A DNA stretch of 64,000 nucleotides from Desulfuromonadales bacterium (GTDB taxonomy: Bacteria; Desulfobacterota; Desulfuromonadia; Desulfuromonadales; JAAXQG01): assembly GCA_012974445.1 (NCBI GenBank), contig JAAXQG010000005.1, positions 4,247 to 68,246 on the forward strand. The letters are read 5' to 3'. This document shows positions 1 to 64,000 of the stretch, piece by piece; within the stretch, counting starts at the first letter, position 1, and the number at the start of each line of letters is the position of its first letter. The notes beneath the pieces are model-generated. The model was given only the letters and a program-made list of their open reading frames with translations. It had not been told where the DNA came from and did not search any database. The position numbers and the translations under genes were made by a program.

Positions 1-1
1 T

Positions 2-694
2 GTCTGCGGCACCCTGCAGGAAGTCGAGGAAATGGGGCTCTGGTGTCGATCCCGGGGCATCGTGCTGCTGGTTGATGCCGCCCAGAGCGCCGGAGTCTTC
101 GACCTGAACGCCGAGGCCTGCGGTATCGATCTGCTTGCCATTGCGGGGCACAAGGGGCTCATGGGGCCCCAGGGGACGGGGATGCTCTATGTCCGCGAGG
201 GCATTGAGTTGCGCCCGCTTATTCTGGGGGGGACGGGTGGCCATTCCAGCAGTGATTTGCCCCCCGAAACCATGCCCGAGCGTCTGGAAGCTGGAACCTG
301 CAACCTGCCGGGAATCGCAGGGCTCAAGGCAGCGGCGGAGTTTCTTCTCTCCCTGGGCCTTTCGCAGGTCCGCACCCATAAGTCCGAACTTATGAAATCC
401 CTGATCGAGGGGATCGGAAGCCTGCACGGCGTCAGGATCTTCGGCTGCACCGACAGCGCCCGCATGGGGGCTGTCCTTTCCATCGCCGTTGAAAACCGAG
501 ACCCTTCCGAATTGGCATTTCGCCTGGAGCAGGAGTACGGAATCCTCACCCGCGCCGGACTTCAGTGCGCGCCCGATGCCCATCGGACTCTGGGAACCTT
601 TCCCCGAGGGACCCTTCGGCTGAGCCCGGGGTATTTTACTTCTCATCATCAGATCGATGAGGTTGTCAGAGCCCTGTCTTCATTGGTGACCTGA
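2..694 (+). CDS. class V aminotransferase / cysteine desulfurase family protein, C-terminal part (5-prime end lies outside window)
   Basis: The frame is open to the window edge. It has the PLP-lysine context AIAGHKGLMGPQGTG and a C-terminal RLSPGYFTS, as in NifS/CsdA-like enzymes. Confidence 0.8.
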   Translation, partial: VCGTLQEVEEMGLWCRSRGIVLLVDAAQSAGVFDLNAEACGIDLLAIAGHKGLMGPQGTGMLYVREGIELRPLILGGTGGHSSSDLPPETMPERLEAGTCNLPGIAGLKAAAEFLLSLGLSQVRTHKSELMKSLIEGIGSLHGVRIFGCTDSARMGAVLSIAVENRDPSELAFRLEQEYGILTRAGLQCAPDAHRTLGTFPRGTLRLSPGYFTSHHQIDEVVRALSSLVT

Positions 695-749
695 CCCCTG
701 TGTTTGAGGTAAGATGGTGAAACTCATTCGTGATGAAAGGGAAACCGGC

Positions 750-1034
750 ATGCGTACAGTTTTTCAAATCCTGATAAGTTTCGGCATCCTTGGCGTTATT
801 GTTTCCTGCTCCATCGCCCCGGAGATCCCCGTAAACCGGGGGGAACTTATGCGCACGGGTATTTACAATAGATACATCATCGTCGAATCTCCCGAAGAAG
901 TGCTCGACCATCTCAATGAGCATGGCGAGGTGATCATCGAGGCCAAGAGAAACGTTCCCGGAAAGGAATATGGGGTCTACGTCAAGGTTCTGGCTGCTCC
1001 CGAGGGGCTTGAGGTCCATGACTACGAACGTTAA
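750..1034 (+). CDS. small hypothetical lipoprotein
   Basis: The internal ATG at 750 gives MRTVFQILISFGILGVIVSC, a signal peptide with a lipobox-like VSC. The ORF track starts at 714. I recognise no family. Confidence 0.4.
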   Translation: MRTVFQILISFGILGVIVSCSIAPEIPVNRGELMRTGIYNRYIIVESPEEVLDHLNEHGEVIIEAKRNVPGKEYGVYVKVLAAPEGLEVHDYER

Positions 1035-1067
1035 CCTGATCTGCTTTGTCTTCCAGGAGTTCTTGTT

Positions 1068-2384
1068 ATGAAAAAAACCTATATTCTTGACACGAATGTT
1101 CTGCTCCACGATCCCAAGGCGATTTTCAAATTTGAAGAAAACGATCTGGTCATTCCCATTACCGTGATCGAAGAGATTGATCGCTTCAAGAAGGACCAGA
1201 CGGAAACGGGGCGTAATGCCCGGGAAATTTCTCGCATTCTGGACCGCTTTCGCGAAAAATCCCGTCTGACCGAAGGGGTAAAGCTTGACGGAGGCGGTCA
1301 ACTACTGGTTGAGATTTATCAATCCACACACCTTGAGCACCTTCCACCCGAACTCCAGACCGACATGGGCGACAACCGCATCCTTGCCGTGGCGCTTGAT
1401 TACAACGAACGATCTCAGGGGCCTGTCATCTTCGTCACCAAGGATACCAATCTGCGTATCAAGGCTGACGCTGTAGGCCTTCGGGCCGAGGATTACGAAA
1501 GCGACAAGGTTTCCATTGAGGAACTCTATTCGGGTACGGCCGAGGCATTCGTCGATAAAGACGTCGTCGATCACTTTTACGCCGAAGGGCATCTTCAGCT
1601 GGAAGGGGATTACTGCCCCAACCAGTGCGTTACCCTGGTCAATGCCTCCAACCCTTCCCATACCGCCATCGGTCGTCATGACGGACCCAGTGGTGAGTTC
1701 CATTGCCTGATCAAGGCGCCCCATGAGGGACTCTGGGGACTTCATCCCCGCAACAGGGAACAACAGTTTGCCCTGGATCTGCTGCTGAATGACGACATTC
1801 AACTTGTCTCGCTGGTGGGCAAGGCAGGCACCGGCAAGACACTGCTGGCCATCGCCGCAGGACTGCACAAGGTGGCTGATGAAGGCAAATACAGCCGGCT
1901 GCTGGTTTCCCGCCCCATCTTCCCCATGGGCCGGGATCTGGGGTATCTGCCCGGAACGGTGGAGGAGAAGCTCACCCCCTGGATGCAGCCCATTTTCGAC
2001 AACATCGATCTGCTGCTCAACAGCGTCGATGTGACGGGCAAACACAAGCGCGGCTATCATGAACTGGTTGACCTGGGCATTCTTCAGATCGAGCCTCTGA
2101 CCTACATCCGGGGTCGGTCTATCCCCAACCAGTTCATCATCGTGGATGAGGCTCAGAATCTGACTCCCCATGAGATCAAGACCATCGTCACCCGCTCGGG
2201 GGAGGGAACCAAGATTATTCTGACCGGCGACCCCTATCAGATCGACAATCCCTATGTGGACTCGTGCAGTAACGGTCTGTCTTACTTGGTGGAAAAACTT
2301 AAGGGGCAGGAAATTGCCGGCCACATCACGCTGCGCAAGGGGGAGAGATCCTGCCTCGCCGAGTTGGCCGCCAATCTTCTTTGA
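1068..2384 (+). CDS. PhoH-like ATPase with N-terminal PIN domain (YlaK type)
   Basis: The N-terminus is PIN-like (YILDTNVLLHD). It has Walker A GKAGTGKT and PhoH C-terminal signatures IVDEAQNLTPHE and ILTGDPYQID. Length is 438 aa. Confidence 0.9.
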   Translation: MKKTYILDTNVLLHDPKAIFKFEENDLVIPITVIEEIDRFKKDQTETGRNAREISRILDRFREKSRLTEGVKLDGGGQLLVEIYQSTHLEHLPPELQTDMGDNRILAVALDYNERSQGPVIFVTKDTNLRIKADAVGLRAEDYESDKVSIEELYSGTAEAFVDKDVVDHFYAEGHLQLEGDYCPNQCVTLVNASNPSHTAIGRHDGPSGEFHCLIKAPHEGLWGLHPRNREQQFALDLLLNDDIQLVSLVGKAGTGKTLLAIAAGLHKVADEGKYSRLLVSRPIFPMGRDLGYLPGTVEEKLTPWMQPIFDNIDLLLNSVDVTGKHKRGYHELVDLGILQIEPLTYIRGRSIPNQFIIVDEAQNLTPHEIKTIVTRSGEGTKIILTGDPYQIDNPYVDSCSNGLSYLVEKLKGQEIAGHITLRKGERSCLAELAANLL

Positions 2385-2418
2385 TCAGCGACAGCACTAC
2401 TGACGAGGTTTTCACTTC

Positions 2419-3447
2419 ATGCTCCTACTGGCCATAGAGTCCTCATGCGATGAAACTGCGGCGGCCGTCGTTCAAGACGGCCGCTCGGTACTTTCATCAA
2501 TCATATCCTCCCAGATCGACATTCACGCCCGCTTCGGGGGGGTCGTGCCTGAGTTGGCTTCACGCAGCCACCTGGAGCAGATCTCGCCGGTAATCGAACA
2601 GGCCCTCAGGGAAGCGGGCTGCAGCATGCAGGACCTGCAGGGGATCGTCTGCACCGCGGGGCCGGGGCTTATCGGTGCGCTGCTGGTGGGCGTTTCGACT
2701 GCCAAGGCGCTGGCCTATGCCCGCAATTTGCCTCTTGCCGGGGTTCATCATATCGAAGGGCATATCCTCTCCATACTACTGGAGCGCCAAGTCGATTTCC
2801 CCTATCTTGCCCTGGCTGTTTCGGGGGGACATACTCATCTGTTTCGTGTGGAAGGCATCGGCAGCTACCAGTTGATCGGACGGACGGTAGATGATGCAGC
2901 CGGTGAGGCCTTTGATAAGGTGGCAAAAATCATGGGATTGCCTTACCCCGGTGGTCCCCAAGTCGATCGTCTGGCTCAAACTCCGGGGCAGTCGCCCATA
3001 CGCTTTCCACGCCCCATGCTGAAGCAGGATAATTTCAATTTCAGCTTCAGCGGCATCAAAACTGCGGTGATGCAGGAGGTTCAGAAGCACCCCGCCCCCC
3101 TGCCTCAGGAGACAGTGGTCGATATCTCCCGAGCCTTTCAGGAAGCGGTGGTGGATGTTCTGACCCAGAAAGCGTTTCGCGCGGCCCAGGCGCAGAACCT
3201 CAATCGTATCGTCGTGGCAGGGGGGGTGGCCTGCAATTCCGGCCTCAGAAACAGATTCGAGCAGCTGGCCTCAAAAAATGGCTGTGAAGTCTTTTTCCCC
3301 TCTGTGGCCCTCTGCGCCGATAACGCTGCGATGCTGGCCGTAGCGGGAGACTATTACCTCGGTCGCGGCCTCAGTTCCCCGCTGGAGCTCAACGCCCGCT
3401 CCTCCTGGCCTCTTGATGAGGTCTGCTCTCCCCTGGGAGTGCATTGA
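2419..3447 (+). CDS. tsaD: tRNA N6-adenosine threonylcarbamoyltransferase
   Basis: The N-terminus is LLLAIESSCDETAAAV and the metal motif is HHIEGH. The 342-aa protein is Kae1/Gcp-like throughout. Confidence 0.93.
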   Translation: MLLLAIESSCDETAAAVVQDGRSVLSSIISSQIDIHARFGGVVPELASRSHLEQISPVIEQALREAGCSMQDLQGIVCTAGPGLIGALLVGVSTAKALAYARNLPLAGVHHIEGHILSILLERQVDFPYLALAVSGGHTHLFRVEGIGSYQLIGRTVDDAAGEAFDKVAKIMGLPYPGGPQVDRLAQTPGQSPIRFPRPMLKQDNFNFSFSGIKTAVMQEVQKHPAPLPQETVVDISRAFQEAVVDVLTQKAFRAAQAQNLNRIVVAGGVACNSGLRNRFEQLASKNGCEVFFPSVALCADNAAMLAVAGDYYLGRGLSSPLELNARSSWPLDEVCSPLGVH

Positions 3448-3451
3448 TATT

Positions 3452-3940
3452 ATGTGGCGTCGTTGGGGGCTCATACGGCAATTCAAGTTGCAGGCGCTGA
3501 AATTTATCCGCCTGCGAGCGGCACCAGACGAGATCGCCAAGGGCGTTGCCCTGGGGGTGTTTATCGGCATGACCCCCACCTTCGGTTTTCAGATGGCCAT
3601 TGCTGTTTTTTTTGCCTTTTTGCTCAAGGAAAACAAACTGGCCGCCGCCCTGGGTGTCTGGATTACCAACCCGATTACCGCCCCATTTATTTATGCGCTG
3701 GAATATGAGTCGGGCCGCATCCTTCTGGGGATGTCCCGGCCCAGCTTCAGCGTTGAGTTCAACTCGGAAATGCTTCACCTCGGCTGGGAGCTTCTATTGC
3801 CCCTGTGCCTGGGCAGCCTTCTCTACGGGGCGCTCTGTGCAGGACTAAGTTTCGCATTGACCCTTCGTCTGATTCCCTCCGTCCAGTCATGGCGCATCGG
3901 CCGCTGGCCCAAACCCCGCCGTCATTCCGGTGACTGCTGA
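3452..3940 (+). CDS. DUF2062 family membrane protein
   Basis: The segment PDEIAKGVALGVFIGMTPTFGFQMAIAVFFAFLL...WITNPIT is typical of DUF2062. The start is moved to ATG 3452, just after the tsaD stop; the ORF track starts at 3413 inside tsaD. Confidence 0.7.
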   Translation: MWRRWGLIRQFKLQALKFIRLRAAPDEIAKGVALGVFIGMTPTFGFQMAIAVFFAFLLKENKLAAALGVWITNPITAPFIYALEYESGRILLGMSRPSFSVEFNSEMLHLGWELLLPLCLGSLLYGALCAGLSFALTLRLIPSVQSWRIGRWPKPRRHSGDC

Positions 3941-3952
3941 TAGAAAGTCCAC

Positions 3953-4780
3953 ATGAATCACCGTCCGAAAAAAAAATTCGGCCAGAATTTTCTCAAAGAC
4001 CAGTCTGTTATCGATGCCATTCTCCATGCTGCTGACCTGGATCAGGACAGCCGGGTGGTGGAGATAGGCCCGGGGCTCGGCGCCCTGACTCATGAGCTCT
4101 GTGCCCGGGCAGGGAGTCTGACGGTTTTCGAAATTGATCCAGATCTGGTTGCCCACTGGTCCGAAATTGCCCCCTCCAATATGGCCCTGCACCAGGGCGA
4201 TGTTCTCAAGAGTTCATGGACCGATCTGCTGAAACACCCCCCCTACAGCATGGTGGCAAATCTTCCCTACAACATCTCCAGTCAGGTGGTCTTCAAGCTT
4301 CTTGACCATCATCAGCTGTTTAACCGCCTTGTGCTCATGTTCCAGAAGGAAGTCGCAGACCGACTCAAGGCCCTTCCGGGCACCAAGGATTATGGCATCC
4401 TCTCGGTGTTGTGCCGCCTGCATTTTGATATCCGTCAAGTGGTAGCTGTACCTCCCGGGGCTTTTTATCCAGCCCCCAAGGTTCAGTCCTCAGTGCTTCG
4501 CTTTGTCCCACTGAGCAAGCCCCGTTGTCAGGTCGAGGACGAATCTCTGCTTCGAAAACTCGTGAAAGCGGCCTTCGGCCAGCGCCGCAAGACGTTGCTC
4601 AATGCCCTGAGCTCAGGAGGTTTTCAAAAAGAGGATATTCACCGGATTTGCCTGCACAACGACATCGATGTGAAAAGAAGAGGCGAGACCCTCAGCCTTG
4701 AAGAATTTGTGGCCCTTGCCAACGATTTTGCAAACCTGGAGCCGGCTGCTGCCGATTCCGAGACCGCCCCAAGGAGTTAA
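3953..4780 (+). CDS. rsmA: 16S rRNA (adenine1518/1519-N6)-dimethyltransferase
   Basis: It has KKKFGQNFL, the SAM motif VVEIGPGLGALT and ANLPYNISS. Length is 275 aa. Confidence 0.93.
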   Translation: MNHRPKKKFGQNFLKDQSVIDAILHAADLDQDSRVVEIGPGLGALTHELCARAGSLTVFEIDPDLVAHWSEIAPSNMALHQGDVLKSSWTDLLKHPPYSMVANLPYNISSQVVFKLLDHHQLFNRLVLMFQKEVADRLKALPGTKDYGILSVLCRLHFDIRQVVAVPPGAFYPAPKVQSSVLRFVPLSKPRCQVEDESLLRKLVKAAFGQRRKTLLNALSSGGFQKEDIHRICLHNDIDVKRRGETLSLEEFVALANDFANLEPAAADSETAPRS

Positions 4781-4787
4781 GAACATC

Positions 4788-5684
4788 ATGGATTCCCATA
4801 TCGCCCTGAGTGTCAATGGCAACCCCGTCACCCGTTTCGAATACGATAACAGCCTGCAGGAATTTGCCCGCCAGCTCTTCGGCAAGGGATCTGCGGAGCT
4901 GGCCCCGGGGCAACTCAAGAAGGCAGACGAACTTGCCAGAGAGCGTCTGATTGCCAAAGAGCTCCTCTATCAGGCCGCTCTTTCCAGGGGGCTCATCGCC
5001 TCGGAGCAGGACGTTGCGGACGAAGCGCAGAAGATGATCGCCCAGTTTCCCAAGGAAGAGGAGTTTTTCGAAAAACTGGTTCAGGTGGATATCGACCAGC
5101 CCACTTTCTGGAGGATCATGCGCAAAGACATGACCGTCAATCTCATTTCCAGCACCACCTTGGAGGAGGCGAGCGATCCCGACATCGCCCAAATCGAAGA
5201 GATCTACCGCAAATATCCCCAGTTCATGAAGGTGGCCGAGCAGGTGAGCGCCCATCACATTCTTATCAAGATTGACCCCGCAGCCGGCCCCGCAGCCAAG
5301 GACCAGGCCCAGGAGCGTATCGACAGCATTCTTGCGCAGTGCATGGAACCCGGTGCCGACTTCTGCCAGCTGGCCTATGAGAGTTCGGACTGTCCCAGTG
5401 CCTCCAAGGGGGGAGACCTGGGGCTTTTCAAGCGCGGCGATATGATCAAGGCATTTGAGGACAGCGCTTTTTCCCAGCCCCTTGGTGTCGTGGGCCCTAT
5501 CGTCGAAACAGACTATGGGTTCCACCTCTTGCGGGTGGATGAATTCATTGCCGAGAAAAACCTCAGTCTTGAAGAAGCATCGGGCAAGATCCGCACCTAT
5601 CTCAAGGAAGATGCCGGGGCCTTGGCACTCAAGGAGCTGACCGAAGGGCTTCGTAAAGACGCTGCCATCGAGTCTTTTATCTAA
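4788..5684 (+). CDS. parvulin-type peptidyl-prolyl cis-trans isomerase (SurA/PrsA-like, no obvious signal peptide)
   Basis: The PpiC domain motifs SAHHILIK, GGDLGLFKRG and YGFHLLRV are present. The start is moved to ATG 4788, after the rsmA stop. Confidence 0.8.
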   Translation: MDSHIALSVNGNPVTRFEYDNSLQEFARQLFGKGSAELAPGQLKKADELARERLIAKELLYQAALSRGLIASEQDVADEAQKMIAQFPKEEEFFEKLVQVDIDQPTFWRIMRKDMTVNLISSTTLEEASDPDIAQIEEIYRKYPQFMKVAEQVSAHHILIKIDPAAGPAAKDQAQERIDSILAQCMEPGADFCQLAYESSDCPSASKGGDLGLFKRGDMIKAFEDSAFSQPLGVVGPIVETDYGFHLLRVDEFIAEKNLSLEEASGKIRTYLKEDAGALALKELTEGLRKDAAIESFI

Positions 5685-5720
5685 CTTCAGGATATCCATT
5701 CAACGAAGAAGGGATCTGTC

Positions 5721-8700
5721 ATGCAATTCAATCTGGAAGAATGCTCCTACCGGACATGCTCTATTGATCTGGGACTCAAGCTCAAGGAGCTGGCCTTGCG
5801 CATCGAGAGCCATCCAGACAGGCCCCGGGGATTGGAACTTGAAGTTTTTGCCTCTCGCTTACTCCGAACGATTGCATCGGGTTTTCTGGAAAAAACCTCC
5901 TCAGACGATATCTATTGTCTTGTCGAGAGTGCTTTCGATCTGCTCAGGGATGAACCGCAGGACGTTTCCATCGTCCAGATTCTCGGGATGGACCCCCAGA
6001 AATCGGTCCTGCTGCTGCACTGCGATGATGCTTTTTTTCTCGTTGATACGGTACAGCAGTATCTGAAGGAACTCGATCTGGGGTTCCAGATACTCGGACA
6101 TCCCATATTTTTCACCCGTCGCAGCGAAGATGCTTTTGCCTTTGATGATGTCCCGGGGCAGGGCAGGGCGGAATCACTGATCCTGGTAGAAACAGAAGCG
6201 GTATCGCCAGTAGCCATGGAAGGGCTCATCTCCGAGCTCTCTCAGAGACTGGAAGATGCCCTCAAGGCATTTCGGGCACAACCCCGCATTCAGGAGATCA
6301 TCAGTGACTTGGCCTCCAGGGCCGAGACGGAAAATCTCAGGGCTCTTCTTTCCTGGTTGAATCAGGATAATTTCTGGATTTTCTCCTACAGGGCCATCGA
6401 CTTTTACCTTGAGGGCAATTCGGCCGTTGTTTCTGAGGGGCCCCTGGGGCTGGTTCTTGATGACGAACAACCGCTATGGCAGGGAGAGGCCACTCATGCA
6501 GAGCTTCCGGATCATTTTCGCCAGCGCCTCCTGAGAGTTCCCCGGGTGCTGGTGGAGAGCATCGACCTGCGCAGCAGGGTGCTCAACGGTGAGCGGCTCA
6601 CCCAGATCGCCCTGAGAGAGACTCTGGCAAACGGCGCTCGTCGTGAGCATCTTTTTTTCGGATTGTTCTCCGAGAAAGCCATTGACGAGCCGACTCTGAG
6701 TGTCCCGGTGCTTCGCGAGCGCATCGATGCAGCCCTTGATTCGCTGAGTATTCCCAGAGGCTGTCACGATTACCGTAAAGCTGTGGAGATATTCAACACC
6801 TTCCCCAAGGTGGAACTCTTTTTCATGGACGCGCAAACGCTCCAGGATACTGCCCGCTCCTTTGCTTATCTGTACCGAAGCGGATCGGTCAAGGTGATCT
6901 TCACCCGCAGCCTCTCCCTTCAGGGTTTGACGTTGCTACTGATCATGCCCCGGGAGTTCTACAATTCAGAGGATTTCAAGCGCATCGAAGCTCATCTGTT
7001 GCGTTTTTTCAAGGCTCCACTGGCCGTTTCGCGCATTGTCAACATCACCGGAAGCTACCTCAGCCTTCATGTACGCCTCACCCCGCAGGACCAAGACGCC
7101 TCTTTCGATCTAGAGCGTCTTGAAAAGGGCCTTACCGGACTGGTACGCCCCTGGTCACAGCGGCTCAAGGCGGTACTTCAGTCCCACTACGGTCCGGAGA
7201 ATGGGAAGAAAATCAGTGAGAAGTATGCCGACGCTTTCTCAAGGGAGTATCGCACCTTTTTGCATCCACGATTCGCCGTCAGGGATATCCGTGAACTCGA
7301 ACAATTGATCGACTCGCGCAAGGAACGCTTCGCTCTCTGGGGCCCCTTCAAGGGCCGCGAGAAGTTCTACCGTTTGCAGTTCTACAGCACCATGGAAAGT
7401 TCCCTCAACGACTTGATGCCGATTCTGGTCAACATGAATCTCTGCGTCCTTGATGAGGTCGACTTCTCGGTTCGACTCAAAGATAAAACCCTCTACATCA
7501 AGAGCTTTGCGCTGCGCGGCGCCGGTGATGTCGATCTTAATCTAATCAAGCATAAGGCCAATCTTCTCGAGGCCCTCAACGCCCTTTATTCCGGCGAGCT
7601 GGAGAACGACTATCTCAATCGCCTGCTCGTGCTCACCGGCCTGAACTGGAGACAGATAGACGTTTTTCGCGGGTATCGAAATTACTATTTCCAGCTGGGC
7701 TCTCCCTTTACCAAAAAGAGAGTTGCCTACGCCCTGATCCACAACCCGCAGGTTGCGGTTTTGCTCTACCGTTATTTTGAGGCAAGGTTCAGCTCGGAAC
7801 TCAGGTGCTCTGATTCCATCGAGCGCGAAGAGCTCTATCTCTCCCCCCTGCGCTTGGAGCTGGCCTCAGCTCTGGAGTCGGTGAGTGACATCAACGAAGA
7901 CCGCATCTTGCGGACCCTGTTCAATCTCATCGACTCAACCGTTCGCACCAATTATTTCATCCGGTGCAATCGACCCGATTACTTCTTTAGTTTCAAGATC
8001 AGCGCTATCGGCATCATGGACATGCCGGCACCGCGCCCCATGTACGAAATCTACGTCCATTCCAACAGCATGGAAGGGATTCATCTGCGCGGCGGCAAGG
8101 TAGCCCGGGGGGGAATCCGCTGGTCGGACCGTCCTGATGATTTCCGTACCGAGATCCTGGGATTAATGAAGACGCAGATGACCAAAAACTCTCTCATTGT
8201 TCCCGTGGGTTCCAAGGGCGGTTTCATCGTAAAAACGCCTTACAAAACCCGAGAGCAGGGGGGGGAGCTCTCAAAAGAAGCCTACAAGACCCTCATGCGC
8301 GGGCTCTTGGATCTGACCGACAATCGTATCAAGGGGGAAGTCTGCCCTGCTGAGGGTATTGTCGCCTATGATGAACCGGACCCCTACCTGGTAGTCGCGG
8401 CTGACAAGGGGACTGCCCATCTGCCTGATACGGCCAACTCGGTCAGCGCCGAATATGATTTCTGGCTGGGGGACTCTTTCGCCAGCGGAGGCTCCAGCGG
8501 AGGGTACGATCACAAAAAACTGGGTATCACCGCCCGCGGCGCCTGGGAGTCGGTGAAGCGCAATTTCCGTGAAATGGATCACGACACTCAGACCCAGCCC
8601 TTCTCCGTGGTAGGGATCGGGGATATGAGTGGCGATGTCTTCGGCAATGGTATGCTGCTTTCGCGACAGATCCGCCTGATGGCCGCCTTTGATCACCGGC

Positions 8701-10460
8701 ATATCTTTCTGGATCCCGATCCCGATCCCGAAGCTTCCTACGTTGAGCGGGAAAGGATTTTTAAACTCCCCCGCTCAAGCTGGGAAGACTACAATCCTTC
8801 ACTGATTTCTTCCGGAGGAGGGGTGTACTCAAGGACATCCAAGGATATCCCCCTTTCGGCCGAGATCAGGCAATGGCTCGGCACCCGTTCATCCTCTCTG
8901 GACGGCGAGGGTCTCATCCGTTTGTTGCTCTGCGCCCCGGTCGATCTGCTCTGGAACGGCGGCATCGGAACCTACGTCAAATCTGGATCAGAAACAGATG
9001 ATGATGTGGGAGACCGCAGCAATGACGCCGTACGTATCGACTCCTCCGAACTCAGAGCCCGGGTTATCGCAGAGGGTGGCAACCTTGGACTAACTCAGCG
9101 AGGACGTATCGAATACGCTTTGGCGGGGGGCAGAATCAACACGGATGCCGTCGATAATTCAGCCGGAGTCGATACTTCTGACCATGAGGTCAATCTCAAG
9201 ATTTTCATGGGGCTTCTTCAGGAAGCTGGAACCATCAACTCCCTTGAGCAGCGTAACAGCATCCTCGGCACCTTTACCGACGAGGTCTGTGCCTCGGTTC
9301 TGAAAAACAACTACACCCAGAGTCAGTGTATCAGCCTGGACCAGCTGCGCTCACAAAAGGATGTGGAGCCCTTACTCGACCTGGCCGATCGCCTCTCACA
9401 CGCCGGCCTGCTCGATCGCAAGGGAGAGTCGCTCCCTTCGCGAAAAGAGATTCTGAGTCGGTCGGACTGGAGTTTCGCCCGACCCGAGCTCGCCATTTTG
9501 ATGAGCTATGCGAAGATGAATCTTTATCAGGCGCTTCTGGCCAGCTCCCTTCCCCGGCAGCAGGCCGTGGAGCAGCTTTATCTCGCATATTTCCCCACGC
9601 CTATTCGCAAGCAGTACGCCACAAAATTAGCAAACCACCCCCTCGCCCTTGAAATCACCGCTACCGTGGTGACAAACCGCATTGTCGATCAAGCCGGTGC
9701 AGCCTTTCTCAATCAATTTACCCAGAACACCGGTCTGAGCCTGGTTGAGGGGGCAACGGCCTATCTCTGCTTCGATCTGCTGCTTCGGGGAGACCTGATT
9801 CGGGAGCAGGTCGCTCAACTGGATAACCGTATCGCTTCTCAAAAGCAGTATGAGATACTTCTCAAGCTTGAAGAGAGCATCCGCTCCCTGTGTTACTGGT
9901 CCTTTGATCTGGAGCTCACGCCCAGTCTCGACTCATCTTATCTGGACCAGCTCTCCGAGGGGCTAAAGGCTTTTGAAGGCTCTGTATTTGAGGTAACCCA
10001 GTCTACAGGGGATGATTTCGCCGAAATTCAGACACTGGGGATCAGCTCCGATGTAATCGACAGATTAAAACGACTGGAACAATATCAGGATTTCCTCCCC
10101 CTGCTTATCCTCTCCCAGGAAACGGGATGTGATTTCCTTCGTGCGCGAGAAATGCTCTCCGACGTTCGTAAGATGCTGGTCGCTCAGGAACTCTCGGGAC
10201 TCATCGATCAGGTTCCCCTTCATAACGGTTGGGATCGGAAAGCTGGCGAAAGTTTACAGGGCGCTATTGCCAAGTCCTGTTTCCTGATTGCCCGTCAAAT
10301 TTTGAGGGAACATGAAGGACTCGCCGGATCATTCTGGAGCGATCATTCTAAAACAACAAAGCTTTACAAAAGGACTCTGCAGAAGGTTCGGGGGACGAAT
10401 CATCTGAATCTCCACCCCTTCATGATCCTGGTTCGGATTCTGGAAGGCCTGCAGAGCTGA
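5721..10460 (+). CDS. gdhB: large (about 180 kDa class) NAD-specific glutamate dehydrogenase
   Basis: This is a 1579-aa ORF. Its catalytic core has RGGIRWSDRPDDFRTE, VPVGSKGGF and GDMSGDVFGNGML, as in the giant GdhB-type enzymes. Confidence 0.9.
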   Translation: MQFNLEECSYRTCSIDLGLKLKELALRIESHPDRPRGLELEVFASRLLRTIASGFLEKTSSDDIYCLVESAFDLLRDEPQDVSIVQILGMDPQKSVLLLHCDDAFFLVDTVQQYLKELDLGFQILGHPIFFTRRSEDAFAFDDVPGQGRAESLILVETEAVSPVAMEGLISELSQRLEDALKAFRAQPRIQEIISDLASRAETENLRALLSWLNQDNFWIFSYRAIDFYLEGNSAVVSEGPLGLVLDDEQPLWQGEATHAELPDHFRQRLLRVPRVLVESIDLRSRVLNGERLTQIALRETLANGARREHLFFGLFSEKAIDEPTLSVPVLRERIDAALDSLSIPRGCHDYRKAVEIFNTFPKVELFFMDAQTLQDTARSFAYLYRSGSVKVIFTRSLSLQGLTLLLIMPREFYNSEDFKRIEAHLLRFFKAPLAVSRIVNITGSYLSLHVRLTPQDQDASFDLERLEKGLTGLVRPWSQRLKAVLQSHYGPENGKKISEKYADAFSREYRTFLHPRFAVRDIRELEQLIDSRKERFALWGPFKGREKFYRLQFYSTMESSLNDLMPILVNMNLCVLDEVDFSVRLKDKTLYIKSFALRGAGDVDLNLIKHKANLLEALNALYSGELENDYLNRLLVLTGLNWRQIDVFRGYRNYYFQLGSPFTKKRVAYALIHNPQVAVLLYRYFEARFSSELRCSDSIEREELYLSPLRLELASALESVSDINEDRILRTLFNLIDSTVRTNYFIRCNRPDYFFSFKISAIGIMDMPAPRPMYEIYVHSNSMEGIHLRGGKVARGGIRWSDRPDDFRTEILGLMKTQMTKNSLIVPVGSKGGFIVKTPYKTREQGGELSKEAYKTLMRGLLDLTDNRIKGEVCPAEGIVAYDEPDPYLVVAADKGTAHLPDTANSVSAEYDFWLGDSFASGGSSGGYDHKKLGITARGAWESVKRNFREMDHDTQTQPFSVVGIGDMSGDVFGNGMLLSRQIRLMAAFDHRHIFLDPDPDPEASYVERERIFKLPRSSWEDYNPSLISSGGGVYSRTSKDIPLSAEIRQWLGTRSSSLDGEGLIRLLLCAPVDLLWNGGIGTYVKSGSETDDDVGDRSNDAVRIDSSELRARVIAEGGNLGLTQRGRIEYALAGGRINTDAVDNSAGVDTSDHEVNLKIFMGLLQEAGTINSLEQRNSILGTFTDEVCASVLKNNYTQSQCISLDQLRSQKDVEPLLDLADRLSHAGLLDRKGESLPSRKEILSRSDWSFARPELAILMSYAKMNLYQALLASSLPRQQAVEQLYLAYFPTPIRKQYATKLANHPLALEITATVVTNRIVDQAGAAFLNQFTQNTGLSLVEGATAYLCFDLLLRGDLIREQVAQLDNRIASQKQYEILLKLEESIRSLCYWSFDLELTPSLDSSYLDQLSEGLKAFEGSVFEVTQSTGDDFAEIQTLGISSDVIDRLKRLEQYQDFLPLLILSQETGCDFLRAREMLSDVRKMLVAQELSGLIDQVPLHNGWDRKAGESLQGAIAKSCFLIARQILREHEGLAGSFWSDHSKTTKLYKRTLQKVRGTNHLNLHPFMILVRILEGLQS

Positions 10461-10474
10461 AGTTAGAGGTTGAT

Positions 10475-10517
10475 AAAACAACAAAGGGGGGCCGAAATGG
10501 CCCCCCTTTGTTGTTTT
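10475..10517. terminator. bidirectional intrinsic terminator between convergent gdhB and glgP
   Basis: A perfect 19-bp stem, AAAACAACAAAGGGGGGCC / GGCCCCCCTTTGTTGTTTT, encloses a 5-nt loop. It is flanked by an A-run and a T-run. Confidence 0.8.
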
Positions 10518-10533
10518 ATCGTCGATGCAATTG

Positions 10534-12246
10534 TTACCGAAGATAAGCTTCGGTGACATATCGGCGCATCATGACATGGGTATTGAAGTAATACGCATTT
10601 TTTCCGATGGCGCCCTTCATGATGGAAATCCACTTTTTGCGGTCACCGTAATAGGTCGGGATAATGACATCTTCGAGCTTCTGGTACAGATCACGAACGT
10701 CTTCTTCGGAATTTATCTCCACCAGCGTCGACTCGGTGGGAGCAGGTCCAATGGACCATCCCGTTACATTCTCGATATGCCCCTCGATCCACCAGCCATC
10801 CAGGACACTGAAATTGGGAACTCCGTTGAAAGCAGCCTTCATTCCACTGGTCCCCGAAGCCTCCCTGGGACGCATGGGGTTATTGAGCCAGATATCGACA
10901 CCGGGAATCAGCTTGTAAGCCAGTTCCATATCGTAATTCTGAAGATAGATCACCTTGATACGGCCACCGAGTTCGACAACCCGTTCGTGAATTTTCTGAA
11001 TGAGTTCCTTGCCCGGCTCGTCCTTGGGGTGTGATTTGCCGGCAAATACGAACTGGAGTTTTCCTTCACCAATTTTCAGAAGTCTCTCGATATCGGTAAA
11101 GATCATGTCCCCACGTTTGTACGTGGCGCTGCGACGGGCAAATCCAACGGTGAGTACGTCGGGATCAAATCTCTGCCCCGTAGTCTCTTCGATGTACTGG
11201 AAGAGCAGGGCCTTGGCCCCGCAATGGGCGTCCCAAAGCTCTTCATCGGGGATGTTGTCGACACGCACCAGAAGCTCGGGCTCATGGGCCCAGCCCGGAA
11301 TATATCGATCATAGAGTGCGACCATGTAGGGAGAGGTCCAGGTGAAGGGATGGACCCCATTGGTTATTGCATGAATTTCAAACCCGGGGAATAGAGCCTG
11401 GGAGATCTCACCATGTTTCTTGGCCACCCCATTGACATAATGGCTGAGGTTCAGCGCCAGCATGGTCATATTGAGCATGTCATCACCGCCGAGTTTTTTA
11501 ATAATCTCGATGGGTACCAGAGATGGTCCTATTTTTTCAATCATCTCATAGGGGAAACGATCGTGCCCGGCCTCTACGGGGGTGTGGGTCGTAAAAACGC
11601 AGCGTTTACTCACCGATTTCAGATCCCAGGCGTTAGGATCGTCCAGGTGTTTCGCTTCGGGATTACGATTATGGCTAAGCAGCTCCAGGGTCAGAAAACT
11701 GGCATGCCCTTCATTCATGTGGTACTTGCGGATATCGAAGCCCAGAGTACTCAGGATTCTGGCACCACCGATGCCCAGGATGATTTCCTGCTTGAGGCGA
11801 TATTCCAGATCACCACCATAGAGATGATCGGTCAGTCTTCGATCGCTATCGAGGTTTCCTGGGATGTCCGTATCCAGAAAAAGTACCGGCACGACTCCAC
11901 CGGCAGGACTCTTGACCCTGTAGAGCCAGGCCTGGATCTTGACGTCGCGATCTTCGATGGTCACCAGAGTTTTTATGGGCAGGCGCTCCATAAAGGATTC
12001 GGGGTTCCAAGACACCGCATGTTCACGCTGAGCTCCCTCCGCGGTGAGCTCCTGCCGGAAAAAACCCTTACGATGCAGCAGAGTAACGGCAACCATCGGG
12101 ACCTTAAGGTCGGCAGTACTCTTGATCGTGTCACCAGCGAGCACACCTAAACCGCCGCTGTAGGTCGGGATGTCGGAACTCAGCCCTATCTCCATGGAGA
12201 AATAGGCGATACGTGAATCCCGGGTAAAAAGTCTCCAGTCTTTCAT
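10534..12246 (-). CDS. glgP: alpha-glucan (glycogen/maltodextrin) phosphorylase, short GT35 type
   Basis: The N-terminus is IAYFSMEIGL...YSGGLGVLAGD and the PLP-lysine region is EASGTSGMKAAFNG. Length is 570 aa. Confidence 0.9.
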   Translation of the reverse strand: MKDWRLFTRDSRIAYFSMEIGLSSDIPTYSGGLGVLAGDTIKSTADLKVPMVAVTLLHRKGFFRQELTAEGAQREHAVSWNPESFMERLPIKTLVTIEDRDVKIQAWLYRVKSPAGGVVPVLFLDTDIPGNLDSDRRLTDHLYGGDLEYRLKQEIILGIGGARILSTLGFDIRKYHMNEGHASFLTLELLSHNRNPEAKHLDDPNAWDLKSVSKRCVFTTHTPVEAGHDRFPYEMIEKIGPSLVPIEIIKKLGGDDMLNMTMLALNLSHYVNGVAKKHGEISQALFPGFEIHAITNGVHPFTWTSPYMVALYDRYIPGWAHEPELLVRVDNIPDEELWDAHCGAKALLFQYIEETTGQRFDPDVLTVGFARRSATYKRGDMIFTDIERLLKIGEGKLQFVFAGKSHPKDEPGKELIQKIHERVVELGGRIKVIYLQNYDMELAYKLIPGVDIWLNNPMRPREASGTSGMKAAFNGVPNFSVLDGWWIEGHIENVTGWSIGPAPTESTLVEINSEEDVRDLYQKLEDVIIPTYYGDRKKWISIMKGAIGKNAYYFNTHVMMRRYVTEAYLR

Positions 12247-12498
12247 TGGCTTGTCTCCTATGGGGTAAGACGAAAAAACTCGAAAATATCCATCAACCTC
12301 AGAATAATATTGAGAAGTTCGAGATTATAGTTAAACTGCCTGAAAAATTAAAGGTTATTATACCAGAGAAGGCAAAGATGTCTCTCCGAAGACAACCTTT
12401 GATTAAAGCTGTTGTTGAGAGGGGTAAAAAGCTTGTGCTACACTGAATTTTCCAACTTTGACTTCACGTTGACACTCCTGATTTAAGAAAGGTTTTTT

Positions 12499-13287
12499 AT
12501 GATTAAGCCAGCATTACTAGCACTTTCTCTGTTGTTTTTTTCCGCGCCAGTTCATGCCATGACCACCGATGGGTGCGGCGCTGGCAGCTGCAACGACTGT
12601 CACTTCCTTGAAAAGGAGGAAGCCGGTGAACTTCTGAAGGATTTGGTTGACAAGGTCAACGGAGTCGAATTTGCCGAAGTGCCGGGACTCTGGATGGTCG
12701 AGGCAGAAAAAAACAGGGTCAAGATCCCCGTTTATCTCGATTTTTCCAAGTCATTTGTCATTGCCGGAGATATCATCCGTCTGGGCGATCGCACAAATAT
12801 CACTCGCCAGCAATATCGCAATCTCAATCCTGTTGACCTCGGCAGCATACCTCTGGATGATGCCCTGCTTCTCGGCTCAGCCGATGCCCCCCTTAAGACC
12901 ATTGTTTTTACTGACCCAGAGTGCCCCTATTGCAAAAATCTGCATCATGAGCTCAAGGATGTCGTGCGCAAACGCCCCGATATGGCCTTTTATATAAAGC
13001 TCTTCCCGCTGCCCATGCACCCCAACGCCTACCAGATATCCAAGACCATCGTCTGCGAAAAATCCATGGATTTCCTGGAAGACAGTTTTAATAAAAAAGC
13101 GATTCCGGCACCAACCTGTGACACCAGTGCGATTGACGAGAATATCGCTCTTGCCAAAAGACTGGGAATCGGCTCGACCCCGACCATGATCCTACCAGAT
13201 GGCCGCATTGCTCCCGGGATGAAGAAGTCAAAGGACCTGATCCCCCTGATCGAGTCAGCCGCGCCCAAGCAGCCTACATCCAATTGA
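12499..13287 (+). CDS. periplasmic thiol:disulfide interchange protein, DsbC/DsbG-like, with N-terminal CXXCH
   Basis: The signal peptide ends in VHA. The thioredoxin-fold active site is CPYC, with a DsbC-like C-terminal GSTPTMILPDG. The extra sequence GCGAGSCNDCH lies near the mature N-terminus. Confidence 0.8.
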   Translation: MIKPALLALSLLFFSAPVHAMTTDGCGAGSCNDCHFLEKEEAGELLKDLVDKVNGVEFAEVPGLWMVEAEKNRVKIPVYLDFSKSFVIAGDIIRLGDRTNITRQQYRNLNPVDLGSIPLDDALLLGSADAPLKTIVFTDPECPYCKNLHHELKDVVRKRPDMAFYIKLFPLPMHPNAYQISKTIVCEKSMDFLEDSFNKKAIPAPTCDTSAIDENIALAKRLGIGSTPTMILPDGRIAPGMKKSKDLIPLIESAAPKQPTSN

Positions 13288-13333
13288 TGGTCCCACAAAT
13301 CTCTCATTGTTTGAATGAAAGCCCAGAAACCCT

Positions 13334-13834
13334 ATGAGCGTTACTGATTCATCAAAAAGTATCTGGAAAGGGATGTTTAGCGGAATTTTTTTAGCCCATC
13401 TCATCCTGATACTCCATGGGCTATTGCTGCTCGGGCTTACATTTCTAGTGCTTTTTTTTCGAGGCATACTTTCATACATGCCCTGGATTTTTGCACTGGG
13501 CACTCTTTTCATCCTAGCCTCCGGCGCATACCTCTTCTGGCGCATCCGGAAAAGCCAGAGAAACCTGCGGGACATTCTTTCCGACCCTTCGCTGCAGGGG
13601 AGGGCTCTGGAGATCAGCTTCCTGGGAGGACTCGCTTCGCTTCGGCTTGGAAACTCCACCGGGTCTGACAGCAGCCTTCTGATGGATCACAGGCCTCATC
13701 TCATGCTTGAGAACTCACCCGAGCAGAATCTGTCGCGACTGGAAACGCTGGCGGTTATGTACCGAGACGGTCTGCTGAGCCGAGAGGAATTTGAGCAGAT
13801 GAAAACCGAACTGCTGGATAAGGATAAATCCTGA
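13334..13834 (+). CDS. membrane protein with C-terminal SHOCT-like domain
   Basis: Two or three hydrophobic helices are followed by LETLAVMYRDGLLSREEFEQMKTELL, a SHOCT-type short C-terminal motif. The stop overlaps the mltB start (TGATG). Confidence 0.6.
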   Translation: MSVTDSSKSIWKGMFSGIFLAHLILILHGLLLLGLTFLVLFFRGILSYMPWIFALGTLFILASGAYLFWRIRKSQRNLRDILSDPSLQGRALEISFLGGLASLRLGNSTGSDSSLLMDHRPHLMLENSPEQNLSRLETLAVMYRDGLLSREEFEQMKTELLDKDKS

Positions 13835-14799
13835 TGTTATTCCTTCGTGCCCTGTTCCTCCTGGCGATCCTTTCTGTTCCGGCTGCAGCTTCTGCCAACT
13901 TTGAACAATGGGTCTCCGATTTCAAGCAAAGAGCCCTTGCGCAGGGGATACCCCAGGGTTTACTCGATGACACCCTTGACGGTCTCCCTGAGCTCCCACG
14001 GGTGATCGAGCTCGATCGCAGGCAACCTGGGCAGGTGATGAGTTTTGTTAAGTATCGTCAAAACATCGCGCCATCTTCCCGAATTAATAAAGCCAAAGAC
14101 AGGTACAGTCAGAATCGAAGCATTCTGGAACAAGTCTCCAATCGTTATTCCGTTGATCCTGGAGTTATCGTAGCTCTCTGGGGGGTCGAATCTGATTTCG
14201 GCCGGAACCCAGGCACTTTCCCCATCATCAGCGCCCTTGCGACCCTGGCCTACGAGGGGCGTCGGGGTGAGTTCTTTGAGAAGGAGCTGCTGGCGGCGCT
14301 GCAGATTGTTGCTGAAGGTCATATTGATCATCAGTCGCTCCAGGGGTCCTGGGCCGGAGCCATGGGGCAGGTACAGTTCATGCCTTCAACCTTTCTTCAT
14401 TATGCCGAGGACTTTGATCAGGATGGACGCAAGGACATCTGGAACAATATCGATGACGCTCTTGCCTCGGCAGCTAACTATCTTTCCCGTTCCGGCTGGA
14501 AACAAGGCCAGAGCTGGGGGGGGCAAGCTCAACTCCCCGAGTCCATCGATGAAAACTTGATCGGCCTGGACCATTTGCTTTCGCTCAAAGAGTGGCGAAA
14601 CAGGGGGGTAAAACTCATGGAGGGGGGAGATGCTCTGGAGGATGCACAGGAGGCCTCTCTTATTCTTCCTGATGGCCCTTCGGGCCCCGCGTTTCTCGTC
14701 TTTGAAAACTACAGGGTACTGCGCCGATGGAATCGATCCACCTCCTTTGCGCTAACAGTGGGTTACCTCGCTGACCAGATTGTAATCAGTACAAGGTAA
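13834..14799 (+). CDS. mltB: lytic murein transglycosylase B family
   Basis: It has a signal peptide, the catalytic-Glu motif LWGVESDFG, and AGAMGQVQFMPSTF. Confidence 0.88.
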   Translation: MLFLRALFLLAILSVPAAASANFEQWVSDFKQRALAQGIPQGLLDDTLDGLPELPRVIELDRRQPGQVMSFVKYRQNIAPSSRINKAKDRYSQNRSILEQVSNRYSVDPGVIVALWGVESDFGRNPGTFPIISALATLAYEGRRGEFFEKELLAALQIVAEGHIDHQSLQGSWAGAMGQVQFMPSTFLHYAEDFDQDGRKDIWNNIDDALASAANYLSRSGWKQGQSWGGQAQLPESIDENLIGLDHLLSLKEWRNRGVKLMEGGDALEDAQEASLILPDGPSGPAFLVFENYRVLRRWNRSTSFALTVGYLADQIVISTR

Positions 14800-14853
14800 C
14801 GCCCGGGTGTGAAAACAACGACTTTTGTGGTCCTTTTGATGCCGGGAATTAGC

Positions 14854-14882
14854 TTTACAAAAACAGGCTCTTTCTATATCTT
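14854..14882 (+). promoter_or_regulatory. possible sigma-70 promoter for lepA-lepB
   Basis: The pattern is TTTACA-N17-TATCTT, about 45 nt upstream of the lepA ATG. This is a pattern match only. Confidence 0.3.
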
Positions 14883-14928
14883 TTCAGACTTTTCATTCTT
14901 TTTTAAATAGCAGGAAAATCAAAACTTT

Positions 14929-16728
14929 ATGGACCTGAACCAGATAAGAAACTTTTCAATTATTGCTCACATTGACCACGGCAAGTCGACTCTGGCTGAC
15001 CGTCTTCTTGAGTTTACCGGCACTCTGGGCGCTCGGGAAAAAACCAACCAGTTTCTTGACAAGCTAGAGCTGGAGCGTGAGCGCGGCATCACCATCAAGG
15101 CTCAGGCCGTGCGTCTGCTCTACAAGGCCCGGGACGGCAAGGAATACACCCTTAATCTCATCGACACTCCCGGCCATGTTGACTTCTCCTACGAGGTGAG
15201 TCGGTCCCTTTCGGCCTGCGAGGGGGGACTGCTGGTGGTAGATGCCACCCAGGGGGTCGAAGCCCAGACTTTGGCCAACGTCTATCTCGCCCTTGATCAG
15301 AACCTGGAAGTCTTCCCCGTCCTGAACAAGATCGACCTGCCCAGCGCCGACCCCCTGAGCGTCAAGGCTGAAATCGAGGAGATCATCGGCCTTGACACCT
15401 CGGATGCGGTAGAGGCCAGCGCCAAAGAGGGCATCGGCATTGAGGACATCCTCGAAGCCATCGTCGCCAAGGTTCCCGCTCCCAAGGGTGATGTCACCGG
15501 ACCTCTTCAGGCCCTCATCTTCGACTCCTGGTACGACTCGTATCAAGGGGTTATCGTCCTGATCCGGGTGATGGAAGGCAGCATTAAAAAAGGGGACAAA
15601 ATCCAGTTCATGGCCAACCGCAAGAGCTACGAAGTTCTTAAGGTCGGAGTATTTTCTCCTCATCCCTTCGAGGTCCCCAGCCTTTCGGCTGGCGAGGTCG
15701 GCTTTGTCATCGCCGGCATCAAGGTTCTTCACGACGCCAAGGTGGGTGACACCATCACCCACTTTCACAAGCCTGCTTCGACTCCCTTGGCGGGATTTAA
15801 AGAAGTTAAACCCATGGTCTTCTCCGGTCTCTACCCCATTGATACCGGAGATTACGATGCCCTCAAGGACGCACTGGAAAAACTCTCTCTCAACGATGCA
15901 GCCATCACCTATGAGCCTGAAAACTCCATGGCTCTGGGCTTCGGCTATCGCTGCGGCTTTCTCGGGCTGCTTCATATGGAGATTATTCAGGAGCGCCTGG
16001 AGCGCGAGTACAATGTTGACCTGATCACGACAGCTCCCACCGTTGTTTATCGGGTCACTACCGTAGCCAATGAGACTTTCAATGTCGAAAGCGCCAACAA
16101 TCTCCCCGAGGTTCAGCACATCGACAAGATAGAAGAACCTTTTATCCTGGCAAACATCCATGTTCCCAACGAATTCGTCGGCAACGTACTTACGCTCTGC
16201 GAAGAAAAGAGGGGAGTACAGAGGGAGATCAAGTACCTGACCTCAACCCGGGTCATGGTTGTCTATGAACTGCCGCTCAACGAGGTTGTCATGGATTTTT
16301 ACGATCGCCTCAAGACCCTGACTAAAGGATACGCTTCGCTGGACTATGAAGCCCTGGATTATCGGCTCAGCAATCTCGTACGTCTCAATATTATGATCAA
16401 TGGCGAGCTAGTGGATGCTCTCTCGCTCATCGTTCACAGGGATAAGGCCCAGTTCAAGGGTCGGGAGCTGGTTTCCCGCATGAAAGAATTCATCTCTCGG
16501 CAGCAGTTTGAAGTTGCCATTCAGGCAGCTATCGGTGGCAAGGTTATCGCGCGCGAAACCGTCAAAGCTCTTCGCAAGGATGTAACGGCCAAGTGTTACG
16601 GAGGCGATATCAGCCGCAAGCGCAAACTGCTCGAAAAGCAGAAAGCGGGCAAAAAGCGGATGAAGCAGATCGGTAACATTGAACTTCCCCAGGAGGCCTT
16701 CCTGGCCATCCTCAAGGTAAAAGAGTAA
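14929..16728 (+). CDS. lepA: translation elongation factor 4
   Basis: The G-domain starts [18 protein letters not shown] and includes DTPGHVDF. The 599-aa protein has the LepA C-terminal domain. Confidence 0.97.
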
Positions 16729-16731
16729 ATA

Positions 16732-17397
16732 ATGAGATCATTGTTCAGCAGAAAAAAGCCGGATCTGGCCGGAGTAAAGAAAAACCGCTTCCGGGAATAT
16801 TCTGAGGCATTGATTGTCGCCCTGGTTCTTGCGCTGGTGATCCGGTCTTTCATCGTTCAGGCGTTCAAGATCCCCTCAGGCTCCATGGAGGATACGCTGC
16901 TGATCGGTGATCACCTGCTGGTCAATAAATTTGTCTATGGCCTCAAGATTCCTTTTACGGATTCCAGGCTGCTCAGTATCCGGGATCCCAAGGCGGGTGA
17001 TGTGGTGGTCTTCGAGTTTCCTGAAGATGAGGACAAATCCTATTTTCAGCGCCGGGATTTCATCAAGAGAATTATCGCCACCCCCGGCGACCGCGTAGAG
17101 GTTCGTGCACAGAAGGTCTATGTAAACGGTCAACCCTTCGTGACCTCTCACGAGATCCACAAAGGGCAGGGGGTTTCTCCCCCTTCGGGTGGCCCCAGAG
17201 ATTACATGGAGCCAAGGGTCGTACCTGAAAACTCTTATTTTGTCATGGGCGATAACAGGGATTTCTCCTACGACAGCCGCTTCTGGGGGTTCGTTGACAA
17301 ATCAAAAATCAAGGGACTGGCTTTCATAAAGTACTGGTCCTGGAACAGGCTGGAGACCTCGGTTCGCTGGAGCCGTATCGGCCGCTGGATCGACTGA
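16732..17397 (+). CDS. lepB: signal peptidase I
   Basis: It has the catalytic Ser box PSGSMEDTL, plus GDNRDFSYDSRFWG. It sits directly downstream of lepA. Confidence 0.93.
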   Translation: MRSLFSRKKPDLAGVKKNRFREYSEALIVALVLALVIRSFIVQAFKIPSGSMEDTLLIGDHLLVNKFVYGLKIPFTDSRLLSIRDPKAGDVVVFEFPEDEDKSYFQRRDFIKRIIATPGDRVEVRAQKVYVNGQPFVTSHEIHKGQGVSPPSGGPRDYMEPRVVPENSYFVMGDNRDFSYDSRFWGFVDKSKIKGLAFIKYWSWNRLETSVRWSRIGRWID

Positions 17398-17408
17398 AAA
17401 TCTGTATG

Positions 17409-17437
17409 TTGACAGGGCTGCATCAGCCTGTTATATT
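17409..17437 (+). promoter_or_regulatory. sigma-70 promoter of the pyr operon
   Basis: TTGACA (17409-17414), a 17-nt spacer and TATATT (17432-17437) give a near-consensus promoter. It lies about 195 nt upstream of pyrR. Confidence 0.6.
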
Positions 17438-17480
17438 CCCGAAAATTTTTTACGATCATTTCTATTTCTTACTCTTTTAA

Positions 17481-17500
17481 GTCGATCCTGAGAGGTCGAC
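17481..17500 (+). promoter_or_regulatory. PyrR-binding hairpin (pyr attenuator binding loop)
   Basis: The stem-loop is GTCGA-UCCUGAGAGG-UCGAC. Its loop closely resembles the PyrR binding consensus UCCAGAGAGG, and it lies in the leader of pyrR itself. Confidence 0.6.
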
Positions 17501-17544
17501 AAAGGTAGGGAACCATTGAAGAATCACTCCCAAAATATTATTGA

Positions 17545-17592
17545 GGCATCGGTCCGCCACGTTCAGTTGGTAAGGCCGGTGCCTTTTTTATT
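17545..17592 (+). terminator. leader intrinsic terminator (attenuator) upstream of pyrR
   Basis: An imperfect GC-rich hairpin, GGCATCGGTCC...GGCCGGTGCC, is followed by TTTTTTATTTATT. It lies 40 nt before the pyrR start. Confidence 0.6.
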
Positions 17593-17631
17593 TATTCTGT
17601 CGCAATCAATCACAGCGGAAAAGGTCAACTC

Positions 17632-18174
17632 ATGAGCGATGAAAGTACGACCCTGCTGGACGCTACGGGGGTCGGCCGGGCCCTGACTCGTATCTCACAC
17701 GAGATCCTTGAGAAAAACAAGGGGACGCAAGATCTGGTACTGGTCGGCATTCGCACCGGTGGAGATCATCTATCCCGGGATATCTTCAACCGAATCCGTG
17801 ATTTCGAGGGAGTAGAACTTCCTGTCGGAGCCATCGATATCACCATGTATCGCGATGATCTGGGTATTCGCAGCGCCCCGCAGATGCACAGCACCGAGAT
17901 CCCGTTTTCTCTCGATGGCAAAAATGTCATTCTTGTGGACGATGTGCTCTATACCGGGCGGACCATTCGTGCAGCTCTTGATGCTCTGATGGATCTGGGT
18001 CGTCCCCGTTCCATTCAACTTGCAGTATTGATTGATCGAGGGCACCGTGAGCTGCCCATTCGCGCCGATTATGTCGGGCGCAACGTCCCGACCTCGATCA
18101 GTGAAAACGTTGAGGTCGAATTCGACTCCGATGGTACAGCTCTTCAGATTCGGCTGATCAAGCCCCGCTCTTAG
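17632..18174 (+). CDS. pyrR: bifunctional pyr operon regulator / uracil phosphoribosyltransferase
   Basis: It has the PRPP-binding motif [17 protein letters not shown]. The 180-aa protein is the first gene of the pyr cluster. Confidence 0.95.
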
Positions 18175-18184
18175 GAGGTTTTTC

Positions 18185-19156
18185 GTGGACTTTACGCAGA
18201 AACATATTCTCGGCATCGATCATCTGAGCGTGGCCGAAATTGACTTGATTCTGAACACAGCGGCAAATTTCAAGGAAATCAACAACCGGGATATCAAAAA
18301 AGTTCCGACCTTGCGGGGCAAGACCATCATTAATCTTTTTTTTGAGGCCAGCACCCGGACCCGCACCTCCTTTGAAATCGCCGGGAAACGCCTGTCGGCG
18401 GACACGATCAACATCAGCGCCTCGGCCTCTTCTGTCGTCAAGGGGGAGACCCTTGAAGATACGGCCATGAATCTCGAAGCCATGCATCCGGATATCATCG
18501 TAATGCGCCACAGTGCTTCGGGAGCGCCTCATTATCTGGCCAAACGCCTTCCTCGCTCCAGCATTATTAATGCCGGAGATGGAACCCATGAGCACCCCAG
18601 CCAGGCCCTGCTCGACATGATGACCATTCGCGAACACAAGGGGCGACTCGACGGACTGAAGGTCGCGATTGTCGGTGACATTACTCACAGTCGGGTCGTA
18701 CGCTCCAATCTCATCGGCCTGACCCGCATGGGGGCCGATGTTCGGGTTGCCGGACCAGGGACCATGATTCCCCCGGGAATAGAGCGCCTCGGAGCGACGG
18801 TTTGCAGATCTCTCAATGAGGCCCTGGAAGGGGCCGATGTGGTGATGATGCTTCGCATCCAGCTTGAACGTCAGGGGAAGAGTCTGCTGCCGACCCTTCG
18901 TGAATACAGCCGGTTCTTCGGTCTCAACCCTTCAAACCTTGCACTGGCTAAGCCCGATGCCCTGGTGATGCACCCCGGTCCCATGAATCGCGGGGTGGAA
19001 ATTTCGACCTCTGTTGCCGACGGCCCCCAGAGCGTCATCCTCGATCAGGTGGAAAACGGTGTTGCCGTGCGCATGGCACTGCTCTATCTCGTAGGCGGGG
19101 CAAACAACGATGAGTCAACAATTCAATCTTCCCAGTCCAAGGGGGTGACAGCATGA
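18185..19156 (+). CDS. pyrB: aspartate carbamoyltransferase catalytic subunit
   Basis: It has the carbamoyl-phosphate site [11 protein letters not shown], plus [10 protein letters not shown] and HPGP. The start is GTG. Confidence 0.95.
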
Positions 19157-20424
19157 AAATTCTGATTCAGGGGGGGCGGGTTCTCGACCCGGCCAATGGT
19201 ATCGACCAGGTTCAGGATGTATTGATCAACGATGGCCTGATCGAGGCGGTCGGGACCCATCTGAAAGCCGAGGGTGCTCAGATATATGACGCCGCCGGCC
19301 AGATCGTTGCGCCGGGGTTCGTGGATATTCATGTCCACCTGCGCGATCCCGGGTACGAATACAAGGAAGACATCGCCAGCGGCACCCGGGCAGCGGCCCG
19401 TGGAGGCTTTACTTCCGTGGCCTGTATGCCCAACTCCAACCCGATTAACGACAACAAGAGTGTCACCTGCTATATCCGTAAACGGGCTGCAGAGGCAGGG
19501 TTTGCCAACGTATTTCCCGTCGGCAGTATTACCAAGGGGCTCAAAGGTGACTGTCTCAGCGAGATGGGTGATCTCAAGGATGCCGGCTGTATCGGTTTTT
19601 CCGACGACGGTCATCCTGTCTCCAGCCCCGAGCTGATGCGCCGCGCCCTTGAGTACGCAAAAACCTTCGATGTTCCAATTATCACTCATGCCGAGGAGCT
19701 CGAACTTGTCGGCAATGGTGTTATGAACGAAGGGGATGTCTCCACACAGCTGGGGCTCCAGGGAATTCCCTGGGTTGCCGAAGACTCCGCTACTGCCCGG
19801 GATATCATGCTGGCCGAGTTTACCGGCGGGCGCCTTCATGTCGCTCATGTTTCAACGGCTGGCTCGGTGGAGCTCATTCGCCAGGCCAAGGCCCGGGGCG
19901 TTCGGGTAACGGCGGAGGCCGCGCCCCATCATTTCACTCTGACCGATGAAGCGGTTCGTGGCTACGACACCAATGCCAAGATGAACCCGCCGCTGCGTCT
20001 GCAATCGGATGTCGAGGCTGTCATTGCGGGGCTTGCCGACGGGGCCCTGGATGCCATCGCCACGGATCACGCCCCTCATCATATCGATGAGAAGAACGTC
20101 GAATTCGCCATTGCCCTCAACGGCATTGTCGGGCTTGAGACCTCCTTACCCCTGACCCTTCGCCTTGTGGAGCAGGGACGTCTTAGCCTGATGCGGGCCG
20201 TTGAGCTGCTCAGCGCCGGGCCCTGCAAGGCACTGGGAATTCCCCGCGGAACACTCAGCCCCGGACAGGTCGCCGATCTGGTCATTTTCGACCCAACCAT
20301 TGAATGGACCGTCACCGAAGAGCGGCTGGTCTCTAAGAGTAAAAATACCCCCTTCATGGGATGGACAATGAAGGGCGCTGCGCTTCGAACTTATCTCGCA
20401 GGCAATCTTGTGCTCCCGGCATAG
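19153..20424 (+). CDS. pyrC: dihydroorotase
   Basis: It has [10 protein letters not shown] and DHAPH. Length is 423 aa. A 4-nt ATGA overlap links it to pyrB. Confidence 0.93.
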
Positions 20425-20497
20425 ATTTAAGAAAAATAACTGCAGATCAATCTGTTAACAACTAATACATCAACAAGAGCTGAAGGGTTGTGCATTC

Positions 20498-21634
20498 ATG
20501 AAAAAAGCAATTCTTGCCCTGGCCGACGGCACCGTTTTTCACGGTAAGTCCTTCGGGGCAACTGGCGAAGTCACCGGAGAAGTCGTCTTCAACACAAGCA
20601 TGAGTGGATATCAGGAGATCCTCACTGACCCCTCCTACTGCGGTGAAATTGTCACCATGACCTATCCCCAGATCGGCAACACGGGAATCAATGCCGAGGA
20701 TGTCGAATCGGGCAAGCCTCATCTGAGCGCCTTTGTGGTTCGTGAGGCCTGGGATATGCCGAGCAACTGGCGCTCGGAGATGAGCCTCGGTTCCTACCTT
20801 GAGCAAAATAATATCATCGGACTCTGTGATATCGACACTCGCGCCCTGGTGCGCCATATCCGTACCCACGGGGCTCAGGTCGGTATCATCTCGACTCTTG
20901 ACGCCGACACCCAGAGCCTGGTGGAGAAGGCACGCAAGACCCCCGGGCTCAAGGGCCAGGACACTGTGCAGAAAGTGACCTGCTCCGAGCCTTACCACTG
21001 GACCGAGGGAGTCTGGAACCTGGAGACAGGTTATGAAAAAACGAATCCTGAGCAAGCTCGATTCAGGGTCGTAGCCTACGATTTCGGTATCAAGCGTAAC
21101 ATTCTGCGTCATCTGGCATCACTGGGGTGCCATGTGACTGTGGTTCCTGCCACCACAACGGCGCAGCAGGTTCTGGCCCTCAACCCCGATGGCGTATTTT
21201 TGAGCAACGGCCCCGGGGATCCCGAGCCCCTTCATTACGCTCAGGAAAATATCCGCAAGCTTTTGGGTAAAAAGCCCATTTTTGGCATCTGCCTAGGCCA
21301 TCAGCTTCTGGCCCTTGCCCTGGGTGGCAAGACCTACAAACTCAAGTTCGGCCACCGTGGAGGCAATCAGCCTGTTCGTCAGCTCTCTGGCCGGGTTGAA
21401 ATTACCTCCCAGAACCATGGTTTCGCCGTAGCCGCCGACTCCATGGAGGATTCGGCCCTTTTGACTCACATTAATCTCAACGACAATACCGTCGAGGGGC
21501 TGGAGCACAAGAGTCTTCCGGCATTTTCGGTCCAGTACCATCCCGAAGCCTCCCCGGGGCCCCATGATGCACGCTACCTCTTTGCTCGCTTTATCGAGCT
21601 GATGGAAAATTTCCGCGCATCGCAACAGGGTTGA
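20498..21634 (+). CDS. carA: carbamoyl-phosphate synthase small (glutaminase) subunit
   Basis: It has the catalytic Cys motif GICLGHQLL and a C-terminal HPE. Length is 378 aa. Confidence 0.96.
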
Positions 21635-21668
21635 ACTGTTTCAAGAACTTATCTGCAAGAGGACTCTC

Positions 21669-24600
21669 ATGCCAAAACGCACTGACATAAAGAAGATTCT
21701 TATCATCGGCGCCGGCCCCATCATCATCGGCCAGGCCTGCGAATTCGATTACAGCGGCACCCAGGCCTGCAAGGCGCTCAAGGAAGAGGGCTACGAAGTT
21801 ATCCTGCTCAACTCCAACCCCGCCACCATCATGACCGATCCTGATTTCGCCGATCGCACCTATGTGGAGCCTGTGACCCCGGAAGTCCTTCGTCGTATCA
21901 TCGAGAAGGAACGTCCCGACGCCGTGCTGCCCACTCTGGGAGGGCAGACCGCCCTGAACACCGCCGTAGAGGTCGCTGAAAATGGGACCCTGGAGGAGTT
22001 CGGTGTGGAGCTCATCGGAGCCAAACTCCCCGCGATCAAGATGGCCGAAGACCGTACCCTGTTCAAGCAAGCCATGGGCCGGATTGGCCTGGATGTTCCC
22101 AGCTCTGGGCTCGCTCACAACTTTGAAGAGGCGATGGAGGTCATCAAGTCCATCGGTTTTCCCGCCATCATTCGCCCCTCTTTCACCCTCGGTGGTACCG
22201 GAGGGGGCATTGCCTACAATCTCGAAGAGTACGAAGAGATGGCGATCAAGGGGATCGATGCCTCTCCCACCGATGAAATCCTCATTGAAGAGTCGGTCAT
22301 CGGGTGGAAAGAATTCGAACTCGAAGTCATGCGTGACACCGCCGACAACGTCGTGATCATCTGCTCCATCGAGAACCTGGATCCCATGGGGGTCCATACC
22401 GGCGACTCCATCACCGTGGCACCGGCCCAGACTCTGACGGACAAGGAATATCAGATTCTGCGTGATGCATCGATCAAGATCATGCGTGAGATCGGCGTCG
22501 AAACCGGTGGCTCCAACGTCCAGTTCGGCATCAATCCAGACAATGGCCGTCTGGTGGTTATTGAGATGAATCCTCGCGTATCGCGCTCCTCGGCTCTGGC
22601 CTCCAAGGCCACCGGGTTCCCCATAGCCAAGATTGCCGCCAAGCTGGCCGTGGGATACACCCTGGATGAGATTCCCAACGACATTACCCGGGAGACCTAC
22701 GCCTCCTTCGAACCGACCATCGACTATGTGGTGACGAAGTTTCCCCGATTCACCTTCGAGAAATTCCCCCAAGCCGATGCGACCCTGACGACCCAGATGA
22801 AATCGGTTGGCGAGGCCATGGCCATCGGCCGGACCTTCAAGGAGAGCCTTCAGAAATCGCTTCGTTCCCTTGAAATCGATTCCTACGGTTTCGAGAGTCG
22901 ACTTTTTGACGATTCGCAGGAGAGTTTCGCCGCACTGACTGACGAGAACTCCACCCTGCTGCGCACCAAGCTCTCCCAGCCCAACTGGGAGCGCCTCTGG
23001 TATCTTGCCGATGCCTTCAGGGCCGGTTGGAGCCTGGATGAGATTTTCGCCCTCACCAAAATCGACCGCTGGTTCCTGATCAACATTCAGCAGATCCTCG
23101 AGATGGAGAAAACGCTCAGGGCCAATCGTTCTCTGGTTGCCGGTGCGGGGGAAGAGCTGGGCGAGTTGCTCAGAGAGGCCAAGCGTTTCGGATTCTCCGA
23201 TCGCCGCCTTGCACGGCTCTGGAGCCTGACCGAGGGGGAAGTACGCAAGCTGCGAAAAGATCTGGGCGTCCTGCCGGTCTTCAAACGTGTCGATACCTGC
23301 GCCGCGGAATTCGAAGCCTTCACCCCCTATTTCTATTCCAGCTATGAGACCGAATGCGAGTCGGCCCCCACGGACCGCAAAAAAATCATCATTCTTGGTG
23401 GCGGGCCAAACCGCATCGGGCAGGGGATCGAGTTTGATTACTGCTGCGTCCATGGCTCCTTCGCACTGGCCGAAGAGGGCATCGAGACCATCATGATCAA
23501 CTGTAATCCTGAGACGGTCTCCACCGATTATGACACCTCGGATCGCCTCTATTTCGAACCTCTTACCCTCGAAGACGTCCTTTCCATCGTGGAGATTGAA
23601 AAGCCCTTCGGAGTCATCGTCCAGTACGGCGGTCAGACCCCTCTGAAGCTGGCCGTGGCCTTGGAAGAAGCTGGAGTTCCCATCATCGGAACCTCCCCAG
23701 ACGCCATCGATCGTGCCGAAGACCGGGAGCGCTTTCAGGCGCTGCTTCACAAGCTTGACCTCAAGCAGCCCGCTAACGGTATCGCCCGCTCCTTTGAAGA
23801 GTCGGAGAATATTGCCCAGAAAATCGGCTACCCTGTGGTGGTTCGCCCCTCCTACGTTCTGGGCGGTCGCGCCATGGAAATCGTTTACGGACAGGCCCAG
23901 CTCAAGCGCTATATGCATACGGCGGTCATGGCTTCGCCTGAGCATCCGATTCTGATCGACAAATTTCTGGATGAGGCGATCGAAGTAGACGTCGATGCGC
24001 TCTGCGACGGCAAAACTGTCGTAATGGGCGGAATCATGCAGCATATCGAGGAGGCCGGTATACATTCAGGAGACTCGGCCTGCGTACTGCCTCCGTTCTC
24101 TCTGGAGCAGAGCACCATTGCCGAAATCCGTCGCCAGACAGTTGAGCTGGCCATGGAATTGGGAGTCATCGGCCTGATGAACATTCAGTACGCCGTCAGG
24201 GAAGGGGAAGTCTACCTCATCGAAGTCAACCCCCGTGCCAGCCGGACCGTTCCCTTCGTATCCAAGGCCACCGGTCGTCCCCTGGCCAAGGTAGCCGCCA
24301 AGGTCATGGCCGGAATCAGCCTGGAGCAGCAGGGAGTCACCGAAGATATTATCCCCAAGCACATCTCGGTAAAAGAAGCGGTATTCCCCTTTGTCAAATT
24401 TCCAGGGGTGGATACTCTGCTCGGTCCCGAGATGAAATCCACCGGTGAAGTCATGGGTATCGACTACGAATTCGGTCCCGCCTTCGCCAAGGCTCAGTTC
24501 GGAGCCGGCGTACGCCTTCCTAAGTCGGGAACTGTTTTTGTGAGTGTAAAGGACAGCGACAAGGAGCACGTGCTTCAACCTGTCAACCGTTTGGTGGAGC

Positions 24601-24917
24601 TGGGTTTCAAGGTCGTAGCCACTCGCGGAACAGCCTCTTACCTCCAGAGTCGCGGCGTTGAGGTTGAAATCGTCAACAAGGTCAAGGAGGGTCGTCCTTC
24701 TATCGTTGATGCTATCAAAAGCGAGCAGATCAATCTTGTGTTCAACACCACCTTCGGCGCCGATGCGGTTACTGACTCCTACTCGATTCGCCGTACAACA
24801 CTGATGTTTAATGTTGCGTACTTTACAACCGTGGCTGGAATCAAGGCCTCGGCCCAGGCGATTGAGGCCATGTGTAGAGAAACTCTTGACGTGTGTCCCC
24901 TCCAAGAGTATCTTTAG
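21669..24917 (+). CDS. carB: carbamoyl-phosphate synthase large subunit
   Basis: This 1082-aa protein has duplicated ATP-grasp halves and a C-terminal MGS-like domain. Confidence 0.97.
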
Positions 24918-24978
24918 GGTACGTTTGTCAGGAAGTCCGTTAGAAATTGTAGTATAAAATAATATTCATAAACAGGTT

Positions 24979-25008
24979 GGGCGGGTTTTTCCCGCCCTCC
25001 TTTTTTTT
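24979..25008 (+). terminator. intrinsic terminator after carB
   Basis: The hairpin GGGCGGG-TTTTT-CCCGCCC is followed by TCCTTTTTTTT. Confidence 0.75.
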
Positions 25009-25029
25009 AGAACGAGGTTGTCAAAAAAA

Positions 25030-25506
25030 ATGTCTCAATCCATCCCCATGACCCCAGAGGGTTTCCAGAAACTCCACGAGGAGGTCAAATACCTTACTCG
25101 TGTCGAACGCCCCAAGGTTGTTCAGGCCATCGCCGAAGCCCGCGCTCACGGAGATCTCTCCGAGAACGCTGACTATGACGCAGCCAAACAGCGACAGGGG
25201 TTTGTCGAAGGGCGCATTGCCGAAATCAACGGCAAAATAGCCTTAGCCAAGGTCATAGATCCATCACAGCTTGACACTGAAAAGATCGTCTTCGGTGCCT
25301 GGGTAACCCTTTTTGATGTAGATTCAGAAAATGAGGTGACCTACCAGATTGTCGGCGAAGAAGAGGCCGACCTGAATGTGGGGCGTATCTCCGTGACCTC
25401 TCCGGTGGCCAAGGCTCTTATTGGCCGTCAGGTTGATGATGAAGTTCATATCAAGGTTCCCTCGGGAACCCGTGTATACGAAATCATTAGTATCAAGTAC
25501 CAGTGA
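25030..25506 (+). CDS. greA: transcription elongation factor GreA
   Basis: MSQSIPMTPEGFQKLHEEVKYL and the remaining 158 aa are GreA-like. The start is moved to ATG 25030; the ORF track uses TTG 25018. Confidence 0.93.
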   Translation: MSQSIPMTPEGFQKLHEEVKYLTRVERPKVVQAIAEARAHGDLSENADYDAAKQRQGFVEGRIAEINGKIALAKVIDPSQLDTEKIVFGAWVTLFDVDSENEVTYQIVGEEEADLNVGRISVTSPVAKALIGRQVDDEVHIKVPSGTRVYEIISIKYQ

Positions 25507-25521
25507 CAGGAGGAGACTGTA

Positions 25522-25725
25522 ATGGCTGAAAAAATCAATAAAGACATGACTTTTCATCAGGTTCTTCAGATGAGCCCCAAGGTTGCCGAAGTGCTGGGTA
25601 GTTTCAACCTCGGTTGTGTTGGCTGCATGGGCGCCATGAAGGAAACACTCGAGCAGGGCGCCACTGCTCATGGCCTTGATGTCAACGACCTTCTTAAAGA
25701 ACTCAATCTCCTCTTCGAGGATTGA
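25522..25725 (+). CDS. DUF1858 / hybrid-cluster-protein-associated redox disulfide mini-protein
   Basis: The 67-aa sequence runs MTFHQVL...LGCVGCMGAMKETLEQGATAHG and carries a CxxC pair typical of this small family. Confidence 0.7.
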   Translation: MAEKINKDMTFHQVLQMSPKVAEVLGSFNLGCVGCMGAMKETLEQGATAHGLDVNDLLKELNLLFED

Positions 25726-27878
25726 AAGACAGGCCAGTGAATACCAACTTCACTGCCACCCCAAAAATTACCCGGCTGACCCCTTTGACTGAGGTGAAAG
25801 GGGTCAGTTCGCGTCTGGCTCAGAGCCTTGCTCGGCTGGGTCTTCACAGCATTGAAGATGCTTTTTACCATCTTCCCCTTCGCTATAACGATTTTCGTCA
25901 GTTACGTAAAATATCCCACCTGCGAACGGACACTACTGAAATTTTCTGCGGCAGGGTACTGGTTGCTGGAGCTGTCCCTTGCGGTCGAAACAAATCGATA
26001 TTCGAGGTTGTCGTCAGCGACGGTACCGGACAGGTACGCCTCAAATGGTTTCAGGTTCGCGGAGACTGGCTTAAAAAGCGTTTCAGCCCCGGTCGTAAAG
26101 CAATATTTATCGGCGATATCGCCTCATTTGGATCATCACTGGAGTGCAGCCACCCCGAATCATTTTTTTTTGATGATCAGAGTCTCCCTGACTTCCTTCG
26201 GGCCCATGGGCCTCCTCTAGGATCCATCGTCCCCGTCTATCCTTTGACCCAGGGACTCAACCAGAAGACCGCTCAGCATTTTTTCTCCCAGCTTGTCCGC
26301 AACTACGCACTGGAGCTTGCCTCTACCATTCCGGATGATCTTCTTCAACAAAACAATCTCCTCCCTCTGGGAGAGGCCTTGAATCTCCTGCATAATCCCT
26401 GTCATGAAGGGGATTTTGAGCAATTCAAGTTCAAGATAAACGACGCTCGTAAAAGCCTCGTCTATGATGAGTTCTTCTATCTCCACCTGGGATTGGGCTT
26501 GAGGAAAAAACAGAACGAAATGCTCCCTGGCAGGGCTATGAGCACTGAACATCGCTACACCGCTCCTGTCTTGAAACAGTTGCCCTTCGATTTAACCGGG
26601 GCTCAGAGGCGGGTTTTAGGGGAAATTAAAAATGACCTCTCCAGCCCAATTGCGATGAATCGTCTCATCCAGGGGGATGTAGGCAGCGGAAAAACCATCG
26701 TCGCACTCATGGCGGCACTTCTGGCCATTGAAAATGGCCTTCAGGTGGCCATGGTTGCTCCAACGGAGATACTTGCCGAACAACATCATGTTTTTTTCAG
26801 CCAATGGCTCGGCACTCTGGGGCTCAATTCTGCCCTGTTGACAGGACGTCACAAACGAAAGGAGAGGGGGGGGATTCTTGCGGCTCTGGCTTCCGGGCAA
26901 ACCCAGATGGCCATAGGTACTCATGCCTTATTGCAGGACGATGTCGTCTTTCATGACCTGGGCCTCGGCATCATTGATGAACAACACCGCTTTGGCGTTC
27001 GACAGAGAATGAGCTTGAGACAGAAGGGGGAGCAGCCCGATATTATGGTCATGACGGCGACTCCTATTCCCCGCACCCTCTGCCTGACCTGCTACGGCGA
27101 CCTTAGCGTTTCGCTTATCGACGAACTTCCTCCGGGGCGCAAGCCCGTTGAAACGCTTGTCATGGAAGAGTCTCAGCGCCTGATTGCCTATAAGATACTT
27201 GCCCGGGAGCTTGAGCAAGGCAGGCAGGGATATGTGATATATCCTCTGGTGGAAGAATCTGAAAAGTCTGATCTGACGGCGGCCAGCGAAGGGGCGCAGG
27301 CTCTTCGGGAGTATTTTTCTAATTTCAACGTGGGGCTGATTCATGGCAAGCTACCCCAAGCTGAGAAAAATGCTGTCATGACGGCCTTCAAGCAGGGTGA
27401 GTATCACTTGCTGGTCGCAACCACCGTTATCGAGGTCGGGATTGATGTCTCCAATGCAACCTATATGCTTATTGAACATGCTGAGCGCTTCGGACTGGCG
27501 CAGCTCCATCAGCTCCGAGGGAGGGTCGGCCGAGGATCAGAGCACAGCCGCTGCATACTGCTTCACAGTTCAAATGTGAGTAATGATGCGTTGCAGCGAC
27601 TCGAAGTAATGAGAAGCACCAATGACGGGTTTCGCATTGCAGAGGCAGACTTTGCCCAGCGCGGTCCGGGAGATCTTCTTGGAGTCCGCCAGGCGGGGGT
27701 CCCGGACTTTAGAGTCGGCGACCTGCTCAAGGATCAAGCGCTGCTCGATATCGCCAGAACCGATGCATTATCACTGATCAGCTCCGATGGTACAATTAAC
27801 CATCGCGACTGTATGAACATGCAAAAGATACTGAGCCTTCGATGGAAAGGTCGTCTTTCCCTTGTGCAGGTAGGTTAA
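25722..27878 (+). CDS. recG: ATP-dependent DNA helicase RecG
   Basis: It has a wedge domain, Walker A GDVGSGKT, DEQHRFG and QLHQLRGRVGRG. The start is uncertain: TTG 25722 overlaps the upstream stop, and GTG 25737 is an alternative. Confidence 0.93.
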   Translation: MKDRPVNTNFTATPKITRLTPLTEVKGVSSRLAQSLARLGLHSIEDAFYHLPLRYNDFRQLRKISHLRTDTTEIFCGRVLVAGAVPCGRNKSIFEVVVSDGTGQVRLKWFQVRGDWLKKRFSPGRKAIFIGDIASFGSSLECSHPESFFFDDQSLPDFLRAHGPPLGSIVPVYPLTQGLNQKTAQHFFSQLVRNYALELASTIPDDLLQQNNLLPLGEALNLLHNPCHEGDFEQFKFKINDARKSLVYDEFFYLHLGLGLRKKQNEMLPGRAMSTEHRYTAPVLKQLPFDLTGAQRRVLGEIKNDLSSPIAMNRLIQGDVGSGKTIVALMAALLAIENGLQVAMVAPTEILAEQHHVFFSQWLGTLGLNSALLTGRHKRKERGGILAALASGQTQMAIGTHALLQDDVVFHDLGLGIIDEQHRFGVRQRMSLRQKGEQPDIMVMTATPIPRTLCLTCYGDLSVSLIDELPPGRKPVETLVMEESQRLIAYKILARELEQGRQGYVIYPLVEESEKSDLTAASEGAQALREYFSNFNVGLIHGKLPQAEKNAVMTAFKQGEYHLLVATTVIEVGIDVSNATYMLIEHAERFGLAQLHQLRGRVGRGSEHSRCILLHSSNVSNDALQRLEVMRSTNDGFRIAEADFAQRGPGDLLGVRQAGVPDFRVGDLLKDQALLDIARTDALSLISSDGTINHRDCMNMQKILSLRWKGRLSLVQVG

Positions 27879-27950
27879 ACTGTTCAGGTACCTTTTTTGC
27901 ACAACAGTTTCCAACGTAATGAGATCAATTACTTCCGGAGCCCGGGAGAT

Positions 27951-28463
27951 ATGCTCAAATCGTCTCGTCGTGGAGATTACGAGATCATAAATGCACTGGG
28001 TAATATTTTTCCAACATTCATAAAAAATCCCGAGGAGCTCAAGGAGTCTGTCGATTTTTTCTACTACACCGGCCATGAAGGCTTCCCTGATTTCCTGGAA
28101 GAAGCCCAGCGGGTCGAGCCTAGAGCTTATCGCAGCTCGGATAGAATTCCCCTTCAGTTAAAGGCTCAGATTATCAGAGACAAAACGGATGAAGAGCCCC
28201 TGGAGGTTCAGACTCTGAATATTTCTGAGGCAGGCTGCGCACTAAAACTGAATGAAGAAACTTCGTTTCCCGAAGGAGCTGAATTGCTCCTTAAACTTCA
28301 GGATGTTCACGACGAAGTCACCATTCCAGTCACCGTATGCTGGTATTCCGATGAGAGTGATAATTTTTTCGGTGTCGGCATGCAATTCAAGGATCTTCCC
28401 AAAAAATACAGTGAGAATATTAAACGAATGATACTCCGAGGCATAATTTCGGGAATAAAGTAA
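27951..28463 (+). CDS. PilZ domain protein (putative c-di-GMP receptor)
   Basis: The C-terminal PilZ motifs RSSDR (RxxxR) and NISEAG (D/NxSxxG) are present. The start is uncertain (ATG 27951 versus TTG 27897). Confidence 0.65.
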   Translation: MLKSSRRGDYEIINALGNIFPTFIKNPEELKESVDFFYYTGHEGFPDFLEEAQRVEPRAYRSSDRIPLQLKAQIIRDKTDEEPLEVQTLNISEAGCALKLNEETSFPEGAELLLKLQDVHDEVTIPVTVCWYSDESDNFFGVGMQFKDLPKKYSENIKRMILRGIISGIK

Positions 28464-28608
28464 GTTCTAGATATTTTCGTGACATAATATCTCTTATGCG
28501 ACACAATATCTACGTTCTATAGAGCCTGTCTTTTTTATTCCCCTCCCGTCGGTGAATTGCTAATATCCCTATTTTACAAATCCTTCCCCATCATGGAGAA
28601 TTCCTTAT

Positions 28609-30000
28609 ATGAAATACAAAAGCACGAGAGGTCAAGTCTCTGGCCTTTCGTTCAAAGATGCCGTATTGATGGGCCTTGCCACCGATGGCGGGCTTCTGCT
28701 TCCCGAATCGATTCCTCATCTCAATCGTGGCGAAATCGAGGCTCTGACCAAGCTGGCCTATCCCGAACTGGCCTTTCAAATTATCTCTCGATTTGTAGAT
28801 GACATTCCCTCAGCGGACCTCAAGACCCTGATTGAGCGCTCCTACGCAACCTTCACTCACGACGAGATAACTCCCGTGGTGCATGAGGATGGGATTTTTG
28901 TGCTGGAGCTATTCCACGGGCCCACCCTTGCGTTCAAGGACGTGGCGCTGCAGCTCCTGGGCAATCTGTTCCAATATCTCCTCAAGGAGAGCGGCCAGAA
29001 GATGAATATCATCGGGGCGACTTCTGGAGATACGGGCAGCGCCGCCATCTATGGTGTCCGGGGCAAGGAAAACATCAATATTTTCATCCTGCATCCCGAG
29101 GGTAAGGTTTCGCCCATTCAGGAACTGCAGATGACCACGGTCACCGAGGATAACGTTTTCAATCTTGCCATCGACGGTACTTTTGATGACGGCCAGCGCA
29201 TCGTCAAGGAGATCTTTGGCGACCTGGAATTCAAATCAAAATACGCTCTCGGGGCGGTTAATTCTATCAACTGGGCCCGGGTAATGGCTCAGGTGGTCTA
29301 TTACTTCTATGCTTATGGCCAGGTTCGTAAGAAAACCGGTGCAGATAGCGTCTATTTCTCCGTACCCACAGGTAATTTCGGGGATATCTTCGCAGGCTAC
29401 ATCGCCAAACGCATGGGACTGCCGATTAAGGAGCTGATTCTGGCAACCAACCAGAACGATATTTTGACCCGTTTTGTCCAAACCGGGACATACAGTATTG
29501 GCAAGGTCTCCCCTTCCATCTCTCCATCAATGGATATCCAGATCGCCAGTAATTTCGAGCGCTATCTCTATTATCTGCTAGGCGAGAATCCCGAGCGGGT
29601 TCAGCAGGCTATGGACGAATTCTCACAGGACGGTTCCATCAGCGTCTCCGAGCAGGAACTCAAGAGGGTTCAGCAGGAGTTCACCGCATGCACCGTCTCT
29701 GAGGCCCAGACCCTTGAGACCATCACCGACTTCTACAGACTGACCAGCTACGTTCTTGATCCCCATACGGCCGTCGGAGTTCATGCGGGCAAGACGCTCT
29801 GCAAGGGGGATGCTCCCCTGATTTGCCTCTCGACGGCCCATCCATCCAAATTCGAAGCGCCCGTCCAGAGTGCCTGTGGAATCATCCCGAGACAGCCCGA
29901 AAGTCTCGTAGGCATAGAATCCCGCCCGAAGCGTTGTGAAAAAATCGCCGCCTCGACCGAGCTGATCAAAAAGTTCATCTCCGAGCGGGCACTGAGCTGA
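28609..30000 (+). CDS. thrC: threonine synthase
   Basis: MKYKSTRG opens the protein, and the PLP-lysine motif is GPTLAFKDVALQ. Length is 463 aa. Confidence 0.93.
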   Translation: MKYKSTRGQVSGLSFKDAVLMGLATDGGLLLPESIPHLNRGEIEALTKLAYPELAFQIISRFVDDIPSADLKTLIERSYATFTHDEITPVVHEDGIFVLELFHGPTLAFKDVALQLLGNLFQYLLKESGQKMNIIGATSGDTGSAAIYGVRGKENINIFILHPEGKVSPIQELQMTTVTEDNVFNLAIDGTFDDGQRIVKEIFGDLEFKSKYALGAVNSINWARVMAQVVYYFYAYGQVRKKTGADSVYFSVPTGNFGDIFAGYIAKRMGLPIKELILATNQNDILTRFVQTGTYSIGKVSPSISPSMDIQIASNFERYLYYLLGENPERVQQAMDEFSQDGSISVSEQELKRVQQEFTACTVSEAQTLETITDFYRLTSYVLDPHTAVGVHAGKTLCKGDAPLICLSTAHPSKFEAPVQSACGIIPRQPESLVGIESRPKRCEKIAASTELIKKFISERALS

Positions 30001-30036
30001 CCCTCCCCCTTGTTCACCAACGCCTGTATCAATCTG

Positions 30037-30068
30037 ACGGCCCTGATATTTTCAGGGCCGTTTTTTTT
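30037..30068 (+). terminator. intrinsic terminator after thrC
   Basis: The hairpin ACGGCCCTGA-TATTT-TCAGGGCCGT is followed by a T8 run. Confidence 0.75.
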
Positions 30069-30165
30069 GGCTATTATTGGCCTCGGGTTCCGGATCACGA
30101 GCTTATTCGACAGGGAGAGATCGATTTCTCACTTCCCCCCCTGCCCTTTAAAATATAAAGGCTCG

Positions 30166-30300
30166 TCAGCAGAATCTGTGGTGACAATCAGGTTCCGGCA
30201 ACTCGCCAAGCGTATGATATAAGGCGACTTTCAAGCATCTGAGAGCTTTGAAACCGTAGGCTTTCTCATAGCCCACCGCTTTGATCCGTCTTTGACCAAT
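30166..30300 (-). pseudogene. C-terminal remnant of an ISL3-family-like transposase
   Basis: The minus-strand frame reads IGQRRIKAVGYEKAYGFKALRCLKVALYHTLGELPEPDCHHRFC*. The tail AYGF..ALYH.LG.LPEP...HRFC matches my recollection of ISL3 transposase C-termini. No upstream part of the gene is present. Confidence 0.4.
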
Positions 30301-30302
30301 TG

Positions 30303-30514
30303 CGTTTGGTGGGCAGTGCCCACCAAACGGCCTCTAAAGAGGTAGGGGCGCAGCAAGCGGCGCCCTGGTCTTACCATTTCCCCCTGCGTCGGGAACTACT
30401 GCAGGAAAAAGGTTCCGGTGTTTTGCAGCTCATCGTACTTGTGCCAAAACAGGGCGCGGCAAGCAGCGCCCCTACAGGTGGCGGAAATGGGTGCACACAC
30501 AGGTGCCCCCCTAC
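30303..30514. repeat. cluster of GC-rich extragenic palindromic (REP-like) units
   Basis: There are four units: a 13-bp-arm palindrome CGTTTGGTGGGCA/TGCCCACCAAACG (30303-30329); GTAGGGGCGCAGCAAGCGGCGCCCTG (30342-30367); its inverted relative CAGGGCGCGGCAAGCAGCGCCCCTAC (30450-30475); and GGGTGCACACACAGGTGCCCCCCTAC (30489-30514). The head motif GTAGGGG occurs three times. Confidence 0.6.
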
Positions 30515-30608
30515 GAGCTGTACTTATTTATGTCGCTAAAATCCAAGAAGGGCAATGCTATTTTTTTTAGCGAGCACTAACCACAAATTTAGCGGAAGAG
30601 CTTGAAAT

Positions 30609-30642
30609 AAAAAGGCCCCCGCCGAATGGCAGGGGCCTTTTT
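30609..30642 (-). terminator. intrinsic terminator after glnA
   Basis: The stem AAAAAGGCCCC / GGGGCCTTTTT has an inner GCC/GGC extension. On the minus strand it is followed by a T-rich tract, 23 nt after the glnA stop. Confidence 0.75.
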
Positions 30643-30664
30643 ATCGTTCACAGACTATGACTTG

Positions 30665-32074
30665 TTAGCAGTCGTAGTACAGAGCGAATTCTAAGGGGGT
30701 AGGACGCATGCGCACGGGGTCAACCTCGGCCTCACGCTTGTACTCGATCCACTTATCGATGACGTCGATAGTGAAAACGTCGCCCTTGAGAAGGAAATCG
30801 TGATCCTGCTCAAGGTTATAAAGAGCGTCTTCGAGGGAGGTTGCGACGTTAGGCACTTCCTTGAGCTCCTCGGGAGACAGACCGTAGATGTCCTTGTCCA
30901 GGGGTTGGCCCGGATCGATCTTGTTCTCGATGCCGTCCAGGCCTGCCATCAGCAGGGCGGCGAAGGCGAGGTAACCGTTGCAGGAGGGGTCCGGAGTACG
31001 GTACTCGACGCGCTTGCCCTTGGGGTTGTTGGTGGTAGGGATCCGGATAGCTGCCGAACGGTTACGGTTCGAGTAAGCCAGGTTTACGGGTGCCTCATAA
31101 CCGGGCACCAGACGCTTGTAAGAGTTGGAGCTGGGGTTGGTGAAGGCGCACAGAGCCTTGGCGTGCTTCATGATACCGCCGATGTAGTACATAGCCATCT
31201 TGGAGAGTCCGCCGTAGCCGTCGCCAGCGAAGAGGTTTTCACCGTCTTTCCAGAGAGACTGGTGGCAATGCATGCCGCTGCCGTTGTCGCCGAAAAGAGG
31301 CTTGGGCATGAAAGTAACGGTCTTACCGTTGCGAACGGCTACGTTCTTGATGATGTATTTGAACCACTGGAGGGTGTCACCCATGCTCACCAGGGAGTCA
31401 AAACGCATATCGATCTCGCACTGACCGCCAGTGGCAACCTCGTGGTGAGAAGCCTCAATACGCATGCCGACGCTTTCGAGTACCTGGACCATCTCGTTAC
31501 GCAGATCGATCAGGGAGTCGGTGGGGGCGCAGGGGAAGTACCCACCCTTGGTGCCGGGCTTGTAGCCGAGGTTGGGGTATTCTTCGCGGCCGGAATTCCA
31601 TGACCCTTCGCTGGAGTCGACGCAGTAGAAGGACTCGTTGATGCTGGAAGAAAAACGAACGTCGTCAAAGACGAAAAACTCGGGCTCGGGGCCGAAGTAG
31701 GCGGTGTCGGCGATACCGGTGGACTTCAGGTAAGCCTCGGCCTTTTTGGCGATAAAGCGGGGATCGCGGCTGTAGCCTTCACGAGTGATGGGATCAAAGA
31801 TGTTACAGATGATGCTCATGGTGGGATAAGCAACAAAGGGATCCATCTTGGCGGTGGTGGGGTCGGGAAGAAGCAGCATGTCACTGTTGTGGATGGGCTG
31901 CCAGCCGCGAATGGAGGAGCCGTCAAAGCCGATTCCTTCTTCAAACGTATCCTCGCTGAACTCGCTGATGGGCTGAGTAAAGTGCTGCCAGGTTCCGATG
32001 AAGTCGAGAAACTTGTAATCGACCATTCTTACGCCGTTTTCCTTGGCAAACTCTACGACTTCTCTTGGTGTCAT
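30665..32074 (-). CDS. glnA: glutamine synthetase type I
   Basis: This is a 469-aa GSI with [11 protein letters not shown] and [17 protein letters not shown]. Confidence 0.97.
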
Positions 32075-32087
32075 TCCTGATCTCCTT

Positions 32088-32117
32088 TAAAAAAATAGGC
32101 TTTTCAATGATAAAGCC
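32088..32117 (-). terminator. weak intercistronic hairpin plus T-run between glnB and glnA (possible partial terminator)
   Basis: The minus strand reads GGCTTT-ATCATTG-AAAAGCC followed by TATTTTTTT. The stem is only 6-7 bp and AT-rich. Confidence 0.3.
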
Positions 32118-32147
32118 GGCCAGTTTCAAAAATTAAACGTCTGAATA

Positions 32148-32744
<597 letters not shown>

Positions 32745-32817
32745 CTAGCGGAGTAAAAGCGATTGAAAATCATACACAGCCAAGCGGCAGAAATCCAGCG
32801 ACCAAAACCTGCATTAA

Positions 32818-33354
32818 TCAATGGGCACGATCAAAAAATGGACTTTTACCTGTTACAGACAGAGGGATTGCGTAGGCCATAGACACCTCCTCGGGAAATA
32901 GATTCAGCTCGATGGCCGCTTTTCCCGCCGAATACATGATGCGATTGTCCAGGCGAAGGTCAGCCGCCCTGCTTGCAGCTGACCCCAGGGCGATCCCCAG
33001 ATCAGTGCTGTTAAAGGAACAGGTTCCACCGGCAGCGCTCATGGCAGCGCAATCCTCGAAGCCACAAAAACCGCAGTGCGGAATCCCCAGCGGCTCCTTG
33101 ATTGAGCCGATGAGCACAATTACCATGCAGTCCTGGATATTTCCGGCGTCACGCTCAAAAAAAGACAGGGCATCTCGCTGAGCGATTTCCTTCATTTTCA
33201 AAGCTAGCGCGTCCTTATCGGAACCCGTCAGGATGAGGGTCGTGAGGAGATCTCTCCCCTTGCCTTTGGGGGCTGTTCGGGCCGCAACGCAAAGGGACTC
33301 GGCACATCGTAGCAGAACTTCTTCGTCCGACTCCCGGTTGATTCTCAACATCAT
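32818..33354 (-). CDS. DUF2148 / ferredoxin-domain-containing protein (COG4739-like)
   Basis: The 178-aa protein carries the cysteine cluster HCGFCGFEDCA...GGTCSFN. Overall it resembles the uncharacterised ferredoxin-domain family. Confidence 0.65.
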   Translation of the reverse strand: MMLRINRESDEEVLLRCAESLCVAARTAPKGKGRDLLTTLILTGSDKDALALKMKEIAQRDALSFFERDAGNIQDCMVIVLIGSIKEPLGIPHCGFCGFEDCAAMSAAGGTCSFNSTDLGIALGSAASRAADLRLDNRIMYSAGKAAIELNLFPEEVSMAYAIPLSVTGKSPFFDRAH

Positions 33355-33372
33355 TACACCTCCTGGATCAGT

Positions 33373-34284
33373 CTATGGGGACAAACTCTTTTCCGGTCCA
33401 GAGCAACCCTGCAGTCCGGAATTTAAATCGGGATACCTTAACCCATTTTTCAACAATTCCCCAAGACGATCGTTTCGCAGGCGCTTTGATTCGCGAAAGT
33501 AGGAAAGCATCTCGGGGCTAAGCTTCTTCTCCAGGACGGCCATGGACTCCACAATTGGCAGGGGCAGAGCGAATTGCCGAGCAATCTCGTAAAAATACCG
33601 GCTCATGGGCAAAGGGTGGCCATCGCAGGCATGAACCACCGAGAAGGCTCCAGCCTGATCCATGGCGGCAAGACAGGCTGTCACCAGATCTTCTTCGTGG
33701 ATCAGATTGACGAAGGATGACTCCTGATCTGGCGGCACGCTCATCCCGTCGCGAAGGCGGGCCAGGGGGAAGCGCCCGGGTCCATAGATCCCAGCCACAC
33801 GCAGCACTGTCAAGGCTGTAGCGCTCTGCTGCGCCCAGAGACTGAACTGCTCTTCAGCACTCTGACGCCTGCGGCTTCGTTCGTTTTGCGGATTCATCAT
33901 GGCAGTCTCGTCGATCCAGGCACCCCTGCAATCACCGTAGACCCCCGTCGTGCTTAAATAGACCAGCCCCTTGACCGAAGTATCCCCGAGGGCGACCCGG
34001 CAGAAATTGAGAACCCGCAGGTCACTGCTGCCAGACGATGCAGGAGGGGCCAGATAGAAGATCCGGGCAGGAGCCTCAGCGACCCCAACCAGGCTTGCGG
34101 GATCGTCCAGATCGGCAAGTACCGCAGCAATCCCCATCGCCTCAAGCTCGGCCGCCCGTTGGGCCGAGCGCACCAGGGCCCGAACCCTCTGCCCGCAGGC
34201 CAGCAGACGCAGGGCAAGTTTCTCTCCGACCTTGCCGCAACCGACAATGAGGTTGGAGGCACCGGACAGCTCAATAGAGTCCAT
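33373..34284 (-). CDS. NAD(P)-dependent epimerase/dehydratase family (extended SDR) protein
   Basis: The Rossmann motif is LIVGCGKVGEKLA. The start is moved to ATG 34284 (MDSIELSG...), which overlaps the upstream UbiD-like stop by 14 nt. Confidence 0.7.
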   Translation of the reverse strand: MDSIELSGASNLIVGCGKVGEKLALRLLACGQRVRALVRSAQRAAELEAMGIAAVLADLDDPASLVGVAEAPARIFYLAPPASSGSSDLRVLNFCRVALGDTSVKGLVYLSTTGVYGDCRGAWIDETAMMNPQNERSRRRQSAEEQFSLWAQQSATALTVLRVAGIYGPGRFPLARLRDGMSVPPDQESSFVNLIHEEDLVTACLAAMDQAGAFSVVHACDGHPLPMSRYFYEIARQFALPLPIVESMAVLEKKLSPEMLSYFRESKRLRNDRLGELLKNGLRYPDLNSGLQGCSGPEKSLSP

Positions 34285-36127
34285 GAAGCGGTCCTCCTTT
34301 GGCTGCCAGAGCATCAACCCGGGCCTCAACTTCTGGGTCAGGATCGAGGCTGGGGGCATGATGGGGCTTGATTCGGGCATCGATCACCACAGCTCCCATG
34401 GCGCCCCAGTGCTTCGCATCGGTAAAAGCATCGACGCCGTAAATATCCGCTGCAGGATCGGAACGGGTGAAGGTCACCCAGATGAAATTCTCCAGGTTCT
34501 GCGCCGCAAAGCCCGCATCGTCCGCAATGACGACCAGTGGGAAGCGGCACAGGGATGACGAGGCATCAAAGGAGCCGCAAAAGCGCATCAGCTCCGGATC
34601 TTCCCCGGGACAGTGCCGGGTACATGGCGGCCCCTCAATGGTCATGATGCCCGGAGCCGCAACCTGGGGATTTGAGAATCCTTCCGGAAGGCTCAGCTCC
34701 GTCGGTATCTCTACGGGAAGCTCCCGGCGCTTCTCTCCGGCGGCCGCCATGACGACCTTGGACCCCTCGTTAAAGCCTGTACCGCTGTAATCCAGGGTGT
34801 CGATGGTGGTGCGGGTCTGGAAATGGAGATCCCGTCTCCAGTCGATGCGCTCAAGCAGGTGGACAAGGAAGCGCCCCGCATCATGAATATCCAGAGACTG
34901 GTCGTCTTCCCGGGCCGCAATCAGGAGGTATTTTGCCAGGGAAAGCTGTCCTTGCCCCAGAATAGCATTGCCAAGGGTCAGCAGCTCCTGGGGACGGCGC
35001 TTGCTGGCGTAGGGAACATAGCGCTCACTGCCCAGAGCCAGCAGCAGAGGGTGAACCCCCGAAGCGTCCACGGCATGGACGGCGTGTACCCCGGGGAGCA
35101 CATCGGGGATAAGATCCCCGGTCAGCTCGTGAATGAAAGCACCGAAGCTGGAATCCTCCTGAGGGGGGCGCCCGACGGAGGTAAAGGGCCAGATCGCATC
35201 AGGGCGATGATAGATGGCATCGACTTTCAGGACGGGGAAATCATGCACAAGGCTGTAGTACCCCAGATGATCCCCAAAGGGTCCCTCAGGCAGAGTGCGG
35301 GAGGGATCTATGGTTCCGCAGATGCAGAAGTCGGCCTCCGCGGGGATCGGCAGCGCCCCACCCTTCCCTGTCATGGCAATTCGGTGCCCACCGAGAAGGC
35401 CGGCAAAGGAGATCTCAGGCATCCCCTCTGGAAGGGGCATCACGGCGGCGACGGTCATGCTGGGAGGGCCGCCCACGAAGATATTGACCCGCAGGGGCTG
35501 GTTTGATGCGATGGCTTCGGCATGGTGGACGCCGATCCCCCGGTGTATCTGGTAATGGAGTCCCACCTCTTCATTGGTCCGGTATTGATTGCCGCCGAGC
35601 TGCACCCGGTACATGCCCAGATTGGAGTGGCGCAGACCAGGCCTGGAGGGCTGCTCGCTGTAGACCTGAGGCAGGGTGATGAAGGCTCCTCCATCCCGGG
35701 GCCAGGACTTGAGCTGGGGCAATTTGTCGATGCTGGTACGGTGCATCATCACGGGGCCGGAGGAGACGCGACGCGGCAGCAGATTTTTAGCCGCCAGTGG
35801 AGCGCGCAGCAGCGCAGAAGGATGCTTGATCAGGTGGGCCGGATTCAGTTTAAGCTTCACCAGGGTTTCGACGGCATCCAGGCTGTCCCGAAAAAGATAG
35901 CGGGTTCGGTCCAAGGTGCCGAAGAGATTGCCCAGCATGGGAAAGGCGCAGCCCTTGGCGCGGGTGAAAAGCAGAGCCGGCCCTCCGGCCTGGTAGACTC
36001 GGCGCTGGATGACTCCCATCTCAATGTCGGGATCGATTTCATGATCGATCCTCACAAGTCGGTTCGTGCGTTCCAGATCGACGACCGCCGACTGTAAATT
36101 ACGGTATCCCATACTCCCTCCAGACAA
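34271..36127 (-). CDS. UbiD-family (prFMN-dependent) decarboxylase, long 618-aa form
   Basis: UbiD-like sequence runs throughout (GGPALLF, GMYRVQL, NIFVGGPP, AGLLGG). A C-terminal extension of about 120 aa is present. Confidence 0.88.
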   Translation of the reverse strand: MSGGSMGYRNLQSAVVDLERTNRLVRIDHEIDPDIEMGVIQRRVYQAGGPALLFTRAKGCAFPMLGNLFGTLDRTRYLFRDSLDAVETLVKLKLNPAHLIKHPSALLRAPLAAKNLLPRRVSSGPVMMHRTSIDKLPQLKSWPRDGGAFITLPQVYSEQPSRPGLRHSNLGMYRVQLGGNQYRTNEEVGLHYQIHRGIGVHHAEAIASNQPLRVNIFVGGPPSMTVAAVMPLPEGMPEISFAGLLGGHRIAMTGKGGALPIPAEADFCICGTIDPSRTLPEGPFGDHLGYYSLVHDFPVLKVDAIYHRPDAIWPFTSVGRPPQEDSSFGAFIHELTGDLIPDVLPGVHAVHAVDASGVHPLLLALGSERYVPYASKRRPQELLTLGNAILGQGQLSLAKYLLIAAREDDQSLDIHDAGRFLVHLLERIDWRRDLHFQTRTTIDTLDYSGTGFNEGSKVVMAAAGEKRRELPVEIPTELSLPEGFSNPQVAAPGIMTIEGPPCTRHCPGEDPELMRFCGSFDASSSLCRFPLVVIADDAGFAAQNLENFIWVTFTRSDPAADIYGVDAFTDAKHWGAMGAVVIDARIKPHHAPSLDPDPEVEARVDALAAKGGPLHGLY

Positions 36128-36170
36128 GAAACAACATCAACAAAGTCGACATAAGTCACAGACAAATAAA

Positions 36171-36386
36171 CTAAACAGCCTCAACCCTCAAGACTTTGCG
36201 CTGCGCATTACAGATCAGGGCAAAGCGCCCACTGATGCCTCCATGGCGCAACAGAGGAAGCAGAAACTTCGCAGGAAACTGCACCCTCTGGCCATTTTCG
36301 CAGCGCACAACAACCTGGCGCAGCTGCCCCCTGTAGTAGGGAAGAAATTGCTCGGCGCTGATATGCAGGCTGAAATAGTAGGTCAC
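36171..36386 (-). CDS. DUF2835-like small protein
   Basis: A GTG start gives (M)TYYFSLHISAEQFLPYYRGQLRQVVVRCENGQRVQFPAKFLLPLLRHGGISGRFALICNAQRKVLRVEAV (71 aa). This matches my recollection of the roughly 70-aa DUF2835 family. It lies in the C-terminal part of track ORF 36171..36590. Confidence 0.55.
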   Translation of the reverse strand: MTYYFSLHISAEQFLPYYRGQLRQVVVRCENGQRVQFPAKFLLPLLRHGGISGRFALICNAQRKVLRVEAV

Positions 36387-38883
36387 TAGCCCCCGGCAAG
36401 ACTCTTGCGAAGAAGCTCCGAACGAAAAACAGGATCTGCTGCGCCAGGAAGCTGTAACCCTCTCCACCGGCGGCATGAAACTGAGCGGGATTACCCTGAC
36501 AAAAGGCGCCCACCAGGGCACGAACCCGATTGGGATTGTCCGGATTGTAGCAAGGATGCTCCATGAGCTCACGTACCCTCGATAATGCACCAGGTGTGGA
36601 GCTTGCGGCCTGAAGGCTCAACCACTTGTCAACCACCAGCGGGTCGTTCTGCCAGCGGTGATAGAAGGCCGACAGAGCCTCGGGTGCCCGCGAGCTGCCG
36701 GTTTCAAGCAGGGAAGCAAGGGCAGCAATGGTGTCGGTCATGTTGTCCGACTCTCGAAACTGCTCCATGGCAAGAGACTCTCCTTGCTTTGAATCGCAAG
36801 CACAGAGATAACTCAGGCAAAGATTGCGAAGACTGCGGCGACCCATGGCTTCGGCAGTTGGTTGATAAGGGGATCTGCAGGCAAGTCGGACATAAACCTC
36901 CAGCAGCAGCGCTCCGTGCTCGCTCCCCAACAGCCTGCGAAGGCTTTGGCGATGCCGGTGAACGGATTCAGGATCGATCAGCTCAAGCTGCTCTGAAAGG
37001 TATCCTTCAGAAGGCAGGGTCAATACCGCCGCATCCAGCCCCGCATCCCCATTCTTGCTCAGAATCTTCCCGAAGGCATCAATAAGCAGTTCGGTTGTCC
37101 TGACGGAAGAGCGCTGCTCCAGGTCTCCTCGCAGCACTTCCAGCCCCAGGCTCTGGCCGGCGTCCCAGCGATTGAAGGAGTCATCGTCATGGACCATGCG
37201 AAAGGCGAGATCTTCGGCGCGCACCTGATGCTGCAGAATTACCGGCGCGCTAAACCCCCTGAGCAGAGACAGCACCGGCCGCTCTGCAAGGCCGGTGAAT
37301 TCGAACTGCTCTGTCTCTTCCCGAAGCTCCAGCACCCTTTCTCGAGCTTCCCCCTGTCCCTCCTGTCTCAGGGGACAGGGGGTGCCGGCCCCCCCCAGAA
37401 GCGCCATGCGCAAAGGGATGTGGAAAGGGGCTTTTTCCGGCTGATCGGGAGTTGCGGGGCAGCTCTGGGTGAGGCTGAGGCGGTACGTGCCGCAGGCGGG
37501 ATCGAAGTAATCTTCCACCTGAACCCTGGGCGTTCCGGCCTGCTCGTACCAGAGGTGAAACTGCTCAAGATTGCGACCGCTGCTCTGCGCCATGACGGAG
37601 AGGAAATCGTCGATGGTAACGGCCTGTCCATCGAAGCGCTCGAAGTACAGGTCCATCCCCTTTCGGTACCCCTGGGCGCCGAGCAGATTGAAAAGCATCC
37701 GCACCACCTCGGCCCCTTTGTTGTAGATGGTCACGGTATAGAAGTTGTTGATCTCCTCATAGCTCTGGGGGCGCACTGGATGGGCCATGGGGCCCGAATC
37801 CTCAGGAAACTGGTGTTCCCGAAGCACCCGCACATCCTCGATACGTTTGAGGGCCCTGGCGGCCATGTCCGCAGAGAATTCCTGATCCCGAAAGACCGTC
37901 AGCCCTTCCTTCAGGCTGAGCTGGAACCAGTCCCGGCAGGTGATGCGGTTTCCGGTCCAGTTGTGGAAGTATTCGTGACCGATGACCCCTTCCACATTCT
38001 GATAGTCGACATCGGTGGCCGTATCACCCGAGGCCAGCACGTACTTGGAGTTGAAGATATTGAGCCCCTTGTTCTCCATGGCCCCCATGTTGAAATCATC
38101 AACGGCCACAACCATATAGCTGTCCAGGTCATACTCACGCCCATACTGCTGCTCATCCCAGGTCATGGCTCGCTTCAGGGCGCCGATGGCGTAGTCCACC
38201 TTGCGGCGATTGCGCTGCTGAACATAAAATTCGATGGCGACCTGACGCCCCGATGCCGTGACGAAACGGTCGCTCAGGCAGCACAGATCTCCCGCTACCA
38301 GGGCAAAGAGGTAGGAGGGCTTGGGATGAGGATCTTCCCAGCGGGCCATATGGCGACCGTCATCCAGGCGGGCCGAATCGACCCGATTGCCGTTGGAGAG
38401 CAATACCGGGAATTCCGATGCATCGGCGATAAGGGTCGTACTGTAGCGGCTGAGCACATCAGGGCGATCGAGAAACCAGGTGATATGGCGAAAGCCCTCA
38501 GCCTCGCACTGGGTACAGAAATTACCTCCGGAAAGATACAGACCTTCCAGCGCCAGATTAGCCGAGGGATTGATGCGCACCAGGGTTTCAAGCAGGAAAG
38601 AATCCGGAACCTCTGGAAGGCATAGCCCTGATTCATTGACGCGGTAGAGATCGTCCTCCAGAGCGATTCCATCGAGGGAGATCTCCAGCAGTTCCAGATC
38701 GATGCCGTTGAGATGGCAGTGCTGGTCGATAGAGCTGGTTGCTGTATTTCTTCTCATCGCCAGACGACTGCGCACCAGCGTCCGGGTGGGGTGGAGTTCG
38801 ATACGTAGGTCGACGGAATCGATCAGAAAGGGGCTGGGGCGATAGTCGTCCAGGCTGATGATCCGGGGCGTCTGCGATGCCAT
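36208..38883 (-). CDS. pepN: aminopeptidase N (M1 family); 3-prime end anomalous
   Basis: It has GAMEN and HEYFHNWTGNR...E zinc motifs and is PepN-like up to ...FHAAGGEGYSFLAQQIL (near 36430). Beyond that the annotated frame has no PepN similarity and overruns the DUF2835 gene out of frame (see findings). Confidence 0.85.
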   Translation of the reverse strand: MASQTPRIISLDDYRPSPFLIDSVDLRIELHPTRTLVRSRLAMRRNTATSSIDQHCHLNGIDLELLEISLDGIALEDDLYRVNESGLCLPEVPDSFLLETLVRINPSANLALEGLYLSGGNFCTQCEAEGFRHITWFLDRPDVLSRYSTTLIADASEFPVLLSNGNRVDSARLDDGRHMARWEDPHPKPSYLFALVAGDLCCLSDRFVTASGRQVAIEFYVQQRNRRKVDYAIGALKRAMTWDEQQYGREYDLDSYMVVAVDDFNMGAMENKGLNIFNSKYVLASGDTATDVDYQNVEGVIGHEYFHNWTGNRITCRDWFQLSLKEGLTVFRDQEFSADMAARALKRIEDVRVLREHQFPEDSGPMAHPVRPQSYEEINNFYTVTIYNKGAEVVRMLFNLLGAQGYRKGMDLYFERFDGQAVTIDDFLSVMAQSSGRNLEQFHLWYEQAGTPRVQVEDYFDPACGTYRLSLTQSCPATPDQPEKAPFHIPLRMALLGGAGTPCPLRQEGQGEARERVLELREETEQFEFTGLAERPVLSLLRGFSAPVILQHQVRAEDLAFRMVHDDDSFNRWDAGQSLGLEVLRGDLEQRSSVRTTELLIDAFGKILSKNGDAGLDAAVLTLPSEGYLSEQLELIDPESVHRHRQSLRRLLGSEHGALLLEVYVRLACRSPYQPTAEAMGRRSLRNLCLSYLCACDSKQGESLAMEQFRESDNMTDTIAALASLLETGSSRAPEALSAFYHRWQNDPLVVDKWLSLQAASSTPGALSRVRELMEHPCYNPDNPNRVRALVGAFCQGNPAQFHAAGGEGYSFLAQQILFFVRSFFARVLPGASDLLFQPAYQRRAISSLLQGAAAPGCCALRKWPEGAVSCEVSASSVAPWRHQWALCPDL

Positions 38884-39032
38884 GAAACCTCCTTGAAAAG
38901 GGCTCTGGATGAAATTTGCGGACTATAGCAGCAGGACCAATGGATGTCCATTTTGAAGGGGATCAGCAGTTTCCACCAACGGCAATCTATGGCATAGTGC
39001 CTAGTCTAATCTAAAAAAGGATTTCGATATCA

Positions 39033-40142
39033 ATGTACAACGACTATCTCAGCAAAGCCCAGGTCCTCCTGTCCCGTGCCGACCTGCGTCAGATGATTTC
39101 CCTGGTACGCACGCTCTACGCGCTGGGTAACTGTCCCGACTACCAGCGCCTGATCGAAGAGGATTGCCCTGCGGTCGCCCGTTTCGCCCCAGGGCATGAC
39201 TCGGTGATGATGGGCTATGATTTCCACCTCGGTCCCGATGGCCCCAGGCTCATCGAAGTCAACACCAATGCAGGGGGGGGGCTGCTGGCCCATCTGACAC
39301 ATTTTCCGGCACCGAATCTGGAGGCCCTGGATCCCGACCATCGGCTCCTGCGAAGAATCCGAGACACCTTTGCCAAGGAATGGACCCGCTTCTGTTCGAG
39401 TCAGCCTAGAGCGTTGCGGGGACTGGCCATCGTGGACGAAACGCCTGATAATCAGTTCCTGGGGCTCGAGATGAAGGCCTTTGCCCGACTGCTCGCCCCC
39501 CTGGCGCAGCAGGTAGTGGTCATCGATCCCAGCGAGCTTCGGGCGCAAGGATCTCAGCTTTACTTCGAGGAGCTGCCCATCGACATGATCTACAACCGTC
39601 ACTGTGATTTTTATCTCGACAACGCAGCGATGCAGCCGATCCGCAAGGCGTATCTCGAGGGCAGTCTCTGCCTCAGCCCCAACCCCAGGAGCTACGCCCT
39701 GCTGGGAGACAAGCAGCGCCTGTGCCTTTTCTCCAGCGAAGAGGCCCTCGCAGGCTTGTTCATCCCGAAGGATCAGATCGACCTGCTTACCCGTCTGGTT
39801 CCAAGGACTCGGCGACTGGACCAGGTCGATCGGGACGAGTGCTGGAAAAAAAAGAAAAAACTGGTATTCAAACCCAGTACCCAGTTCGGCAGCCTCGGCG
39901 TCTTTATCGGAGCTAAACTGACCCGGGGCCGTTTCGACGAAATGATCCCAGAAGAAACCCTGGTGCAGGAATATATTGCCCCCTCCCGGGTCAGCCTGGA
40001 GAACGAGCAGGAGATGAAGGTCGATCTGAGGCTTTTTGTTTACAGAGATCAGGTCCTGGGCATTACGGCCCGCCTCTATCGGGGACAGGTCACGAACATG
40101 AGAACCGAAGGGGGAGGTTTCGCAAGGGTACGTCTGGTCTGA
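39033..40142 (+). CDS. glutathionylspermidine-synthase-like / circularly permuted ATP-grasp amidoligase family protein
   Basis: MMGYDFHLGPDGPRLIEVNTNAGGG lies near the N-terminus. Later come LVFKPSTQFGSLGVFIG, LVQEYI and DLRLFVY...RTEGGGFARV. This motif order is as in GspS-type pre-ATP-grasp ligases. The assignment is from motif recollection only. Confidence 0.5.
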   Translation: MYNDYLSKAQVLLSRADLRQMISLVRTLYALGNCPDYQRLIEEDCPAVARFAPGHDSVMMGYDFHLGPDGPRLIEVNTNAGGGLLAHLTHFPAPNLEALDPDHRLLRRIRDTFAKEWTRFCSSQPRALRGLAIVDETPDNQFLGLEMKAFARLLAPLAQQVVVIDPSELRAQGSQLYFEELPIDMIYNRHCDFYLDNAAMQPIRKAYLEGSLCLSPNPRSYALLGDKQRLCLFSSEEALAGLFIPKDQIDLLTRLVPRTRRLDQVDRDECWKKKKKLVFKPSTQFGSLGVFIGAKLTRGRFDEMIPEETLVQEYIAPSRVSLENEQEMKVDLRLFVYRDQVLGITARLYRGQVTNMRTEGGGFARVRLV

Positions 40143-40266
40143 GCTTTTCAACAATCAGAGCCTTGGTCTCCAACTTCCTGAGGCTGCCCCTTGCTGATAT
40201 CGGGATTCTGCAAAGTTACAGCATCGACATAAAGATTTAATTTTATTAAATGAGGTGGAGGAACCG

Positions 40267-42120
40267 ATGGATACTATTCTCTCACTGATAGAGCGAAGTG
40301 TTCGAAACTTTCCGGACAAACCCGCGCTTCGGCAAAAACGTCTCGGGCACTGGAAGGAAACCAGCTACGCCAGACTCTGGGAGACTTCCGACCAGATCGC
40401 GGCGGGACTGCTCCAGCAGGGGGTCAAGCCCGGTGAGCACCTGGCAATTCTCGCGCCTTCCTCGCCATCCTGGGTTGCCACCTATCTGGCCATCCTCAAG
40501 GCTTCGGCCGTAGTCGTCCCCGTCGACAAGGACCTTAAAGACTCGGAGCTGCGCCATGTGCTCGGGCACAGCGACAGCCGCATTCTTTTTACCACCGAGC
40601 AATATCTCGAAACGATTCTTGAAATCAGGGGCGCACTGCCGCTGCTGGAAAAAATTGTCATCCTCCCCCCTCAGGGCGAATGCTCTGCCCCCGGACACCG
40701 GGATCAGGAGCTTCAGTTGGTGCTCGACGACTGGCAGGATCTGCTTCAGGAGCTTCAGGTTCCCACCCAACAGGCAGCGAAACTTGAATCGATCGTGGAG
40801 CGCATTCATGCCCTGAGCGCCAAGGAAAACGCACCGAAAAAATCCATAAAAACCGGCAAGCCCCTCTTCTCCCCCCTGCTAAAATTCAAACGAAGCCTGG
40901 AAAAACCGGAGTTCCTGCTGCGCCTGGATCAGCTCAGCGGAGATCAGCCCCCTGCCCTGCCCTGCCCGGAGCCTGGTCAATGCGCGGCGATCCTCTATAC
41001 CTCCGGGACCACGGGACGCTCCAAGGGTGCGATGCTCTCCCAGAACAATATCCTGAGCAACATTCAGGCAGCAGTCGAGGCCTACCAGCTCGATGAGCGG
41101 ATGCACACCCTCTCGTTTCTCCCCATCAATCATGTTTTCGAGCAGGTCCTGGGGATACTGCTGCCCCTGTCTCTGGGGGGCACCGTCAGCTTCGCCGAAT
41201 CCATCAAGAAAATCGCCGATAACCTCTCCGAGGTGAAACCTTCCTTCCTGCTGGCGGTACCAGACCTCTATCGGAGAATTTTTGATCGTATCAGCAAAGG
41301 GATTCAGGAAAAAAGCATCGCCAACCTGCTCTTTCACCTGCCGCTGACGCGGGATATTGTCACCCGCAAAATACGCAGCAGCCTGGGTGCGGGCACCATT
41401 TTCATCAGCGGTGGCGCGGCTCTGGACCCCACTGTGGCTCTGGGACTACGGCGCTTCGGACTTCAGATATACCAGGGCTACGGCATCACCGAGACCTCTC
41501 CTGTCATCAGCGCCGAGATCCCCAATCTCTCCCGTGCGGGTACGGTGGGAAAACCCTTCAGGGATATCGAGGTAAAAATCCTCTCCCCTGATGCCCAGGG
41601 GGAGGGGGAAATCGCCGCCAGGGGGCCCAATGTCATGCAGGGTTATTATAAGGACGAGACCGCCACCCGGGAGGTGCTCAAGGACGGCTGGTATCACACG
41701 GGGGATCTGGGGCGGATCGACGAGGAGGGATTTCTGCACATTTGCGGACGGGTCAAAAACCTGATCGTCACCCCCAACGGCAAGAACGTTTATCCCGAGG
41801 AGATCGAAGAGGCACTGCTGAAAAGTCTACTGATTGCCGAGGTCATGGTCTACGGACACAGGGAAGGCACGAGCGAGGAAGTCTACGCCATCATCTATCC
41901 TGACCCCGAAGAGGTCGACCGCCGCACCCCGACAGAGCGCAGCAGCGGACTGTCGAGGCACGAACTCGAGGCGATGGTACGAGCAGAGGTCAATGCGATC
42001 TGCCGGAAAATGGCCGACTATAAACGGGTGAGGAAATTCAGCCTTCGCGACGACGAGTTCCCCAAAACCACGACCCGCAAAATCAAACGGTATGTGGTTG
42101 AACGGGACGTACCCGCCTGA
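40267..42120 (+). CDS. AMP-forming long-chain acyl-CoA synthetase (COG1022-like)
   Basis: It has the AMP-binding motif YTSGTTGRSKGAMLS, plus GYGITETS, TGDLGRIDEEGF and a C-terminal TTRKIKR. The start is ATG 40267, preceded by GAGGTGGAGG. Confidence 0.88.
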   Translation: MDTILSLIERSVRNFPDKPALRQKRLGHWKETSYARLWETSDQIAAGLLQQGVKPGEHLAILAPSSPSWVATYLAILKASAVVVPVDKDLKDSELRHVLGHSDSRILFTTEQYLETILEIRGALPLLEKIVILPPQGECSAPGHRDQELQLVLDDWQDLLQELQVPTQQAAKLESIVERIHALSAKENAPKKSIKTGKPLFSPLLKFKRSLEKPEFLLRLDQLSGDQPPALPCPEPGQCAAILYTSGTTGRSKGAMLSQNNILSNIQAAVEAYQLDERMHTLSFLPINHVFEQVLGILLPLSLGGTVSFAESIKKIADNLSEVKPSFLLAVPDLYRRIFDRISKGIQEKSIANLLFHLPLTRDIVTRKIRSSLGAGTIFISGGAALDPTVALGLRRFGLQIYQGYGITETSPVISAEIPNLSRAGTVGKPFRDIEVKILSPDAQGEGEIAARGPNVMQGYYKDETATREVLKDGWYHTGDLGRIDEEGFLHICGRVKNLIVTPNGKNVYPEEIEEALLKSLLIAEVMVYGHREGTSEEVYAIIYPDPEEVDRRTPTERSSGLSRHELEAMVRAEVNAICRKMADYKRVRKFSLRDDEFPKTTTRKIKRYVVERDVPA

Positions 42121-42129
42121 GAAGCGATC

Positions 42130-44298
42130 TCAGCGGTCGCTTGGGCTGATCTTCCAGCACTGGTGAATTCGGGCGTTGCGCTCGAAGTCAAAGGCAATGG
42201 ACTCTTTGCTGATATCCTTCACGCACAGCTCTTCGCTCAGCACTGCGTCGAGACTGAACTTGCGACTATTAGTGGAGAAGTAGAGCACACCGCCGGGCGA
42301 GAGGATCCCCGCGCAGAGTCGAATCAGCTCCGCATGGTCGCGTTGAACATCAAAATGATCATCCATCGACTTAGAATTGCTGAACGTGGGGGGGTCCAGG
42401 AAAATAATGTCATAGTTCCCCTTCTCCAGCCGTAACCATTCCAGACAATTGGCCCGCACCAGACGGTGTTTCTCCAGATCCATGCCATTGAGTTCGAAAT
42501 TCTTCCGAGCCCAGTCGATGTAGGTTCCACTCATATCGACGGAGGTCGAAGCACTCGCCCCCCCAAGAGCTGCATGTACTGTCGCCGTGGCGGTATAGGC
42601 AAAAAGATTCAAGAAGGTACGCCCACTGGCCTCGGCGCCTATGCGCAGTCGCATGGGGCGATGATCCAGAAAAAGCCCCGTGTCGAGATAATCCTGCAGA
42701 TTGACCCGAAAGCGGCACTGCCCTTCCCGCACGATTTCAAAGCGCTCGCTCTGACCCATCTTTCTGTACTGCTCGCTGCCCTTCTGGCGCTTGCGGACTT
42801 TGAGGTGAATGCTCTCTGCGCTTACTCCCAGAACGGTCGGGGCCGCATCCATGACTTCCTGAAGACGCTTTTGGGCCCCCAGCTCCGATACATTTTTAGG
42901 TGCGGCGTATTCCTGCACATGATAGCTGTCGCCATAGCGATCGATGGCCACGGCGTATTCTGGCATATCGGCGTCATAAAGGCGGTAGCACTGCACTCCC
43001 TCGCGCTTTGCCCAGCGGCTCAGGCGGCTCAGGTTCTTTTTCAGTCGATTGGCGAACATCCCCTGTTGGGCCTGGTCGACCCGCTGGCCCTCACGTTCCC
43101 GGGAGCTTTTGGGCGCCTCGCGGAACCTGGAAGGTTCGATATTGAAGTGCAGCAGCTGGCAGCGAAGGGCACCGTTATAGAGGCTGTTGCGGTGTACCGA
43201 CTGAAGCCCGAGCATCGGGCCCAGCTCGGGGCGCCCTGTCATGACCAGAGCCTTCCAGCCGGAGAATTCCGACTTCAGCCGCTCCCCCAGGGTGCGGTAG
43301 AGGGCCTCGACGGCATCAATGTTGTCGCCGAGGCGCTCTCCATAAGGAGGATTCACCGCCACAAGCCCTGACTGGTCGAGCCCCTGGGGGCACTTCAGGT
43401 CTTTGATGTCACGGCGCATAAACTGAATATGACTACTCAACCCTGCTCTTTGCGCATTCTGACGGGCCGCATCCAGAACTCGGCCATCCCGGTCGAAGCA
43501 GTGAATCTCAGGCAGATTAGCCATTCCCGCAGCGCGACGCTGCTCGGCCTCTTCGACGAGGGAATTCCAGACTCCCTCATCGCGCTGCAACCAACCTGCG
43601 ATCCCCGTATGCTGACGACTGAGACCCGGAGCGATGTCGGCCGCAATCAGCGCCGCCTCAAGCGCCAGGGTGCCCGAACCGCACATGGGATCGACAAAAG
43701 CCGCGCCCTGCTTCGCCAACTCGGGCCATTTGCCGTAAAGCAGTATGGCCGCCGCAAGGTTTTCTTTCAACGGAGCCAGCGACGGGTCCAGACGGTAGCC
43801 CCGGCGGTGAAGACTGCCCCCCGAAAGATCGAGGCTCAGGGTCGCCTCCGAGCGGCGCAAAAAAAGATTGATGCGCAGATCGGGCGTCTCAAGCTCAATG
43901 GAGGGGCGCTCGCCGCTGCGGTCCCGAAACTGATCGACAATGGCGTCTTTTACCCGTAATGCCGCGTAATGGGAATGGGTGATAAGCGCCTGGCTGGTAC
44001 TGCAATCCACGGCAAAAGAGCCTGTGGAAAGCAGATGCTCGCTCCAATCGACCCTTCGAACGCCATCATATAGTTGCTCGGGAGTTGCGGCCTCGAAATT
44101 CGCCAGAGGCATAAGCACACGATTGGCCACGCGAGACCAGAGCATGACCCGGAAGGCCGACTCTAGGGTTCCATGAAAAGAAACCCCGGAACGGCCGGGA
44201 GTCACATTCTCGCAACCCAGGTCCGTCAGTTCGCGGGCAAGTAATTGTTCTAGGGCGGGGGGGGAGGATACAAAAAAATCAAATTGGGGGTTTGTCAC
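42130..44298 (-). CDS. rlmL: bifunctional 23S rRNA m2G2445 / m7G2069 methyltransferase
   Basis: The 722-aa protein has a THUMP-containing N-terminal half with VNPPYGERL. A second C-terminal SAM methyltransferase has FLDPPTFS. Confidence 0.9.
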   Translation of the reverse strand: MTNPQFDFFVSSPPALEQLLARELTDLGCENVTPGRSGVSFHGTLESAFRVMLWSRVANRVLMPLANFEAATPEQLYDGVRRVDWSEHLLSTGSFAVDCSTSQALITHSHYAALRVKDAIVDQFRDRSGERPSIELETPDLRINLFLRRSEATLSLDLSGGSLHRRGYRLDPSLAPLKENLAAAILLYGKWPELAKQGAAFVDPMCGSGTLALEAALIAADIAPGLSRQHTGIAGWLQRDEGVWNSLVEEAEQRRAAGMANLPEIHCFDRDGRVLDAARQNAQRAGLSSHIQFMRRDIKDLKCPQGLDQSGLVAVNPPYGERLGDNIDAVEALYRTLGERLKSEFSGWKALVMTGRPELGPMLGLQSVHRNSLYNGALRCQLLHFNIEPSRFREAPKSSREREGQRVDQAQQGMFANRLKKNLSRLSRWAKREGVQCYRLYDADMPEYAVAIDRYGDSYHVQEYAAPKNVSELGAQKRLQEVMDAAPTVLGVSAESIHLKVRKRQKGSEQYRKMGQSERFEIVREGQCRFRVNLQDYLDTGLFLDHRPMRLRIGAEASGRTFLNLFAYTATATVHAALGGASASTSVDMSGTYIDWARKNFELNGMDLEKHRLVRANCLEWLRLEKGNYDIIFLDPPTFSNSKSMDDHFDVQRDHAELIRLCAGILSPGGVLYFSTNSRKFSLDAVLSEELCVKDISKESIAFDFERNARIHQCWKISPSDR

Positions 44299-44382
44299 AG
44301 ACAGGTCTCACTGATGTTTTTGGGGACTGGAAAGATGCCTTGTCGTAGAACAGGGCAAAAAACAAAGAATTTACAGAAGGCT

Positions 44383-45084
44383 TCAATAAAAAGGCTCGGA
44401 ACACTGGGTAGCCATATACTCGTTTAAAAAGGAACGATCCTCGGCGGCCATTTCTACGAACTCAAGGCCTAGTCCGGTGGGCAGATCTCCCTTTTTCAAC
44501 CATTCGGGATGATTGACCCAGGCCACCCGGGCTCGACACTGAAGGGGGGCTGAACGCTCGGGAAGCTGAAACCTGACATCCAGAATGCGGTTCACCTGTA
44601 AAAGCTCACCTGTCTCTACAAAGAGCCCCCCGATGCTGATGTTTCTGGCACGACCCACGGCGGCGAAGTCATCGGGACCACTGAGAGAACTTTCAAACGC
44701 GACACGATACCGGCTCTTGGCTCTCTGCGTGATCTGGAGCAGAGCACAAACGGCATCAAGAAGTTGAAATGGCAGAGAAAACCGATCCAGAATTCGATCA
44801 GCTGTGCAGTCATACTCCTTCTGCGGTGAATTCACAACCAAAACCACGGGAATGGTCCTCAGGAAAGGGTCGGCCTTGAGACGGCGGCAACAGTCCGCGC
44901 CGCTGAGCTGCGCGAGATCACAAGGCAGGATGATGAGGTCGGGACGATCCTCATCCACCATATCGAGAACCCGAGGACCGTTTTCGGCGATCAGCAGATT
45001 GAATCCTGAGCGATGAAGAAAGCTGTCCTGAAGCTCAGACAGCACATCGTAATCAGTTGCAAAGAGTATTTTTTTTCTCAGCAT
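44383..45084 (-). CDS. degenerate receiver domain - PilZ domain protein
   Basis: The N-terminus has a CheY-like fold, but the phospho-acceptor position reads DLIILP (Pro instead of Asp). The C-terminal PilZ motifs are RAKSR and NISIGG. The start is moved to ATG 45084. Confidence 0.7.
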   Translation of the reverse strand: MLRKKILFATDYDVLSELQDSFLHRSGFNLLIAENGPRVLDMVDEDRPDLIILPCDLAQLSGADCCRRLKADPFLRTIPVVLVVNSPQKEYDCTADRILDRFSLPFQLLDAVCALLQITQRAKSRYRVAFESSLSGPDDFAAVGRARNISIGGLFVETGELLQVNRILDVRFQLPERSAPLQCRARVAWVNHPEWLKKGDLPTGLGLEFVEMAAEDRSFLNEYMATQCSEPFY

Positions 45085-45138
45085 GATCCGCACTCCTTTT
45101 TCTGGTAAGTCGCCAAACAATCCCCCTTGCCACACGCC

Positions 45139-46377
45139 TCAGATCAATCCGATCACGGCTCCGGTAAAAGAGGTGGCCAAAGTGCCGGCCAGAACCGATT
45201 TGCCTCCCAGGGCGATGATTTCACCGCGCCTCTCAGGGGCCATGGCCCCGAGCCCACCGATCATAATCCCCAGACTCCCGAGATTGGCGAATCCGCACAG
45301 AGCGTAGGTCATGATCAACCGACTCTTTTGCCCCAGGGCCTCAGCGGGTAGAGCCGCGAGATCCAGGTAGGCGACAAATTCATTCAAAATGGTCTTGCTC
45401 CCCATCAGGGCACCTGCCACAGGGGCCTGATCCCAGGGAACTCCGATAAGCCAGGTCAGCGGGGCAAAGACCCATCCCAGCAGTCGTTGAAGACTCAGAT
45501 CGTTACCTTTAAATGCAGGAAACAGTCCAAGAATCTGATTCACAATGGAAACAAAGGCGATCAGAACGATAAGCATCGCCATGATATTGAGCAGCAGCTT
45601 CAGTCCATCCGAGGTTCCCCGAACGATGGCATCCATGGCGCTGCCATCGAGTTCCTCGGGGGTGATCGCCCCCTCGGTGGCAGGCTGCCCCTGAGGAATC
45701 AACATCAGGGAAATCATGATAGCTGCCGGGGCACTGATAAGTGAAGCCGTAAGGATTTGCCCCAGGGCATCAGGAAGCACAGGTGAGAGCACCGAAGCAT
45801 AGACGGCAAGCATGGTCCCGGCGATGGTGCTCATGCCGCAGGTCATCACCAGAAAAAGCTCGCTGCGGCTCATGCTGGAGAGATAGGGGCGAATCAGTAG
45901 TGGGGCCTCCACCATGCCGACAAAAACATTCGCGGCCGCGGCGATCCCCGCTGCCCCCCCAATTCCCATGGTGCGGCGCAGGAGAAAACCGAAACCACGA
46001 ACGAACAGGGGAAGAATTTTGAGGTGAAACAACAGTGCCGACAGGGCACTGATGACAAGCACCAGCGGCAGGGCGCGAAAAGCGAAGATATAGCTCGCCC
46101 CGACGTAGGGCTCTTCAAAGGGCAGCGGCCCTCCCCCCAGATAGCCGAAGAGCAGGCTGGTGCCGTCCTGAGTGGCCCGCTCCAGGGCCAGTACCAGCGA
46201 GTTCAGCCCTGAGATAAGCTCCCGGACGGCAGGAACCCCGGTCAGAAGATAGGCCAGAGCGAATTGCAGGGTGATGCCCGTAGCCAGAATTCTCCAAGGA
46301 TAAGCCTTGCGGTTCTCACTCAGCAGGTAGCAGAACGAAGAAATGGCGACAATTCCGAGTACTCCTTGATATTCCAT
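45139..46377 (-). CDS. nupC: NupC/CNT family nucleoside transporter
   Basis: This is a 412-aa polytopic membrane protein with concentrative nucleoside transporter features throughout. Confidence 0.88.
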   Translation of the reverse strand: MEYQGVLGIVAISSFCYLLSENRKAYPWRILATGITLQFALAYLLTGVPAVRELISGLNSLVLALERATQDGTSLLFGYLGGGPLPFEEPYVGASYIFAFRALPLVLVISALSALLFHLKILPLFVRGFGFLLRRTMGIGGAAGIAAAANVFVGMVEAPLLIRPYLSSMSRSELFLVMTCGMSTIAGTMLAVYASVLSPVLPDALGQILTASLISAPAAIMISLMLIPQGQPATEGAITPEELDGSAMDAIVRGTSDGLKLLLNIMAMLIVLIAFVSIVNQILGLFPAFKGNDLSLQRLLGWVFAPLTWLIGVPWDQAPVAGALMGSKTILNEFVAYLDLAALPAEALGQKSRLIMTYALCGFANLGSLGIMIGGLGAMAPERRGEIIALGGKSVLAGTLATSFTGAVIGLI

Positions 46378-46495
46378 GGTTCATTCCTGATCGCATATTT
46401 TTAAAGCAACTATGAAACAACAGAGCCCCATGTCTGTCAAGGCGAGGTTGCCTGTCTCCATCAATTAAACTCTTTACGCGCTCAAGGAGCCGCAG

Positions 46496-46729
46496 ATGGT
46501 TCATCCCCTGCCCTTTTTTGTCTATGGAACGCTCTTAAGCGATCAGAAAAACCACCCGACTTACCTAGTTGGAAAAACCCTGAACATTACCCCAGCAAAT
46601 GAACCGGACAGTGTTTATATGAGACAACAAATGCAGGTTTTTATTAATCGGGGCAGGGTTGAATCCGGGGAGTTCAGATGTTTGATGCAAGAGTTGATGG
46701 ATGAGCCAGACAGGCAGGGGGGGAAATAA
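46496..46729 (+). CDS. gamma-glutamylcyclotransferase (AIG2/GGCT)-like protein, short and probably decayed
   Basis: The N-terminal FFVYGTL motif and a weak V.SGEF...ELMDEP segment are present. At only 77 aa it is shorter than typical family members. Confidence 0.3.
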   Translation: MVHPLPFFVYGTLLSDQKNHPTYLVGKTLNITPANEPDSVYMRQQMQVFINRGRVESGEFRCLMQELMDEPDRQGGK

Positions 46730-46743
46730 AATAGAGGGGAAGC

Positions 46744-46774
46744 CGGCCCCATCCTTCTGGTCAGGATGGGGCCG
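46744..46774. terminator. hairpin between convergent GGCT-like ORF and the copper operon
   Basis: A 12-bp stem, CGGCCCCATCCT / AGGATGGGGCCG, encloses a 7-nt loop. A moderately T-rich tract follows on the minus strand. Confidence 0.5.
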
Positions 46775-46791
46775 AAGCTTGTTGTTGCACC

Positions 46792-46968
46792 TCAGTGCTT
46801 ATGAGTGCTGTGGTCGTGGTCAGGAGCAGGGGCACTGAACAGGCTCTGTTCCTCGAGATATTGCACCAGAGCCTCAACTTCCAAAGGATTGAGACTGAGG
46901 TTGGACATGGGCAGATGATTAGATGACTCAAGCAGCTCCATGGCAATCGGGTCTTTTTCCTCGATCAT
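46792..46968 (-). CDS. 58-aa His-tailed mini-protein, or alternatively a frameshifted C-terminal extension of Sco1
   Basis: This ORF is not in the track because it is under 60 aa. Its ATG overlaps the sco1 TGA (ATGA). The sequence is MIEEKDPIAMELLESSNHLPMSNLSLNPLEVEALVQYLEEQSLFSAPAPDHDHSTHKH. The frame stays open for about 70 codons. Confidence 0.4.
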   Translation of the reverse strand: MIEEKDPIAMELLESSNHLPMSNLSLNPLEVEALVQYLEEQSLFSAPAPDHDHSTHKH

Positions 46969-47582
46969 CTTGTCCGGTTCGGCAATCCAACGCTTTTCCA
47001 GTTATGGAGCCAGCTGCCGATCTGGGTCGCCAGAATATAGGGATTTTCAAAGGGGGAGCGTTTCATCCAGCGCCCTGTACGCTGGTTGCCGATGATCAGG
47101 TTCAAATTATGCTCCTCAAGATCGGCACTGTCGGTACTTGCCTCAAAGAGGCCCAGTTTGGTGCGCAGCAACGTGATATCGGACTCTTTTCCGGTCAGGA
47201 AGGTCCACCCGGGCCCGATCTGATAAAGCTCAGTATATTGTTTCAAGACCTCGGGAGTATCAGTATCCGGGTCGATGGTGATGGAATACATGAAAACATC
47301 GGTACCGACCCTGTCTCCCAGTATTTTCTGCATTTCTCTGAGCCTGGCCGTCTCCAGCGGGCAGACATCGGGGCAGCTGGTAAAGATGAAGTTGATTGCC
47401 ACCACCTTATCCTTAACCAGATCATCGAAGAACCGGACCTTCTTCCCTTCGTGGGTAGTCAGTTCCACATTGGGAAAATAATCGGCCCCCCAGGGGCCCC
47501 CGGCCGCATGGGTCTGAGCCGCTGCGAGAAAAGTCACCGATATCCCGAAGATCATCAGGGTTGCCACCAGTTTTTTTCGCAT
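46965..47582 (-). CDS. SCO1/SenC family copper chaperone / thiol-disulfide oxidoreductase
   Basis: It has a signal/anchor sequence, the thioredoxin fold with the CPDVC (CxxxC) copper site, and a downstream conserved His (EEHNLNLII). Confidence 0.85.
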   Translation of the reverse strand: MRKKLVATLMIFGISVTFLAAAQTHAAGGPWGADYFPNVELTTHEGKKVRFFDDLVKDKVVAINFIFTSCPDVCPLETARLREMQKILGDRVGTDVFMYSITIDPDTDTPEVLKQYTELYQIGPGWTFLTGKESDITLLRTKLGLFEASTDSADLEEHNLNLIIGNQRTGRWMKRSPFENPYILATQIGSWLHNWKSVGLPNRTR

Positions 47583-47618
47583 GAAACCTCCTTTTCGTCA
47601 CTCAATTGAGATGAGTAC

Positions 47619-47656
47619 GAAGAAACCGCGACCCTGAAGTACTTCGCGGTTCCTTC
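47619..47656 (-). other. strong intercistronic stem-loop between the multicopper oxidase gene and sco1
   Basis: The 13-bp arms GAAGAAACCGCGA / TCGCGGTTCCTTC have one mismatch and a 12-nt loop. No T-run follows, so this is more likely an mRNA processing or stability element than a terminator. Confidence 0.5.
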
Positions 47657-47674
47657 GTCTGTTTAAATATCAGA

Positions 47675-50602
47675 TCAGAAAGATGTGCCCGTCCCGTCCC
47701 CTGTCCTGAAGGTAGGCAGGGCGGCCGTGTCCACATATTCTACCCCATCCCAGGTGGGAAGTGGAGTCGGCATCAGCTGAAACTGGCCGGGATGCTCGAT
47801 ATCCCACCTCAGCAGCATGGCATTGTCCTCGTGCTGGGTGTTGTGGCAATGCTCCATGTAGGTTCCGGCAAACTCCCTGAAACGAATGGCGATCTCAACA
47901 CTGGAGAGGCTGTCGTCCTGTGGCCCCACACGGTAAACATCCTTCCTGGCCCATTTTTCCCACTCGGGGGGCGCCGCACCGCCGCGCTGCAGGATGATGC
48001 CTTCCTCGAAGTGGACATGGATCGGGTGACTCCAGCCTCCACCATTTTTAATATGCCAGATCTCGAGGGTTCCATCCCCGCTGAAACCGGCCTCAGTAGG
48101 TCCGTTTAACAGAGGAATTGCAGCCGAGAGTCTTCTGGGATCCATGTTGAAACCAGCGCCCCCATCCGTAAGGATCGTCCAAGGCCTGTTGTCGGTCCCG
48201 TTGGACTTGCCAAAGATAAAGGTCCTGTGCCGGGCATTAGCGAGCAGTGCCTGGTCCGCAGGATCGTCCCGGTCGAGGTGCAGGGGGATCATCTTCTTGC
48301 CGCCAGGGACAAATTCAGCCGGATCCATACTCAGGTCCTGCCCCTCATAGGCTTCAACCCGGAATTCGAGGAACCGTCCCACGGTGGGGTCTCCTCCGAC
48401 CCATTGGTCCATAATTCCATCGGCGTCATTATCCTGCCGCTGGGGCAGATAGGCTTCGGAGAGGATATCGACAAGGGGTATCTTGCTGCCGGTGACCTGA
48501 CCGGTGCTATGTTCCAGTACGTTGACCATATAGAGTTTATCGCCGGGCTGGATCCCGTTTTTACTGAAATCCACGATGATGTCGTAGCGCTCTGCAATAG
48601 CCTGGGTCGGCAACATTCCAATGTGTTCCTGCAGGTCCGCATCGCCGTCCAGGTCCATGCTGCCGTCAAAGGGAACGGCATGCTCCATGAGGTTTCCGTC
48701 ATTGGCGACCATATAGAAGGGCATCCGGTCGTAAGAGATATTAGAGCCAACGGGGCCGGGGAACTCTCCCGCGCCGCCTTCTACCTGCCGGACCAGAGCG
48801 ATGGTGAAATACCGGGAGACCGAGCCGTTAAGGATGCGGAAACGATAACTGCGCGCTCTCACCTTTAAGAACGGCTTGTGAAGCCAATTGGTCAGCACGT
48901 TATCTCCCAGAAAACCGTCCTTGTTAAAGATGTTGAACCAGAGCTGTCCCTGCTGGTCCCAGGCCTTGTCGGCCACGAGCAAGTTGATGTCGTAGTCCCT
49001 GTTGCCCCAGGGCAACGCCGTTCCGCTGGGCAGGCGCAGGTTCACGCCGTCATCCAGAGCCTCGTTGCCACGATCCAGGGCGCTGTAATAGTTCATCATG
49101 ACCGCATTGCCCTTGTAGACGTTCTGGGCCGTGAAATCGAGCATATGGTCGTGGAACCAGTGGGTGCTCATGGTCTCGTGCCAGTCGCCACGAATCCTGA
49201 TGGATCCGTTCTGGCAGCTCTTCAAACCTGGATCTGCATCGTTGACGAAGAGTGTCTCCCCATCGGCGCAGGGGAACGCAGCCTTGGGATCGCTCGCATC
49301 GGTATTGATGCTGTCGTAGCCGGCCAGCTGCATCGGCCAGCGGTAATCGTAGAATTGACCAGGGAAGAAGAATGCGTTGGTGTAACCGTCGCTCTCGGCC
49401 GGGGAGTGGCCGTTGTGCTCATGGGTGCTGATGGTATGCAGGCCGAAACCGCGATTGGCCGAGGGGTCGATGGGCAGTGCGTTATAGTGTCGCATGAGAA
49501 TCGGTTGCCCGACCCTGGCCATGAGCAGCTTGGGTGGCAGGGTACCGTCGAAGGTCCAGAGGGCCCTGTGATCCTGAACAGGCATTTTGGGATGAATCCG
49601 AATGCCAAGCCCCTCCGTCGTACCGTCGAGCACCGGAGCACCAGCCACGGTGGGGGCCTCGAAGATCCTGTGATAGAGCCCGCCGGGTGCGAATTCTCCG
49701 AGACTGTACCCGTGCATCTGCCTCAGATCCCGGAATCCGCCGTTGACCCGGGAGCCTGCCTGGGCTGTCTTGAAAAATACCGAAGGGTAAAATTCGTTCC
49801 ATCTCTGGTGCGCCCAGCCTTTGCCCGGAGGACGTCCTTCAGCAGGCGGCGTATCCAGATTACGGCCCAGCAATGACTCGATCTCGGATTTCCAGGGATT
49901 CATATCCGTCGTGTTGGCAAACTCCGTGGGGAACTGCGAGACGCCACTTTCTGCCAGAAAACTCTCTAGCTCGCTACCTCTTGGGGCGCTGCGCGTCACG
50001 CTGGATGGATCCTGTTCCGGTGCCGGACCGGTTTGAGGCTTCGGCAAACGGGAGGAGGAGCCGTTGTCAGCCAGCGGCATGGATTCAGTCCCGAACTCTT
50101 CGAATCTGAGCATCTGCTGCTCAAAAGGTACGGCGCCAAACATGGGACTGGGCAGGCTGTTTGTTGGGATATTAAAGCTGGTCAGATCCGTCTCGGGAAC
50201 CGAGTTGTCAATGCCCGCATCGTGCTCAGTCCCCGTTTCCCCCCCCTCGAAGGCACCCTCATTGGCCGGGCTCAGCAGTGCCAGCTGAGTAGCGGCAAAT
50301 TCCAGGCCGATGAGCGGGCCGGTAAAGACCGAAGGATCCCCTTCCGGAGGAGGACCGAATACATCAGCGGTGGGATCGGGAACGAAGGGTGGAGGGTTCT
50401 CCTGGTCCGTCACCGGCGGGTTGTCGCTTCCCGGACCGATGCCACCGCCGGGTCCGGATGAACCTCCCCCGCTGACGCTTCCGCTTCCACCGCCATCGCA
50501 GCCGTAGAGCATGAAAAATCCGAACAGCAGGGCCAACAGTATCCGCGTGGGTCCTGTCCAAGCTTTTTGTGTACGCACGCCCATACTGGTTTTTGCTCTC
50601 AT
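47675..50602 (-). CDS. large multicopper oxidase, predicted lipoprotein
   Basis: All four MCO copper motifs are present: HTISTHEHNGH, STHWFHDH, HPIHVHFE and HCHNTQHEDNAM. The N-terminus MRAKTS...LLFGFFMLYGC is followed by a Gly/Ser/Pro linker. The start is moved to ATG 50602, preceded by GGGGAGGGAAGGGGA. Confidence 0.88.
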   Translation of the reverse strand: MRAKTSMGVRTQKAWTGPTRILLALLFGFFMLYGCDGGGSGSVSGGGSSGPGGGIGPGSDNPPVTDQENPPPFVPDPTADVFGPPPEGDPSVFTGPLIGLEFAATQLALLSPANEGAFEGGETGTEHDAGIDNSVPETDLTSFNIPTNSLPSPMFGAVPFEQQMLRFEEFGTESMPLADNGSSSRLPKPQTGPAPEQDPSSVTRSAPRGSELESFLAESGVSQFPTEFANTTDMNPWKSEIESLLGRNLDTPPAEGRPPGKGWAHQRWNEFYPSVFFKTAQAGSRVNGGFRDLRQMHGYSLGEFAPGGLYHRIFEAPTVAGAPVLDGTTEGLGIRIHPKMPVQDHRALWTFDGTLPPKLLMARVGQPILMRHYNALPIDPSANRGFGLHTISTHEHNGHSPAESDGYTNAFFFPGQFYDYRWPMQLAGYDSINTDASDPKAAFPCADGETLFVNDADPGLKSCQNGSIRIRGDWHETMSTHWFHDHMLDFTAQNVYKGNAVMMNYYSALDRGNEALDDGVNLRLPSGTALPWGNRDYDINLLVADKAWDQQGQLWFNIFNKDGFLGDNVLTNWLHKPFLKVRARSYRFRILNGSVSRYFTIALVRQVEGGAGEFPGPVGSNISYDRMPFYMVANDGNLMEHAVPFDGSMDLDGDADLQEHIGMLPTQAIAERYDIIVDFSKNGIQPGDKLYMVNVLEHSTGQVTGSKIPLVDILSEAYLPQRQDNDADGIMDQWVGGDPTVGRFLEFRVEAYEGQDLSMDPAEFVPGGKKMIPLHLDRDDPADQALLANARHRTFIFGKSNGTDNRPWTILTDGGAGFNMDPRRLSAAIPLLNGPTEAGFSGDGTLEIWHIKNGGGWSHPIHVHFEEGIILQRGGAAPPEWEKWARKDVYRVGPQDDSLSSVEIAIRFREFAGTYMEHCHNTQHEDNAMLLRWDIEHPGQFQLMPTPLPTWDGVEYVDTAALPTFRTGDGTGTSF

Positions 50603-50934
50603 CTGCTTCCCCTTCCCTCCCCCTGGCAACGGCCTGACATCGGCCAGCAAAAATCCAATTGACAGGCATCACTTGTTGTAAAAACAACCCAGATGTATCA
50701 CCTGTAAAAAGTATGAATCAAATCGAAACATCCTCTATCAGCAAATCTCCACTTCTGGAGCAGGAAAACCCCTATTTCTCTAACAATCTTAACTGTCAAT
50801 AATGCCCATGAAGTACCCGCGCATCGTAGTGGAGATCTAATTGTCTCCCTCTCAGTCTTTTCGTAGGAGCTGCTTCTCTGGGAGTCATCAGGTATGATTG
50901 GAGCAGAGGCTATAAAAAAGGAGATGGGAAAAAC

Positions 50935-51618
50935 ATGGAACCGGATCTTCTTACGAACCCCCTGGTGGCAGTCTTTGCGACCTTCGGCGGCGGCGTGCTG
51001 GCCAGCCTGTCCCCTTGCGTCTACCCGATGGTACCGATCCTCTCGTCCTATATTCTCAGCGGCCAGGGCGCTACGCCCTCGCGCCTTCGAGCCTTGCTGC
51101 TTTCTCTGAGCTACACCTCGGGCATGGCAATCGTTTATGCGGCCCTGGGGATGATAGCAGCCATGTCGGGGCAACTTTTCGGCGCCATAGCCACAAACGG
51201 ACTGACTCTTCTGATTGTCGGTCTGCTCTTCTGTTTCTTTTCCTTGAATATTTTCGGGCTCGTTCCACTGCCTGCATTACGATTCAAACAGGGGAGCCAG
51301 GCTCCGAGAAGCCTGTTCGGCGCCTGGATCATGGGCGCGGCCTCAGGACTTGTAGCCTCACCATGCACATCACCGGTGCTGTTCGGGCTTCTGGGATATG
51401 TGGCCTCGACGCAGAACCTCTATTACGGAGCGGCCCTGCTTTTCGCCTTCGCCATGGGGATGGGTGTTTTACTGATTCTGGCGGGAACCTTCTCGGTCAT
51501 GGTCGCCTCCCGCCCCCGCCCCGGGACCTGGATGGTGCGGGTTCATTTTTTCATGGGGGTGATCATGCTGGCCTTTGGGGGGTATTATATTTTAAGAGCT
51601 TTTGAAACTTTTGCCTGA
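50935..51618 (+). CDS. ccdA: cytochrome c biogenesis / thiol-disulfide transporter CcdA (DsbD-core) family
   Basis: It has LASLSPCVYPMVP and a second conserved Cys in ASPCTSPVL, with six hydrophobic helices. Length is 227 aa. Confidence 0.88.
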   Translation: MEPDLLTNPLVAVFATFGGGVLASLSPCVYPMVPILSSYILSGQGATPSRLRALLLSLSYTSGMAIVYAALGMIAAMSGQLFGAIATNGLTLLIVGLLFCFFSLNIFGLVPLPALRFKQGSQAPRSLFGAWIMGAASGLVASPCTSPVLFGLLGYVASTQNLYYGAALLFAFAMGMGVLLILAGTFSVMVASRPRPGTWMVRVHFFMGVIMLAFGGYYILRAFETFA

Positions 51619-51633
51619 AAGGGGGAACAAACC

Positions 51634-52140
51634 ATGAGAGCGAAGGCATATTCCATAATGGTGTTTATTGGCATTCTGATGCTGTTACCGGCTTCAGCCT
51701 GGTGCCTGGGGCTCGGAGAGCGTATCCCCGATTTCAGCATCGCCACTCTAGAGGGCGAACAGATCTCAAGCAGCGAGCTACGGGGAGAGCCCGCATTGAT
51801 GGTTTTCTGGAACACCTGGTGCTCCAACTGCCGTCGTGAACTCCCCAAAATCGACAAAATCTTACAAAACAACTCCCTCGGCCGGGCGAAGGTTCTGGCA
51901 GTCAACACCAACATCAATGACAGCCTTGCAAAAGCTCGCTCCTACTGGAGCGATACAGAATTGAAATTCACCTCGGGATACGACTCAGATTTCAGCGTTT
52001 CTTCCATTTTTCGAATCATCGGTGTCCCCACCATTCTTCTTTTTGACTCCAACGGAATCCTGCAATACAAGGGAACAAGGCTTCCCCAGGATATTTCCCG
52101 CCTGCTGTACCCTGAGCAGGCATCCCCCCCAGAAGGGTAA
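51634..52140 (+). CDS. periplasmic TlpA/ResA-like thioredoxin
   Basis: It has a signal/anchor sequence, the active site WCSNC and GVPTILLFD. It sits 15 nt downstream of ccdA. Confidence 0.85.
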   Translation: MRAKAYSIMVFIGILMLLPASAWCLGLGERIPDFSIATLEGEQISSSELRGEPALMVFWNTWCSNCRRELPKIDKILQNNSLGRAKVLAVNTNINDSLAKARSYWSDTELKFTSGYDSDFSVSSIFRIIGVPTILLFDSNGILQYKGTRLPQDISRLLYPEQASPPEG

Positions 52141-52149
52141 CCTCTCTGG

Positions 52150-52749
52150 TCAGAAGGAGGATCCCGGGGTTTTCAAGAAGGACTCTTCTTCAGGGGTGCT
52201 CCTGCGCCCCAACGCCCTGTTTCGGTGAGGGAAGCGTCCGAAGCGCTCGATAATCTCCCGATGCCTCCTGGCATAGTCCAGAAATCCCTCAAAACTCTCT
52301 CGCTGGGCCACCGGGGCCTCATCAAGAAGGCTGATGAAGAGTTCCACGCATCGGCGCTGATCATCTTGATTTTCTGAGTGTTCCAGCGGCAGATAGGCAA
52401 AAGCCTTCTCGATGGGCTTCATCGACCGGGTCCATCCATTTTCCAGCGCCCTTCTGCAAAGATTCAGCCCCAGATCGTCAAAGGCGTAGGCCTGAGCGCT
52501 GTTACGAAAAATATTTCGGCTGAACTGGTCATAGAGAAGAATCAGCGACAAACACTGGCCTGGACTCGATGGGCTTTGAGCCTGCAACCTAATGCTCTCA
52601 TCGCTGAGAAGGGGGAGGAACAGCGCCCGAATCTCCATATCGTTCTGAGGCGTTCCTGCGAACCAGAACTTCAATCGCTCGGCGGGAACAGGCTTCTCAT
52701 CGATGATTGAACCGAACCAGTATTGCGGTATGGTCTCCAAGCTGACCAT
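52150..52749 (-). CDS. DUF924 family protein
   Basis: The 199-aa protein has WFG...D..I, FSRNIFR and AFAYLPLEHSE segments, as I recall for DUF924. Confidence 0.75.
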   Translation of the reverse strand: MVSLETIPQYWFGSIIDEKPVPAERLKFWFAGTPQNDMEIRALFLPLLSDESIRLQAQSPSSPGQCLSLILLYDQFSRNIFRNSAQAYAFDDLGLNLCRRALENGWTRSMKPIEKAFAYLPLEHSENQDDQRRCVELFISLLDEAPVAQRESFEGFLDYARRHREIIERFGRFPHRNRALGRRSTPEEESFLKTPGSSF

Positions 52750-52887
52750 CGGTACCCCCTTTATCTGAACATCTGGTTTAAAGATATCCCCAGTTCCCCC
52801 TGTGGCAAGCTGGATCCACTTGTCTCTGCCCCGAGGAAAGTGTTATATGGGCAGGAATTACCCTGCCCATATAAAAGGACTGCCCCT

Positions 52888-53667
52888 ATGCCCTCGATTC
52901 ACCCCAGCGCTTTTATTGATCCATCGGCTCAAATCCACGAAACAAGTACCATCGGTCCTCAGGCCTTCGTGGATGCTGATGTCACAATTGGCCCCAATTG
53001 CGAGATCATGCATGGCGCCCATATTGCTCGCTGGACCAGCCTCGGGGAAGGAAATCGAGTTTTCCCTGGAGCCACGCTGGGACACGAACCCCAGGATCTC
53101 GGATACAAGGGAGAGGCCTCCTTCACCCGCATCGGCAACTTCAATACCTTTCGGGAGGGGGTGACGGTGCATCGGGGGGACCGGGAGGGAACCGAGACAA
53201 TTATCGGTGACCACAATCTGTTCATGGTCAATACCCATGTGGCTCACAACTGCCGGGTCGCAAATCATGTCATCATGGTCAACGGAAGCGGTCTGGCCGG
53301 ATTTGTCCAGGTAGACGATCGTGTTATCATTTCGGGCAATTGCCTGATTCATCAATTTGTCAGGGTTGGAACCCTGGCCCTGATGCGGGGCGGATCCAGG
53401 CTCACCAAGGATCTTCCCCCCTACTGCGTCAGCGATGGCATCAACTGGGCGCGCACAATCAACCTTGTGGGACTCAAAAGAAACGGTCTCGGCCTCAATG
53501 AAATTCGGGCCATCAAAGAGACGTTTAAAACTGTGTTCCGAGGCGATGGTACCCTGGAAAATCGACTGGCCACTGTCCGGGAACTCCATGGCGAGATTCC
53601 AGCCATTGAGAAATTTTTAAATTTCATCAGTGACTCAAAGCGCGGCATAGTTTCAGGGCAAGAATAA
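52888..53667 (+). CDS. lpxA: acyl-ACP--UDP-N-acetylglucosamine O-acyltransferase
   Basis: It has left-handed beta-helix hexapeptide repeats, IHPSAFIDPSAQI, HVAHNC and a C-terminal NLVGLKRNGL..EIRAIKETFKTVF. The start is moved to ATG 52888, giving 259 aa. Confidence 0.85.
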   Translation: MPSIHPSAFIDPSAQIHETSTIGPQAFVDADVTIGPNCEIMHGAHIARWTSLGEGNRVFPGATLGHEPQDLGYKGEASFTRIGNFNTFREGVTVHRGDREGTETIIGDHNLFMVNTHVAHNCRVANHVIMVNGSGLAGFVQVDDRVIISGNCLIHQFVRVGTLALMRGGSRLTKDLPPYCVSDGINWARTINLVGLKRNGLGLNEIRAIKETFKTVFRGDGTLENRLATVRELHGEIPAIEKFLNFISDSKRGIVSGQE

Positions 53668-53678
53668 GGAGCTGTGAA

Positions 53679-54071
53679 ATGAATTTTTTAGTCAAGATAG
53701 GAACTCTCTGCTGTCTTTTGGTGATTTTTTCAGGCTGCGCGGCTCATCGGGACAAAAACCGCTGGAGCCTTGAGGTGGCCACCACCGAACTAGAAAGGGG
53801 GGTAAGCTCGAAGAAACAGATTTATACGACCCTTGGACCACCGGCGTCCATACTCTATCCTGCGGAGATGAGTCGACCTTTCTCGCAGAACGATTTCATT
53901 ATCACCCCTCCGGAGACGACTGCGGAATTCTGGACGTACCTGCGTACGGAGAAACAAAACAGCTTTTATCTCAATCCCGAGCCCATCGAGTACAGGAGTT
54001 GGGTTATGACCCTCTATTTTGACCAGAGCGGCATTCTGATCGATTATGTCTTGCGCGAAACCCTGCGCTGA
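53679..54071 (+). CDS. hypothetical lipoprotein
   Basis: The signal peptide has the lipobox IFSGC. I recognise no family. It sits 11 nt downstream of lpxA. Confidence 0.45.
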   Translation: MNFLVKIGTLCCLLVIFSGCAAHRDKNRWSLEVATTELERGVSSKKQIYTTLGPPASILYPAEMSRPFSQNDFIITPPETTAEFWTYLRTEKQNSFYLNPEPIEYRSWVMTLYFDQSGILIDYVLRETLR

Positions 54072-54258
54072 GCCTCAGGCCGCACAGCTGTGGCATTGGC
54101 GCATTGCCGATTTTTCAATCATCTCGGGAACCTGTGCTACAATCTTCTAATTCGATTCAGCGCTAAAAAGCTTAATTTGTTGAAAATAGGTGATTGGCCC
54201 AGCGCCTCAGTTATGCTATAGAAGTCACTTCATTCAAGAATACTTGGAGGGTGTTTAA

Positions 54259-54543
54259 ATGACCAAAGCGGATCTCGTCGAGCGGATCTATTCAAAGCTC
54301 GGATTATCAAAAAGTGAATCGTCTCAAATTGTCGAATCGGTATTCGAAATCATGAAATCGACTCTTGAAAACGGTGAAAAGATTAAAATTGCTGGTTTCG
54401 GTAATTTCGAAGTCAAAGAGAAAACGACCCGCCGTGGCCGCAACCCTCAGACCGGAGATGAAATCGAAATCTCTGCACGCAGGGTTCTCTCATTCAAACC
54501 CAGCCAGATTCTCAAGGCCGAAATCAACGGCGAAGAACAATAG
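54259..54543 (+). CDS. ihfA: integration host factor alpha subunit (HU/IHF family)
   Basis: It has GFGNFEVKEKTTRRGRNPQTGDEIEISARRVLSFKPSQ. The ARRV..F.P pattern favours the alpha subunit. Confidence 0.8.
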   Translation: MTKADLVERIYSKLGLSKSESSQIVESVFEIMKSTLENGEKIKIAGFGNFEVKEKTTRRGRNPQTGDEIEISARRVLSFKPSQILKAEINGEEQ

Positions 54544-54558
54544 CTTTTCGTCTGAACA

Positions 54559-54602
54559 CCATGAAAAAAGCCGTCCTGAATTCAGGGCGGCTTTTTTCAT
54601 GG
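54559..54602. terminator. bidirectional intrinsic terminator between convergent ihfA and the PrkA-like gene
   Basis: The sequence is CCATGAAAAAAGCCGTCCTGAATTCAGGGCGGCTTTTTTCATGG. Its arms of about 20 bp have one mismatch, and A/T runs lie on both sides. Confidence 0.8.
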
Positions 54603-54617
54603 TGAATGGAAGCAGTT

Positions 54618-56912
54618 CTATCGGTGGGAGAATTTCTGCGCCAGTTCCTGATCGGTTACATACATGCAGACCTCCCGGGCGCCACGCTTCGTGTAGTTGA
54701 AGTTCTGACAGAGGTTTTTGATCAGAAAAGTAACATCTTCCCGGATACGATCGTCGTAGGTCTTGAACTCAACATTGTTGAAATCCCTGATGGCATTGCG
54801 AAAATTCTGATTCTCCATAAAGGGATCCAAAACTTTCTCCTTCAAATTAAAAACGTAGCGATCATGAAGGTCCTTAAAAAGATACGTTTCTTCCACAGCC
54901 CGGTTTTCAAGCAATATCTCCTGTGTCAGTGTTCTGCCCGCATATCTTTTCTGAACATCACGGCGAAACTGAATCAGGATTTCCGGACTCTCCTGAGATC
55001 CCAGTAATCGCCTCTCGATAGCACCTAGAAAGTCTTCCGTGATCTCAAGACGGTCCGAGGTAAAGCGGCAGGTCTGGGTTGAGCCGATCTCAAAGTTCAC
55101 GGCAAATAGGTAATTCTTGATGTCACGAGCGATCTGGGCTTCGTTGTAGTAGTAGAGGGACTCTTTGACCTCTTGAAGCACGCTGAAATTGTACATGCGT
55201 ACCAGCGAATCCAAAAAGCCCTCAGGGATCATGACGGCGCTGTCCACGGGTAATTTCTGGAAATACTTGTAGAGATTCGTCATATTGATCAAACGGTCTT
55301 TGCGAGCACTCTGAGAAAAGAACTCGCCAAAGAGTTTAATCGCATCGCGCCCCGAAAGACCTTGCCACCCCTCCTTCTCCGATTCATCGATAATCCGTCT
55401 GCGCCTCGTGGCGGTGAGCCGCTTGCGATCCTCCTCAGTGAGCCATTCAGGAATATATCCCCGATAAATTTCCATTTTCAGTAGATGAAGGTTCTCATCG
55501 CAGTACATCGAGTACTTCTTGGGATCCCCAATCCACTCCAACAGTGCATCGCTTGTCTTGTCCAATCGGGTCGAAATGATGGTTCGTGCAAAATTATTAA
55601 GCACCCTCGGAAGGAAGCTCTGCCCCAGATGGCGGGAGAAAATATTCCGATAGATCTCAACTTCCGTCGTAAGATCCATAACATAGGGGATATGGATGTA
55701 CTCGATACGATCGGTGAAGGACTGGAAGTTTTCGATGTGTTTCTTGTCTTCAGGATTCATCAGGGCGAGAAAGAGTGAGTTAACGTTCTCCTCCAGATCC
55801 ACCACCTTATGGACCCCTTCGCTGATGATGTTATGAAGCTCGATGAGTCGGGAGGTGTTATGGGACTTGATATCCATCAGGGCGTAAATGCCGTTATTGG
55901 TCTTGGCGAATTTAGAATAAAGATACTGGACCTCGTTGCTGTCACGCAGCAGCGCATTGATTCGACTTTGCAGTATATCGTTGGTGAGCACATAGTTTTT
56001 GGTGGAATGATCACCGGGATTGAAAACGCTGATTCCCTCGCCGAGCCTGCGGTTGTAACGGTATGGCCGGGCATAGAGCATATTCAGCACCTTGGTGGGA
56101 CTGTGCAATCTCGACAGCAGCGCCTGATAGAGCGATGAGCAAATGGTGCAGGGATTGTTTTTAAAGATCCATTCGTACTCTTTTTCGGTAAAAAGTTTCC
56201 ACTTCTCTTCATCATTGAGAAACAGATCGTCCAGAAATTTACGTCGGACCTCTTTAGGAATGTTCAGCAGCGGATGGTCATGACTCGGGCAGGGGATTTC
56301 GAGATATTCCCCGGTGGAGGAGAGTTCGCGCTGCGCTTCAATCAGTTCGTGTTTTCCCGTTGAAGGCGTCTCAAGCAGTTGCAGAAGTTTTTCTACGGCT
56401 ACGATGGTGTCCTTCTCGGCATGACGGTCGAGCAGACTGCGATCGAGACGCCAGAGAGTTTCATAGCTCATCCCCTCCGGAGTATTGACGTAGTTCTCGA
56501 ACTTGTGCAGCAGGTTGTTCAGGAAAGTACTCTTGCCGCTGCCATGAGGGCCTTCGAAAATATAGATCTTGTTCTGCTGGGCGCCTCGCTTGAATGCTTC
56601 GATCTGGTGAATGAAACGATTGGCGAAGAGGCGGTCAGGAAAAAAAGGATGATCCGAATCCTCGGCAAAAAGACGGCTGCAGTCGTAATACACGAAGTTA
56701 ATCGATTCGGGATCCCCCTCATACTCATCAACCCCGTCATCGATCTGACTCATGACCATGTCATGAAAGAGCTGAAAGACATTGCGACTCACGCGCGAGG
56801 GACGGCGCACCATGATTTTGAGAAAATCGGAAAAAACAACCGCTTCTCCCCGATTTCGCGAGCCTGTGACCTGTTCTATGCCAGTGAGCGCTTTTTCAAT
56901 CGTGTTTTCCAT
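54618..56912 (-). CDS. divergent PrkA-family AAA+ protein (second paralogue)
   Basis: It has Walker A GPHGSGKST. CPSHDHPLLNIP parallels PrkA CPMHEDPLHLIP, and a DRIEYIHIPYVMDL segment is present. The start is moved to ATG 56912, giving 764 aa. Confidence 0.75.
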   Translation of the reverse strand: MENTIEKALTGIEQVTGSRNRGEAVVFSDFLKIMVRRPSRVSRNVFQLFHDMVMSQIDDGVDEYEGDPESINFVYYDCSRLFAEDSDHPFFPDRLFANRFIHQIEAFKRGAQQNKIYIFEGPHGSGKSTFLNNLLHKFENYVNTPEGMSYETLWRLDRSLLDRHAEKDTIVAVEKLLQLLETPSTGKHELIEAQRELSSTGEYLEIPCPSHDHPLLNIPKEVRRKFLDDLFLNDEEKWKLFTEKEYEWIFKNNPCTICSSLYQALLSRLHSPTKVLNMLYARPYRYNRRLGEGISVFNPGDHSTKNYVLTNDILQSRINALLRDSNEVQYLYSKFAKTNNGIYALMDIKSHNTSRLIELHNIISEGVHKVVDLEENVNSLFLALMNPEDKKHIENFQSFTDRIEYIHIPYVMDLTTEVEIYRNIFSRHLGQSFLPRVLNNFARTIISTRLDKTSDALLEWIGDPKKYSMYCDENLHLLKMEIYRGYIPEWLTEEDRKRLTATRRRRIIDESEKEGWQGLSGRDAIKLFGEFFSQSARKDRLINMTNLYKYFQKLPVDSAVMIPEGFLDSLVRMYNFSVLQEVKESLYYYNEAQIARDIKNYLFAVNFEIGSTQTCRFTSDRLEITEDFLGAIERRLLGSQESPEILIQFRRDVQKRYAGRTLTQEILLENRAVEETYLFKDLHDRYVFNLKEKVLDPFMENQNFRNAIRDFNNVEFKTYDDRIREDVTFLIKNLCQNFNYTKRGAREVCMYVTDQELAQKFSHR

Positions 56913-56923
56913 GATCCGCCCTG

Positions 56924-58546
56924 TCAGAGATAGATGTGAGTCAGTTTCCGCCCCTCCATACTGTAAACAACCCTTCGCCACTGAATGTCATAGCTCTCTG
57001 CCCCCTCCCCGGCTCCGGCCCCTTTTTTATTGACGACGGCTTCATTCGTCTCTAGCGACACCTTGGCTCCCCAGAGAAACTCCAGCCCTAACAGGGAGTT
57101 GGCGATAAATTCCTTCACCAACGGTTTTCCCTCGAAACGGTGACGAAGGTAGAGTTCGCCATCGGTTGCGTTATCGCTGATTACCTCGATATAGGGAGGG
57201 TGGTAAAGAGAGTCGAAGACCATCTCCCTGTACGCCTCGGCGCTACGGCTTTTGACATAGTACTGCCAGGTCATACGCTGGGGATTTAGCCGCTTTGCTG
57301 CCACAAAGAGTTCATGGGCATCTACAAAGTCCTGATTGAGGTAGAACTGGATAAAGAGAGAATCACTCAGATTCTCACGGATGGAGAAAATCTTGCTCTG
57401 CCCCTGCCCTGTCTTGAGATCATAGGTTTTGCGAGCACGGGCGTCATTCATACGGCGATACTCCTCCGAGTAGATCCCCCGGTCGCTGCTACGTTCGATA
57501 TGCTCAAAGAGTCGCATGCCTATAGCGTAAGGATTCAGGCCGACTCGGGGTAAAGAGGTGACCTTGGCATGGACCCGGGCGAAATCCACCTCGTGCCCCT
57601 TGATCCTGTCATCCTCCAGAAACAACTTTTCATGCCAGTAGCTGGCCCAGCCTTCGTTCATGATTTTTGTACGGATCTGAGGCTGGAAAAACAGGGAGGT
57701 CTTTCGAACCACCTCGATCACCGGTTTCATCCAGCGATTCTCATCCCGTTTCAGAAAAGGCGAATGGCGCAACAGATATTCCATCAAATCGACGGTCTGC
57801 CCCCTGTCCTGCTTGATGAAATTCTTGTAGCTGCCCTCAAATTCCGGAGCACCCTTTGTGACTTCGACAAAGAAAAGAGCCTCCCCTTGCTTGCCGTAGT
57901 CCCTGCAGAACTGGTTGTAACGACCTATTTCCTTTACGTATTCATTGGTGCTGATGGACTTTTCCTGCTGCAGGAAAACATCAAAGTAATAATCCAGGCG
58001 GGAGATTTTCAATGCTTTTTGAGGCGCAAATTTATCCGACAGATTGCGGTGAAAGGCGACAAGGTTGTCGATACCCCGGGCGAATTCAATCACATAATCG
58101 ACCCATCGTCCCTTCTCGGAGCGCAGTGAAGTAATCATCCGCTTGTCCGAGAGGGCCTGGCCGGTAAAGTCATAATCCCAGGTGTGCCTGAAATAGAGAT
58201 TGTTCTGAAAGAAGTCGATGTGCGCCAGCACGTGATAGAAGATCATCACATTGAGCCAGTCGGGATTGTTGTCGTTATAGAAGGAGATCGCCGGACGGGT
58301 GTTGATGACCGTTTCATAAGGGTTGTTGGGATAGAGTTCGTAGCGGCCCTTTTCCTTGAGCACCTCAACATCCTGAACCCAGTAATCGTAGAGGGTCGGT
58401 ATCATCACTTTAGGGCTCAGCTCCAGGAGATCCCGGTTCGTAACGATGTACTCCAGAGTTTCGCTCTCGAAGCTCAGGCCATGCTTGATCGCCCGCTCCT
58501 TGCACCCCTCCATGATCCGCTTGGTGTGCTGGTTGATGAGTTCCAT
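56924..58546 (-). CDS. spoVR: SpoVR family protein
   Basis: The 540-aa protein has VMIPTLYDYW, FYHVLAHIDFFQNN and NEGWASYWH. Confidence 0.9.
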   Translation of the reverse strand: MELINQHTKRIMEGCKERAIKHGLSFESETLEYIVTNRDLLELSPKVMIPTLYDYWVQDVEVLKEKGRYELYPNNPYETVINTRPAISFYNDNNPDWLNVMIFYHVLAHIDFFQNNLYFRHTWDYDFTGQALSDKRMITSLRSEKGRWVDYVIEFARGIDNLVAFHRNLSDKFAPQKALKISRLDYYFDVFLQQEKSISTNEYVKEIGRYNQFCRDYGKQGEALFFVEVTKGAPEFEGSYKNFIKQDRGQTVDLMEYLLRHSPFLKRDENRWMKPVIEVVRKTSLFFQPQIRTKIMNEGWASYWHEKLFLEDDRIKGHEVDFARVHAKVTSLPRVGLNPYAIGMRLFEHIERSSDRGIYSEEYRRMNDARARKTYDLKTGQGQSKIFSIRENLSDSLFIQFYLNQDFVDAHELFVAAKRLNPQRMTWQYYVKSRSAEAYREMVFDSLYHPPYIEVISDNATDGELYLRHRFEGKPLVKEFIANSLLGLEFLWGAKVSLETNEAVVNKKGAGAGEGAESYDIQWRRVVYSMEGRKLTHIYL

Positions 58547-58573
58547 GCAGGCACCCTTTCCAGGCAGAGAGCA

Positions 58574-59735
58574 TCAGGAGATCAAGTGCTTGATTCCTTC
58601 GATCTGCCGGCTTTCTTCCGAGGTTTCAGGCATCCGGTCCATGCGTAACTGATTGGGCATGGATTCGAGAAGTCCCGAGTTTTTCAGATACTTTTCCACT
58701 TCAGTCTGCCCCGAAGCCGCGTGACTGTGTTCGGCGATGGTGATGCCGACACGGCTGGCGAAACCGAGCATCTTTTTGAGCTCAACGATGGTTTCCTCTC
58801 CGTGGGTATCCCAGTCATCCCCGTCGGTGCCGTGAAAGATATAGATGTTGTAATCCTGAGCCAGATTCTCCTTCTCGACGATCTCGCACACCAGACGGTA
58901 GGCAGCCGCCACCCGGGTTCCCCCGGCAACCTTGGAGCTGTAATAAGTGTAGAAGTCCTTGACCTCGCTGGCCTCAGTATCGTGAAGAATAAAGCGTGTC
59001 TCCACCTGCCGTGCGTACTGATAGGTCAGCCAGCTATAGATCAGAACATGCTGTGTCACGACCAGTTCCGTCGCCTTGCCGGCCATAGAACCCGAATAAT
59101 CCCGAACAAAAAACACCAGGGCCTGAGATTCAAAATCCTTCTCCTTGGAGAGAATGCGGTAAATTCTGTCCTGCGGAGAGATGAGCAGCCCCGTGGTAGT
59201 CGTAGACATAGCGGGTCAGAGATTTTTTCTTCCCTTTGTCCTTGAGGTTGGGAAGTTCAAATTTCTCTGTCAGGATTCTTCCAAGATCGTAGGCGCTGGA
59301 CTCGATTTCGTGCGCGCCCCCCTGTCCCTCACCGGCCTGCCCTTCACCTTCCTGCCCCTCGGGTCGTACGGGCTGCTCACCAATGACTTCCCCCTCCTCC
59401 CCCTTACCGGATCCGCCGCTGCCTTCCTCCTCTTCACTCAGGTGAAGTCGATCATGAAGCAGCTTCTCCTCAACAGTGGTGGGCACGATAACGACCTTGT
59501 CTTTGCCCCCCCCTCCGGGTTTAATCATGCGACCAATACGAATTTTCGGGGGAAAACCGTCCAGAACCCGCAGTCGATCCCGTTCCAGGAGTTCCTCAAG
59601 AGATCGGATGCTGCTCGTATAGCTTCGGGGGCCAAGGGCAGGTTCCGGCACAAGAGACCCGAAAGAAGAACCCTCCGGGACGCCACCCTTTGCAGGCTCT
59701 GGGGTGCTGCCTAAGAAGCCGCGTTGTTTCGCCAT
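58574..59735 (-). pseudogene. yeaH: DUF444 (YeaH/YhbH) family gene split by a +1 frame break
   Basis: Track ORFs 59130..59735 and 58574..59209 encode the N-terminal half (Gly/Glu-rich, ELPNLKDKGKK) and the C-terminal half (VFFVRDYSGSM vWA-like, HGTDGDDWD) of one DUF444 protein. The break is at a G4 run (plus C4, 59189-59192). Confidence 0.8.
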
Positions 59736-59753
59736 ATGCTTCCTTCCCCCTTC

Positions 59754-61814
59754 TCAGGCCTCATCTTCCTGGGTGCAGAAATACTCGATGGTCTTCTGCG
59801 CGCAGGTGCGGCAGTAACCGAGCTTGCCCAGCATGGTCTCGACCATACGATCATAGAGTTTCTGGTTCTCCTCGTTGGTGCGATTAGCCAGGGCTCCGAT
59901 GAGACTACCGGCTCCGGCTATATCGGACTTGAGTCGCACGTCGGTCACAGCCTTGACCAGATCCAGGTTGTCCATGAAATCGTATTCGGGGTCGATGGAG
60001 ATTTTCTGTCCGTAGATTTTCCGGATGGAAGTACGGAAACTCTCACGCTGTTCCTGGGATTTGAGCCCCAGCCGCTCCTCGATACTCTTAACGTATCGCT
60101 CGTCGATCTTGAGCGCCCTGAGTTCGCCGCTCTGAGGGTCCTTGTACTTCCACATCCGATCCGGGCCGAGATTTTCCGCATCAATCCCGATAATCATGTT
60201 GACGTAACTCATCACGTCCTTGCGGATGGCCTGGGGCTCGTCCATGTAGGCGTTGAACATTTCGGTCATCACCCGTTCACGGTAGAGGTTCCGTGCGATC
60301 TTCAGATCTTCCAGGTACTTGGCACGATCCTGGGTATCGGTCACATAATCCAGAATCACCCGCTCGGCAGCGGCAAAAATATCGTACGCGACCATGCACT
60401 GCCCCTCGTTGGTCTCGCTGCTTTCGATCAGCAGCTGCACCATACGCCCGAGATTGCGCTGCCCCAGTCCCTTCTGTCCGAATCTTTTGGTGATATCCGG
60501 CTCCTGATTGAGGGTATCGATGACCTCGGAGAGGGTCTTGATGCTCTTTTCTCCGGCAACTTCCCCGGCGGCAAGTTTCATGGTCTCTATGGAAGAGAGT
60601 TTCTCGGATCTGGGCAGGCGCGTGAGAACGGCGGTGACCGAGGCGGCGTAGTTGAGATTGGGATCCCGATGAAGCAGCTCCCGGTTGATCGTCGTCTTGG
60701 TCTCGCTCCCCAGTGCATAGCCCGTGAGTTCCTGTTGCAGGAGGTAATTAGTGTTGTGGGAGACGTAGCAGATACGGCAGCGATCGACGATGGGCGCTTC
60801 TTCCTTCTCAGCGAGGAAGCGGTTGAATTCTGAGTTATTACTGGTGGCGACGATGAGGGTATCGATGGGCCAGCGATAGCCGTCAATCTCAATAGCTCGG
60901 TTCTGAATGACGCCCAGATAAACCTGAACTAGATCTTTTTTGTTCTTGTAGATCTCGTCGCAGAAGTGAATCCCCCCACCTGCCACTCGAGCCAAGGCTC
61001 CCCGGCGCAGGTCGAAGCGATAAGGGTTGTTTGTATCGGTGATGTGCAGCAGACGCTGGATCGACTCCTCCCCCAGCAGATCAACGGACGAAGAGGTTAT
61101 TTTGTCCTTTGCGGGGTATTTCCCCGTGATCGTGCCCAGACTCTCGTTCAGGGGAACAGGCACGACCTCGATACGCGCGAGCATATCCAGGATCTTGCCA
61201 CCGGTATAATTGCGGATATCGTTCCAGATATAGCCGCTGCAGGCTCCCAGGGGACGATAGTTTTCATAGAGCTTCTGCAGCTCCGCATCGCTGAAGCCAC
61301 CGGTTTTGGCCAGGTACTCACGGCTCTCGTTTGGATCGTCAAATAGATTCATCGCCAGAATCATGGGATCTTCATAGGTCTGGGATTCGATAAAATCAAT
61401 CCGTCCATAGCTACCGAGCTCGACCATCCCCTTGAAACGAAAGGTGTATTTGCGCCACTCGTCTCTGCGAAGAAAATTTCTGTAGAGCGCACAGAGCTCT
61501 TCGACCAGAAAGGTCTTCCCGTTGCCCGGCTCCCCCACCAGCACAAAGGCCATCTCCTTTGATGAACCCCCTTCGGCTGCATCCTTGACGAAACTGACAA
61601 AGGAATTGATCTCATCGAACATGCCGACGGGATGTTTGCCCCCCTGGCGAAATATCTTGAAGTCGTAGGTCGTCTTACCGTTGACCACGACTTTCTCGAT
61701 CCCCCCGGAGAGTAGCATGCGGGAAACCGCCTGAAATGCGTTTTCAAAAACCCTTTTCGACGTTTTTACCTGCTTGATATGATGGACAAGACTGCCCTCC
61801 GTCGTTCTGGCCAT
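59754..61814 (-). CDS. prkA: PrkA family serine protein kinase / AAA+ protein
   Basis: It has Walker A GEPGNGKT, HFCDEIYKNKKDLV and IVATSNNSEF. The start is moved to ATG 61814 (MARTTEG), preceded by GGGGAGG, giving 686 aa. Confidence 0.9.
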   Translation of the reverse strand: MARTTEGSLVHHIKQVKTSKRVFENAFQAVSRMLLSGGIEKVVVNGKTTYDFKIFRQGGKHPVGMFDEINSFVSFVKDAAEGGSSKEMAFVLVGEPGNGKTFLVEELCALYRNFLRRDEWRKYTFRFKGMVELGSYGRIDFIESQTYEDPMILAMNLFDDPNESREYLAKTGGFSDAELQKLYENYRPLGACSGYIWNDIRNYTGGKILDMLARIEVVPVPLNESLGTITGKYPAKDKITSSSVDLLGEESIQRLLHITDTNNPYRFDLRRGALARVAGGGIHFCDEIYKNKKDLVQVYLGVIQNRAIEIDGYRWPIDTLIVATSNNSEFNRFLAEKEEAPIVDRCRICYVSHNTNYLLQQELTGYALGSETKTTINRELLHRDPNLNYAASVTAVLTRLPRSEKLSSIETMKLAAGEVAGEKSIKTLSEVIDTLNQEPDITKRFGQKGLGQRNLGRMVQLLIESSETNEGQCMVAYDIFAAAERVILDYVTDTQDRAKYLEDLKIARNLYRERVMTEMFNAYMDEPQAIRKDVMSYVNMIIGIDAENLGPDRMWKYKDPQSGELRALKIDERYVKSIEERLGLKSQEQRESFRTSIRKIYGQKISIDPEYDFMDNLDLVKAVTDVRLKSDIAGAGSLIGALANRTNEENQKLYDRMVETMLGKLGYCRTCAQKTIEYFCTQEDEA

Positions 61815-61977
61815 GGTGACCTCCCCTGCAGTTGTTATCTCAAACGTCTTGCCCCAGGTTTGTTGTGGGTGCGCCTGCTTTAAAGCTAGCACCCGACCTG
61901 CGAATTTCAATGTTTTGAACAACTCAAGCCCTTAGACAGTGCTTGAAGAGCGGGGAGGAAAAGATCTGTTTTTATTT

Positions 61978-62014
61978 AAAAAAAAACGGAGCAACCCCGA
62001 AAGGTTGCTCCGTT
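61978..62014 (-). terminator. intrinsic terminator after the DRTGG-domain gene
   Basis: A perfect 12-bp stem, AACGGAGCAACC / GGTTGCTCCGTT, is followed by T9 on the minus strand. It lies 28 nt after the stop. Confidence 0.8.
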
Positions 62015-62041
62015 ATAAAAAAGCCAGCGAGAGTACGCTGC

Positions 62042-63133
62042 CTAGAAAATGGAATCGATCATCTCAAAGTCGAGTTCGCTCTCGGCCAGCCTCTGAATAA
62101 GACTGATTTTCTGAGAGTCTTCTGCTGTGATCTTCGAGACATCGTCGGTGATAATGGAAAAGGCCTCTGCCGTCGTGATCCCGGGTTTAATGTAGGGGAT
62201 ACGGCTGTCATCGATAATCTGCTGGGTGATTTTCGAAACGGGAGAGATCCCGGAGATGACCATTCCGGCAATCTTCTCCTGATATTCAGGGATATGATAG
62301 AGCGAAGCAATGGTGACCAGAAGCTCATCGCGGCTGCTGGTTACGACCAGCAGCGTCGAATTATGCAGCAGGTCGATCACCCGTTGCGCCGAAGCCGCAC
62401 CGAGCTGAGTTTCATTAATAATTCTCATCCCCTTGTCGGGATCACCCTGAAGAGGCGCACTGAGAATCTGGGAAATACGGTTGAGGGTCGGATTTGCCAG
62501 AATGGGGGAATAGTTGAACCCCCCGGTCACCTTGAACGGCTCCTGGGCAAAAGCCATGGTCAGATACTTCAGGGTCGTATCTCTCTTGCTCGGTATCAGC
62601 TTATTGGCCATTACGACCCTGACGTCGGCCCCCTCTTTCTCATAGATGGCAAGATTGAGGCTCACCGCGTCGATCACATTGCCGATGCCCCCTCCGGAAA
62701 CCAGCAGCACCGGAGCGCCAAGCTCTCGGGCAACCCGTGCGTTGCTCATTCCCAGGACGGAGCCGACCCCGCCATGTCCTGCGCCTTCGATAATGAGAAA
62801 GTCACATTTTTGCTCCAAAGCCCTGCAGGCATCGGATATGCGCTCGAAGAGCTGCTCCTTGGGAATCTCACCGTCCAGAATTCTGCGTGTCGAGCCGGGG
62901 TGTAGTACCACCGGCGACATCAGCTCCATGTCCTCTTCGAGGCCATAGACTTCTGCGATCAGTGCAGCATCCTTGTCCATCGAGTAGCCATTGAGCTTGG
63001 AGGGTTTGGGCCCCACCGGCTTGATGAAGCCGACCCGCCCGTATTTCTTGCGAGCCAGATGCATGAGAGAAACACTGGTAGTCGTTTTTCCGCAGTGCTG
63101 TTCAGTGGCTGCGATAAAAATCTTTTTACACAC
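62042..63133 (-). CDS. stand-alone phosphotransacetylase-N-terminal-like protein (BioD-like P-loop + DRTGG domain)
   Basis: FIAATEQHCGKTT is a BioD/CobQ-type P-loop, and the central and C-terminal parts are DRTGG-like. There is no PTA_PTB catalytic domain. The start is GTG. Confidence 0.65.
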   Translation of the reverse strand: MCKKIFIAATEQHCGKTTTSVSLMHLARKKYGRVGFIKPVGPKPSKLNGYSMDKDAALIAEVYGLEEDMELMSPVVLHPGSTRRILDGEIPKEQLFERISDACRALEQKCDFLIIEGAGHGGVGSVLGMSNARVARELGAPVLLVSGGGIGNVIDAVSLNLAIYEKEGADVRVVMANKLIPSKRDTTLKYLTMAFAQEPFKVTGGFNYSPILANPTLNRISQILSAPLQGDPDKGMRIINETQLGAASAQRVIDLLHNSTLLVVTSSRDELLVTIASLYHIPEYQEKIAGMVISGISPVSKITQQIIDDSRIPYIKPGITTAEAFSIITDDVSKITAEDSQKISLIQRLAESELDFEMIDSIF

Positions 63134-63165
63134 GACAATTCTCCTGTCGACTGGGAGCTAGGCCC

Positions 63166-63918
63166 CTACAAAAGTCCGCAATAACGGTGCACCTGAGGAA
63201 TAATCCTCAAATGAGGATAGATGATACTCATTGTATCGAAAATTTTGAAAAGAGCTTTCACACTCATGGGCGGCTGCCCTTCGCGGGTTACGGGCTGGAT
63301 TACCAGGGGCATCCCCTGCCCTTCGTCCCGAAGAAGCTCAGCGGCAAGACGCAGCTCACGATCTGGGGTGCTCTCATCCACTACAATTTTGGCATAGGCT
63401 TTTCGGGTCCTGGCCAGGCGAAGGAAGGAGCGATGACGGTCCCAGAGCTCAGACTCTTCACTGACCGAGGGCAGCTTGAGATCCATGGAGATATAGTCCA
63501 GCCAGGGCAGCAGTCCTTCGAGCTCATCGACCATGGTCCCGTTGGTTTCGAGATAGATCGGAAGCAGCTCCTGAAGCGCAGGCAGGCAATGAGCAAGAAG
63601 CTCGGCATGCACCAGAGGTTCCCCGCCGGTGAGGCTGAGGGAATGATGGGGGATTTTCGTCCAGGAGCGGATCGACTCTGTCAGGGAATCCAGAGGCACC
63701 GGGCTTGGTCTCTCCACCATCTCCGAACTGCCTGGACAGAGCTCGAACTTGCATCGCCCCGTAAATACGAAGTCGGTATCACAGTAGCTGCAGGCAAGAT
63801 TGCACCCGGAAAGACGCACGAAAACCTGTCGCGCACCGACCCAGGGCCCCTCTCCCTGAATGGAGGAAAAGACCTCAACCAGCGGCAGTTCAGTCTTCGC
63901 GGTAGCAGGCACAGGCAT
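63166..63918 (-). CDS. queE: 7-carboxy-7-deazaguanine synthase (radical SAM)
   Basis: It has VEVFSSIQGEGPWVGARQVFVRLSGCNLACSYCDT with a CxxxCxxC cluster. Confidence 0.9.
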   Translation of the reverse strand: MPVPATAKTELPLVEVFSSIQGEGPWVGARQVFVRLSGCNLACSYCDTDFVFTGRCKFELCPGSSEMVERPSPVPLDSLTESIRSWTKIPHHSLSLTGGEPLVHAELLAHCLPALQELLPIYLETNGTMVDELEGLLPWLDYISMDLKLPSVSEESELWDRHRSFLRLARTRKAYAKIVVDESTPDRELRLAAELLRDEGQGMPLVIQPVTREGQPPMSVKALFKIFDTMSIIYPHLRIIPQVHRYCGLL

Positions 63919-64000
63919 TGTCCGATTCCCAGACCTTGACTTCGAAGACCTGAACGTTTTCGTTGTTCAGACGCTCCTTAAGCCGCTCGAAAATGAAGCT
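63890..64000 (-). CDS. queD: 6-carboxytetrahydropterin synthase, C-terminal part (5-prime end outside window)
   Basis: The minus frame reads ...SFIFERLKERLNNENVQVFEVKVWESDNACACYRED*. This is a QueD-like C-terminus. It overlaps the queE start by 29 nt. Confidence 0.65.
   Translation of the reverse strand, partial: SFIFERLKERLNNENVQVFEVKVWESDNACACYRED

Follow-up and report, generated by a model that had tools for sequence, protein, structure and literature searches.

The DNA considered in this study is a stretch of 64,000 nt, called here the window, whose coordinates are used throughout. The locus of interest contains a large multicopper oxidase (MCO) gene, followed on the same strand by a gene of the Sco1/SenC family and a small ORF, with genes encoding a CcdA-type protein and a thioredoxin transcribed divergently. 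All five ORFs proposed in the initial annotation are present where it placed them, and its family assignments (MCO, Sco1/SenC, CcdA and TlpA/ResA-like thioredoxin) are backed by Pfam. The features are, in order of position:

46740..46780 (-): GC-rich hairpin directly after the Sco-cytochrome c stop codon; -33.8 kcal/mol, z -4.66, 0/200 shuffles as good
46792..46968 (-): "His-tailed mini-ORF", 58 codons; orphaned 3' end of a cytochrome c domain
46965..47582 (-): Sco1/SenC domain ORF, 205 aa; signal/anchor; PF02630
46995..46996 (-): deletion junction, 181 nt absent relative to contig L172; frame shift +1
47618..47657 (-): hairpin in the MCO-Sco spacer, 14-bp stem; -28.9 kcal/mol, z -3.46, 0/200 shuffles as good
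47675..50584 (-): large MCO, 969 aa from the public-annotation start, alternative starts at 50602 and 50650; Pfam PF07731
50585..50934: divergent intergenic region between the MCO gene and ccdA, 332-350 nt depending on the MCO start
50935..51618 (+): CcdA-type membrane thiol-disulfide electron transporter, 227 aa; PF02683
51634..52140 (+): TlpA/ResA-like periplasmic thioredoxin, 168 aa; signal/anchor; Pfam Redoxin/AhpC-TSA/Thioredoxin

The MCO is 100% identical to public protein P0001. Its N-terminus, as read from the sequence, is a signal of the lipoprotein type (…FFMLYGC) that leads into a linker rich in Gly and Ser, and since such Sec/lipoprotein-type proteins are exported, copper must enter the MCO outside the cytoplasm. 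The protein has an N-terminal extension of about 340 aa without known domain and a three-domain core resembling CotA and bilirubin oxidase; sequence matches in PDB (bilirubin oxidase, CotA and CueO) span only residues ~470-940. In an alignment of 16 MCO sequences (A1), the copper-ligand motifs HEHNGH, WFHDH, HPIHVH and HCHNTQHEDNAM are all invariant, with the T1 and T2/T3 ligands at H388/H390, H478/H480, H853/H856/H858 and H912-C913-H914…H918…M923, and so are two cysteines that are not ligands, C439 and C457.

Homologues number in the thousands, at 64-82% identity, and many carry the JGI name 'manganese oxidase'; the nearest relatives, L002, L003, L006 and L081, suggest a Desulfuromonadales-like host. 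With Pseudomonas MCOs that precede a Sco-cytochrome c gene, among them that of P. putida II-2 (L072), the MCO shares 64-68% identity across ~890 residues, and it is probably a member of the Pseudomonas McoA-type "manganese oxidase" family. It is not an equivalog of CueO, scoring 62.7 bits with the NCBIfam model, whose cut-off is 525.

CcdA matches PF02683 with 155 bits (cut-off 27.1, E 2e-45), has the cysteine motifs SPCVYP and SPCTSP and no periplasmic DsbD domains, and is 45-53% identical to the CcdA proteins of MCO/Sco-cytochrome c loci L001, L003, L089, L092, L128 and L166-L171. The thioredoxin has a hydrophobic N-terminus and an active site (W-C63-S-N-C66, WCSNC) that is invariant in an alignment of its subfamily (A3). 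It falls below the NCBIfam cut-offs for ResA (65.7 vs 170), TlpA (52.1 vs 230), DsbE (34.6 vs 359) and also StoA, and its motifs place it in a distinct subfamily marked by FWNTWCxxC…NTxxNDSE.

The starts of the MCO gene and ccdA are 332-350 nt apart, in keeping with the divergent layout and the 332 bp described earlier. The region between them is presumed to regulate both transcription units; a sigma-70 consensus scan of it gave nothing above background. The stem-loop previously noticed between the MCO and Sco genes is a strong hairpin that lacks a following U-run and probably serves either to stabilise the transcript or to terminate it in part; at the equivalent place L081 has a different hairpin, with a U-run. 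The hairpin after the Sco-cytochrome c stop codon is likely the operon terminator. Promoter and terminator consensus scans of the locus found nothing above shuffled background and did not list the hairpin in the MCO-Sco spacer.

The Sco gene and the 181-nt deletion

The Sco ORF begins after a spacer of 92 nt from the MCO stop codon and matches PF02630 over residues 40-152 (78.7 bits, cut-off 22.8). Its CxxxC motif, read from the translation, is CPDVC at C70/C74, with H158 as the candidate histidine ligand, a spacing (~85 residues) that I take to be comparable to that of B. subtilis Sco. Only codons 1-196 correspond to the 5' part of a Sco-cytochrome c fusion gene; nine out-of-frame codons and a stop follow.

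An intact allele is present in contig L172, from the Logan assembly of run SRR8346064. The contig matches window positions 46680-47861 with 100% identity over 1,182 nt (866 + 316 nt) and carries an extra 181 nt between 46996 and 46995. It encodes a single Sco-cytochrome c protein of 323 aa (P0243), to which residues 1-196 of the window ORF are identical. The 181 nt missing from the window code for the linker plus the cytochrome c domain's first half, within which lies the haem-binding site that P0243 retains as CGSCH. In the window that CxxCH site is gone and the gene does not encode Sco and a class I cytochrome c as one polypeptide: the frame breaks at 46995/46996 and the Sco portion stops at 46965. 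By DNA alignment L081, the closest relative besides L172, has 193 nt at the position of the deletion. Replication slippage between repeats is ruled out as the cause, as the junction has no microhomology.

The 58-codon ORF had been counted as a fifth gene, encoding a small His protein. It proves to be the orphaned 3' end of the fusion gene, containing the Met-ligand region (…LPMSNL…), the C-terminal helix and the HDHSTHKH tail. It is identical to the final 58 residues of P0243 and homologous to the C-termini of the fusion proteins in L001, L002 and L081, and the homologous reading frame runs without a stop from the junction at 46995. Searched alone, it matched nothing in Pfam or NCBIfam, and it has no signal peptide of its own; these absences and its identity to the fusion's C-terminus rule out a small copper-binding His protein. 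What the public record annotates as two genes (205 aa and 58 aa) is a single gene in two halves.

The remnant has not a single substitution relative to the intact allele. Because that allele occurs in a public read set at 100% flanking identity, the deletion would either be a strain variant of very recent origin or have been created in assembly.

Gene neighbourhoods in related genomes

I considered 144 informative loci, meaning related MCO loci with enough flanking sequence. A Sco gene lies downstream of the MCO gene on the same strand in 107, bearing out the synteny with Sco in relatives, and about one quarter of related MCO loci are without an adjacent Sco. The partner had been described as a plain Sco protein. 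In the relatives, as in the intact allele, it is a fusion instead: CxxCH is present in 106 of the 107 complete downstream Sco ORFs. The fusion is a single ORF in L001, L002 and L081, and 28 of the 106 fusions have a His-rich tail. In PDB its cytochrome c domain has a match at an E-value of 1e-29, the solved domain 2L4D ('SCO1/SenC family protein/cytochrome c'; Banci et al. 2011, J Biol Inorg Chem 16:391). Copies 97% identical to 2L4D lie directly after the MCO gene in L103 and L105. The solved domain belongs to P. putida KT2440 PP3183, and Banci and co-workers reportedly gave the fusion a redox role in preference to one of plain copper donation. To judge from these sequences, an McoA-family MCO usually has as its partner a periplasmic Sco1/SenC-cytochrome c fusion of the 2L4D type, whose gene comes straight after that of the MCO. 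The association of Sco with MCO is less novel than first supposed: besides the solved fusion domain, an mcoA-SCO1/SenC pair has been reported in Pseudomonas (PMC11409713) and an ompB cluster with a Sco gene, GSU1398, in Geobacter (PMC5566968).

The majority of MCO loci (Pseudomonas, Ramlibacter, Rhodocyclaceae) do not have the CcdA/TlpA pair. In MCO-centred sampling the thioredoxin subfamily was found in L001, L003, L082, L089, L092 and L128, and CcdA adjoins it in all except L082, where the TlpA-like gene lies beside an MCO gene without Sco or CcdA. For the subfamily as such, a profile built from seven locus-derived sequences found 319 proteins at E<=1e-10. The TlpA-centred sample consists of six long contigs, picked on length alone. 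All six have an adjacent CcdA gene; Sco-cytochrome c is intact in five and a remnant in the sixth; the MCO gene is intact in two and a remnant in three, and so is found intact or decayed in five of six. The view that three of these loci are MCO-less was overturned by tblastn, which found MCO fragments beside intact CcdA/TlpA genes in L168 and L169 and a frameshifted MCO gene in L171.

The pair recurs next to the MCO/Sco genes in three arrangements: divergent upstream (the window and L003), co-directional downstream (L001) and convergent downstream (L089, L092, L128, L166 and L167). The locus counts, MCO-centred and TlpA-centred, put the linkage of the genes far beyond chance. The pair is not tied to genes for cytochrome c maturation: neither ResB/ResC (CcsB/CcsA) nor Ccm genes were found by Pfam scans of the 64-kb window or in the six TlpA-centred loci. 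The scans of the remaining window agree with the initial annotation that no cytochrome oxidase is encoded there, and likewise found no cytochrome c and no ccm/res genes. The description of the module as self-contained does not hold, as it lacks genes for a copper exporter or a copper source. A literature search on CcdA, TlpA, multicopper oxidase and Sco together found nothing, and the link of CcdA-TlpA to the MCO/Sco module looks new.

A possible role for the linked genes

I think it rather probable that the locus is a module of accessory genes for a large exported lipoprotein MCO of the McoA family (Mn-oxidase type), in which a Sco-cytochrome c fusion is the partner and a dedicated CcdA and TlpA-like pair has been joined in some lineages, including this one. 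As a linked module, the chain from CcdA through TlpA and Sco to MCO suggested earlier is plausible from the gene arrangements. The sequences show the gene identities, the intact motifs, the deletion and the conserved linkage; each step of electron or copper transfer in what follows is inferred, any passing of copper from Sco to MCO included. CcdA, by analogy with its family, would move reducing equivalents from the cytoplasm across the membrane. The TlpA-like protein would then keep the cysteines of Sco-cytochrome c reduced, those of the CxxxC copper site and possibly also those of the CxxCH haem-attachment site. The Sco domain would bind copper, with the fused haem domain setting the redox state of copper or thiols, and the fusion protein would mature or redox-service the MCO, which is Sec-exported and hence metallated in the periplasm. 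In this assembly the frameshifting deletion leaves a complete Sco domain on its own and the 58-codon remnant.

Some precedent exists. TlpA reduces ScoI and CoxB ahead of metallation, in the account that PMC7558416 gives of Abicht 2014, and four independent Tn5 insertions in the TlpA-like gene of a dsbD operon reduce Mn oxidation in a Pseudomonas strain bearing mcoA and Sco (PMC11409713). Against the module, the literature searched contains no experiment in any organism that ties Sco-cytochrome c to MCO activity, and the CueO-type MCO of Rhodobacter capsulatus, CutO, is independent of SenC, the one Sco homologue tested (PMC8456105). Also against it are the quarter or so of MCO loci with no Sco alongside, the majority without CcdA/TlpA, the arrangement in L082 and the redox reading of the fusion credited to Banci and co-workers. 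The decay of the module in several lineages, as well as in the window, could mean that it is dispensable.

A more specific proposal, which I put forward tentatively as possible, is that CcdA, the FWNTWCxxC thioredoxin and Sco-cytochrome c form a dedicated periplasmic relay of three proteins (reductant in, copper and thiols poised, metal handed over) that is needed to activate McoA-family MCOs. The relay would concern the way in which exported MCOs gain their four copper atoms. If true, it would be the first case of a Sco-dependent path to a mature MCO to be defined genetically, and it would explain why genes for cytochrome c maturation, DsbD and TlpA-like proteins recur in Pseudomonas screens for lost MCO-dependent Mn oxidation.

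That the partner is a Sco-cytochrome c fusion opens two roles that the initial annotation considered for neither protein: haem attachment for TlpA and a redox role for the fusion. On the first, which I regard as unlikely, the CcdA/TlpA-like pair would be a private aid to cytochrome c maturation, reducing the CxxCH of the fused domain for haem attachment in the manner of ResA/CcsX without acting on the Sco copper site. CcdA and ResA are the canonical reductant pair of System II. The pair here has its tightest linkage with the Sco-cytochrome c gene, which all six TlpA-centred loci contain whole or as a remnant, and the thioredoxin's best NCBIfam score is with ResA rather than TlpA, but both scores are so far below their cut-offs that neither assignment holds. 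Against this reading, none of the loci examined has ResB/ResC/CcsBA or Ccm genes alongside the pair, and the TlpA-like gene of L082 adjoins an MCO gene with no cytochrome c domain nearby. In the window, moreover, the pair is intact despite the loss of CxxCH, an observation of low weight as the deletion is perhaps too recent or artefactual. The need for ccm genes in Mn oxidation by Pseudomonas, as cited in PMC11409713, would also suit a maturation aid.

On the second, Sco-cytochrome c would be a putative redox partner and not a copper chaperone: the haem domain would shuttle electrons to or from the MCO (for example, in cytochrome-to-oxygen flow in a microaerotolerant metal reducer), or the Sco domain would act as a thiol-disulfide oxidoreductase on MCO cysteines. 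This is improbable in my estimation. MCOs draw electrons straight from their substrates, making a dedicated donor unnecessary, and the copper ligands of Sco (CxxxC and His) are conserved. It would nevertheless account for the nearly universal fusion of a haem domain to Sco and offer a target in the two invariant non-ligand cysteines of the MCO, and other large MCOs come with cytochrome c genes (MofC-like; PMC5566968).

That the genes are a decaying relic in this genome and no longer cooperate, the deletion reflecting relaxed selection, seems very improbable: the deletion itself, the decayed MCO genes of L168, L169 and L171 and the damaged look of other window genes nearby (DUF444, which is split, and GGACT, which is short) speak for it, but full length and intact active-site motifs are retained by MCO, the Sco domain, CcdA and TlpA alike, the substitution-free remnant is more in line with a very recent event, or with an artefact of assembly or amplification, than with long decay, and the damaged neighbours may equally point to error-prone assembly.

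Returning to the accessory module, its interest lies in the pairing of a very widespread MCO family other than the CueO type, the McoA "manganese oxidase" family, with, commonly, a Sco-cytochrome c fusion and, in some lineages, its own CcdA/thioredoxin supply of reductant. The four genes are a concrete candidate for a pathway of MCO maturation or redox support, which would bear on bacterial Mn oxidation and possibly metal respiration, and they suggest a simple reason why Mn oxidation by Pseudomonas has long been seen to depend on genes for cytochrome c maturation.

Comparison with known systems

The analogy drawn earlier to CutO and its accessory proteins CutF/CutG in Rhodobacter capsulatus was rejected on the CueO score, the window MCO not being of the CueO/CutO type. 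The likeness consists in a periplasmic MCO matured by a small accessory protein with an essential CxxxC; CutO, unlike the window MCO, is a copper-detoxifying enzyme, and CutF is unrelated to Sco (PMC8456105).

CcdA and ResA of Bacillus subtilis (System II) are of the same two protein families, and their genes are neighbours in the order seen in the window. The window pair differs in having no ResB/ResC, in a thioredoxin below the ResA cut-off and in its neighbours, Sco-cytochrome c and MCO.

The ompB cluster of Geobacter sulfurreducens (GSU1394 MCO, GSU1397 cytochrome c, GSU1398 SCO1/SenC) and mofABC of Leptothrix resemble the window locus in theme: in bacteria that respire or oxidise metals, a large MCO, extracellular or on the outer surface, is encoded along with a cytochrome c and a protein of the Sco family (PMC5566968). 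OmpB and MofA, however, as described there, would belong to a different family of MCO, longer and bearing a fibronectin III domain. Sco and cytochrome c have a gene each in those clusters, and no CcdA/TlpA is reported (PMC5566968).

The template for the proposed chain is CuA assembly in Bradyrhizobium japonicum, from TlpA to ScoI to CoxB, as outlined in PMC7558416: there, and putatively here, a thioredoxin-fold reductase acts with Sco, whose CxxxC is reduced before copper is bound. The target in the window would be an MCO in place of cytochrome oxidase subunit II, and the thioredoxin, at 52.1 bits of the required 230, is not an orthologue of TlpA. The window genes are clustered with ccdA, whereas the TlpA and Sco genes of Bradyrhizobium are presumably not clustered in this way.

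The two-domain architecture of the 2L4D protein is common to P0243 and 106 of the 107 relatives. Compared with that type, the window gene is split by the deletion, with loss of the haem site, and its lineage has a His-rich C-terminal tail.

The closest parallel in gene order is mcoA with SCO1/SenC in P. putida GB-1 (PMC11409713), where, as in the window, Sco is immediately downstream on the same strand and the MCO is probably of the same sequence family, judged by its 64-68% identity to other Pseudomonas MCOs that are followed by Sco. Unlike the window, the Pseudomonas loci have no adjacent CcdA/TlpA pair. In GB-1 the MCO-Sco pair is the conserved core of a Mn(II) oxidase operon (PMC11409713), and the MCO of the window is, by its family, a candidate Mn oxidase.

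The multicopper oxidase and its surroundings

The initial annotation proposed that five genes form a copper-loading module around a multicopper oxidase (MCO). The ORF list, together with Pfam and NCBIfam scans, bears out four of them: the MCO, a Sco1/SenC protein, a CcdA and a thioredoxin. The fifth, a His-tailed ORF, is the remnant of a fusion gene.

Features of the locus and of nearby genes (window coordinates)
46496-46729 (+): GGACT (gamma-glutamyl cyclotransferase-like) ORF, short, 77 aa
46792-46968 (-): 58-codon ORF overlapping the Sco stop in ATGA; C-terminus HDHSTHKH
46965-47582 (-): Sco1/SenC protein, 205 aa; PF02630, 78.7 bits; C70-PDV-C74
47675-50584/50650 (-): MCO, 969-991 aa depending on start (ORF list and Pfam)
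50935-51618 (+): CcdA, divergent from the MCO; PF02683, E = 2e-45
51634-52140 (+): thioredoxin-fold protein; motif W-C-S-N-C
58574-59735 (-): DUF444/YeaH-like gene, frameshifted; two overlapping ORFs

The arrangement also stands as first described. The 92-nt spacer between the MCO and Sco genes folds into a stable hairpin, and the pair of CcdA and thioredoxin genes diverges from the MCO across 332-350 nt. The remaining large ORFs of the 64 kb, scanned against Pfam, proved to be housekeeping genes only; no cytochrome oxidase (as claimed), c-type cytochrome or ccm/res gene is among them. A DsbA/DsbC-like thioredoxin-fold protein at 12499-13287 (+) (Thioredoxin_2, Thioredoxin_4), 35 kb from the locus, is the window's second periplasmic thiol-disulfide protein. 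There are also two PilZ-domain proteins, at 44383-45135 (-) and 27897-28463 (+). One of the two bears a fused response-regulator receiver domain as well, and the gene for it keeps its position in the closest relative (L081, MCO 82% identical).

Cu-oxidase_2, at the C-terminus, is the sole Pfam domain detected in the MCO, and all four copper-ligand motifs are present and invariant in an alignment of 16 sequences. The protein begins with what looks like a lipoprotein-type signal (…FFMLYGC), followed by a Gly/Ser-rich linker. Matches to solved structures are confined to the core (residues ~470-940), which is of the bilirubin oxidase/CotA/CueO type. The family is very large and strongly conserved, with 3,848 scored homologues at E<=1e-10, many of them named "manganese oxidase" by JGI. 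At 64-82% identity, the family spans Desulfuromonadales, Syntrophobacteraceae, Acidobacteriota, Nitrospirota, Rhodocyclaceae, Ramlibacter and many Pseudomonas. Some related contigs carry tandem MCO duplicates (L009 10001-15658, L073 4708-11018, L087 964-7173 and L127 2281-9898), the duplication in L127 taking in the whole MCO-Sco unit.

The Sco-cytochrome c gene and its interruption

Among 162 non-redundant MCO loci, 144 extend 1.5 kb or more downstream, and 107 of these carry a Sco gene 3' of the MCO on the same strand. The protein had been taken for a plain Sco, which overlooked a cytochrome c domain: the haem-binding motif CxxCH is present in 106 of the 107 complete Sco ORFs. A solved structure (PDB 2L4D, "SCO1/SenC family protein/cytochrome c") matches this fused domain (E = 1e-29), and proteins 97% identical to it are encoded directly 3' of the MCO in two loci (L103, L105). 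To present the Sco-MCO link as novel was an overstatement, since in P. putida GB-1 and newly isolated Pseudomonas the mcoA operon has mcoA and the SCO1/SenC gene downstream of it as its conserved core (PMC11409713). The mnxG operon holds two more SCO1/SenC genes (PMC11409713), and SCO1/SenC and cytochrome c genes occur in the Geobacter ompB cluster and in MofA-like clusters of iron oxidisers (PMC5566968). The neighbourhood is therefore conserved and already known; a literature search found no functional test of it.

In the window the fusion is broken. When the 58-codon ORF was compared by tblastn with the 162 related loci, its match always lay ~220 nt past the end of the Sco match. In MAGs of Geopsychrobacter (L002) and Syntrophobacteraceae (L001), and in L081, both matches fall within a single ORF of 335-346 aa, in which a linker joins a Sco domain to a monohaem cytochrome c domain (CxxCH). 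DNA alignment with L081 leaves a clean gap of 193 nt in the window. An exact-sequence cluster look-up then found an intact protein of 323 aa (P0243), encoded on contig L172 of a Logan assembly (run SRR8346064). All 866 + 316 bases of this contig that align with the window match it without a difference, and a further 181 bases stand where window positions 46996 and 46995 adjoin. These encode LPPRQEQNYAEAPKLRDVTRGETLYRTRCGSCHSLGDEQGASSIGPDLLNVTERRDRKWLK, which comprises the linker and that half of the cytochrome c domain which binds haem. With them gone the frame shifts and Sco runs on for only nine codons, while a conserved Met inside the gene (…AEPDKM…) gives the final 58 codons a start and so keeps them as an ORF. 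This remnant has no signal peptide, a second strong hairpin lies 3' of it, and its His tail is an optional extra at the C-terminus of the fusion, seen in 28 of 106 relatives. The two gene calls of the public record are thus corrected to parts of one gene.

The deletion junction shows no microhomology. Since there are no substitutions in 1,182 nt, the 181 nt were either lost very recently, at strain level, or are missing through an assembly or amplification artefact. A second disrupted gene lies less than 12 kb away, within a PrkA-SpoVR-DUF444-PrkA cluster (54618-61922): the two pieces of the DUF444 gene match profile positions 47-150 (ORF 59130-59735) and 225-361 (ORF 58574-59209). This split speaks for either an assembly with many errors or a genome rich in pseudogenes, and low-quality assembly may be the source of the gene damage in the window. 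The GGACT ORF looks damaged too: L081 has a gene of 163 aa in its place, and the ORF resembles it over the first ~34 residues only. The NupC nucleoside transporter is full length in the window (412 aa, 45139-46377) and a 67-aa fragment in L081 (4725-4928). Around a conserved backbone (RR-PilZ, RlmL, AMP-binding), the genes lost differ between these two lineages.

The CcdA/TlpA-like pair

The thioredoxin scores under the curated NCBIfam cut-offs of ResA, TlpA, DsbE and StoA, and so by sequence is placed outside the TlpA and ResA equivalogs. It shares the motif FWNTWCxxC…NTxxNDSE with the copies beside related MCOs, and a profile search gives its subfamily 319 members at E<=1e-10.

The linkage claimed in the initial annotation is real, and its interpretation is supported in part. 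Sampling centred on the MCO found the pair, or the thioredoxin, only in loci whose MCOs most resemble that of the window; the Pseudomonas, Ramlibacter and Rhodocyclaceae loci all lack the pair. The pair is divergent and upstream of the MCO in the window and L003, co-directional and 3' of Sco-cytochrome c in L001, and convergent and 3' of Sco-cytochrome c in L089, L092 and L128; in L082 a thioredoxin without CcdA lies directly 3' of the MCO. A second sampling was centred on the thioredoxin and covered the six subfamily members whose contigs are longest.

Genes beside six TlpA-like thioredoxins (CcdA adjoins in each)
L166: Sco-cytochrome c intact; MCO intact
L167: Sco-cytochrome c intact; MCO intact
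L168: Sco-cytochrome c fragment; MCO fragments (8208-8690)
L169: Sco-cytochrome c intact; last 82 codons of MCO only (8367-8612)
L170: Sco-cytochrome c intact; no MCO nearby; the same MAG has one on a different contig (L006)
L171: Sco-cytochrome c intact; frameshifted MCO copy (4697-7413)

Counting remnants, CcdA and Sco-cytochrome c are each present in 6/6 loci and the MCO in 5/6, so that the tightest link of the pair is to the Sco-cytochrome c protein. That the association is kept through three gene arrangements is good evidence for a functional link between the pair and the Sco-cytochrome c/MCO module. The thioredoxin might instead act in attaching haem to the fused cytochrome c domain, a reading that the link to this very protein would suit; none of the six loci contains ResB, ResC or Ccm genes.

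In L168, L169 and L171 the oxidase has decayed repeatedly while CcdA and the thioredoxin stay intact, as does Sco-cytochrome c in the latter two. The frameshifts in L171 may be sequencing errors, as the contig name is typical of long-read assemblers. Genes for a HisKA_3 sensor kinase and a GerE/NarL-type response regulator recur beside the modules of relatives (L084 7754-9738, L167 16723-18997, L169 6146-8316, L170 7212-9282; response regulator only at L166 14876-15490) and may regulate them. The window lacks this pair. A literature search found no paper that treats CcdA, TlpA, Sco and a multicopper oxidase together, and the association of CcdA/TlpA with MCO and Sco-cytochrome c seems undescribed so far.

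A candidate route of copper to the oxidase

CcdA proteins hand reducing equivalents outward to thioredoxin-like proteins, and Sec-exported cuproenzymes are metallated outside the cytoplasm. A plausible chain would run from CcdA through the TlpA-like protein to the cysteines of Sco-cytochrome c, and the copper-loaded Sco, redox-poised by its fused haem domain, would then serve the MCO. The fusion could alternatively be an electron-transfer partner of the MCO and not a chaperone; the authors of the 2L4D study reportedly preferred a redox role. A caution for the chain is that R. capsulatus CutO is independent of SenC (PMC8456105). The window MCO, judged by NCBIfam scan, is not of the CueO/CutO type. 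On the side of the chaperone chain, TlpA is described as reducing ScoI at its CxxxC, and CoxB at its CuA cysteines, ahead of metallation (Abicht 2014, as cited in PMC7558416). As indirect support, Mn oxidation by a Pseudomonas with mcoA-Sco was lowered in four independent Tn5 mutants hit in a TlpA-like gene that belongs to a dsbD operon (PMC11409713). Mn oxidation by P. putida has, according to work cited in PMC11409713, long been known to need ccm genes, a dependence that a haem-containing accessory protein would explain. A less likely reading is that the locus is decaying in this genome, which the deletion and the damaged genes nearby would suit; the exported MCO, the Sco domain, CcdA and the CxxC thioredoxin have their catalytic, copper-ligand and cysteine motifs intact, and their linkage is conserved.

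The main value of the locus is a testable four-gene candidate pathway for MCO maturation, from CcdA to the oxidase. Its pairing of a McoA-type MCO with Sco-cytochrome c is known already, and for the step from CcdA/TlpA to Sco there is a known mechanistic template.
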